Source: Asterionella formosa
Taxonomy: Eukaryota
Reading direction: 5' to 3'
Assembly (NCBI GenBank): GCA_002256025.1
Contig: NKIB01013557.1
Location: 1-55,625 of the forward strand
DNA: 55,625 nucleotides
A program made the translations under genes and the position numbers. Positions 1 through 55,625 of the stretch are shown here, in pieces. The stretch's first letter is position 1, and every line of letters begins with the position of its first letter. The notes below the pieces were generated by a model that worked only from the letters and a program-made list of their open reading frames with translations, made no database searches and was not told where the DNA came from.

Positions 1-436
1 AGTTGCAACATGAATGCATCACACACTGGCTTCCTTCTTGTCCTTGAAATGACTTGCTTCTTCATTGACCTGCAGAGATTTTCATAACAACAGTGTGTCA
101 GTAATGTATATGATAGAACTAGCAACACACAGTTCATTCCGGACCTCATTGTCCCTGCCTGTTGTCAACAACAATGCGTGAGCTGACAAGCCATACTAGC
201 ATTTAGGTACACATCAAGAACACACTCACCATTCAACTGTATTGCAGAGTTCTTTCATTTGAGTCGAGGATTCAATTGACATTGCAGCAACCTATGCAGT
301 TACAGAAACAATGAGAAGGAATGATTTGTTAGCAAGTAGTCATGTTACATTGAAACAACGACACGCAATTCCATCGTATCCTCTTGCTTCACTTACCACA
401 AATCAATGCAACTGATGCATAAGTCTGTAATAGTAA

Positions 437-469
437 CTCAACTGGACTCCTAGTAGGAGTCCAGTTGAG
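437..469. repeat. Perfect 16-bp inverted repeat with 1-nt loop
   Basis: CTCAACTGGACTCCTA-G-TAGGAGTCCAGTTGAG. It sits where a transposase fragment is truncated and joined to repeat-family sequence. Confidence 0.95.
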
Positions 470-780
470 ACAGAGATCGGTGTACGCATTTTAGCAAGCT
501 GAGAGATGACTGGGACAATGTAGGGCTTGACTGCAATCATTGGAGAGGGAGTTCCTTGTTTCACAATTCCTGGTGCTGGGTTTGAAGTTTTATTCTTGAG
601 TCTACTTCGGATGGTTTCAATTTTTATTGATGTTGATGGTTGAATGTCGAATTCCTTTTTGGCAGCACCTATGATTTTGGTAAATTCTCCTTTCTTGACT
701 CATTTTTTTGTTGTAACTGACAGCTCTGTATTGGTTGGTTACATGGTAGGTTGCTAATTTAATACGTTGCTGGTAGTCTC
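454..780 (-). pseudogene. N-terminal fragment of a pogo/Fot1-like (Tc1-mariner superfamily) transposase
   Basis: Minus-strand translation reads K*VKKGEFTKIIGAAKKEFDIQPSTSIKIETIRSRLKNK...GTPSPMIAVKPYIVPVISQLAKMRTPISVSTGLLL. This resembles the HTH/CENP-B-type N-terminus of stramenopile pogo-like transposases. It contains a stop and no DDE domain; boundaries are approximate. Confidence 0.5.
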
Positions 781-1725
781 TTGAAAATGCCATGGTGCTG
801 TGTTTGGGACGACCACTTGCTCCTCTGGTGCTGGAGGAAATCGCGTGGTCTCAACTGCAGCACTATTTTCATTTGTACTAAGAACCGGTAATAAGATCTG
901 AAAAAATGGTATATTGTGATGGTCTCCAAAGCATTTCAGGATGCATACTGTATGTGTTGACAGTACAAAATCACTTAATTTCTATGGTGCGAACTATCAT
1001 GCATGTTTTAATTGGGATGGCGCACACAATCGCGCCATAATAATTATCCACCTGAAGAAAAGCGTTAAAAGAAGCTATATTAATTTGGAGTATAAAACTT
1101 TAACAAATATCGTATATGAAGATAAAATGTTGGCCCAGCTAAACGAGGTAATTTTATTTTCTTCCGATGTGCCTCAGTCAACATTTTCGTGGTCGTCGTT
1201 TATCTCAACAACTGGAATACAACATCGATCGGGCGTCAAGACATCATACATGTACATGCGTGAAACAAATGACTTGTTCATAGTAAATATGGTCGTATTG
1301 CTCAAATTGAAAAATTTTGAAGTACAAAATGTAAGATTACCCCGTTATAGTGGTCTTAAGCAGTTTTTGACTGGTACCCTACGACGATCAGTATACAACC
1401 TGACCTTGTTCATGATCATGTCACGACACGTGGTCGACGCCGTAATTCATACCACCGTATGTCTCTTGAAGAGCGATTCAATACGGCTTGTTGCATTGAA
1501 ATAATAATTTTAGTAGCCCACGTAGCGGTGGTACAAAATATTAGCCTTATCTCTATAGGTGTCAGGAACATCACACCAATTTCTTTGCTTTGATCACCTC
1601 ACCATGTTGCTCAATATCGCCGCTGTTTCTTATGCAAAAGTAATTCCCCGAAGGCTTTAGATTTTTTTCTAGTCATGAGTGGAATGCTTTTGGGGAATCA
1701 CTTTTCACCTGATATTCAAAAAGTT

Positions 1726-2215
1726 CGTCTGCAAATAAAAAGTATCATGCATTTAGGATCAAGGGTATTGTATGCTAAGTGGCATAGGATATTGATATAT
1801 ATGAAAATTTTTGGATCAAAACTATGATCAAGGTATCCTGTAACTATGATGATTTATTAATATTTTACCAATCTTGAAGTATAATGATAATTAGAGCATT
1901 ATCAGCATCACACAATGTAAATCAACTGATGAACAGCATTTCTCATCAATATAATGAACCTTCTCATATTATTTTCTGAATGTCGTGCCAAGCAGTGCTT
2001 CGTTTCTTTCCCTGCTGTTAGTGTCATTCTTAACTCGCCGACAATTCCGTTGTTTGATTGGTTTTATTGTCCTATGCAGTTACAGTAACAATGAGAAGGA
2101 ATAACTTGTTAGCTAGTCATGTTACAGTGACACAACATCACGCCATTCCATCGTATCCTCTTGCTTGCTTCACTTACCACAAATCAAAGCAAGTGATGCA
2201 TAAGTCTGTTATAGT
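1726..2215 (+). mobile_element. Terminal arm (end type A) of the CGTCTGCAAATA DNA-transposon family
   Basis: Starts CGTCTGCAAATAAAAAGTATCATGCA. It is colinear with 35595-36990 (minus the MITE there), and its first few hundred bp resemble 52288 onward and, inverted, 29613 backward. Confidence 0.8.
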
Positions 2216-3165
2216 TGATTGTCAGTAAATTCTTGAGTAAGTAAGTTTCAGGTATCCAATATTGTCAAATAATACTTACAGATTCATTTTCGTTAGCTTA
2301 ACTTTGAGAGAAGGTAAAGGGTCCGTCGGTTATGTTCCAACAGAAGTGAATAAGTCCAACAACAAGAGCACTTACCAATTTTGTTTTGTTTTACATTGGT
2401 GCTCCCCAACAAGCTAAATGAGCTTTAGTTTACAATTTGTTGTTGTCCTGCCTCCCAATGATTGTAATGATCCAAGTACCACATTGATGGCTTCATTACC
2501 TTAAAAATACTCCATCCTTCGAAGGCGCAATGTGTCAAAGTCACAATGTTTTTCGTTATTACTTAAACTTTCCTTGTCATATGCTTTACTACTATATTTC
2601 TTTTCATGAAGCAGGCATTGTTTGTCAATATGACAGAACGATTTCAAACAATATATTTGCCATGTATATAGTTATAAAATTTGTAATTATATAAATTTAT
2701 CAAGTGTCGTACATTTATAAAAGTCAAAGGCACTCTCAATATGGCACGTTTGGTATTGTTGAGATGATCATACTATTTGCATATAGATAATTCAAAAATA
2801 TTCAATGCACCATGTGTCCATTGTTTTCCACGACTTCGTGTACCGAGACTGTTTCTGAAACTTGTTTGCATCAATTCTACGTCCGTTGGAACTAATTTTT
2901 TACTGGTAGACCATTCAATTTGTGTAAGTCATAACCCATTTGTTTCATTATTTATAGGCAATGAGGATTTTGGTAGCAAATTGTTTAAGCCCCTTTTTTG
3001 GCTGGAGTTCTTCATGTGTACATCCTATGGTCATAACATTTTATCATATACATAAAGATTACCAGTAGCAGGTAGGAAGTGATATATTGCTTTACAGATA
3101 ATATTTAAAGTACATTTAAACTAACTAAAAATTGCACTTGTGCCGGTGTTGACACCCCGACTAAT

Positions 3166-4159
3166 TCACCTCTGTTTCTTTCGAAGTCTGGGTCTTCTGC
3201 TGTGATTGCATTGCCATAAAGGGACAAGGACGAGGCGGGGTCGTGCACCCCCAATTCCATTCTCTCGTGGTGTAGTGGTACAATAACATGCATTGACCGC
3301 GGAGTTGACTGATTCCACCCATTGGCGTTTTTGGTGTAAGGTGTGGCACTTGATTTGCACCTCTGCTGGGAGAAGAAAAAAGGATTTATCTTCAGCATGA
3401 ACCTTTACTTGGTCCCTTTCGTATCTTGCAAGAATCTTTTCATCGACCTCTTTCATCAATTTTGCCAAATTTTCTTCTTCAGTCTTGCCATATAATTCCT
3501 CGTTCCAATGTATCCAGCAGTCGGTTCCTATCTGCCATAATTCTCTAATAACACTTTCGCTCCAACTGCCTTGCAGTTGGGGCTGTGGTTTTCCCAGACC
3601 TCTTTCATTATGATACTCCCTTGTGGCCCTGTTCTAATTTTTACAGATTCTTCCATGGAAGGCTTGATCCCATCCTATGTCAATTTGGTTCACAAAGGCC
3701 TCAAACGTAAGCCTCCCCACTTTGTCCATGGGTATTGGTCCGACCCATCGCGCTGGTTCATTGTTAAGCCACTGATCAATGCCTATCTTGAATTTTTGTG
3801 CTGTATATGGGCAAGAGTGTTCTCTTGAGACACAACTCATTAAACTGCTGCATCAACTTATTCCTGTAGGGTATTGCTTGCTGGCATCGAAGGATATGGT
3901 AAAAATCTTCATTAAAGCGTTTACAGCGGAAGCACCAATTGTCCACTGTCCTATCGTATTTGCTGCGATGTTTAAAGGTCACCAAGAATTCGAATTCCAG
4001 TTTAAATATTGTCATCTTCTTGGATCCCCTTAAGTTTTTGCTAGCATGATTTCGAGCTTCCCAATCTACCATGTCAAACACAAAATGGGTGTCCCATCCT
4101 GCGAGTTTCATGATATGCTTTTTCATTTCTTCTTGGTACATTGCATTACGGACTGCCAT
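3166..4159 (-). pseudogene. LINE ORF2 C-terminus with zinc knuckle
   Basis: VDWEA...CFRCKRFNEDFYHILRC (CxxC...H...C), then QIDIGWDQAFHGRI in another frame; frameshifted. Confidence 0.8.
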
Positions 4160-4231
4160 TGGTAAGTGAGAGGTAATGTATGTTGTTCCGATTTGTAAGG
4201 TGGCTTTGTGTCCGGGTGGTAGAGTGTAGGG

Positions 4232-5113
4232 TCAGGAGACCCCCTTGCATGTTGTGCATCTTCTGACTTGCTGAGCTGCTTGAAGATCACAGTCGACATT
4301 CAGTTTGGCCTGCCAAGGTAATAAGTCATATGGGCAGTCGTCGTCTTGATGGGCCTTGACGTGATGCGGTACCAAATTAATCTGTAACTCATCTGCTAGT
4401 TTCATTGTTGCTTGAATAAGGTCGTAGTCGGTGAGAAGCGTACTGGAGGGGCCGCCATGTCTCCACTGATTTATCCGGGAGATAAGCGCAGAGTTATCCA
4501 TGTTAACATCAAGGGTAATTTGTGACAAGCAAATCGAAGTGGGGTCAAGTTGTAAAATATGTGAGATGGCTGCCATGCCGCCTAAAAGTCCCCCCATCTC
4601 GGGTCGTAGTGAGGACATATCTTGGCCCCCGCTGCTTGTGACCCACCCATGCCCATAAGCCTGTGTTTTTGATTGGCGATCATATAACTTCCAACCATGC
4701 GAGGCACTCTCCGGGTTGGCAATTAAGGAGCCATCAGAGGCCAAGACTACATGGCCAGAAACTTGGTTTTCCCTGAAGAGAGCCAGGTCCCTGGGAAGAA
4801 CAAAGTCCCCCATCGCCTGTTCCAGGAAAGGTTTGGAAGTGTTTGAGGAGTGTTGAGTTTGTGATAGCAGCCCTTGTTTTAATCCACAATACTGTCCAAA
4901 GGTTCGAGGAAATCCGCCTGTCCGGGGATGTCCTGTTATCTCATAAAACTTGGTGGAAGTTTTATGAAGTGAAACTGGAATTAAGTGCTGAGGTCGTGTA
5001 AAAGTCACATTATATGTACGAGAGTAAACTCGTGCTGAGTGGCATTGTTGATGAACCAAAAAGATACCTTCCTCTTTTTGTTGAGGGATTAAATCCATAG
5101 TTGTCCCATCCAA
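4232..5113 (-). pseudogene. LINE ORF2 RNase H domain
   Basis: Motifs LASDGS, SSLRPEMGG, MDNSALI, DYDLI, HVKAHQD and LNVDCD give the D-E-D-H-D set of RNase HI. Confidence 0.9.
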
Positions 5114-5488
5114 ATGGAACCTCCATTTTTGATGCTTACAGGCTTGGGTTAGCCAAAAGTCGCCAACGGTTTTCGAAGTTTATACGTTGCGTTTGATGTA
5201 CATAAGCATCTTAAAAGCATCTTCTTCCATAGCCTCCATGCTAAGGGGGAAGGGCGATCCTGCTTAGTTCATTCCAACGTGCTAGTTCTATCAGGACAAC
5301 GCCGTCCCTGGAGATAGTCCACAATGATCTTGGTGCCAGGTAGAGCCATCTGTTAGGTCTGATACAGTTATTACCTGTTGGAACAAGCGACATGCATTCA
5401 GTCGCTTTAACTCTTTGGGCTGCAGATTTAGATGTTTACAGTGGAAAATGTCCATAATGCACTTGCCTTTTGTCTGTTGTGGTTGTAG

Positions 5489-8217
5489 TTACCAGGCATC
5501 CTCTATGTGGATTGTTGCCTTTATGTGGTTGGTGAAATTCCACAAGGATGTCAGCCAATTTGGTTCAATATATTTCAGGGGATAATCTATATTGCTGGAA
5601 AGGAAAGGTTTTCCGGAAACACCCATCTGAAGTTGCACTTTTTCAAGTAGGATGTGCATGTGCATGAGCTGAGCAAGCTCGTTGTCATGACGGAGTTGCC
5701 CCAAGAACATTTGAAGATGTGCGATACCTTGGTCGGTATATGTGTCAGTGAAACCAAAATCACCCAGGTTTGGCGGGCCGTAGAACAGAAGTCGTTTAGT
5801 AATTTTGTTAAAGCCCATGCGCGTTAACAGAGTGGGCATATAAGATCTGTCTATTTGTGGACACTGTTGAAAGGTGAAGGTTGAGGAGCACAGAAGGTAT
5901 TTCATTGCTGGTTGGAGCATTGTTTGGTAGGCAACGAGAATCTCGTGACACTGTAGTCGTGACACTGTAGTTTAGATGCAGAGATATTACAACTCATGGT
6001 CCTCCCACACTGGACTAATTTCTTGTATTCATCTTGGTTATTGCCCTCCGGAGATAGCATTGCGCCAAGGTTACGGGGACCATCTTTAGCGTCTTTTTGA
6101 GGAATTTTTGTTAGAGCACTATAAACATTCCCAGATGTTAGGTTAATTTCGACATTTGTTTCATCTTTGCTCGTTAATGAATATTCATCATTATAAATAT
6201 TCCAATCCAGAGCCATAAAAAAGCACTTTTCTAATGCCAAAGCTCCCCCTGTGGTGTATAACAACTGTTCCCAGAACTGTGCTATATCCTCCATTTCCGC
6301 TGCTAGGTGATATAATGTTTTATTGTCAATGGCAAGGATGATCTCAGTGTCATCCACATAAGTTTCTGCTGCCCGTGATTGGCTTCTTGTTCTTCTGGGA
6401 TTGCTGAAAGACAAACCTGGAGACCTTCTCGAAATTGCTCCTAATAACACACATTTAATTGCTAGCCATAGGCTTGGAGATGCCCCCGACCCCTGTAATG
6501 TGCCAAGGACCCAGTCCTGAACATTGGAGAAGGAATCTTCAGAAATCCCAAGAGCTGTCCTCACCCTGTATTTCATGGGCTCAAGAGTACTAAGGAGTGC
6601 TTTGACAGAGTATTCACTGGCACCCAGGCGTCTCAATGCTATAGCGCCAACTGAGGGAAACCAGCAAATATTCAAACGAATAAAGAATGCAGTTTGACAA
6701 TTACCAAAGTAAGACGCAAATCAATAACAGATTAGTATAGTTTCAATTATATGTCTCATAATCATTGGGCATTGTCTGCAAAAGCGCACTAGCCTGTCTA
6801 ACATCCACCAAACAGCAGCAAGACGAGAAGACCCTCATCATTCAGATATACCTGACTGTGGAATGAACACATCGCCCAAAAACCCTTATTATGCCAAAAG
6901 AAGAATCGCTACACCGCAGCATGACTCGCCATCAACCAACTGCCAAAAGAGACCCAACCACATCCGCTTGGACCCAATCCGGCAGCAAGTTACAAATCGA
7001 ATCGTCAATACAAAAATGAAGGGGGGGACCCGGAAACCCATCAGATACTTGAATACCACAGCCTCACCATCACACGTACGTCAAACATTTGAATACCCAA
7101 TGACACTGCACCCCTGGCACCAGGGAGCAAGGGCACATGAGAAATGCATAATTCTCACACCAACTGATGAAATCATCCGGTCAAAAGCAGCTTTCCCATC
7201 ATTGCTAAAAATTATCGCAACCTTCTTGCATATCCGGATCCCATCGTATGTCAGCCTTTTCATTGTAATTGCATCCAAAGAAGATCGGTTGGGTCTTGAT
7301 CCCCGTTGTAAGGGTAAATTTGTTTTCCGGTCCTCTGCCCGATGTATGAGTCGGCGGCCAAAGACTGTTCTTAATACCATGTTTAAGTCAGCCTCTATTA
7401 GCTGAATAACCCTCAGCTTGTCCAATCTGGGGGTCCCCACTACCTTCTCGAGCATCACCTGTAATGCATTGGTCCACCTTTCCAACGTGAAACCATACTC
7501 AAAAGTAAGGGACATCACAGTCGAGTATACAAAGCTAAGGGAATTGGATGTCAAAGCAGCGCGATAGTGTCCTAAGTGTTGCCCACTTGGTGCGGAAGAT
7601 GTTTTCTCCGACGCCTTACAAAAGCCTGATTTATAGTCTTCAAGTGAAATCGCCGCTGAGACTGTATCTGTTCTATTCTCCTGTTGGGGGTATGCCATTT
7701 CCTTTACAGATGTCAGGATTGCCTCATTAAAGGCGAAGTCTGATAGGTCAACCTTGCCAGTTAGAATTGAGTCAGAGAAATGGTTAAATTGAAATGGATG
7801 CACCTGACTTCCAAAAGGTCCCTCAACGAACAGGGTAGTGCTTTCTTGTGCAAAATGACGTATATTACGTTGAAGTATCTGGCTAAACATTTCACTGGAT
7901 TCTGTGATGGTTTGAAATGATGTGATTTCTCCAGTCTCATCATATATAGGTTTCTCAATTCTATTCAGACTTGTGCGGATCTCTCCTTTTACATAACTCC
8001 TCAGTCTTGGCCATAACTTTGTCTTATATTCAGCGGATAGGATAGCCCAAAGCTTTTCTGCTTTAGGTTTATTCCCCTGGAGCATCTCTGCCTCAACCCG
8101 TTTGTCCGGATATTGCTTTCGAAGGACTCTTGAATTATCTTGAACTAAGTTTAATTTGAACCATGCATCCTCGAGTTTATTACGTAGAAAAGTAGTATTG
8201 GGGTTGATAGTTGTCAT
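5489..8217 (-). pseudogene. LINE ORF2 reverse transcriptase, interrupted by a 0.5 kb insertion
   Basis: Motifs SGQHLGHY, MLEKVVGTPRLDKLRVIQLIEADLN, NDGKAAFDRM, GTLQGSGASPSLW, TYVDD and LYTTGGALALEKC. The domain is split over ORFs 7081-8217, 5902-6675 and 5489-5965. Confidence 0.95.
6660..7157. mobile_element. Secondary insertion inside the LINE RT
   Basis: The RT motif FDRMI-PSVG-AIALRRLG is split. The flanks carry an imperfect direct repeat, CGCCAACTGAGGGAA (6645-6659) and CACCAACTGATGAAA (7158-7172). Confidence 0.7.
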
Positions 8218-9430
8218 GCCATACAGCTGCCTTTTTTTAGTGGAATATTACTTGTCAGATTGTGTCCTGCTTTATGACATCGCAAACAATCTCTCCAAAA
8301 GGTAACTTCTCTTCCTGCTGATGCTAGCTCAGGGGACCAGCCATATCCGAAGTTTTTGCGGGAGACTTTCTTTTCTGCATTTAAGACAGCATGAGTAATT
8401 TGGTAGTCAATTCTGTCAGCCTCTTGTTTGAATAATTTAACTTCCATAGTTGGTGCTGATTCCCTCAATTTCATACATTTTTCATAAATGTTGTGTTCTG
8501 TAAAGTGGCTGTGAACTATTTCCAGGTATGCTTTTGTTTGTTCTTTATTCTTGGTCCTCAGGGCCCGATTTTTCCGTGCTGTTGGGTCAGAAGAACCTTT
8601 GTCCACGACAAAAACATCTGTCTCTTTTATGTCAATGAATAACCCTCTGTTATCCGAGAATTTCAGTCCATCGTCGTAAGTGGTGAGTCCACCTTTGGTT
8701 ACTGATGACGAGATTTTCATTGATCCCAAAATGTAGTCTATTTTTCGGTTCCCCCTATTGCATGTCGGAGGTGTTTGGATTGAGTGTAAGTCTTCGTGAA
8801 GATCCAGTAGCTGTGTAGATTCCATGAAAGTGGTAAACTCTTCATCTTCGTAGTCGGAATTTGCATCCATCATAAGAATGACCTCATCCCCCTTTTCTTG
8901 GAACCCTTGTATTTGTCGATGTATATCTATCCATAATTGATGTCTTGGATTACAGTTACCATCCGACATTGGCTTGAGTTTCCTCCATTGCTGCATATAT
9001 GTTGTCTCCATCCCAAGGCCCTGGTGTGTTTTATGACTCACTTGGTAGGCAGTGAGAATTGCTAAATTGAAATCATCATTAGCTTTAAAACGCATCCATG
9101 CCCATCTCCCCAGTTCCTGGTCTGATCCTTGTTCCAGCAATCTAGAAAATAGACGAGATGTGCAGGTCATGCTTACGCCTCCACGTTGCAAAATCGCCTC
9201 ATACCCTTGGTTGCAAGATGTACGAGAGAAACTCATCTCTGTATGTCCTCTGGTCATTTTGGCTTCCCACTTGTCTCGAAAGGTATAGTTTCTCCAATTG
9301 ACGTTGGTTTCACACATCCCAGTTAAGTGACCTCTCAGCCGCATGTTGTTGCTTTGGATCTCTGCGTGTACATGGTCATAAGTCGTGATACCATTGACAT
9401 TTTGAAACACTAAGCGAATGTCGTCTTCAT
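8214..9430 (-). pseudogene. LINE ORF2 apurinic/apyrimidinic-like endonuclease domain
   Basis: Motifs FQNVNG, GMCETNVNW, LGRWAW, ILMMDAN, KIDYILG and SDNRGLFID (SDH motif with H changed to N). Confidence 0.93.
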
Positions 9431-9706
9431 GTAAGTCTTCTGGTGTGTCTCCCCGTGCCGCTAAACCTGCGGCAGATACATGCGTTCCTTCCCTTTTGCT
9501 AGGGCTGTCGTTCTGCCCACCTCCTCTGGCAGTGGCCTCCTGTTGGTGTCGTGCACAATTTTTGTTTTGGTTCCTATTGCAGTTGATTGTGTTTGAGGTT
9601 TATGATCTGTTGTTTATGTTGGTATTTATGCTTTGTTGAGATAATTGACAATCCCTTGAAGAGGAGGGGCAACCCATGGGATCTTTGCTAATTAAATGTA
9701 AGGGAC

Positions 9707-10273
9707 TCATGATCCCTTGCGCACGTGACTTGCTTCGTCCGTGCGATTCTGATGATTGGTTGTCAAGGAGTTCAGGGAATTCTGAGTTGATTGGTAGTTC
9801 TCAGTTCTTGTTGGTGTGTTTAGTTGCAAGTTATGGAGTTGCTTCATCATTTCAAACATTTGGAATAATGTCTTGTGGATTTCCTTTGTTTCTGTTTGGA
9901 GGGTCTGTACTTTTATTGACAACTCCACCTGAGTTCCACTAAGCTGTTTCCCTCTGTTGTTGCTGGTGTCAAGACTTCTAACAAGTGTGTAATGTTGCGC
10001 GGTGGAACTGCTGGAAACTGTTGATTCTTTGTTGGTGTTCTGATTTACTCCCAAAGTGAAAATTTTTGTAAAAGAGTTTAGAGTGTGCTGGATTTTTCTT
10101 GATAATCCGCCTACAACTTAGTCATGTGCTGGCGCTCTCGTCACTGCTCTTGCTCAGGTCACTTTCATGATCGTATTCTCTGTTGGAACCCCATTGAATC
10201 CTTGCTTTCTTTGACTTTGGTCTTTCCTGGTGTCTCTCTGGACCTGTAACTACCATAGGAAGCTACCCAGTGA
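9707..10273 (-). pseudogene. 3' remnant of LINE ORF1 (coiled-coil and low complexity)
   Basis: ORF 9707-10054 contains the heptad-like VELSIKVQTLQTETKEIHKTLFQMFEMMKQL. It lies directly upstream of ORF2 and inside the TSDs. Confidence 0.5.
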
Positions 10274-10294
10274 TAGGAAGTGATATACTGGGGT

Positions 10295-10565
10295 TAGTCT
10301 GAGTAGTAACTGAGCAACAGAACACCATATGTTCAGGCCTGTTGCTACTACAGCGGGACAGTAAATCATCACATTTTCAGAATTGTATGATTGTAAAATT
10401 GAAAGGGGATAGTTGGAGTAGTAAGCAAGCAACAGAACACCATATGTTCAGGACTATTGCTACTTCAGTGGCACAGTATATCATCATAGTTCAGGATCAT
10501 ATGATTGTGTAATTGTAGGGTAGTCGGAGTAGTAAGTGAGCAACAGAACTGTGCGTTGCTACTAC
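10295..10565. repeat. Tandem repeat, unit about 115 bp, about 2.5 copies
   Basis: GAGTAGTAA...GCAACAGAAC recurs near 10301, 10417 and 10527. The reverse complement occurs at 37140-37335. Confidence 0.85.
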
Positions 10566-10752
10566 TCAACCTTGGTTCTGATTTTGTAAATGATAATGTA
10601 AGTAGCACTGTTGGTCTTATGGTATCATATCTAGACAGCGTAAAATATTATATCATGCACTGGCTGATGATTCATTTCATTGTGCATAGCAACACCAGAT
10701 TTCAGATCATCGAACTTTAAGCAAGACAACGACAGCAGTTATCTAGTAGTAC

Positions 10753-12611
10753 AATGTCTTCAAAAACCCATAACACATGGAAACAAGCGACATGCGGCAA
10801 ATACTGCCGGTATGGAACAAAGAAGCAAGTACCAAAATGAGTTAACAAAAAAACCAATTGGCGGCCGAAAATCCAAAAGAACCCAATCGGCGACAGGGAG
10901 TTAGTACTGGTTCTACCCCATTGTCGATGGGGACACCATCAGCTACACACGATCCCCTAATTGACACTGAAAGCAATGATGACATTTCTTCTTCAGTTGT
11001 TGCTACAGGAAAAATGGCTCTTAATAACTCCCGGATGCAGATGGGGGGGGGGGGGGCCCCGCCCCTTCAAACCTCGTCCATACAGGGTTATCAATTTTAG
11101 CAGCCTTATCAGAACGTCGTTCCCACTTAGCTAAAGTTGAACCATCAATTGTGACAAATGTTATGAGTTTTATTTTCAAGACCAAGAGGTTTTCCTGTGG
11201 ACATGTAAGTTTGATGTTATAGTTCGTGATTTGCGGGTACTGTAAAACAGAATATCAATCTAATCTGCTTTTTTCTGGTCCCAAAAGAGAAATAAACATC
11301 CTGCCCTATCTGGTCCAAGTAGTATGAAAGGCATTTTCAATCACAAACAGGATTGGTTTGCCCAATGTTGCCTAACTCGGCTGTACACAGTGAAACCAGA
11401 GTTAGGCAAAGAATTGGAGAGTGACCCAAAGCTTGCCGATTTCATATGGAATGGTTCTGATGCACTACTTCCAATGAATCAGACCATTGAACGTACCAAA
11501 AAGGCATGTTTAGATTACATCAAATCAACATTTGGTGGCATGTGCATGAAAAAGTTGAGCGAGAGAATGTCAGAATGTATTGAATAATCAATTTAAAGGA
11601 ATCTTAGGTAAGTTGCTTCTTGCAGGGAGATGCACCGAAAGCATGATGTTTTGATTTGGTGAATATATTCTTATCAAATATGTTTCAATTTATAAATGCT
11701 AACATATTTCATGACACACCAGATGGTCTAACAGAATATAGCTAACTTCCAGACTATGGATATTGATGACTCTATTAGGTGGGCGTTCAAGCTTTATCAT
11801 TTTGCGCAGTCAAAGGACATTGACAGGGGAAGCCAAGGATACCAAGTCTGGCGTGATGTTCTTGCTCCAGTGTATTTTATAGGCAGGACAAGAAGAGGAG
11901 AATCAATTTTAAGAGGAAAAAATCTGGTGTGACCAAGCCAAATTTCAAGTCAGTCTTCGGGCACATTGTAAATTGCAATCAAGTTTTGTTGGATTGCTGA
12001 TCAATGCTAGTACAGAAGACTTTTGCTTGTTGGTTCTGAAAGGAAAATTCCGATTGCAACAAAAATATTTGGGTTTCAATCCAGATACGCATGAAATTTC
12101 AGAGAACGATCTTCGTCATTCTACTGATTTTGTCGACATTGGTGGGAAACCACTTATCAAGAAAGTGTGAGGGAAGAAAGTTCAGTTTCAAATGGTTTCA
12201 CTGATCAATGGACTGATGATTTTTTTTGGTTCGCTGATCAACGCCAGTACAGAAGCATTATGCTTCATGGTGCTGAAAAGAAAATTCCGATTGCAACCAA
12301 ATATTTGGTCTTTGGGTTTCAATCCAGATACTCATGAAATTTAATTCTACTTATTTTGCCGACATTTTTGGGAAAACATTTATCAAAAAAGTGTGAGGGA
12401 AGAAAGTTCAGTTTCAAATGGTCTCCCTGATCAATGGGACACTGGAGGCTCACAGAAGAATCGATCTGAATATGAAAGGAACAATCCTACTAGTGGAATT
12501 GCTACTTCCACCACAAATATCATCTACCCACACTCATACTTCTCATTTCCAAACCTAAGTGAAGAGGATATGCATCAATATGTTAAACCACTTCAATCAA
12601 TGGGACATTGA
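10753..12611 (+). pseudogene. Decayed spliced gene of unknown function, upstream of a Plavaka-like transposase
   Basis: Chain of protein-like plus-strand ORFs (10858, 11324, 11973, 12393) with a GTAAGT...CAG intron near 11608-11721. Part of it (about 11805-11865) recurs inverted near 39718-39778, next to another transposase copy. Confidence 0.5.
11985..12440 (+). repeat. Tandem duplication of about 215 bp
   Basis: GCTGATCAA(T/C)GC(T/C)AGTACAGAAG...GTGTGAGGGAAGAAAGTTCAGTTTCAAATGGT occurs twice (about 11995-12215 and 12233-12440). Confidence 0.9.
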
Positions 12612-12959
12612 TGACGATGTTGATTTTGAATGGATTAAATAGAAATTTATTTCATATTTAGTTACATAATAAATATAGTTAGTGCGACTTCAACAATTCA
12701 AACCTTATCATAAATGTTAAGAAAACATTGATCTATACCTCTAGTAGTTCCGCCTTAACTATATGTAGCGGTATTCCTCCAATTGGACTATTATGGTGGA
12801 GTGATAATTTCACCAATCTGTATTGGTCAGCACAGTAGCATGTCCAGCACAGCATGATTGGAGTGATGCTAAATTTATTATAATTAATTCATTTTCATTC
12901 CATCCTGTTCATATCCTGACTTTGCCATGATTTGAAATTTGCAATGTCTTTGCAGACAT

Positions 12960-13419
12960 TGCAATGGTGTTATCTGTTTAACTACAAATTTCGGAAGAAC
13001 AAATCCCCATCTGAGTCTCACAATCGAAATTGAAGCAATCGTATTTTTATGCATATGATCACTGTCATCATTGCATGCAAGAACATCGAGTTCCTGGAAT
13101 ACATAATGAAACTATGTATTGCGGTAGTGCATCGAATCATTCAAGGAAAGAAGGTAATGTCAGTGTAACTGCAGTATTTAGGGAGAGAAGACAAGAAGAG
13201 AGATTATGAGTCCTCTCCTTGAATCAAGTGGCCATAATCATCCATTTAATGACGACAGTGATGATTCAGTTTATAATAATATTCAGTCACAACAAGATGA
13301 ACAATTGAGACTAAAAACTCTCCAAGGATTGAATGCAGAAGCCATGCAATATTCAGATTTTCAAGATCACACTGGCTTTCTCCCTGAAAATGCAATGGAA
13401 ATGCCCCTTCCCCTTCCAG
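12960..13419 (+). pseudogene. N-terminal fragment of a Plavaka-like transposase, truncated by a copia fragment
   Basis: NFGRT...CHHCMQEHRVPGIHNETMYCG...MQYSDFQDHTGFLPENAMEMPLP is homologous to ORF 19292-19804 and near-identical (inverted) to 39075-39500. Confidence 0.75.
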
Positions 13420-15363
13420 TCTTTCCTTTTGAACTGAATAAGCGGCCCCTGGTTGAACAGACAAAGTGATCCACTGAAACTTGCTGTCCTGGCAACAAAT
13501 GGTCTTTTTTCAAAATTCCGGCTCAGTCCTTAACAACTGAAGTGGTTTTTCCTGGTGCAGTCCTCCGCGTTTGTTTTCCAAATTGACATGCAGCGCACTT
13601 TGGAAGGTTGTTGAGGTTACAAGCTGAAGTATGTAGACGTCGAGTCCCTTCTGTTTTACTCAACACTCCAGATCTCATCAGAAACTGTATCTTGCAAAAG
13701 TTTAGATGAATAAGTCTCTGATGCCACCGCAATAGCTCCTTTTCTTGCTCACTTAAGTTCACGTTTTGCAATGGAAGTTTTTGAAACGGTCGCTGTTAGA
13801 GCTCCTGGAACTGCCATGGTGTCCTTGTGTCGGTACGCTGTAGTTGTAGGAAGGTTATTCATAGGGTTTACTCTTGCAATGATTGCACCTCGTGTTATAT
13901 CTCCCGGCACTCCACTCAAAGTCATCTGATGTGCTTCAATCTGAATGCTTTCATCAGTTTAGGTCTGAAGAAGACTAGCTAGTGGTTCTCAGCAAACGTA
14001 CTTGGCTTTGGGGAATATAGTATGCAGGAACCTTGATGAGACGAGGTTGCCAGCAGTGTCATGCATGGACCAAAGAACATTTCCTTGTCCCTCAATGCGG
14101 AGTCCCTTAGCAATTCCTTGAAGGCGAGTGAGAACACCAGGGACTTTGAATGGACCAACAAAGTCATTTTTGTCAGGGGAAAGAGAGATACTTGCTCCAT
14201 AATCCCTGATAACAGAGAGTGTTGCACATCTCTTCATGGCGTTTCGAAACTTTGTTGGTGCTTGCAAGACCATTTGCAACGTAACAATATTTGCTGCAGC
14301 ATTTCTTGAGGATTAATTGACTTCCATGAGCTCAAAATTGTTAAAGAGAGTGGAAGTCTTGGTTGCTTCCTTGGATTGTTTGCAAGCAAGATTAGACTTG
14401 GTCACGCCATGATGACCTTCAGGCCCTGGTGGTCGATGTCTGCTGGAGACGCCTTCGTGCTTATTAGGACTCATGTTCATCTTTTTATGCTTCTTGGAGG
14501 CCATATCATGCTCTCCCTCTCGAGCAGAGACTGGAGCAGGATAACAAGATTTGAGAGAATGAAACCTGCTGAGGTGGGCAACTTCTAGGTCCAGGGACAC
14601 GATACGGTCACGAAGAGCATCAATTTGAGTGGCTAGGTCTCGTTCATAAACAGTGGGGGCACGGAGAAGGTATTGGCCCATTGAGCGCAAAGAAATTGGG
14701 TGACGTCGATGAACCTTATGATAGATTTGGCTTGAGTGCTGTCTGTTGGTGCTGTGATTTTTCTTGTCAAAGTGATTGCAATGTCGTTGCATCAAGCGTC
14801 GTTGCCATCGAGGTGTGCGGTGAAAGTTGGGATCTGGGTAAGGTTTCAACCAATGAGGGGCAACAAGAATCATGATCCATAACAAGGCTGGTGCAAATAA
14901 GGCCCACTGGTAGGTCACTAGAAAGGTTGAAACGATGGGGATCAAGTGAACCAGCTGCGAAAGGCAAAGTAGAGTGGTCATCATTGTCACAAGATATGGT
15001 CCAAAAAGCAGACAGAGATCAAAGATAGTGATCAAGTCCCAACCACCAAAGGAAGCATGCAAAGCAGATGGATCAGGAACCAGGAAGAAAGTTGCTTCTG
15101 CAGAAGTCTGCTGCTGGGGATGGTCAGATCTTGTTCCACCACCATGGTGGTGTTCAGTAGTTATTTTTTGGTTGTCCACCTTTTTCATTTCGCACACCAA
15201 TGAAAAGTCTTGCCATTGGCTTGCTTTGTGATAGGAGCACCAGGTACAGGTGGAATTCCTTTCCAAGAGGAGTTGGATGTGCCACCAACACTTCCACTTC
15301 CACCACGAATGGCACCATGACCACCACTGTTTCCGCGTCCACCACTTTTCTTATCACGACCAG
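13420..15363 (-). mobile_element. Ty1/copia (CoDi-like) fragment: gag C-terminus, protease, GAG-pre-integrase and start of integrase
   Basis: Motifs KTFHWCAK; IRDYGASISLSP (degenerate D-S-G-A-S); KELLRWHQRLIHLNF...CAACQFGKQ (HHCC); LLPGQQVSVDHF. Frameshifted and truncated at 13420. Confidence 0.92.
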
Positions 15364-17435
15364 CATCTGCAAATAGAAGGTATCGCACATATAAGATCAG
15401 GGGTATTGTACGATAACTGGCACAGAATTTTTCGGTGCATGATACGCGTTTTGTTATTTGTGTTACAGGTACATACTTTATATATGAATATTTGATAAGC
15501 ATGTTTATACTTATAATATTTGATCATATTGTTCTAATATTGATCCATATTGACTCATAATGGTAACCACAAAGTAATCATACAAATACAGTAAATAAGT
15601 GACAACAACTCAAATCGAAATCACTACTTCTCTTTGAATTTCAATCGCTTTTCTCATGACCATGAATTACTAATTGTACTTACAAGACCATCATCGATTT
15701 ACCTTAGCTACATCTTCTATTGTGTATTTATTCATCTTATAGCCATATTATGACCATCATAACTCTATGAAGTATTTGTCCAAAATATGTGGAAACAGAT
15801 TGTAATTTAACTAATAAATTTAGAACTTTTTCAATCTATCTATATAAACAGTTATCTCACACCATCTCACTCCTGTTCATTCTCTTGTCTGCTTCTTCCC
15901 TGCTGCCCCGTTTCTGACACAACTGTAACTGCCCACTTTGTCCTTTCCCTTGTACTTGTCTGATTCCGAAGGATGAACTGATGTCGCTGATAGCGGCGGG
16001 TTGCCTCTCCTCATTCCCTTCTTCTCCATATCAGAGCTTTCCTTCATTATTAGTATTCATGTTAATGTTGTAACAACTGTGAAGCAGATACATGTTAGTC
16101 ATATTATTTTTATGCAACAACATGCAGTTCCATTCTATTTTCACTTACCATGAATAGATGTATTATGTCACACAGGTTTTCACAATGTGTCCAATTATCC
16201 ATTTTCAATTGTTCACTGTATTAACTAATGGGAAGGAATTGTGTGTTAGGCTTGTCTTGTCTAGCTTTTAATACAACAGGCAGTTCCAATCATGATGATA
16301 TGGTTATTTACCGCAACAATGATACAATTCCATGTTCAGTTCTTTCCATATTCCTCAATAAATTGTGAAGACATTGATGTTCAGAACTTCCCTATACTCT
16401 TTGTATACAATTACCCTGATAGATATAAAAGGATGTGTTACTTATGTTCTAACGGGTGATTCTTGTGAGCATTGATCCAATGACAGCAACTCACCGCAAC
16501 CGTCATTTCTTCACATTTAATTTGTCCCCAAAAGTATGCATATACAGGTAAGCAAACAAACACTTGAAGAGAATGCACGCATTGAGTTACTGTTAACCCA
16601 ACAATTGAATATTCTGACATATTCATGTACACACGAGTCCTAATATAATTGAGCCAACCATATACTTCTATGTTTGAATATTTCAAACACCCGTGTACGG
16701 GTACTGTTGTACACATAGATCTGAATATCATCAATGTTGTGTGATTTCATTTGTTTTGAATTTAGTCTGTAAAAATTTCAGTAAGTGATATTAGAATATG
16801 TACAATGCTGTATGAGTTCATTATTTACCACAACCTAATATAAAGTATAAATATAGGTTGTACGACAATCCGGTATGGAGTAATGGTTAATGATATAATT
16901 AAGCCCCATCATGGATGTGACATGTACGTAAAAAAGGGTAAGGGTTAGAATGCGAAGTATGAATACGAACATCGGTTGTACAAAATTTGGCGTAAAATGA
17001 TCTTACGATTAGTTGTTTATGATCTTAATTCTAGTGTTTGTGTTATCGTGGTGTACAGTAATACATTTTAAAACATGCATTTTTGTAAATAGGGCCCTAC
17101 TTCATCTACATCTATCATGTTCACAAGTAAGGACTGCTAGGAGTACGTAGTAACAAGGTACTGGTTGTTATGAACAACTGTTCACATCTTGTTGAAGGCC
17201 ATGATATGATGTACGTATCTGTAGGTATGATTTTTTTCACTTGTGGACATATATATATATAGAGGAACACCTTTATACCGGTATCCCATAAGTGTGAAAG
17301 TAGCTCCCGGTATGGTATTTGTCCATCGCAACGGTACTTGTAAGAGCATTTATATACGATCTCTCATTTCCCTTTTTTTAAGCGACACTTCATCATATGC
17401 TTCTTGTTATTTCTCACCACACCTGTTATACAATC

Positions 17436-17843
17436 ATGCCTCCAAAACCTGTGACTACAAAAACAGTGCAAGATGCGGCAGTTGCAAGGAGAGTGCTGGA
17501 TTTGGCTCAAACAAAGCGAATGATAGCTGATTTTGGAACCTTTCCTACCAGTTATTTTAATAAAAGGCAAAAGCAGTATTCTGTTCATGACGCCTTTGGT
17601 GGTGCCACACCATCCACTCCGTGCATTCCAACAAACATAAATCCTCCTTTTACTACTGATACTACAAAGGCTCGTTTCAATCCTTCTATTCCTGTAAATT
17701 CTGTCTTGAATTCTGCCAGTGAGAATGAAGATGATGATTCACTCGATTCCGGTTCAAGAAAGGCTTCTGCTATTGAGACCACCCATAATATTCACCACCC
17801 TACGTTTGTTTTGAAAAGCTTTGCAATCGAAGTGATCAGGTGA
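17436..17843 (+). CDS. Orphan ORF (135 aa, MPPKPVTTK...), possibly a first exon or a truncated cargo gene
   Basis: The ATG is in a CAATCATG context and the composition is protein-like. It is convergent with the transposase inside the 9 kb element. No recognisable domain. Confidence 0.4.
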   Translation: MPPKPVTTKTVQDAAVARRVLDLAQTKRMIADFGTFPTSYFNKRQKQYSVHDAFGGATPSTPCIPTNINPPFTTDTTKARFNPSIPVNSVLNSASENEDDDSLDSGSRKASAIETTHNIHHPTFVLKSFAIEVIR

Positions 17844-17881
17844 AGTATGACAAACTCAAATGATTCGTATGTCAGTACTTG

Positions 17882-19804
17882 TTATGGTGACATTCTTTTT
17901 CTGGCCCGTTTTCTCGAACGTGGTTCTTGGTCAGGATCAGTCACGTCTACTGGAGGTAAACCCATCTCGTTTGCGTCAGAGTAGGTGTTTGGTACTTCTA
18001 GACAACTCCTTTTCTTAAAAAAGGATTCCCAATCTTTAGGAATAGGTCGATAATTATATAATGATTCCAAAATTTACTTCAATAGGCCAAGTAACAGTTG
18101 ATTGAGGTGTTGCACCAACTACTCCTTCTGGATCACCGTCAAAGTAATGTGTCATCAATGCCGGGATGATTGGATTATGGGAAATGACGTGGCACCACTC
18201 ATTTTGTGTTGCGAACTTACTATTAGTCTGAGTCACACCAAAACATGTTGGTATAGATGGCAATTTTCCAACTGGATAAGTTTCTTTATCCAAATATTGC
18301 TTCAGAAATTTATATGCATCACCAACTTCTCGCAGTTTACATTCTATATCCGGATTGTCAGCGTCTTCTGCATGTACGGTGCAATCTCGGCAAACATGTT
18401 GTCGATATAATCCATTACCTCCACAGAAACCGCAAATTTTATTATGTTCCTCCGTATCTCCAACTACCATTCCAATTTGGAAATAAACTTTTGTACACCC
18501 AGACCATGCACCCAAATATCATAGAATTTGTTTGGATCTTGAAAAGTTTCTAATAAAAATCCAGTAACAGCATGATATAACTTCAGTCGAGAAAGAGAAC
18601 TTCAGTCGAGAAAGAGAGATGTCATTACCTGACTTCTTAGTGGTGTCCATTTGTTTCTCCAAGTCACTAACTTCAATATCTGGTAATAATGACACGAGTT
18701 GCCAAGCATCAACTTTCTTCCTTCCTTCCTTCCAACGTTAAGTTTAAGATTGTTAGTAAGAATGGATATTCTGAGTGCTTCATTTCTTTATCAATAGGTG
18801 AACCGTCACTAAAGACAGTCAATGCCACAAACAAATGCCCAGGCTTTAAAACTCCGTTTTCCGTAGCTTTTGAATTGTTGAATGCATTTTCAAACCGAGT
18901 AGCAGAGGTAACTTCGTCATATATTCGTTTTCTGCAGTTTGTAGGCTTTCTTTGTGGATAACATACAAAATGTTCAATGATGTCAGGATCACGTAACAAT
19001 GATGACATGAGTTGTACTGGTTCAAAGTAATGTTATGTCCGTTGGAATAGAGAGTATTCCATTATTCTCAAGAATAATTACTTTTTTCAACAGTTCACGA
19101 CCTGTTAACCTTGGCGGAAATGAATCATCAATTTTTTTTCAAAGTTTGATAGGAAGGAGCTTGATTCTTTCCATGACATTATTTCATTCTCTGTGCTTTG
19201 AATAACCATTTCATAAGATGATCGAAGTTCATTGGTGGTAGATAGTTCTCGTTTGGGAATAACATGAGTTCTAATTCAATTGGATGCATTTTTAGTAAAT
19301 GTTTTTTGGGAGTTGAAATTGAACAGGTCGAGGAATTTTCATAGATTCCTTGGGAATGAACCCACTTCGATCTTGGTACTCAGGATAATGCATAGTATCA
19401 TTATCCAACCCAATAATTTCTGATAATTCTGTTTCCTCTCCACCTTGCCTTGATGTATTTGAAGTCAAAGAGATACTTTCGTCATAGAATGAAAATAAGA
19501 AATTCTGGTAATCCAATTGTGAAAGAGATTCTTCCGTCATAGTATGCAAACTATCAAAAATAAGAACGTTGGGAAATGAGGAAGAGACACCTGACTTTCC
19601 TGTTTCATTTAAATCACTTGATAGTTTACCGCCACAATTCATAGTTTGGTTGCAAATTCCCGAAATGCGGTGTTCTTCCAAGCAGTGATGGCACAAACCA
19701 AAATCATAAATTTTCGATTGTGAAAGAGGGAGATTTGTTCTTCCGAAATTTAGAGTTGCATACCGAGCACCAGTTAAAGGTTCATGATGCCATTGTTTGG
19801 GCAA
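17882..19804 (-). pseudogene. Plavaka-like (CACTA/EnSpm-related) DDE transposase, frameshifted and probably missing its C-terminus
   Basis: Motifs SLLRDP; IYDEVTSATRF; VALTVFSDGSPID...YPFLLTILNL...R; LKLYH; MVVGDTEEHNKICG...CRDC...ADNP. This matches the Plavaka pattern (first Asp in hxhFSD, YPhxhTIxN, second Asp followed by xxE and CxxC). Confidence 0.8.
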
Positions 19805-20029
19805 AAATGCAAAATCAAAATAGAGTAGAGGGATTGATTTGTGGGCAGCGGTATGAATAGAAATGAATATAACGAAATGTCCAAGTATCGCTTTTTTGTC
19901 AATAAATACCGAGTACCGGTATTTACGTGTATATTCAATAATGTGTCATGCAGTACAAAGTACAAAGCACTGCAACCTTATTATGCATCACTAACCTTTA
20001 AAATTTTTGCTTTTCTTTAATCTGCAATG

Positions 20030-22004
20030 CGTTGTCAAATGCATTGACAAAGAGAGCACATTTCTCATTGATAGCAACATCACTGGAGAGTCCAGATGAT
20101 ACTGACTCCCAATTGAAGGGGGAAATTTCAACCACGGTGACGGTAGACGACAACTTCCTTTTCATTCAAGAAATTGCTAGGGTTTTTTTCCAAATGTTTC
20201 ATTCAACATTTTCAAGTCCATAAAACAATTCTGCACAACTTTCTTTATGCAGAAGGCAACTACAGCTTTTTCCATTTGCACCTTCTCCTTCTTGGTAAGA
20301 ACCACGGTTCCAAGGCCAAACAAATTATCCATCTTCTTGACATGAGGTACTTTCGACGGAAAGCAAACATGATCAGATGATTCTACCATGCCGCCCAACT
20401 GCTTCCAAAGAATTTGGTTTCACCATTTCTTTCAAATTGGAGTAGAATTCCTAAAAATTTCACAACAGTGAATGGTCCACAGGACCATCCAGAATCACCT
20501 TTTGGCTGGTATAATAGTGAGTCATGAGAAGTTGCCATAAAAACTTGCAATGGAGCTTTTTTAGAATGATAGAAACTCTCACTCTGAATGACCTGTTGTG
20601 GCTTATAAGCATGGATCGGAAGGTAGGCATCCCATGATGCTATTTCTTTTTCCCTTTTACATCCAGGGATGATGCAATATTTACGGGCAAGGTGAAACAC
20701 TTGATCGAGATGTTCTTGGACTGTGGCTGCTTCTGCTGGATCGCGGATTTGACGAATCCCTTCGTTGAGATCAAATATGTAATGAACAAAATGATTATTT
20801 CCACAAGATGATCTCTTGCAGTACACTATAATCACAAAGGTACACTCAATATACAACGGGTGACAATTGCCACTATAAGTGTCTCCACCACAATCCATTT
20901 GTGGATTGTCATCAACATCCACAATAACACTCACATTGGATGGATGGAGTTCATGAGTTATGAATTGAATGAGATTTTGAATTGTTTGAAAATCCCAATA
21001 TGCAAGAGATTTAAACGCCTCATAAGTACAGACTTCTTGGGGAATTCGAGAATAAAGTTCTTCCCATCGTTCGAATTGTGGCTTCGTTTTGGTAATGTTC
21101 ACGTACATGAAGGTTCGAATAGGAGGCATGAGTTGACATAATTGACATGCATTTTCCTCTATATATGAACTGCCCTCGGGATTCTCCATGATGGAATTAT
21201 TGACAGAATCTTTTTCAGCTTCATATGATTCAATAAAAATAACATTTCGATCATCCCGGTCATTGGGCATAACGAATTGGGAAAGGTCCAACATAGTCTG
21301 GCTGATTATGGTATTTTTGTTCTTCAACAACTTGATCTCTTGTACAATATCCTGAACTGAAGTTTGATTTTCGAAAACAGGTTGATCTTCAGTGGTAGCA
21401 TGAACAAAGATTCCTTTATTGTCAGCTGGATTTTTCTCTTCATGACCAATCTTTGACAAATTATTATTGTTTATAATCTTTTCATTACTTGAAATTGTTG
21501 TTTTTCTTGGAAGGACAACAGAATCTATCAGACCAGCACCTAAGTCATCATCATCTCCATCCATCAGGTAATCGGGGGTAGGGTTGTCGACATTTTCTGT
21601 TTTAGAATGCTTAGCCTCTAATTGTAGAGATACCCTTGTCTCGTCACGGGACGTATCATGCATTATCATGAGAGATCGACTGGCTTCTTCTCGATTTGGT
21701 GAACAATCAATAAGAATAGCCCGCTGCTTTTCATTGGAAAAATGGTTCAAATGTTTTGAATTTCCCTCATAAGAGGACCTCTCTGATAAATTCATTGGGG
21801 CAACTATGGAATTAACATATGAAATCTTTTTTCTGGAGAATTGTAAACCTTCTCGAAATCATCAGATTTGGAAGGAAACAGACATGTGCTCTCAACCGAT
21901 ATAATGAGTCGTTTCAATTTCTTCTTCGATGTTAAAACGTCTTCGAGTGTAAACCCAACTAGACTATCCTCTTTGTCTTTCCGAATGTTCTTGTTGTTTT
22001 CCAT
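20030..22004 (-). pseudogene. Ulp1/C48 (clan CE)-like cysteine protease
   Basis: ORF 20383-21795 has NNHFVHYIFD (His), IRQIRDP (Asp) and YQPKGDSGWSCGPF (oxyanion Gln and Cys) in clan-CE order after a long acidic, disordered N-terminus. It is joined by frameshifts to ORFs 21804-22070 and 20177-20398. Confidence 0.7.
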
Positions 22005-22463
22005 GATATCAACTTTGATTGGTATTGATATGATGAGTGATGCAGTATGGTTACGCGAAATGATAAACAAGAATGCAATGAAGCCAACGGAGTTCGATTA
22101 CTATCAATGATGTGATGGGAAGGCAACAGCAGCAGCCACAGCAGCAGTATAATTGCATTTGCATGTACGGATGGTACCACGCATGGTACATCAGTACAAG
22201 CTATTCTATATTGGTATTTACGGCTATGGCATTACATTTATCAAATCATATATTTTGATGTTATGATAGAGATGATAAAAACATCTTATTATTGTAAAAT
22301 TATTTAGTAATATATATTAGAGATATTAGCAAGAACATTTTATAGTATGTGCATTTATTTGATCTCATAAATGTGATCAAACTATCATAGGTTCAGCTAC
22401 AAGTGATTGTGAGTATGTGATAATAAATGAAAAATAAGTTACCTGTTGTAATCATACAATAAT

Positions 22464-23432
22464 GGGCGCGCTCTAATAATAATAAATTTATTAAATCATG
22501 TGTATTATAACACAAATCGTTGTACCCATAACCCAAAAATTTGTGTTTGTGTTGGCCAAATTTTTTACAGTTATAAATAACAGTGCATTAAATAAAAAGA
22601 TGTTTAGACATGAATGACTATATAGAATTTCCCGGAATATTTCAAGACTTGCTTGCTCATACTCAAAATGGCTTGCTCTTGCCAAAATAGGTATGCATAT
22701 ACATATGCATATCGTTACATATCAATCAACCTCCTCAATAAATCGATCGTCATTGCTTTTAGATTTCGGCCATGTCTTCATCTTCTTCTTGTCAAAGGAG
22801 AGCAGCCAGGGAGGGCTTCCCTTCCTCTCCAAGGCTGCTTGAACGTCGCCGTCACCAGCAACAAGAACAACAAGAACAGACTCAACCAGAAGAAGAGGAG
22901 GAGGACGACGACGAGAATGAAGATGACACTGGTGCTGATGAGTTTGCCAGTGACGCTTGCTGTTGAACAAAGTCCAGAAAGGACTTGATAATGGATGCTG
23001 TAGTGCATGGCGACGGATTTTGCCACTCCTTCTTCTGACCTCATCAACAGTCAAACTTTCCCTGAATGATGGCATCCTATTTTCTGGTGGATAGCACATT
23101 GCTAACAGTAGCAATGTGATCATAATGTCATCATCATCATCATCATCATCAGGAGATGGGATGAAAGTCGACATGGTCAGTGACTGACGATGATGAATAT
23201 ATAGAACTCATGCATATAATGAACAAGAGGCGGCATAGCATACAAGAGGATGCATCGATATGAAAATTGAACTGTTGAAAATTAAAGTTAAAAAATATAT
23301 AATGTCAGAGAAGTAATCTAAAATATCTCTATTATCAGAGGGCAAGGACTATATTATGTAGCAGATCACCAGAATAATTTGTGTTATAATACACACATGA
23401 TATAATAATTTTTTTTTTATCAGAGCGCGCCC
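22464..23432. mobile_element. Non-autonomous PIF/Harbinger-superfamily element, 969 bp, TSD AAT
   Basis: TIRs GGGCGCGCTCTAATAA...TTATCAGAGCGCGCCC with longer imperfect subterminal similarity. AAT is present at 22461-22463 and 23433-23435. Confidence 0.9.
22958..23174 (-). pseudogene. 5' fragment of a Harbinger-type transposase
   Basis: RRRSGKIRRHALQHPLSSPFWTLFNS resembles the N-terminal motif that precedes the HTH of stramenopile/fungal Harbinger transposases. It lies inside Harbinger-type TIRs. Confidence 0.6.
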
Positions 23433-23514
23433 AATATGATATTGATGGTACGATCTCTTTTGAGTGTACAGAACCCTACTTCACATTGTTTGTACGAGAA
23501 TGTATTATAGCATA

Positions 23515-23524
23515 NNNNNNNNNN
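23515..23524. other. Assembly gap (10 N) followed by a poly-C run
   Basis: N characters in the sequence. Confidence 1.
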
Positions 23525-25833
23525 CCCCCCCCCCCGCCCCATCAAGTATACGTACCAATCTCAGCTTGTTTGTACGAGACGTGTTATTGCATACTCAACA
23601 TCACCTACAGGTACCGGTACCAATGTCACCTTGCTTGTTTGTACGAGAAGAACGTGTGATTGTTGCGTACCAGATACCTGGTACCGGGTACCGTTACCGG
23701 TACCACTCCCTCATCTTAACCCTATCCCTGTGATTGACATGATTTAAATTCAAATCAATCGTATACGGTACGCACGCTTTCTTGCAAAAATATCAGTGCA
23801 ACATATATTCGGGACTGGTAACAGGTACCTGGTACCAGTAGGTATCCCAACGATGGACATGATTTAAATTCAAATCAAATGTCTACGTATGTTTTCTTCC
23901 GAAAATATCTGTACAACATTTCGGTTCCTGCTGTACAACAACAATAGATGAAACAAACTCACACAATATATACCAGTACCAGTGCTCACACAGAAGGAGT
24001 CTCGTACATGCATATCCATATATAGCTGAATATGGAAATATGCAAATCTATTCTCTACAATAAGAAGGTACGTATATGTACATATACCCATGTACGACTG
24101 TCCTAGTATTGCAACACGAATGATTCAAATTCAGTTGCTGATGGTTTGCAGCCAGTGATGGTAAAAATAAATACATACATGTATGAATATACATATGCTT
24201 GTAATATTCTCTCAGACGATAATTATAATTAATATTAGATGATAAATCGAATTGATATGATCATATGATCGCCATTATAAGATGCATCACACGAATTAGA
24301 TGTTTTCTATTTGCAGACCACCATGCTGACCACCTTGAGGACAATCCCTGCACCAGTGGCCACTCTTTCCACACTTGTGGCAGTTTACTTTGGTAGGGCC
24401 ACTGGGAGAAGCACTGGACATTTGAGAGGATTGTGTCAAAGTCAAGAACTCTGATTGAGCAACATGAGCACCAAAACTTGCTGGAGGTGCCTTGGAATCG
24501 CGAGCATGCTTGGCAGGTGGCCACTGTTTTTGATCATAGAGCTTGCAATACTGATCTTCAGCTTTTTGACAGATGGCCTTGTAGGTGAGGTTGTTCTTTA
24601 TCATGTTCTTGTCAGAAGCATCTTTCTCCATGCAGCCAATATCCAGTAGGGCTTCATCAACCAAGACTAACAGTCCACGTAAGGGGTAATAAAAGTTCTC
24701 ATCAAAAGAAAGCTTTTTAGCATGTCCGAAGTCAAGTTATGATCATACTGCCCAGTAGTAGTCAATTCCAAAGCATCAGCTCGAAAGTCGACAATAAGTT
24801 TGGCTAGATCTTCACCATCATGATACTTGATGTTCACTTTTAGGTCTTGAAAGCGTTCAATGGAAGTTGAACAAACCGTCTTGATTAACATCAACCAGAC
24901 AACTGGGAAAGGATCAGAGTCTTCAATCTTTTCAGTGATGGTGCGCTTCAACTGATCTGAGAGTGATGTAAGTAGGACTTGACGTGCTGACATGTTGTTG
25001 GCACAGTCATAGGAATCATAGAGCTTCAGTTGTTTTCCACACGTCTTCTTTGCAGAATTCACGGTGAATCTGGAATGCTCCTTAACAACATTCTTCATGC
25101 AGCTGGAATCTGCAGGATCTGGGATGTACTAAGCAATGGAGTCCATTCCTGTGTTCTGAAGGTGAAACCACACATCATGTGCGTTGAAAGGCTGCTGGAT
25201 CACCTTTCCTGTCAAACTTCGTGTTCAAACCACACATACGGAAGTTACAACCTTTCTGAGAGGCTTTAGCATACAATGGGGGCAACTGATTTGGTTATGT
25301 GAAGTCTGGGGACTCTTCATCATCAAGGCCAGACCAATCTGATTTGGGCTTTCCACCAGTCTACTAGGCTGCCCATTCCTTGTCCGTGAGAGGGGCAAGT
25401 CCACCAACCTTGGGAGGCTGTGGCTTAACAACGCTATCAGATGCTGCAGCAGGAATGGTGACTGAGGAGGAGGATGATGGCATGATGAGAGGGGGTCCAG
25501 ATGTTGCAGCAGGGACTGGTGGCAACAAAGGAGTAGGCCTGGGAGGCGGGGTAGTAGGAGGCCCTGTCGGCAATGTAGTTCCTGTTGACATTAAGTGGGT
25601 CACTTCTCAAATGTACTTCTTACAAAGGATGATGCAAAGTCAGCAAACTGATCAGGGATGTTCCTGCTCTTCTCCAGCTCAATCGATGGTATCAATAACT
25701 GTTCTTCTCATTCCTCAAGAATGAAATCAAGTGTGGTAGTACATTGATATGGTTGTGCAGGGTCTGCAGTTGTAAGCTTAGGCAAGCTGTGCTGAGAGCA
25801 GGATGCTCTGTTAAAGAAACCGGAAGTTTCTAA

Positions 25834-25844
25834 GGCTCATAACC
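25834..25844 (-). promoter_or_regulatory. Primer-binding site complementary to the anticodon arm of initiator tRNA-Met
   Basis: Minus strand reads GGTTATGAGCC about 230 bp upstream of gag. This is the same type as the half-tRNA PBS of Drosophila copia (GGTTATGGGCCC). Confidence 0.75.
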
Positions 25845-25928
25845 AGTTGTGTTATTCCTTCCCAAAGTGTAGGAAGCTAGCTTGGTGGACTGCTAGCTTC
25901 CTACACTTTGGGAAGGAATAACACAACT
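25845..25928. repeat. Perfect 37-bp inverted repeat with 10-nt loop
   Basis: AGTTGTGTTATTCCTTCCCAAAGTGTAGGAAGCTAGC (25845-25881), then TTGGTGGACT, then its exact reverse complement (25892-25928). Confidence 0.97.
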
Positions 25929-26585
25929 CTCATCATCCTCTCCAGTCCTCACTCTGATTCTTGCAACAATGACAAAGCAGCCATGTTGAGAGGAAAAAGT
26001 GTTTGTGATAAAATCTCAACAAGTCATCATATGTCTTCGATGAATCATCATCTACAGTGCACAGTATGTTCATATGCAATCTGTTAAGAGCTTGAAAAGA
26101 AATCCAATGAAAATGAAATGGCTTATCACACAAGACGAATATTTCCGGCCGGTCTGTCACCAGAGCATAGATCAGTGTTACAACCTCCATCATAGCAAAC
26201 CAACATCCATTATAGAACAGCACAAACAATCTACTTCTCTTTAACATTGTCTCTCTAACAAGAACTTAATGCATCTAGAATTGAAATGCAGCATAGCAGA
26301 TGATATGCACAAAGAAGCATGAGACTGTCTGTTTGTTATAGTAACAGAGTGATTCTGGTTTCGTAATTTTCATGTCTCATCAGATTTTCTTTGTCATCGT
26401 TCTAGTTCCTTACCTTTAAAGACAGGAGCGTATTCTTTGATGTATCTGGAATATTTCAATAGATGGGAGCAGTTGGATTTAGACACAAACCTCGACAAAA
26501 GCACTAGTACCTTGTAGATGTTCATGAAAAGCAAGACACTTTGGCCTATCGAACACCAGCCAGTCTATACTGCAAAAATGCAAGA

Positions 26586-29500
26586 AGCACAAGTTGAATG
26601 ACCATTTATGGACTCAAGTTTCAGTAGTGCAACAATGTAAAATAATAGAAACCGGAAGTCACATTTCATCTAATTACAGTTTTAATTAGCTATACTAGTA
26701 TTGATTGCGAGGAAGCAATGGTAGAATGGCTGCCAAACGGGTGGGGGCAAACACAGAGAACCCTACTAGTCCCTTCTTGAATGTCACTTGCTACAGAAAA
26801 TGGAGAACAGCTGCCATGATCTGTTGATTGTTGCTTGTTGTATGGTGCCACTGACCAGAACCTCCAGAAAGCTCAATGAGTTGCTTGTTTCTTGACTTGA
26901 ATGCAAAAGGGATCAAAACCAGTGGAAAAATCAAAAGGGAAATAAAAATGCTCTGCAAACATCAGGACAATTGTGAAAAAGAAACGAAGGTTCTTGGGAG
27001 GAGAAGTAAAGGGATGATTGCTTCTGGTCTTGCGGGAACAAGAATGGATTGACCCAAACAATGTTGACAAATAGGTACCTATGGGAAAAGGAAGCATTGC
27101 TTTTGGCATCATCAATCTATACACAAGCCTGCGCCACCTGACATCAATATAGCTACCTCAACTTCATCAATGAAGAAGTCGATGGGGGTGCTGGAGCATG
27201 TGGTGAGGAAAATTGGGGTTGAGGTTTTCTTGACGCCAACGTGCTTGGCTGAACTTGCAGATGAAGGCATTGAGTAACCTGGGCCAGTGAATCCAAAAGA
27301 TTTAGAAAAATCTATGACAAGGGTGGTGAGATAGTGTCTAGGAGCAAAAGTTATGATAGCTGAACACATTCGAAAATTCGTATAGACAATAAATGGAGGC
27401 ATACCATAGCTGCTCTTGGCTGCCAGTTGCCAAGTCAATGTACAAACACAACAAGCAAGGGTGCACAAAAAGACACTCCAATTTTAATCGACTGGCTGAT
27501 ACATAGTTTTGAGACTCACCATTCTGCAATGGGGTGGACTTTGATCATTTCTTCGTTCGAAGCACAATCAATTCGAACATGGATGACTCCTCCCTTTCAT
27601 TAGATATGCAGCCATGTTGCGATAATTCTACAGGGCCTATAGGATTGGTAGTCTGGTGGTCATCATTTCCGCATTGCATTTACCAGTAGGAGTCATGTAT
27701 GCATGCATGCTGCAATAAATCTTACAAGACATAAAAAATTTGGTAGCTGGGGGGGGGGGGGGGTTAGAGTGCAGGGGGGGGGTGGCGGGTTAGCAGGGGG
27801 GAAGGGCTGCATGCATGAGCGACTACTCCGGTATAAACTATGATCTTTAATCAATAAATTTTGATTCGTTTATTCTATACCTTTGATCATAACATATTGA
27901 TCATATGATAAATGGTGTTGTTGATGAGAATCGAATGTATAAGGTCAATATGTACATATACATAAATGTATGATTTAGACCATTTGAAAAATTGGTGATG
28001 ACTCCCATTTATTAAGGGGCTTAATTAAATCAGCCACCGACTTGTAGGTACAAGAATTGACACAAAACAAATTCAAAAAATTTAACAGGTCGTGGAAAAC
28101 TATGAACTCATCATGCATTGTATATATTTGAATTATGTATAATCAAAATTGATATTTGTCGACACAGGATGGTCCGTATGATTAGCGTGTTTAAAACTAT
28201 GCAAATGTTCAACTATATATACACATTAAAAATTCTTACAAATCTTTATATATATGTATTCATGGCTGAAACATTTGAAATCATGTTTTCATGTTCCTTG
28301 TCATGCATACACTTTGCTCCTGAAATTAAGGATCATCACACATGATGATGCAGAAAACAAAAGTGATAATACAGCACAATGATACTTGCAGCTTAGAAGA
28401 GAAGGGCAGACTCAATACATGGTAACAAGTCAAGAGCAATTGTCTTTCATGTTCCTTGTCATGCATACACTTCCTGAAATGAAGGATCTCAAGCAACACA
28501 TGATGCGAAAACTGAAGTGACGACACAGCACGATGATAAACCATGCTGCTAAGAATGAGTGAATATGATGGAGAAGGGTGGAATCAACAAGCTGTGCATT
28601 GAATCACGGTTTGTCAAGAGCAAATGCCAGGATGATCAATTGCTGGGATTAAAAAATCCGGAATGACTTGTCCCCTGCCTTTCAGTGATTCAATAGCTCC
28701 TTTTCGATTTGGTGGCTGGCCAACCATCAATGTGGACAAAAGAAGTCGGTAAGTGCTGTCATCTTTGGATCAATCCACAACTGTTAGAAAAACTGACACA
28801 TATGTGTTGCTTATTTTAGGATAATGGTAGACAAACAGTTTTTGTAAGTTAAAAACAACAGCAATGTTGTAGCCAATTTATTGATTGATACTTTCTTATT
28901 CAATCTTCAACTGACATGCACATTATTTTACAGAAATATGCATCAGTTAATTCCTCAATTTGTGGTAAGTGAAGATAGAAGTGAAATGCATGTTGTTATG
29001 TAAGCAAAACGTTAACAGCTAACAATGAATTGCTTCTCTTTGTTAGTATGGCTGATTGGAAGAACGAAACGGATTCAACAGTAATAGGAAAATGCGTGAA
29101 TGCAAACTCAGAACAAGACTCAGGAGTAAATGGAACAAAGCAGGGGAACAACGGCAAGGCAACCAGTACAACAACCTTTAGAATTGGATTGGGGGGAAGG
29201 TGGGAAGTGAAAGCTGAAGCACCAATCATTGCGATGAGAGAATTGTAGAAAATTCTGTAGCCACTCAAGATATAGAAACATAAAACCATTCTTTAGTATA
29301 GTTCTAAATTTCGATCAATTTCATCCTATTTTAGACAGGGATATCGATGAGAATTACGATCATGCTAAGATAGATGTATGACAAAAGTATATACATCATA
29401 TGATCATGTTTAACTAATTATATGATGCAATGGTATTATAACTATGATTGTATAATCATGCTTCAATGTCGGTAAAAGTTTACTGCATGATCAAAATTAT

Positions 29501-29613
29501 ATGATACATTGATATATTTTTGATCCAAAAACTATCATAAATGTAAAATTCCTGTGCCACTTAGCGTATGATACCCTTGATTCTATATTCATGATAGTTT
29601 ATATTTGCAGACG
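26586..29613 (-). mobile_element. Arm of a CGTCTG-family element; inverted, diverged copy of 52288-55625
   Basis: Ends TATTTGCAGACG at 29613. It is colinear in reverse complement with 52288-55625; for example ORFs 27112-27468 and 54713-55009 are homologous. The left limit is set only by the window edge of the other copy. Confidence 0.88.
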
Positions 29614-29792
29614 ATGCCTCCACGTCATTTATGGAAATCAATCGGGTACAAAGATACAAGAATTATAAAAATGATAATTATAGTATAGTTTCACATACTA
29701 GTTAGGTTATTAGGAGGTTTTCACAAAGTACAATGTCCTAAGGAATGATGAGATTGGATGATCCCAATGGTCCATTATTGGTTCTTTTTCAC

Positions 29793-31000
29793 TCACAAAG
29801 AACCAAAAATGGTCCTTCTCGTTTCGTCCGAAATTATTCTTCTCCACTTTTCAACTGCAGTTCGATATGATTCTGTAAACCTTTTCAAATTGATTCCAGA
29901 AGGGCTCTCATCAGTTACAAAATACTTATTCAACATTTTGTCAATTAATATGAGTCCAGAAATGTGGCCAAGACGTGCATGATTATACCATTTGAAGAGA
30001 GAAACGTTTTCATTCATTTGTTGAATCATGGATTTCACATTGAGATCATCATCCTTCTTGAAAGAAAAATTGCAAGTAAGACGTCCAAATGCTTCGTTCA
30101 AAATTTTCAAATCTAAATAGGAGCTCAAAATTTTGTCGATACAAAATTGAAGAACAGTTATTTCCAACTGAAACATATCCTCACAAGAATTTGTCATTGT
30201 CACTTGAGGCCAAACTGTTCCAAGATGAAAGTATGTTGACTTGGTTGGTGGGTCAGATGTAACAGATAACACATCGTTGTCTGCTCAATCTGTTGCTACG
30301 ACCTCAAGTTCTAAAACTTTCCAGGCCTCCGTCTCCAAACGGAACTGTGCCCGGTTGCCAAGAAATTTGGTTTTGCCATTCCTTTCTAGTTGCAATAGAG
30401 TTTCCAACACTTTCACAATTTTCAATGGTCCACACGACAATCCACTATCATCTTCTGGTTGAAATAAGATGGAATCATGTTCAGTGGCCATAATGATCTG
30501 CAATGGTGCCGTGCTTTGGTGCCAGTATTGAAAGATTCCGATAAACTAATTTCTTCAGGTGTATGGGATTCTTATGGAAGATATCCTGTATCGGTGCATA
30601 ACAATTCCAATTGTTTGGTGCATCCAGGAATGATGCAGTACTTGTGGGCAAGGTGTAATACTTGATCATAATGGTCATCCACACTTGCATCGCTCTTTTC
30701 CTGAATCACAGACTTGACATAATCCATCATTTATAGCAAAAAGATAATGCACAAAATGGTTGTTTTCCTCGCTCCTCATCTGATCTGTTGCAATAAACAA
30801 TTAGCACAGAGTAACTGTCATGATGAAAGGGATGACAATCACCTTGGTATATATACGGTTTGTTATTACCCTTTTCTGGGTTCTCATCCATATCAAATAC
30901 ATCCTTTACATCAGTTGGATGAAGTTCATAAAATATATAATGGATCATAGAGGTAATTGTTTCATGGTCCCAACATGCAAGATCTTTAAAATCTGAAGAT
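29793..31000 (-). pseudogene. Second, diverged Ulp1-like protease copy
   Basis: Motifs LACWDHETI, GDCHP, NNHFVHY, KYCIIPGC, FQPEDDSGLSCGPL, LQLERNGKTKF and LDLKILNEAFG are all matched in the 20030-22004 gene. Multiple frameshifts. Confidence 0.8.
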
Positions 31001-32174
31001 GATTTTTGATACCTTTGACTCTTCTTTTCCGAAAACATCAAGTTGTGTAGTGTAAGTGACGGAAGTAAGTCACGTTTCTTGTTTGACTGATCCTTTCCAT
31101 GAAATCCATGAAATTCTATTTGGAAAGTTGTCAAAGGGCCAGAAGACTTTGATGTAAAACAGTGGAAGGGTAACGTGGAGCTTTTGCGGCGCTTGTGGAG
31201 GTGCAACTGATGTGATGGTACCCGTTTGGAATAATTAAATATGCATGGTCAAAAGGGTTACTATTTAAATTACAAGGGCTTTTGTTAAAATTATTAGATG
31301 ATAAAACAAAAAATTATGATCAGATGATCATAATCACATGATGCATCATGGGAATATGATAGTTTTCATTTGCTGACTTTGTACAGATATTTTTGTAAGT
31401 AAAGATTTGTATGATTTGAATTTAAATCATGTCCATTGTTGGGATACCTACTACCAGTGCTGTATATACTATGTTGCATTGATTTTTTGTATGTAAATGT
31501 TCATACCATATACGATTGAGATTAAACCTGGTGTCTTGTACCCAATAAAATGTACAAAGCCACAACTGATTCTACTTGGAGGGGAGGACAAGACATTGGC
31601 CCTTTTGATCATTCAACATTATGAAAAACCAACTCCACCACTGCCTGAGCCTGTAGCATTCAGCTTGATAATTGCACCTCAAAAAATTAGCAACCTTCAT
31701 CTTCGAATGTTGAAATAGATCTCAGGCCAAGGATATTGTCATGTCATTTGGCATTGCTCGTGTTGGTGTAATTGTTGTTTCATAATGGTGACTGGCCCAA
31801 ACCCCAACCCCAACCTTCAACATTGAAATATCTCATGGTATTGCTTGCCGATCCATTGCAAAGTCCTGTAGACCTCTGAGGAAATCGACATCATTAAAAA
31901 TATATACTATAAGGGAGAGGATGTGAACCTTTTGTAGGCGGAATCAGAGCAACAATTAAATACCAGTAAATTCTATGAAATACCGGTCATTGAACAATTT
32001 TAATTATACCACTGTTATTTGGATGAATGAGGGGCCACGAGGTCCATGCAGCTAGCCATAGCTATAATTTTTTTTAGTCAAAACTATATTTTGTAGCTAT
32101 CTCTATTTTGATAAAATCTGGGCCTGCTCCTGCCACTACCGGTAACTATTTAAAATTGAAATAGTTCGTGGCAA

Positions 32175-32308
32175 TGAGCAAATTTTTTTAGCTGTGAGCA
32201 AATCTTTGAGGTACTGAGCAAATTTTTTTATCGACGAGCAATTCCTCTGAGCAATGAGCAAATGCTATGAGCGATGAGCAAACATTTCGGGTAGTGAGCA
32301 GAGCAAAT
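32175..32308. repeat. Array of seven (T/C)GAGCA(A) motifs at an exact 20-bp period with variable spacers
   Basis: GAGCA starts at 32176, 32196, 32216, 32236, 32256, 32276 and 32296. Confidence 0.9.
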
Positions 32309-32668
32309 TGAAGGATTTATTAAGGAGGGTATATAATTCAAATATATTTATGATAGGAAGCCAGCCGACTCCAAAGGTCGGTCGTAATTGCAAAGCCCTG
32401 CAGGCGCGATAAAACCAAAAAAGCGCGCAGTAGGCCCAATTACAGCACCTTCCACGAGGTTAGTCAACGTAGATAAAAGGCGATCTATCGACCTCTTAGG
32501 AAATCGACAACGTGAAAAAGATACCAAAAGGGAAGATGACAATTAAGTTGACTTGTACAGTTTTTCTTCACATTTCCAAAATTAAACTTCAGATCCTAGA
32601 ATTTCGGAAAGGTTGCTCACTCATCAAGTTGGAAGTATATGTTAAAGCCGATCCATTGCAAAGTTCAA

Positions 32669-33597
32669 ATGAATTTGATCCTTTCATGCGTTATCATCTT
32701 TGGTTGTGGCACTGCAGCTGAATGGAACGTACCAAGTCTCCTTCATGGCCTTCAGGACTCCAGTATTGCAGATAGGAACATCCTTCGTCACGACGGTGAT
32801 GCCGGTGTTATGTTTGCCACTATGACGAATTTGTCAATCCATAGTTTTCCGTCAAAAGACTCACCCAACACAGTTCCAACCCATAAAGCGGAGCATGACA
32901 AAGTGGAAGAAGACAAAAAAATTTGCATAACCAAACACAAGGAGTTACATCACTTACTAGTAACACGCAAGATGCATTTTCATCAGTGATAAAGCGAGTT
33001 GCATTAGACGTTGCGACAACAACAACCAGAGTACCCGTGACCCAAAGACCTACCTGGGCACCAGTGACAAAACGACCTACTTGGGCAGCAGAGACCAAAA
33101 GACCCACTGTGACAAGAACACAAACACCCACTGGGGCACCTGTGACACAGAGACCCACTGTGGTACCCACACAAACACCCACTGGGGCACCAGTGACACA
33201 TTCACCCACTGTGATACCAACACAATCACCCACTGTGATACCAACACAATCACCCACTGTGATACCAACACAATCACCCTCTGTGATACCAACACAACCA
33301 CCCACTGTGATACCAACACAACCACCCACTGGGGCACCAGTGACACAAACACCCACTGTGATACCCACACAATCCCCCACTGGGGCACCAGTGACACGTT
33401 GTGTAACTGGTGCACCAGTGACACAAACCACAGCAAGACCGATCACAGCAAGACCCACCAGAGATAGGGGAGGTATTCGTGCGACTAATTGTGTCACTGA
33501 GGCACCAGTGACACAAAGACCCACTGATGCACTAGTAACACAAAGACCAACTCGGGAACCAGTGTCACGACCCATATGGTTTACTAGACCTTTTTAA
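32669..33597 (+). pseudogene. Secreted mucin-like Pro/Thr-repeat protein with one frameshift
   Basis: Signal-peptide-like MNLILSCVIIFGCGTAA-EW, a frame change at the A-run near 32915-32921, then PTxAPVT and PTVIPTQS repeats (24-bp tandem unit near 33205-33330). The frameshift may be a homopolymer sequencing error. Confidence 0.65.
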
Positions 33598-34583
33598 AAT
33601 CAAATTCTCTGACCCTGACACAAAAACCTACCTAGGCACCAGTGAGACTAGCCCCAGTGATACCATCTACACTGTTTTTTGCTTGAATAAACAGTCTTGC
33701 AGTCGTCAGCTCCTCCAGCAGCATTGTTGGTGATGCTCATTTTGACTGCTTTGTAGTTTGTTTCACATGGGATTTCATACAAGAGCATTAATTTTTTTTT
33801 ACTCAATAGTTGTATTATTGTTTGTTGCCATTCCTCTTGCTTGATGCTTCACCAAAGGATGCTGCAAGCCTCACTTCAGTAGCAATGATATTCATTGGTT
33901 CCTGGATAGGCTGTGGCAAGGATATCCATTGGTCCTGGATAGTCTGTTGATGATATTATGTGAGTTAATTATAAAATTATACTGTAGTAAATGACAATAT
34001 AGTGAATGAATAAATATTTTCAGTATCACATACCATTGGTGATGCAATTGCCTGAAGATTAGCTGTGTCAGGATCAATGGTTATGCCAGAATGTTTCATA
34101 AATCATGAAGTCAGCATAGAAAGGATCCAGCAGGTTGGTTGTTGATGAAACACCATCATTGTTAACATAATCATCAATAGAACATTGGTCAATGGAACAT
34201 TGATGCATTGCCAATAGCAAAAATACGCTCAATATTCAATATCGTCAATTCAACGGAATGCCTTTCACCAAAAAAATTCTAACAACTGCCAAAACGGAAT
34301 TCCTTTGTGGTAGGAAACGGCGGTTTTTGGAAATGGAGAATCACTGCTGGGTTCGAATTCCTTGGGAAGAATACAATAAAATGCTTTTTTTTAAAGGAGA
34401 CCAGAGAGGAGGGGAGTCCGATAACTAACCTGACACGCTCAAAAGGAGATTGGAAGGTGTGTTTGTTAAAAAAAATAATTAGATTAAGTTGACATAGAAG
34501 AACAATTCTTAGATATGAGAGGTATAACAAATGAGACAAAATTAGTAGAATCAATAATTTTCAAAGAACTGACATGCGCATGA

Positions 34584-35070
34584 TTACCTGCATCTGATCA
34601 ATTGACATCCCATCATAGTCATGCAATATGCACGAGGGATAGAATACGGGAGCACCTTGGTACAATGGTCGGCTAAATTGTGAGCAGATGAGACCCGGGT
34701 AAATGGACTTTCCCACGATGGACATTTTCTTGCAAAGCCTGCTTTTTTGTAGCAATATGACTTCTGTAAATTTCGCGTTATTTTACCCGCATGCGCCATG
34801 ATTTCTTGTGCAAGAGATCGCATCATGATGAGGAATTGACATTTCTTTCATGTAAATGCGTAGCCACAAAACATGTTTAGATAAGGTGGTGGCTGCATCA
34901 AGTTCTACTTCAGAAGTATTGTATGCTCTTGTACTTTGTTTGCGGCACAGCCAATGTAATGACTGTAGAATCATTAATCATAATGAAACCAACAGAATAT
35001 GCGATTCAGTCGAACATGGCATCTCCAAAGTTTGCATCTGCATAGCCTTTGGTGCTAGGTGCTATTCCAA
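34584..35070 (-). pseudogene. Ty1/copia RNase H fragment (3' end of pol)
   Basis: Motifs GYADANFG; WLCRKQSTRAYNTSEVELDAA...VLWLR; RVSSAHNLADHCTKVLP, spread across frames. Confidence 0.85.
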
Positions 35071-35122
35071 GAAGAGGTTTGTTGATATTAGAAAAAAAAT
35101 GGGTGCCTACCAGGATTACCAA

Positions 35123-35218
35123 ATTTGGTCAACACAAACACAAATTTTGGGGTTATGGGTACAACGATTTGTGGTATAATACACATGATATAATAATTTT
35201 TATTATCAGAGCGCGCCC
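35123..35218 (-). mobile_element. Solo end of the GGGCGCGCTCT Harbinger-type family
   Basis: Reverse complement of about 22464-22560, ending AGAGCGCGCCC and followed by AGT. No partner end was found. Confidence 0.85.
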
Positions 35219-35594
35219 AGTAACACATTAAAATGTAATGATCCTGGAGCATTTTGATATTGAGCAAGTTTTTGTACAGATGATTGAATATCAAGCCTGG
35301 TCCATCGACATAGATGTTGAAATTGCCCCGACAACGTCCTATATTCAAAACCAATGGCTTTATGAAGTTCACTTGGAGAGTATGGTATACAACTAGCGAG
35401 TGCTTCTTCATATTGTACACCACTGGCTGAGCATAGGAATCATGCTGGTTTGTGAGAGATTTTGCTTCTCCCAGGAAGAACCATAAAAATATTGAAATAT
35501 TTCATGAACCACCATATGAGTTTGGTCAGTTGTCATACAATTGGAACTAAACAGGAATCTGAGAGCAAAAAATGAGAGACTTGCCCCATACTTG

Positions 35595-38204
35595 CGTCTG
35601 CAAATAAAAAGGATCATGCAAATAGTATCAAGGGTACAGTACGCTAATTGGCACAGGATTATCATATATATGATAATTTTTGGATCAAAACTATGATTAA
35701 GGTATCCTTTAACTATGATGATTTATGAATTTTTTATTTTTAACCAAAATTGAAGTACAATGATAATAAGAACATAATCATGAAACAATGTATTTCAACT
35801 GATCAACAACATTTTTTATCAATATCATAAACCTTCTTATTTTATTTTCACTTCTCGTGATTAACAGATAAAAATTGTAACTACGACACATCCTAAAATC
35901 AGCTAACCACTATGCTATCATGTGAATTGTTTCATCCTATATCTGATCAAAATTCAAATCACAAGCATTGTTAAAAAAAAATAGATCATGATTTAACTAT
36001 CAAATTTAGCAATGCTATCAATGATTCTACAGGCCAGTGACCCAACAATGTTTCTCTCTCTACTCCGCTCAAGAAACGGACATTGCACCTGTCTCGCCCT
36101 TCTCCAATTCTGAATTTTGTGCCATGCAGTGTTTAATGTCTTGTCTTTCTCCCTGCTGTTACTGACTCTCTGAAATCGCCGACTATTCCGTTGTCTGATT
36201 CATTTTATTGTCCTATGCAGTTACAGTAGCTAACAATGAGAAGGAATACCGTATACTTCCTTGTCCTGGACCCCCCTTTGGTTGCTGGACCCCCCTGTAC
36301 ATTCTTCTCGAGGTGGAACCAAACACCCAATTATTTTCTTGTCATAGACAAAGTAACGTGCAATATTTTTTTTTGTCCTCGTAGGCACTAGTATACAATA
36401 ATTTAGCTACAATTTTGCGATTCTTTTGTACATACAAAACACAAGAATACAGGTAGTGGCTGTGAGCAGCTGGAGAATCCTTCATGATGTTGTCGCAACC
36501 TTGACCATGACGAAAATACGAATTATCTCCACGAAAATAGAGAACGACGCTTTGCTACTTGCTACCTGTATTAAGAACAACATGGAAAATACAATCGTAA
36601 AAAAAGTAAAGTAATGACACTAATAATGACAACGAAAATTGAGATCGCCGATAACAACATGAAGTCGCGTTTTTCTCGCGAGGTGAAGAACTCTCTCATT
36701 TTTCACAAGACGAAAATAATTGTCATATTGACACATCTTAGAAAAATGTGGGCTATCCTGTAGAACTAAAGAAATTTTACTTAGGTCCATTATAAGGGAA
36801 ATCTCTTCATTGTCCTGGGCCCCCCTTAAGTAAAATCAGTCAAATTCAGTCACGGCAGTGTACATTGGGGGGTCCAGGACAATGAAGTATACGGTAACTT
36901 GCTAGCTAGTCATGTTACACTGACACAATACCACGCCATTCCGTCGTATCCTCTTAACACAATTCAACGCAAGCAACTGATGCATATGTCTGTAAAAGCA
37001 AATACTTCATGTACTGGTACTGTTTCTGAAATTCGTTTACACTTATATTTTATACGACCATTGGAACTAATTATTTAGACCATTCAACCCAACCCATTTG
37101 TATCATTATTTATACGCAAGGATTATGGTAGCTAATTATCCTGAAACTATGACAATTTACTGTCCCGCTACAGTAGCAACAGTCCTGAACATATGGTGTT
37201 CTGTTGGCTGCTTACTTACTACTCCGACTATCCTTTTCTCAATGTTACGATCATACGATCCTGAAACTATTATGATTTACTCTCCCACTGCAGTAGCAAC
37301 AATCTGTTGCTCGCTTACTACTCCAACTACCCCCAGTATATCACTTCCTACCTACTACTGGTACTGTGTGTATATATGATATAATGTTATGACCATATGA
37401 TGTACACATGAAGAACTTCCGCCGAAAAAGGGGCTTAAATGATTAGCTTCCAAAATCCTTGCATATAAAAAATGATACAAATGGGTTGAGACTTTTACAC
37501 CAATTGAATGGTATAAATAATTAGTTTCAGCAGAAGTAAAAAATATTGATGCAAACAAAGTTCAGAAACAGTACCGGTACACGAAGTCGTGGAAAACAAT
37601 GGACATATGGTGCATTGAATATTTTCGAATTATCTATATGCAAATAGCATGATCATCTCAACAATACCACATGTGCCATATTGAGATGACCTTTGAACTT
37701 GAAAAATTTACGACTTATGATGTGAGATAAATCTTTTTATAGATAGCTTGAAACAATTTAACTTGGCAGTTAAATTACAATCCGTTTCCACGTATTTTGG
37801 ACAAATACTTTCATAGAGATATGATGGTAATAACATGGCTATAAGATGAACAAATACACAATATAGGGTGTAGCTAAGGTAAATCGATGATGATCTTGTA
37901 AATACAATTAGTAATTCATGGTCATGAGAAGAGCGACTGAAATTCAAAGAGAAGCAAGTAGTGATTTCGACTTGAGTTGTTGTTACTCAATTACTTTGTG
38001 GTTACCGTTATGAGTCAATATGGATCAAAATTTGAACAATATGATCAAACATTAAAAGTATAAACATGCTTATCAAATAATCATATTTAAAGTATGCACC
38101 TGTAATACAAATAGCAAAATGCGTGTCATGCACAGAAAAATTCTGTGCCAGTCATTGTACAATACCCCTGATTTTATATGTACAATACTTTTTATTTGCA
38201 GACG
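35595..38204. mobile_element. Non-autonomous CGTCTG-family element, 2.6 kb, with both ends
   Basis: CGTCTGCAAATAAAAAG...CTTTTTATTTGCAGACG with roughly 65 bp of imperfect TIR. The right arm (37720-38204) matches 15364-15860 inverted. No clean TSD (TTG versus GAG). Confidence 0.75.
36249..36894. mobile_element. Tc1/mariner-pogo-type MITE, 646 bp, TSD TA
   Basis: TIRs CCGTATACTTC(C/A)TTGTCCTGGACCCCCC with TA on both sides. The empty site GAAGGAATAACTTG is present near 2095-2108. Confidence 0.95.
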
Positions 38205-38329
38205 GAGTCACACAAGTACACAACACATCATGTGTCAGACAAACAGATAGATCAGCAGGAAAGACTGGTGAGGATTCATAACAAGAAATCCTGTATCAGA
38301 ATGGTATAACTTGAGTCTTCACAAGGACA

Positions 38330-39500
38330 AGTCATCACCAGATAACTTGCTATTCATTTGTTTCTCCAGATCACTGACTTCAATGTCTGGCAAAAAGGAA
38401 TACCAATTGCCATACATCAACTTTTTTCCTTCCTTCTAACTTTAAGTTTAACATTGTCAACAATAATGGGCAGATGCTCGGAATTTTTTCATTTGTTTAT
38501 CAACAGGTGAACCATCACTGAAAATTGCTAGGGCAACAAATAGACACCCTGTCTTGTCTTCAACACTCCATTTTCTGATGCAGGAGAATTGTTGAACACA
38601 TTTTCAAAGCAAGTCGCGGAAGTTACTTTGTCATATATGAGTTCCCCAAAAGTTGTAAGTTTCACTTGTGGGTGACATACAAAATGTTGAATGATATTGG
38701 AATCGCATTGTGGCAATGCTGCCATCAGCTGTAATGCTGCCATCAGCTGTACTGGTTAGAAATAATGGAGTGTGCGTGGGATGATCATTTTTGAATTTTT
38801 ATCAATCTTTATTTGTTTGGTAAACAGTTGACCACCAGCTAATGATGGTGGAAATGAAACATCCATGCGTTTCTTCACAGCCTGGTAGGATGGAGCCTGA
38901 TTCCTTCAACCAAAATATTTCATTGTTTTGCCTTGAACAGCCATTTCATTAGACGATCAAAGTAAACTGGTGGAAGGTAAGCAATTCTTGTTAAAGAATA
39001 ACATGAGTTCTAATTTGATTGGATGCGCGCATGTTTAGAGAATGTTTACTTGGAAGTTGAAATTGTGGAGGAAGGGGAAGGGGCATTTCCATTGCATTTT
39101 CAGGGAGAAAGCCGGTGTGATCTTGAAAATCTGAATATTGCATGGTTTCTGCATTCAATCCTTGGAAAGGTTTTAGTCTCAATTGTTTGTCTTGTTGTGA
39201 CTGAATATTGTTATAAACTGAATCATCACTGTCGTCATTAAATGGATGATTATGGCCACTTGATCCAAGCTGCAGCAGTTGCTTACACTGCCATTAACTT
39301 CTTTCCTTGAATGACTCGATGCACTACCACAATACATAGTTTCATTATGTATTCCAGGAACTCGATTTCTTGCAAGCAATGTCGTCAGTGACCACATGCA
39401 TAGAAAACACGGTTGCTACAATTTCGATTGTGAGACTCAGATGGGGACTTGTTCTTCCGAAATTTGTAGTTACACAGAAAACAACATTGCAATGCATGTC
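38330..39500 (-). pseudogene. Plavaka-like transposase copy, 5' half, heavily decayed
   Basis: IIQHFVCHPQ...LIYDKVTSATCFENVFNNS and QFQLPSK are homologous to ORFs 18709-19008 and 19292-19804. Confidence 0.8.
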
Positions 39501-41383
39501 CGCAAAGACATTGCAAATTTCAAACGATGACAAATTCAGGATATGAACAGGATAGAATGAAAATGAATTAATAAATAATAATAAATTGAGCATCACTCCG
39601 ATCATGCTGTGCTGAACAACACAGAGTCGTGAAATTATCACTCCACCATAGTAGTAAAAATGGAGGCATACCGCTACATATAGTACAGGCGGCACTACTA
39701 GTAGTATAGAGCAGCGGCAAGAAAATCACGCCAGACTTTGTATCTTTGGCTTCCCCTGTCAATGTCCTTTGACTGCGCATATCCTGTACATTTTGATGTG
39801 TACTTTCAAGATTTTTGATGGTGCTTGCCTTGACAACCAATGTTAAAATTGCTCAAAACTAAAACTAAATTGGAATGAGGAGTGCCCTCAAGGAACCATC
39901 AACTCATTCTATTAGTCCAAATGTTACAATTCTTGAACCAGCAGTGAACAAGCAATCCACAAGATCACAATTAGGAACAAAGATAAGAGAAGGTTAGTGA
40001 TGGCCATTGCAATGGCCGTTGTGATGACCAAAAAAACATTTTTGAGCGATAAATATTTAAATGATGACCGGTCAAGATTCTCAAGGCCTGTTTATCCCAA
40101 TCCAATTGTTATCTGTCCAATTTTAGCACTTGGAATGTATTCATGTCAATTCAAAGGCAGCTGTTGAAAATATTAGTTATTTCCTGGCCATCACCAAGAC
40201 AAGAGATTTGTCACTTTTTAACAGGTTTTGAGGACAAGCAATGATGATGATTTTCTCGATCCTTGGATGGCAAGAATTTACTCTGCAGTAGTAGACAAAA
40301 TGGTTGTAAATTATGATAACAATCAGCATTATATATGCCGCCATCCTCAGTTGAGACTGTAGACACCATTGCTGGGGGGGGGGGAGGTTGTTACTCCTTT
40401 GCAAGGAAGAAAAGCATTTATCCATGGGATTCTAGAGTACTGGTAATAGTTAAGAGGAATAGTGCATGATTTTATGCAGTTACAATGTCCAAATGAATTA
40501 TTGCTGTTCCATTTTTAATCCAAACACAGTACCGGTACATTACCTTATAATCCCTCACAAAATATAACTACTACATACCATGCTGAGACATGCATCATCG
40601 TGGTACCAGGTAACAGCTGCAATACCGGTATACTTTATATTACAGACAAGGACGGACGTGATAGGGCCATGCAAAGAAGCAAGCCCCTACTATAAAAAAA
40701 CTCGCAATCGAATCAAATGAGTCGAAGCTGAGGCATTAATATAGCGACAACGCGACTATTCAGTTCTTGCTTTTAGAGTTGAATCGAACAACCAAGAGTC
40801 GGCAGCTCAGACAAGGAAAGACAAGAGCAACCACGCGAGGTTATCTTCAGTGAAATAGTAAGAGGGGCAAAGCGCACAATTCTTTGAGTAACAATTCAAA
40901 GAAGCAGTCTAAAAGCATCGCCAAGTCTTTTGCAATTTATAGTCTAAATCACCCACCCTAAGTCCCCCCTGGCTACCGGTAAGCGCAACTCGACTGTCGC
41001 AGAACCCGGGGGAAGGACACGGACCGAACCCGGAGTTTGGGAACGGGACACATTACTTAGCAACGAACTCAAAAAGCCATTTACGAAATCTAGCTTATTC
41101 TTGGATCGCTATTCGATCAGTCTACGGTTCGCATTAGTCTTATTCCTATGACGTCCCTATGACCCTACACGATAGACAGATGGTGAAAGACGAGACTGAC
41201 AAGATGGTAATTGTGTCGAAGTTACTTCGCGCTCCCAGTGTGAGTGATATGCTGATGATGTGATGCTCGATTTCGACATCAAGCATTACATCCAAGCTGA
41301 TTCTGGATTCCGTTTCTCCTTATACTCATGTGTAGAATTTGTCGTATGTTGCTGTATGGTACAAACGGAACACACAAACGTCA

Positions 41384-42601
41384 GGCCGTTGCTAACCATT
41401 GACCCAAACCAAAACCCAAAAACTTATTTTTGGATTGGTTTTGGTTTTGGTCAACTGATGCAAAAACGATGCTATCGGTTTTTGGGAAATCCTAAATGTT
41501 GTCAACCACCCATCTACTGTGACGCAGGATGACAAAACCATTATAAAAAAGTAAAATATTTCTATTAGCTAGACTACTTTTAAAAAATGAAATATTATGA
41601 ATCCTATTTGTGAATTAGTTAGTTTTCCCCGCACTTTCCCGGTATCACCCGCACCCTTCTTGACAAAGTTATTGAATTCAGGAACAAAGAGAATTCAAGG
41701 AATGGCATCAATCTCGATCAGATGTGGGTCGCCAACAGAAGGAATCGGCGCTATGGGCAATCGCGCAAAATAAAAGGTATACAAAAGGACTTCTTGTGGC
41801 GGCTGGACGCTTTAAACTGGGAACGGAAGCACTGGACGATATGACTAGGATGAAAAGAAGAGCAGAGGAGAAGGAGAGTGAGAAAGCGAATAAGAAAGTT
41901 ATGGATTACACAGCAACATTGAACAAGGTGCAAGCGATCAGTGCGCTTAACAAACAGGAACACGAATGCACCTTTTCGCAAACAAAAACAATGGTGTCTT
42001 GGTACAAACGAGTTGGCGATGCGCCATTACCTGCAACAAATCATCTACTGCTTACTTACCAGATATATTGATACAATGGGACATGGCGATGCACCAGTCT
42101 CAGTTGCCGGAGCTACACCGCCACCAGCAGCTTCAGTGGAAGAGGACAACGAGGATGAAGTCGTGGCAACAGAAGATTGATTTATGTGTTCCGCAAAATA
42201 AATCGACGTCGATTTGTTGTTGTTGTTGTTCTCGCCAGTGTGGTATGGCACCCTGGTACCTGGTTCCAGAGTACCGGTACCGTATAGCTATTGTTGTATA
42301 TAAATATGATATACCGGCATTGGCATATGATGCGTCCTATATGTAGTGATTCTGCGACGATATTAATTGGGTTTCTAGTGAATACATTCAAAGTAGTCAA
42401 TATGGAATCCTACGTTTAGGTAACTTTGGGAAAAAAGCCTAAACGTAATGCGTTTGGGTAACTTATTGGGATATGGGCACGGAATCCCCTAAACGTAATG
42501 CGTTTGCGTTGGGTTTTTCACTCCCGATAGCATCGTTTTTTAGGGTTACCAAAACCAAAACACTGTTTGGTTTGTGTTTTGGTCCACTGTTAGCAACGGC
42601 C
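41384..42601. mobile_element. Non-autonomous Harbinger-type element, 1218 bp, TSD TCA
   Basis: Perfect 13-bp TIR GGCCGTTGCTAAC / GTTAGCAACGGCC, with TCA at 41381-41383 and 42602-42604. The subterminal inverted motif AAAACGATGCTATCGG occurs near 41463 and 42523. Confidence 0.9.
41650..42180 (+). pseudogene. C-terminal fragment resembling stramenopile pogo-like transposases, carried inside the Harbinger-type element
   Basis: KRYTKGLLVAAGRFKLG, a charged coiled coil, TKTMVSWYKRVGDAPLP...LL, then an acidic tail. Frameshifted; the family assignment is from recollected motif similarity only. Confidence 0.45.
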
Positions 42602-43905
42602 TCAGATTCCGGTAAAATGGTTGTGCAACTCATTGCTTTGCTTCTTGACATATTGGACTGCCTACAGATGGAGATACTTGGATCTTGAATTTGGCTGTCT
42701 GCTCATCAATGGGTACAACTTCGATAAATTGATTCTAAGAAACTAGAACATCAAGATCATTAGCTAGTCAGCAATGGTGGCTTTCAATATTAGTTTTGTA
42801 CTTTTTGAGACCTGACCAGCATGGTACTGAGGACAGGAGGGTCTCACTAAGAATAAATGGCGCATTTATTCACTATTAATCATTTATTTATCAACATAAT
42901 TTGCAACTAGTAAAGTAATGCTTGTGCATACAGCATCAAAATTTGTACATTCTAAAATATTGGTTTGAGTGTCCAATGATATTTATGTCCTGCTTGTGTC
43001 CAATACCCCTTAAATTGAGCAGCAAGTGTCTTTAGGGTTTCACAGTACAGAGTATATCACTAAACTCACATGCTCCACAAAGCCCGAAAAGTGCGTGCAA
43101 AATGATAAAAAAGTTTATTAGTTGAGCCATCATCAGTCATTTCCAATAGTAAGGAAACTCAAACTGGATGGTGGGCGAGAATAATCATCGGACTATTTCT
43201 AAATAACAGCAAATTGGTTTTATCAAGAAATACTCAGAATTCGACCATGCTGACGTAACTGTCGTGTTCCAGCCGTGCTGGCTCTGACAAGTCAGGTCAA
43301 AGCATTCATGATACCCTCCACCATGACTAGCTGTTTTTAACCAGAGATAGAGATTAAGGACGACATGGTAGTCAGCAAAGCTGAGGAGTTTGCTGAAATG
43401 AACAAGACTGTATCATTGAATGAATGGACAGCAAAAGTGGGCGTGAAAGGGTGAGAAATAATGATAAAGAAACATTAAAAACACCAGAAATATACCTATT
43501 TTATGCTATGATGGAATCATTCATATCATGAGTAACATGGGAAAGGAGAGAAATTGTGTTGTCTTCAGCCATCAGAGGCAAAATATGGGTTGTCAAAAAA
43601 TCAAATTACTAATATGACCTAGAAATGTTCTAGTATAGAAAAATAGGAACAATCTAAAACTAATATCACATTTCACTTAGTAGACAGTGCATGTATTGAG
43701 AGGGGTCATCCTAGAGCCAAGTTTCGGTTTGTATGTGACGTCAAGAGTTGAATAAGTAAAGGATAGAGCACACACAAAATTGAACAAATGTCAATAATCC
43801 AAATATTTCCATTGCAATTACATAAAGGTCAACTTTAAAGCAAGCCAGCACTTCCACATGTGCTGTAATTGAAATGAAAGTATCATTGTATTGCATAGGA
43901 TGTTC

Positions 43906-45829
43906 TTAGTTCGTTCTGTTCCACACAAGGGCTGGGGTCGAGTTATCCCCATAGTTTGGGCATTTTATGTCCACTACTCCAATGACGCTGATATCGAAAT
44001 AATGGCATATACAGTTTCCTTTGCAATAAACCTTCAGGCAATCAATGTTGAGAGAAATGTTTGGGTATAGATTGCATTCAATCGATCCATTCATGAAATT
44101 TGATTGAAAATTTATTGTTTGTAACATAGTGAGCTTGGATAGGTCTGGTGAAGGCCCACCAGAAAATCTATTATGAGAAAAATCAGCTTCTTTAAGCTCA
44201 GACAGCAAACCTATATCTGCTGGAATTGTTCCACTTATTTTGGTGTCGCGAATTACCAAATGAACAAGATGGGTAAATTTTCCAATCTCATTACTGAATG
44301 TGGAGGAAAAAAAGTTGGAAGATATATCAAGCCATGTGAGGGACGTGAGGCTTGCTATAGAAGGGGGCATTGCCCATAAATTGGCAGCCGTGAAATTTTC
44401 TTGAATACAATAGCCATCAAGAAAACATGAATAATTTTGCTGCCATCCTCGCAGATTATTTTGCTTCACTGAGAAATATTGAAGCTTTGTTAGGTTGAAA
44501 ATTTCCTTAGGAAGGAAATCTGATGTAATATCTCCAATCTGATTCATGGCAAAATTCAAGTATGTTAGATGTGTGAGGAAACCAATTTGACATGGAATGG
44601 TAAATTGGAGTTGATTGTGTTCCATATTTTAGTGTTCAAGTTGGGTGAGTTGGCCTATTTCTGTGGGAATGTATGAAATAAGAGAATTGTAACTCAAATC
44701 GAGATAATCAAGAGCCGTCATCAAACCAATCTCTGTGGGAAGTAGTCCTGTGAGTGAACCCCCCACAAGGGAAAATGTTCCAACTTGCTCAGTAAACCAA
44801 ATTCAGATGGGAGAGCACCTGACTTTACTAAAGCTGAAATTGGGGGGAAAAGAGACTCAAACAGCAAGAGATTGAGATTCGATAGAAGTCCCAATTCAGT
44901 TGGGATCTTACCAGAAACAGAACATCGTGGGAAAATGAGATTTGCCAGCGAGTTTGATAGCAATGCCAACTCCCGAGGAAGGACAGCAACAGAGTTATAA
45001 GCACTGTCTGACAATGTCAAGTTGACATTGATCTCAATCACATGCATGTTGTCAGTTCCGCATGTAATACCAGGCCAATTACAGTGGAAATCATCAGAAA
45101 GGATGTCAGTTGCATTCGTTCCGGCCCCTGTACAGGAAAATAATAATGTAGCTAGAGCATATCGCTGCTGCAACTCCACATCACTGAAATCCAACACATT
45201 GATGCTATTGAACAACCAATTCAATGCTTTGCCTTGGACACTACTTTCCACAGGCAAATCTGCTTCAGAGTTGAATGAAACAATGGAGTATATTCCCTCC
45301 AACTTAGTACTAGGTTGGGATGAAGGTGAATGGGTTGTTGGCTGCATGGAAGGCGAAGTAGACGGTGCATTGGTGACAGTTATATTGTTGTTGCTGGATT
45401 TCGCCAATTCTGCCGCAAGACCAGCGACCAATCCCAAACCCAAAATGACAGATGTACCAACGATCTTATTCTTGCGACGGCTAGTGACCTTTGGGTCCTC
45501 CAATCGATCTACTGCAATTGCAGCTACATAGTCCTCATTTCCAGCCAATTCTTCAGATCGCGCTTCGTCGGAAACTAAATGGGCAGTCAAGGTAGGAAAA
45601 ATGGTTGGGATGTCTTCATCGCCATTGTGTCCTTCTCCAGCAGTACTTGATTCGCTGACCCCACCGCCTGCGTTAATGTGCACAGGTTGCTGTCAACTTT
45701 GGAGTCTTCTGCTTCATTCAAAAATTGACATGAAGCATCGTCGCCTGCTGTCAACCGAAGCACAGTCGCAGCCTCCAGCATGACTGCTGAACCATTGCTG
45801 ATACCGAGATTATCATCAATAGAGGCCAT
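43906..45829 (-). pseudogene. Type II membrane leucine-rich-repeat protein (diatom-style), with two frameshifts and one stop
   Basis: Acidic N-terminus, TM segment IVGTSVILGLGLVAGLAA, PSxxP stalk, QGKALNWL, LQQRYALATL, HCNWPGITC cap, plant-type LRRs (SGKIPTELGLLSNL, SGTIPADIGLLSEL) and a Cys-rich C-cap. Confidence 0.88.
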
Positions 45830-46980
45830 GGCGAGCTTGCATGAGGGAAGGTTTGAAGGTGATGAGTATGATTGATATGATACCTGGGAAGTGCAGGAGA
45901 CTTGGCCGTACTTCCTCGATACGTGGAAATGGCAAATTGTTTTTGTTGTGCTGTTTAGAACCCAGCAGCCCTCGCTGTTTGTGACCAAAAGTACGCGCGA
46001 CCCACCAGTTGTACCGGTCGTACTGATTTTGATAGATTTTTCTTTGCTTAGTACTGTGTACAGTACGTAATGAAATGTTTCTACTGGCTGACAAGTATCA
46101 TTTATACACCGTCATACTTTTACTACTGCCCTAAATATACTACCGGTATTCATTAAAAATGCTGTTGCTTTCAATGAAACATCCATTCATAAAATTGCCC
46201 CTGTGCATGACGTTGTTTAGAGTACGAAAGGGGGTTGCGGTCATTCTGCTTTAATAAACAATTAATATGGGGTAAAGATAGCTAAACTCTTTTAGTACCA
46301 ATACTTGCAGGTATGATAGTGAGAAAAGGCCGCAAATGACCTCAAAGCAAAGGAAGAGCAAACATGTGAAAGACGGAGAAGAAAGCTACATAAAGCCGAA
46401 CGAACACACTGGGAACGCCGAGATATGACATGTTCTTCTTTTGCTTGCGTGTGCGTGTGTCTCTGGATATGCGTGGCCTTTGAGAACAATATGTTCTTTT
46501 GCGTTGACTATAATTGGGACTGGTGTCGGAATTCTCATGTATGCATATGACTCCATCACCAGTGAGTGATGATTGACAAGACTATTGAACACGGCATAGC
46601 TATGATAGCAGAATGACTTTTTTACCAGGTAGTCTACTCGTGGCGGAGGATTATTGGAGCATGCCTCTGGTACCCTGGTACCTGGTACCACCATCATTAA
46701 ATGGTGAACAGGAACAGTGACAGGTAGTATGGTGATGACACGTATGACTAATACATATGTGTGTGCCCGAACTTGAAGGGAATAGTTTTCTGGGAGGCTG
46801 CCTGTTGCCACCAGCAGTACCAGGTACTGTATGCATTTCCAACAGGGCATGTCATAAAGAATATGAGCAGACATTAGCTTGTAGAAGTAAACAATTGGAA
46901 ACTGTATTTCTCTGTGCCCGCCAGCATATGCTTTCATCGTGATATTGTTCACTGCTTGTTTATATTTTGCTTGCTAATAA

Positions 46981-48203
46981 GTAGCAGAGGATTATTACAA
47001 CATACCTCTGGTGGAGTCATTCCATGGTTAACAGATGCAGTATGGTGGAGATAAATGTGACCAATACAGCCATATATAGGTATGTGCTGGAACTTGAACC
47101 TATGGATTTAACTGCTACCAGCAGTATATCCAAGAGGGTATGAAATAAATTTATAGGGGCCACAATGGTGGAAATAGTACATGGTAAATAGTTTCTCTGT
47201 GTCTGGCAGCATATTGTATCATCTTTATCAGACCTTACCACTCTTGTGTAACTCCGCTCCTTGGAACATCATACCCCTGCAATGGTCTCGCCCCTACAGA
47301 GGTGCCTGTTGACAGAACAAATTGTCAGCCATTGAATGCCACACAAGTAAAGTTGACCATTGATTTCTTTTGCTTGCATACAGTTGCTTGCTCTTGTCTG
47401 CTGAACGCCTTTTGGACTGTCCCCTGCACTCGATCCCCATCTGAATCAACCTGCAACTGAACTCCCCACAGCTTTCTGAACAGAGGTTCTGATTGATTGT
47501 GTCCCCCTTACACACACAGCACCTAACTATGTACCGAGTTATGAACAGACACTCAACACGCCCAGAAGAGTCTAACAAGGGGCACGCATTTTCTACTCCT
47601 CCCACACCTGCTGGCATTACCATCCTTTCCATCTCTTTTCTTCCTGTCTCAAGAATGCATCCTTTTCTTTCAATTGTCAGCCTCCACAACTCCCACCCAC
47701 CTTCCTTATTGCTACCCCACCATGTCTTCCCATCTCTCAAGCATTGCCGACCCCTGGCTTGCCAATTCCTCAAATGGGGGGATATGATATCGTCCTGCAA
47801 TGGTGGATTTAGCCTACACAGATGCTCAGAGCACCACATATAGAGGAGAGATGTCCCATGGCAGCAGAATAGCAGAAATGGGAGATTATTGCACAACAGT
47901 AACTGAGCACATGAATTGATGAGAAAATTCTTCATATTTGGTCAATATTTTATGATTGATTCAACAGCAAACCTGGGTAATCTTGTGGCATGCATACCTT
48001 TGTGAACAGCTTGAATGAAGTGGAGTAGCAGAGAATTATTACAAAATATCTCTGGTGGAGTCATTCTAGCTATGGTTAACAGACGCCGTATGGTGGAGAT
48101 ACATGTGACAAGTACTATGCACGTATGTAGTAGGTATGTGCTGGAACTTGAACCTTTGGATTTAACTGCTACTACCAGCAGTATTATATCCAAGAGGGTA
48201 TGT
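46981..48203. repeat. Diverged direct duplication of about 165 bp (46981-47142 and 48024-48203), possibly within a decayed ankyrin-like gene on the minus strand
   Basis: Shared CTCTGGTGGAGTCATTC...GGTATGTGCTGGAACTTGAACCT...ATATCCAAGAGGGTATG. Weak MTPxExxCNN and EACSNNPPP motifs on the minus strand; the ankyrin call is tentative. Confidence 0.7.
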
Positions 48204-48762
48204 ACATTATGTAGAAGCATGGAAAAATGGGGAGAATGTAAGAGATCCTTCTACATCTTTGGGGAGAAATTCTCCCCTTTTTTCCGCGCTGACATTTATT
48301 CCCCTAAAGCTTTTAACACGTATATTTTCTGCGGCCCCATCAGCAGTGGCTTGTGGGGGAGACTTTTCTCCCCAAAAGCATGTATAAACAGCGTTCAATC
48401 TTTTACCATTGTAGGATTCACGTTGACAGTACATGCATGATAGCTACTGCTAATAGCTATACAGGTAGTACTAGGGGTTCCGACTCAGCCAAATATGAAC
48501 ATCAATTGAGAACCACAACAATCAACAAAATACCTATGGAAGCAACCCACTGCCACATCAAAACATCATGTCCGACAATGAAGAAATAGTTTGTTCATAT
48601 CAAGAGAGATGAATGGTGAAGGAGCTACCAAGGTCAAATGCACATAACTGCCCTGGATGTCGGTAAAGCATTCATGCTCTTTGCGGTCATTTGCCTGAGG
48701 AAGCAGATATTTAGTTCAAAACAACATGCTTCAATTGCTATGAAAAGTTCGGTCGTACCCTG

Positions 48763-49475
48763 ATGGATCCAGATGATGCAACTGCATTGCAACAACTACA
48801 ACAAGATGAAGACGAGAGGAGACATCATGATTCCAATCAAGGACAAGAGGAGGTCATAGTAGTACTTGCGTATGTAAATACATGGATTGCATTTTACCAC
48901 CAGAGATTGACAAACAAGCAAGGCAGCACCATTAGAGAACGTGACGCACGGAAAGCGAAGAAGGAAGCAAATAAAATGAAGTCCTTAGAGCTCATGAATT
49001 TATCAAATATCAGGGGTAACACAAGAGCAAAATCAATAATGAGCCAGCACCAGTCTGAACATGAAGTCTTTCTGTTATATCTGTATAAACATGGTGAGGA
49101 CCAGCTACTAGGACCCGAGATGCTAGCGCAAATCAGAAATGTCACTGATGATATTGACGGCATTTCCATTCATATGAAGAAAGCAAGATAAGTCCTCTCT
49201 ACAGGAAATTTGAGGACTTAAAGCCTACAGACTTCGCAAAGTATCTTGGGACCCTCTGTGATCCAGTGACAGGCTGTCTAATTAGTCAGAAGAAGTATAA
49301 AAACAAGAAGACATCATCACTTTACGACCTGTCTAAAAGACAATTTTGATGTGATGAGCTGAAAGATCTCATTGCTGGCGTTAAACGAATTGCAAGTAAG
49401 GCAAAACAAGATGGGATGGTTAGCCTTGAGGAGGGAAAACGTGAATTGACAATCAACCTGTACCGAAAAATAAAC
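48763..49475 (+). pseudogene. N-terminal part of a Crypton-type (CryptonS-like) tyrosine recombinase
   Basis: FLLYLY; DFAKYL...KYKNK...SLYDL; LIAGVKRIASKAKQDGMVSLEEGKRELTINLYRKI matches the core-binding region and linker (G-x-KR...Q-x-G...EGK) of stramenopile Cryptons. The catalytic domain is absent. Confidence 0.65.
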
Positions 49476-50109
49476 ATGATATTAAGATTGTTGCATAGCT
49501 AGCTTTGGATGACAGTGAATATTTTTCTATCCATACATGAGTATATTTTCCCCTCAAACCGTGATTACTTTTACTCCGTTCATACTACAGAAATTCTTTA
49601 CGTATTACGGTACTTCACCGTTTTTGCGTGATGCAGTGCTGTGTGTGCTTTTCGCGCTTGCATCATCACCAAATTCTTCTAATGCATAGTGTATTCGAAG
49701 GCACAATGACGTCGTACAAACATTAAATTATACTAAATTAATTCTATGGGAAGAATATTATTATTTTTGTCCATGTACATGTGCACGTGCACAAAACACG
49801 ATGCCAGCTCACTAGAGTAAACATGAAGATTTCCATTTTTCGCAATTTCTTCTCGACTGCAACCTTTGGGCCTTAATAAGTAGTTAACAACTTACACAAT
49901 TCAACAATACAAGTACGTACATATTTACTCGCTATATAAATCTGAACAGCTCCTTCATGACAATAATTAATGTGTCTTCCAAACTAAGTTGCTTACAGTT
50001 TTTGAGTGGTAACAGGTATCAGGGTACTGGTCCTGGTCCTGGTAGTATGGTACTACACATACCTAGTATGGCCGTTAGGGTTAAGGTCATGCCAAAAGGG
50101 ATAGATGAA

Positions 50110-51115
50110 TCTTTGGCTCACATTATCCAATAAATCTTTTATGCCCCGGATAAAAAATTTTCCTCATAATCAATCAGACCTATAGGACTGCATTCATGAG
50201 ATGGATTGTCCATTTGATCAAACGGACAATCACATTCACAACACATTCTGGCAGTCTTCAGATATGTTTTCTTTCGCCCGAATTGTCCATCTAAACCTTC
50301 AGCATCACAAAGAATTAGACCAGCCGGAACTTTCGCATAACCAGCTTGTTGGACGTTCTTGACCCCCTCAAGAATCACACCAAGGACGGCGTGGTCATCG
50401 GATTCTTTTTGATCAGGGGTTAGGGACTGGATGGATTTCAGATAGACTTGATGAGGTCAGCTTTGTGATCAACCCAATTTGCCGCCATCCATTGACCTAT
50501 TTCTTACATTGGTAGTAAATATACCAAATGACATTAAGACACCCTCCATCATTGTGCACTTTCCTTTTTCGACCGTGGTGTGTGTCTTGTCAATAAAGAA
50601 CATGAGTGGAACAAGAAAGTCAATCGGCTGGCTGAGTACATAAGTATTCATGGGCATCAAGCCACCAGCTAACACTGAGAAATTCGGATCTGACAAACTG
50701 GTTGGTTGTGGTGCTTTACACGGATTGTCGAAATCAAATGACACATTCTGTGATAACCTGCTGAGCCATGAAATCAAAAAATACAACATCAATAGATTTT
50801 CCATCATGCAAGGCAATATGGCCTGTTTCACTTGGGGCGTTAAGTCATTCATATCAAATCGGTTTTGAAATTCTTTCAGAGCAGTGGTCCTCCTGGGGGG
50901 ACAAGATTCAAAAATGAATCCAGCTTCCTGAGCTGTGCTGCAGAAATTGATTGATGAACTCCATCATATTCTTCCTGACCGTTGTCTGGAGCAGTTGCTG
51001 GCTTACAAAACAACTCAGCAGCTGTTTCGCATTCGGGGCTATGAGCGTAATGGTGATTAAGGGAAACAAATGGACCCTTACTACCGCATATCAAACAGCA
51101 ATCGTCGTCGTTCAT
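50110..51115 (-). pseudogene. Plavaka-like transposase of a second lineage, with an N-terminal Cys/His zinc finger
   Basis: Motifs CLICGSKGPFVSLNHHYAHSPEC; LVPLMFFIDKTH...EGVLMSFGIFTTNVRN; HAVLGVIL; LILCDAEGLD...CCECDCPFDQMDNP. Confidence 0.75.
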
Positions 51116-52287
51116 GGTGATTAAAACGAATTAAAAAGTGATTTTGTATTTGTTTTGCTTATAGAATGAAGAAACGATAGATATTTGACCAATCATTTGC
51201 AAAACCACAAAAAACATTATCTCTTTCAATTCAATTTAGCACCGCTATACATCAATTACTGCCTTCCCTAATGCCAGCCCCCACTTGCTAGAGATATCAC
51301 TGTAGACTATGCCTCTCATTTTTGACTGACTACAACGATATCATTCGATGAACACTTATTTATTATGCGGCTGCTATTTCTATAGAGTCACCGGTATAAA
51401 ATCAGATCTACTAAAGTTTCTCATCCTTTGCTGTATTAACTAAATTTTATTTGATAAAATTATCATTGTAGATGACGAATTGAAGCCGCTACGAAAAGAA
51501 AATAGCTTTGGTTGCAGCTCTTATTTTCGACTGACTACAATGACATGATCATCAGATGAACGCTAATACATGCAACAGCTATTTCTATGTATACAAATTT
51601 GCAAATTCGATTGATCTGCTACAGCTATCATAGATTTTCCTTGTTCTCACTCTGCCAATGTTGTTCCATTTCTACAGACATCAATCTGAGCAACGAAGAT
51701 GCGACGCTGGTGCCGTAGTTGCTATGAATCGATCTAGTAGATAGTTACAGACAGTACTAGCCAAGAAAGCTTGCGATTACTTACAGCATTCAGCTGCATG
51801 AACGAATGTGCATTGCTTGTTCTTGTTGGTTTGATAATATGGTGTTATAGCTAGAAAGTATCAATATATACAATATAGCGAAGCGATTTATTTGATTGAT
51901 TTAATATATCATTCTATTTGCGATTGTAGATTTATTTTATCGATTTTGAAAAAATTGAAATGTTGATTGATTACATATAATTATTTTTTTGACTAGGGGG
52001 AAAAACAGTAATTTTCTGACCAGAGCGCAACGTAGACTCACCTGTAGAATAGACTCCTGGTACACTTTAATTGGTAGTAACTTAGTATGCTGTTTCGTAT
52101 TCCACGTTTGCGGAATAATAATAATAATTTTGTTTTGTTTTTTGACTAGTAGCATATATATTTGTTTACCCTTACTTTTTTTAACAACGCAACTTGCAAC
52201 TTTCTGGTGTATTTTTACATCCTCTACACTAGTGCTGGCCCTATGGCCCTCCCTACGTGCTGCTGCTGAATTTTCCGCCCCCACCAT

Positions 52288-55200
52288 CGTCTGTAAATAA
52301 AAAATATCATGAAAATATGATCAAGGGTATCGTACGCTAAGTGGCACAGGATTTTCACATGTATGATAGTTTTTCGATCAAAAATATGATCAATGTATCA
52401 TATAATTATGATCATGCAGTAAACGTTTACCGAGCTTGAAGTATGATGAGACTATCATAGTTATAATACCATTGCATCATATAATTAGTTAAACATGGTC
52501 ATATGATGTGTATACTTTTGTCATACATCTATCTTAGCATGATCGTAATTCTCATCGATATCACTGTCTAAAATAGGATGAAATTGATCGATATTTAGAA
52601 CTATATTTAGCTAAGAATGGTTCTATGATTCTATCATATCTTAAGTGGCTACAGAATGTTCTACAATGCTCTCATCGCAATGATTGTTGGTGCCGCTTTC
52701 ACTTCCACATTCCCCCCATTCCAATTCTGAAGGTTGTTGTACTGGTTGCCTTGCCATTGTTCCCCTGCTTGCTTTGTTCCATTTACTCCTGACAGATCTG
52801 AGTTTGCATTCACGCATTTTCCTATTACTATTTAATCCGTTTCGTTGTCCCAATCATACTAACAAAGAGAAGCAATTCATTGTTAGCTGTTCATGTGTTG
52901 GTTACACAACAACATTCACGAAGATTGAATGAGAAGTAAAGTATTGATCAATAAATGGGCTCCAACAGCCACTGCTGTTTGTAACTTACAATTACTGTTT
53001 GTCTACCATTATCCTGAAGGAAGCAACACATATGTGTCAGTTTTTCTAACATTTGTAGATTGATCCAAAGATGGCTGATAGGCAGCACTTACCGATTTCT
53101 TTTGTCCACAGCCATTGATGGTTGGCCACCAGTCACCAAATCGAAAAGGAGCTATTGAATCACTGAAAGCAAGGGGACGAGTCATTCCGTAATTGTAATC
53201 TCAACAATTGATCATCCTGGCATAAAATGATCATCCTGGCATATTCTCTTGACATGCTGTGATACTATAAACAGCTTGTTGATTCCGCCCTTCTACGCCC
53301 ATCATATTCACTCCTTCTTAGCCGCATGGTGTATTGTCACTTCAGTTTTTCGTTGCTTGAGATCCTTCATTTCAGGAAGTGGATGCAGCATGACAAGGAA
53401 CACGAAAGGCATTCGCTCTTGACTTACCATCAATTGATTCCGCCCTTCTCTTCTAAGCCGCAAGTATCGCTCATTGTGCTTTATTATCATTTTCGTTTTC
53501 CGCGTCATCATCTGTGTTAATCCTTCAATTCAGGAGCAAAGTGTATGCATGACAAGGAACCACATGAAAACATGATTTCAAATGTTTCAGCCATGAATAC
53601 ATATATATAAAGATTTATAAGAAGTTTAAATGTATATATAGTTGAACATTTGCATAGTTTGAAACACCCTCATTATACGGCACATCCTGTGTATACCAAT
53701 ATCAATTTTGATTATACATAGTTCAAATATATACAATGCATGATGAGTTCATAGTTTTCCACGACCTGTTGAGTTTTTTCAATTTTTTTGTGTCAATTCT
53801 TGTACCTACAAGTCAGTGGCTGATTTAATTTAGCCCCTTAATAAACGGGAGTCATCACCAATTTTTCAAATGGTCGAAATCATACATTTATGAATATAGA
53901 CATATTGACCAAAATTCATATGGCCTACCGGTAGTCCTGTATAATTGCTGGTAATTACTTCCATCATGGAAATACCACAATAGTGCAGCGGAAAACTGAA
54001 TATGCTCATGTGTTTAGGATCATTTGATCATCTTTTTAAGATCGATTGATCCTGATTCTTGAAAATAAATGTTGATCGTTCATTTTCTCATTAACGACAC
54101 CATTCATCATATGATCAATATGTTATGATCAAAGTTATAGGATAAACGAATCTAAATTCATTGATTAAAGATCATAGTTTATACCGGAGTAGTTGCTCAT
54201 GCATGCAACCCCTTCCTCCCCCTGTATACAGTACGGAAATGATAACCCCCAAGCTACCAAATTTTTATGTCTTGTAAGGATTATCGCAGCATGCATGCAT
54301 ACATGACTCCTACTGGTATATACAATGCGGAAATGATGACCACCAGACTACCAATCCTATAGGGCCTGTAGAATTATCGCAACATGGCTGCATATCTAAT
54401 GAAAGGGCGGGAGGAGTCACCCATGCACCTGCCTGTATAGTATGAAATATGGAAATGATCAAATATAGCTAGTCTACACAAGGAGCAGTGCATCATATAT
54501 GCCCTGCTTTTGTTATTGTTATTCCTATGAAATCTCTTGATCTGTTCTGCGCTTTTTCGGCACAATTGTTTTCATTGGCTGTTTCAGCCACTGGACAGCA
54601 TTCGAATTGATTGTGCTTTGAATGAAGAAATGATCAAAGTCCACACCCCATTGGAGAATGGTGAGTCTCACAACTAATTATCAGCCAGTCATGGACTGTC
54701 TTTGGTGCACCCTTGCTTGTTGTGTTTGTACTTGACTTGGCAGCTGTCAGCCAAGAGCAGCCATGGCATGTCACCATTTATTGTCTATACAAGTTTCGAA
54801 TGCGTTCAGCTATGATATCTTTTGCTCCCCCTCCTGAACACTATCTCACCACCCTTGTCGTAGATTTTTCTTTATCCTTCGGCTTCATTGGCCCAGGTTA
54901 CTCAATGCCTTCATCTGCAAGGAGTTCAGCCAAGCAGGTCCACGTTGGCGTCAAGAAAACCTCAACCCCGATTTTCCTCACATGCTCCACCCATTGGCTT
55001 CTTCATTGATGAAGTCGAGGTAGCTATACTGATGACATCAGGTGGCGCAGGCTTTTGTATAGATTGATGATGCTGAATTCATTGCTTCCTTTTCCCGTAG
55101 GTACCTATTTGTCAACATTGTTTGGGTCAATCTATTCTTGTTCCCGCAAGACCAGCAGAAGCAAGTATCCCTTTACTTCTCCTCTCAAGAACCATCATTT

Positions 55201-55625
55201 CTCTTTCACAATTGTCCTGATGATGTTTGCAGAGCATTTTTAGTTCCCTTGTTTTGATTTTTCCACAGGTTTCGATCCCTTTTGCATTCAAGTCAAGAAA
55301 CAGCCAAGCAACTCATTGAGATTTCTGGAGGTCTCGGTCAGTGGCATCATAAAGCAACAATCAACAGATCATGGCGGCTGCTCTACATTTTCTGTAGCAA
55401 GTGACATTCAAGAAGGGACTGGGATCATTGGGAAGAAAAATTAGTAGGATTCTCTGTGTTTGCCCCCGTCCATTTGGCAGCCATTCTACCATTGCTTCCT
55501 CTCAATCAATACTAGTATAGCTAATGAAAACCGTAATTAGATGAAATGTGACTTCCGGTTTCTAATATTTTACATTGTTGCACTACTGAAACTTGAATCT
55601 ATAAATGGGCATTCAACTTGTGCTT
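52288..55625 (+). mobile_element. Arm of a CGTCTG-family element running off the window end
   Basis: Starts CGTCTGTAAATAAAAAATATCATG. It is an inverted, diverged copy of 26586-29613 with extra segments near 53910-54075 and 54425-54600. Confidence 0.88.

Follow-up and report, generated by a model that had tools for sequence, protein, structure and literature searches.

The window, the whole 55,625-nt stretch of DNA analysed here, contains an insertion of about 9 kb, designated el1, that cuts a copia-type gag gene into two halves (Table 1). Between two short inverted repeats, el1 is composed of a convergent open reading frame (ORF3), a broken Plavaka-type transposase gene, a co-oriented 491-codon ORF with a predicted protease domain, a segment of very high copy number and an assembly gap.

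Table 1. Features of el1 and its flanks, with positions in the window.
Feature	Position	Strand	Evidence and remarks
Whole insertion (el1)	15364..24319	− (strand of the transposase and protease genes)	gag halves on both flanks; contig divergence; depth
gag, upstream half including the CCHC zinc knuckle	24320..24736	−	ORF; Pfam zf-CCHC; P0132 alignment
gag, downstream half, G/R-rich linker up to NGKTFHWC	15185..15363	−	ORF; P0132 alignment
Left terminal inverted repeat, CATCTGCAAATAGAA	15364..15378	+	One mismatch to the family motif; start of homology with a second copy
Right terminal inverted repeat, reading inward GGTCTGCAAATAGAA	24305..24319	−	Family-motif match; right-end homologues
ORF3, third gene, convergent with the transposase	17436..17860	+	Frameshift near 17800; cut at about 17860
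Plavaka-type DDE transposase pseudogene, about 540 C-terminal residues deleted	17897..19945	−	PF18759; sister-copy comparison
19-bp tandem duplication in the transposase	18579..18616		Two identical copies; frameshift
Out-of-frame remnant of the protease C-terminal tail	20180..20419	−	Comparison with P0007
491-codon ORF, predicted clan-CE protease	20383..21858	−	77 library matches; structure prediction; no Pfam match
Very-high-copy segment of about 1 kb with 61-nt imperfect inverted repeats	22454..23442		Arms 79% complementary
Assembly gap, 10 N followed by a C-run	23515..23524		Window sequence

The interrupted gene belongs to a Ty1/copia-type element. The ORF at 24296–24736(−) contains a CCHC zinc knuckle (PF00098; E = 1.1e-4, 22.6 bits) and ends in the terminus CHKCGKSGHWCRDCPQGGQHGG, the continuation GRDKKSGGRG... 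lies in the ORF at 15185–15523(−), and a GAG-pre-integrase domain (PF13976, 38.7 bits) follows at 13523–13795(−). The window yielded no integrase or reverse transcriptase. P0132, a single metagenomic protein of 812 residues, is the sole intact relative of this gag that was obtained. Its residues 314–440 align with the right half and residues 488–513 with the left half, confirming that the flanks are two halves of one gag, as the initial annotation had stated. The interrupted copy is frameshifted relative to P0132. At 58% identity, P0132 is co-linear with both halves, but its divergence in the G/R-rich linker prevents placement of the junction to the base. Removal of the insertion had also been claimed to restore the reading frame; the arithmetic is correct, but moving the boundary outward by 3 nt at both ends preserves the frame equally well, and the join therefore does not fix the ends of el1.

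Both junctions are present in independent assemblies. P0131, which is 99% identical and comes from another assembly, continues from gag into el1 at the right junction. The left junction is bridged by contigs from two public runs (X1 record 1 and X2 record 9, covering 14741–15418 with 0 and 2 differences). An empty copia site, with 15363 joined to 24320, was not among the 15 of 156 contig joints listed.

The ends of el1 form an inverted repeat of 15 nt, of which 13 nt (TCTGCAAATAGAA) are perfect, and each arm differs at one position from the family motif CGTCTGCAAATARAA. The boundaries read ...ACGACCAG/CATCTGCAAATAGAA on the left and TTCTATTTGCAGAC/C ACCATG on the right. The inverted termini first proposed are thereby confirmed as a repeat, and their pattern C(A/G)TCTG describes the left arm; the right one, however, starts inward with GG rather than CG. 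A lone 13-nt inverted pair would be unremarkable, since 43 inverted pairs occur in 12 kb. The 15-nt end motif occurs seven times in the window against 0.41 expected, a count reached in none of 100 shuffles.

Further copies help to define these ends. A second copy in the window, running leftwards from 38204, is 86% identical to el1 over about 500 nt, and the homology begins at the left repeat of el1. The right end has homologues at 31292–31377 in the window and at the metagenome locus L083. The terminal 13–15 nt are common to left-type and right-type ends, and CGTCTGC is present at the ends at 1726, 29613, 35595, 38204, 52288 and L083. The outer five bases CATCG are found at three of the nine ends examined (52290, 29611 and L083) and in the loose-end consensus of both runs. 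The family ends probably consist of CGTCTGCAAATARAA extended outward to CATCG. The outermost bases of el1 deviate from the family consensus on both sides: its left end reads CATCTG and its right end does not fit CATCG. The known Plavaka termini are TGT..ACA in PlavakaA and CATCA..TGATG in PlavakaB.

A target-site duplication of 2–3 bp, as reported earlier for this insertion, is not borne out. The candidates CAG/CAC and AG/AC each require one mismatch, and alternative boundaries do likewise. Neither el1 nor any other end in the window shows a duplication that can be read without a mismatch, and when the additional ends are paired (35595 with 38204 and 1726 with 29613, among others), their flanks do not match.

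The transposase remnant of el1 matches the Pfam Plavaka family PF18759 at 18709–19032(−) with 28.2 bits (E = 1.4e-6), above the gathering cutoff of 26.3 bits. Sister copies score higher: P0079, with an intact frame, reaches 56.8 bits (E = 2.8e-15, profile positions 49–253 of 325), P0078 41.5 bits and P0080 40.3 bits. No Pfam match to any other transposase family was obtained in el1 or the sister copies. The transposase belongs to the Plavaka lineage, an assignment already made in the initial annotation and upheld by the profile, although the gene itself is broken in el1. The Plavaka lineage is the EnSpm/CACTA-related 'CMCT' clade. A search of PDB sequences with the transposase profile and with P0112 returned no meaningful match, and the kinship of the clade with RAG1/Transib was not seen there.

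Comparison with P0081, P0094, P0096 and P0109 maps at least six frameshifts and four stops in the el1 transposase. The region of the 19-bp duplication appears against P0096 as a garbled stretch with a stop. The candidate motifs FSDGSPID, VVGDTEEH, CGFC, CRDC and HVISH were assigned in el1 by eye rather than through an alignment with reference Plavaka sequences. The segment containing the catalytic Glu, assigned by eye to ATPFEVLHQLLLG in the relative P0109, is deleted from el1. In addition, residues 59–595 of P0112 have no counterpart in the window, and about 540 C-terminal residues are missing. Through the frameshifts and stops, together with the loss of the segment bearing the third catalytic residue and of the C-terminal part, el1 is unable to move itself. 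It is a decayed, internally deleted, non-autonomous and dead copy.

The 491-codon ORF is composed of about 240 N-terminal residues without a recognised domain and a C-terminal domain of about 250 residues, at about 20386–21141, that is predicted to be a clan-CE cysteine protease. A co-oriented gene of this kind had been noted at the outset, and the ORF and its structural matches agree with it. The Peptidase_C48 profile (PF02902), proposed as a check, does not recognise it: no Pfam match was found for the ORF at E up to 0.1, for ten homologues at E up to 0.01, or for P0113, P0119 and P0007. A profile of the protease domain likewise matched none of the PDB sequences at E up to 10. The assignment is therefore a structural one.

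An AF2 model built with an alignment has a pLDDT of 65.7 and a pTM of 0.60; single-sequence AlphaFold of the domain gives a pLDDT of 35. In VIA-align, ranks 1–29 are all CE-clan proteins with Z scores of 9.2–4.7, and the next match is unrelated (Z 3.7). The best match is XopD (Z 9.2, rmsd 3.8, 140 aligned), and Ulp1 has a Z score of 7.8. The Foldseek matches listed to rank 50 are all CE-clan proteins as well, with E values from 2.4e-3 for the best to 8e-2. In the ESM atlas, the best score for the 491-residue ORF (0.85) is below the useful range, and a rank-4 cluster with 17% Peptidase_C48 is a lead only. His359, Asp373, Gln451 and Cys460 occur in the clan-CE order, a correspondence in sequence order, and Gln451 lies in a low-confidence loop of the model. 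More than half of the aligned homologues keep each of these putative catalytic residues (His 17/29, Asp 19/23, Gln 23/25, Cys 20/28). Some distant homologues replace His by L or I and, in P0069, Cys by S. The models support the presence in el1 of a gene for a putative clan-CE protease of the Ulp1/SENP fold, and the family protein may be proteolytically active.

The eight listed substitutions private to the el1 protease ORF fall on codon positions 1, 2 and 3 as 1, 4 and 3, a spread that does not point to purifying selection acting on el1. Its C-terminal tail, which is one continuous frame in P0007, has suffered a deletion and a premature stop. The same tail arrangement recurs at 30081–30230 beside a protease paralogue. 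This paralogue represents a second, diverged subfamily with 39–44% protein identity, whose protease domain (30354–30990) lies a few hundred bases inside the homologous right end at 31292–31377.

The convergent orphan ORF of the initial annotation is found as an open frame at 17382–17843(+). It has 14 open homologues in other copies, with 73–94% identity, but the gene is broken in el1; the longer forms P0138, P0143 and P0140 run beyond its end there. ORF3 matches no Pfam family, and a search of the ESM atlas with it returned nothing. One internal deletion removed the 3′ ends of both ORF3 and the transposase.

Further to the right, the segment at 22454–23442 has a depth of 798,512–947,310, compared with about 56,000–171,000 on either side. 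A further copy of its arm lies at 35121–35222. The segment is probably a nested MITE-like insertion with approximate boundaries.

Contigs from public runs indicate that el1 belongs to an abundant family. Runs with matching contigs are labelled algae, freshwater metagenome or with a coded organism. Contigs leave the window exactly at 15366 and 24318 (25 and 30, respectively, in X1; 15 and 29 in X2). The agreement of the flank consensus at these loose ends is only 0.39–0.45, indicating many different flanks. In X1, summed contig depth rises from 1,159–1,634 in the flanks to 41,728–335,328 inside el1, a 30- to 250-fold step with 8-fold variation along el1; this depth adds up every contig with at least 80% identity and is not a copy number. 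A metagenome scan with a 14-nt end motif yielded at least 118 loci; among the matches listed, only L083 extends in homology and the others are chance matches. Nothing was found in viral contigs queried with P0096. Elsewhere in the window, the long ORFs at 4232–9599 have no Pfam match, even at E of 10.

The profile match, the end motif and the three ORFs support the multi-gene Plavaka-type transposon first described, whose ends are of the CGTCTGC type. We consider it probable that el1 is an old, immobile Plavaka-lineage copy in a Ty1/copia-type gag and a member of a high-copy family with three genes. The family element would comprise terminal inverted repeats of about 15 nt, a DDE transposase, a co-oriented protease gene and the convergent ORF3. 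The three genes presumably move as one unit. No other complete copy in which two ends enclose all three genes was obtained, so co-mobilisation is read from el1 and partial copies. At least one lesion, that in the catalytic-Glu segment, is common to el1 and a different copy, so autonomous relatives probably amplified defective forms in trans.

Alternatively, the protease gene, and perhaps ORF3, might derive from another transposon lying inside or next to a Plavaka remnant, the 9-kb unit being a pile-up. The region is a nest of repeats, with six ends of the left type, two of the right type and several fragments of transposases in 55 kb, but both outer junctions of el1 lie within one gag ORF, so its contents arrived in a single insertion or were inserted into it later. 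A pile-up would accommodate the nested MITE-like segment, the uneven depth along el1 and the protease copy at 30354–30990, which has no recognisable adjoining transposase. Against it, no further end motif occurs between 15378 and 24305, the linkage of protease to right end recurs in the diverged subfamily, and the two types of end are identical in their terminal bases. We regard a composite origin as rather improbable.

An assembly artefact, in which two family copies were mis-joined at the gap and the two ends stem from different insertions, is very improbable. The gap of 10 N noted in the initial annotation is indeed present, it lies with its homopolymer in the most repetitive part of el1, and no contig of the public runs examined spans the whole stretch. 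However, contigs of other copies bridge the gap without a change of orientation, through joints between 22146 and 24134 and between 22168 and 23815, and mis-joining of unrelated loci is not expected to leave adjacent parts of one gag as outer flanks.

CACTA/EnSpm elements sensu stricto have CACTA...TAGTG termini and a Transposase_21-type transposase, and Mutator-like elements have a 9–10 bp duplication and a MuDR-type transposase. The former is rejected for el1 on its CGTCTGC/CATCG termini and the lack of a match to Transposase_21, Transposase_24 or DUF4218. A Mutator-like element is scarcely credible and already contradicted: a direct repeat matching at 8 of 9 positions (GACCAGCAT, 15358–15366; GACCACCAT, 24316–24324) is present, and ULP domains are described in plant MULEs (PMC2528002), but the repeat overlaps the CGTCTGC conserved at the six other ends despite different flanks, so that its bases are part of the element rather than of the target, and Plavaka is the sole transposase family detected, with no MULE or MuDR match. 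Only 9-bp duplications outside CTGCAAAT...ATTTGCA in other copies would revive it.

The Plavaka-lineage reading extends the lineage to another, probably algal, host. The family ends, the three genes and the nested MITE can be used in genome annotation to mask a very abundant repeat of this organism, and the protease domain exemplifies a family that is missed by Pfam and revealed by structure prediction alone. A Ulp1-type protease is a cargo for which no printed precedent was found in Plavaka: the literature search found no report linking Plavaka and Ulp1, and papers on Plavaka and proteases, judged by title, do not concern transposon cargo. The repeated, independent pairing of Ulp1-type proteases with cut-and-paste elements (plant MULEs, CACTA and now Plavaka) suggests a function useful to transposons, one never demonstrated. 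A more far-reaching reading, which we hold to be unlikely, is that a Plavaka family outside fungi and Archaeplastida recruited a Ulp1/SENP-fold protease invisible to sequence profiles, and that transposase-less derivatives keep the gene open. If the protease is retained for the benefit of the element, DNA transposons would here have independently taken up a protease of ubiquitin-like modifiers, a case that would be testable in algae. Conjecturally, its substrate is a SUMO- or ubiquitin-like modifier; one possible benefit, should this be true, is the stripping of SUMO-type marks required for silencing. The anti-silencing deSUMOylase role first suggested is likewise conjecture.

The novelty initially assumed is reduced by earlier reports. 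Plavaka elements outside fungi are described in red algae, chlorophytes and streptophytes (PMC13519894; bioRxiv 10.1101/2025.02.11.637652), and ULP1 cargo in plant CACTA elements and MULEs, including KI-MULE, Cactavine and a Chenopodium CACTA (PMC2528002, PMC8978399).

The predicted protease resembles Ulp1, SENP, XopD, NopD and DEN1 of clan CE in its fold, in the order His-Asp-Gln-Cys and in the position of the Cys just ahead of a long helix. It differs from the solved clan-CE proteases in its low identity (8–15% in structural alignments) and in having an additional N-terminal part that contains a conserved C-x2-C. Like the plant ULP elements, the el1 family is a cut-and-paste transposon with a Ulp1-type protease domain beside the transposase and with defective copies that were probably amplified (PMC2528002, PMC8978399). 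The plant domains match Peptidase_C48 and come from recognisable host ULP genes, whereas the el1 protease is detected by fold only, and its partner is a Plavaka transposase instead of Transposase_21 or MuDR (PMC2528002, PMC8978399).

The giant Plavaka elements of the red alga Bostrychia are 17–19 kb long and carry PAG1–3, methylase/SET and ParB/2OG-oxygenase-like genes (bioRxiv 10.1101/2025.02.11.637652). The el1 family is likewise multi-gene, probably algal and high-copy, with mostly degenerate copies, but it is about 9–11 kb long and carries the protease and ORF3, and PAG-type domains were not detected in it. PlavakaB of Agaricomycotina fungi is reported to have CATCA..TGATG termini, a 2–3 bp duplication and a TET/JBP dioxygenase as cargo (PMC12730594). 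The el1 family differs from PlavakaB in its cargo of a CE-clan protease and ORF3, in its host, an alga-associated eukaryote from freshwater samples and not a fungus, and in el1 having only mismatched candidates for the duplication. The two agree in the Plavaka Pfam match and in the accessory genes beside the transposase; candidate C-x2-C and H-x3-H motifs (here CGFC, CRDC and HVISH, assigned by eye) follow the second acidic motif, and the probable family-level outer bases CATCG...CGATG resemble CATCA..TGATG (PMC12730594).

El1, the Plavaka-lineage insertion at 15364–24319, splits a copia-type gag. The right-hand flank carries a CCHC knuckle (ORF 24296–24736(-)), and a copia-typical GAG-pre-integrase domain lies further downstream at 13523–13795(-). 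The initial annotation took the flanks as adjacent parts of one gag, and a single protein bears this out. P0132, an 812-residue metagenomic protein (58% identical), matches the right-hand half through residues 314–440 and the left-hand half through residues 488–513. The aligned blocks are spaced by 47 residues in P0132 and by about 38 in the window, and the flanks are therefore adjacent in one gag. The gag linker in P0132 is too diverged for the junction to be placed at base level. Independent assemblies contain both junctions. The left one lies within a 678-nt contig present in each of two runs (14741–15418, 0 and 2 differences), and the right one is crossed by P0131 (99% identical).

With the boundary marked by a slash, el1 begins at ...ACGACCAG/CATCTGCAAATAGAAGG and finishes at ...GTTTTCTATTTGCAGAC/CACCATG. 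Over 13 nt its arms are perfect inverted repeats of each other (TCTGCAAATAGAA), and the 15-nt extension has one mismatch per arm to the family motif CGTCTGCAAATARAA. An inverted pair of 13 nt at 9 kb distance is not unusual in itself, because the repeat listing holds 43 inverted pairs within 12 kb. The end motif, in contrast to 0.41 expected sites, is found at 7 in the 55.6-kb window, a number reached in 0 of 100 shuffles. Subterminal sequence resolves two end types, left (six in the window) and right (two in the window and one at the metagenome locus L083). CG precedes TCTGC at L083 and all 5 other left-type ends of the window; el1 has CA at this place in its left end and GG, read inward, in its right end. 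CATCG is read at 3 of 9 ends (52290, 29611, and L083) and in the loose-end consensus of the sequencing runs X1 and X2, and the right end of L083 is its exact reverse complement. The family terminal repeat thus probably extends to CATCG...CGATG, and the outermost bases of el1 are accordingly eroded or variant.

Features of the window, in forward-strand coordinates
Feature	Position	Strand	Remarks
Left-hand gag half	ORF 15185–15523	-	exits el1, then GRDKKSGGRGNSGG...NGKTFHWCAK
Right-hand gag half	ORF 24296–24736	-	ends ...CHKCGKSGHWCRDCPQGGQHGG, then enters el1 (LQIENI)
End-motif sites	1726+, 15364+, 24319-, 29613-, 35595+, 38204-, 52288+		
Transposase frame changes	near 19310, 19138, 19042, 18725		in el1
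Transposase 19-bp tandem duplication	18579–18616		in el1, with compensating shift
Transposase deletion and shift	near 18105		in el1; FEV of ATPFEVLHQLLLG lost
Segment of about 1 kb inside el1	22454–23442		arms 22454–22514 and 23382–23442, 61-nt imperfect inverted repeats
Assembly gap	23515–23524		10 N

A target-site duplication of 2–3 bp had been proposed for el1. Both versions (CAG/CAC and AG/AC) contain a mismatch, and shifting the boundaries 3 nt outward yields AC/AT; none of these readings is clean. Excision does restore the gag frame, as was also claimed, but it does so whether 8958 or 8964 nt are removed, and the frame argument therefore has no power to choose the boundary. An 8/9 direct repeat, GACCAGCAT (15358–15366) and GACCACCAT (24316–24324), is half flank and half element at each junction. 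It was rejected as a Mutator-type duplication because it overlaps the conserved terminal bases, and may have arisen by chance or through microhomology of the element ends with the target.

El1 is a member of a repeat family with el1-type ends. Logan contigs from four runs were aligned to the window at 80% identity or more. Summed contig depth in X1, which takes in any organism in the runs and is not copy number, is 1,159–1,634 in the flanks versus 41,728–335,328 inside el1. Contigs cease to match the window exactly at 15366 (25 in X1, 15 in X2) and at 24318 (30 in X1, 29 in X2). Consensus agreement beyond these loose ends is low (0.39–0.45), which points to many different flanks around copies of the family. 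A second left arm runs leftwards from 38204 with 86% identity over about 500 nt, its homology beginning at the repeat. A diverged right arm finishes at 31377, and a further right arm is present at L083.

The left-type ends at 1726, 29613, 35595, and 52288 belong to a sister subfamily with about 100 nt of subterminal sequence in common; no partners or duplications were assignable to them within the window. Another repeated sequence, ...GAATTATCTATATGCAAATAG..., is found at 37637(+) and, inverted, at 2783(-); about 20 flanking bases are identical at the two sites. It belongs to an unrelated repeat family and was a chance match of the end-motif search.

Just one fragment of the el1 transposase matches the Pfam Plavaka profile, at 28.2 bits (cutoff 26.3). 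Sister copies with intact frames, from metagenome contigs, score 56.8 (P0079, profile positions 49–253 of 325), 41.5, and 40.3 bits, and match no other transposase family in Pfam. Comparison with four family proteins (P0081, P0094, P0096, and P0109) mapped the lesions listed in the table, and four in-frame stops are present in addition. El1 can be aligned to the C-terminal part, represented by P0112 (595 aa), only as far as 17897, and is therefore missing about 540 residues. P0096 is a separate copy free of the el1-private frameshifts that has the same lesion at 18105, and defective forms were thus probably themselves amplified.

The convergent third gene, ORF3, is open in 14 other copies (73–94% identity) with the consensus start MPPKPVTTK, and longer forms (P0138, P0143, and P0140) go on ...KYDKLKDEHISLQEIHN.... 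ORF3 of el1 has a frameshift near 17800 and loses homology at about 17860. Only 36 nt separate this point from the end of transposase homology; a single deletion therefore stripped the two convergent genes of their 3′ ends, a combined loss of at least 2 kb.

Neither the 491-codon frame of el1 nor 10 homologues match Pfam. A HMMER search over 1.84 billion representatives returned 77 matches, mostly short fragments of other copies (50–92% identity) and a few long distant proteins. An AlphaFold model built with their alignment has a pLDDT of 65.7 and a pTM of 0.60. When it was compared with 48,161 chains by VIA-align, the first 29 ranks were all clan-CE proteases, led by XopD (Z 9.2, rmsd 3.8 over 140 residues), NopD (Z 8.9), and DEN1 (Z 8.8), followed by SENP3, SENP5, and SENP7 (Z about 8.3) and Ulp1 (Z 7.8). 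The run closes with HopZ1a (Z 4.7), and the next match is unrelated (Z 3.7). The Foldseek list is likewise all CE-clan, yet weak (best E 2.4e-3). In the model, a strand holds His359, and Asp373 closes the strand that follows; Cys460 directly precedes the long C-terminal helix, and Gln451 falls between Asp373 and Cys460. This placement of the putative catalytic residues agrees with the Ulp1 arrangement. Measured against the homologue P0007, the C-terminal tail is missing from the el1 gene, owing to a deletion and a premature stop. Any substrate or role assigned to the protease would be conjecture.

The interval 30081–31377 belongs to a second and diverged subfamily of this kind of element. The protease-domain paralogue there is 39–44% identical and has degenerated through stops and a frameshift; the right end is 76% identical to that of el1. 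Many metagenome protein fragments are nearer to this subfamily (70–86%) than to el1. Two distant metagenome homologues, P0069 (1513 aa) and P0074 (1016 aa), match nothing in Pfam and carry the protease-like domain C-terminally; in P0069 the putative catalytic His and Cys are replaced. A second, N-terminal region shows a His...Asp...Cys-Gly pattern, likewise CE-like by eye.

The evidence on whether the el1 genes move together comes from el1, the sole full-length copy obtained, and from partial copies. There is one insertion within one gag, and no further end motif falls between 15378 and 24305. A protease domain (30354–30990) and a tail remnant (30081–30230) recur directly inside a homologous right end, in a subfamily with only 39–44% protein identity to el1. 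These points favor joint movement; against it, no transposase was seen with this second protease copy, and repeats are densely nested throughout this region.

Two further N-terminal fragments of Plavaka transposase are present, at 12980–13470(+) (84–91% identical to the family's metagenome proteins) and at 38280–39376(-) (about 49–60%). The former adjoins the truncated end of copia and, together with the left-type end 29613(-), suggests that copia itself may lie inside another Plavaka element. The 1-kb segment inside el1 reaches about 8-fold the summed contig depth of the remaining element; it is therefore probably a nested MITE-like repeat, the most abundant sequence of the window. Its limits are approximate, with loose ends at 22557 and 23414/23433 off the arms, and an extra arm copy is found at 35121–35222. 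Elsewhere, four long co-oriented open frames at 4232–9599(-) (315, 272, 388, and 461 codons) match nothing in Pfam even at E 10, and a YVDD motif in one of them hints at a very divergent retroelement.

Our literature search returned no paper joining Plavaka and Ulp1, although supplementary files may contain related families, and nothing relevant on Plavaka in diatoms among the matches listed. Giant EnSpm elements also figure in a paper on Ectocarpus transposons, and no protease cargo was seen in the passages searched. In plants, both MULEs and CACTA elements are reported to carry ULP domains (PMC2528002, PMC8978399). Plavaka is reported to form giant multi-gene elements in red algae (bioRxiv 10.1101/2025.02.11.637652) and to be present in chlorophytes and streptophytes as well (PMC13519894). 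First described from fungi, Plavaka is now placed with EnSpm/CACTA in the 'CMCT' clade, with 2–5 bp duplications (PMC12730594). The same paper gives the termini of PlavakaB as CATCA..TGATG, close to the probable CATCG...CGATG of the el1 family.
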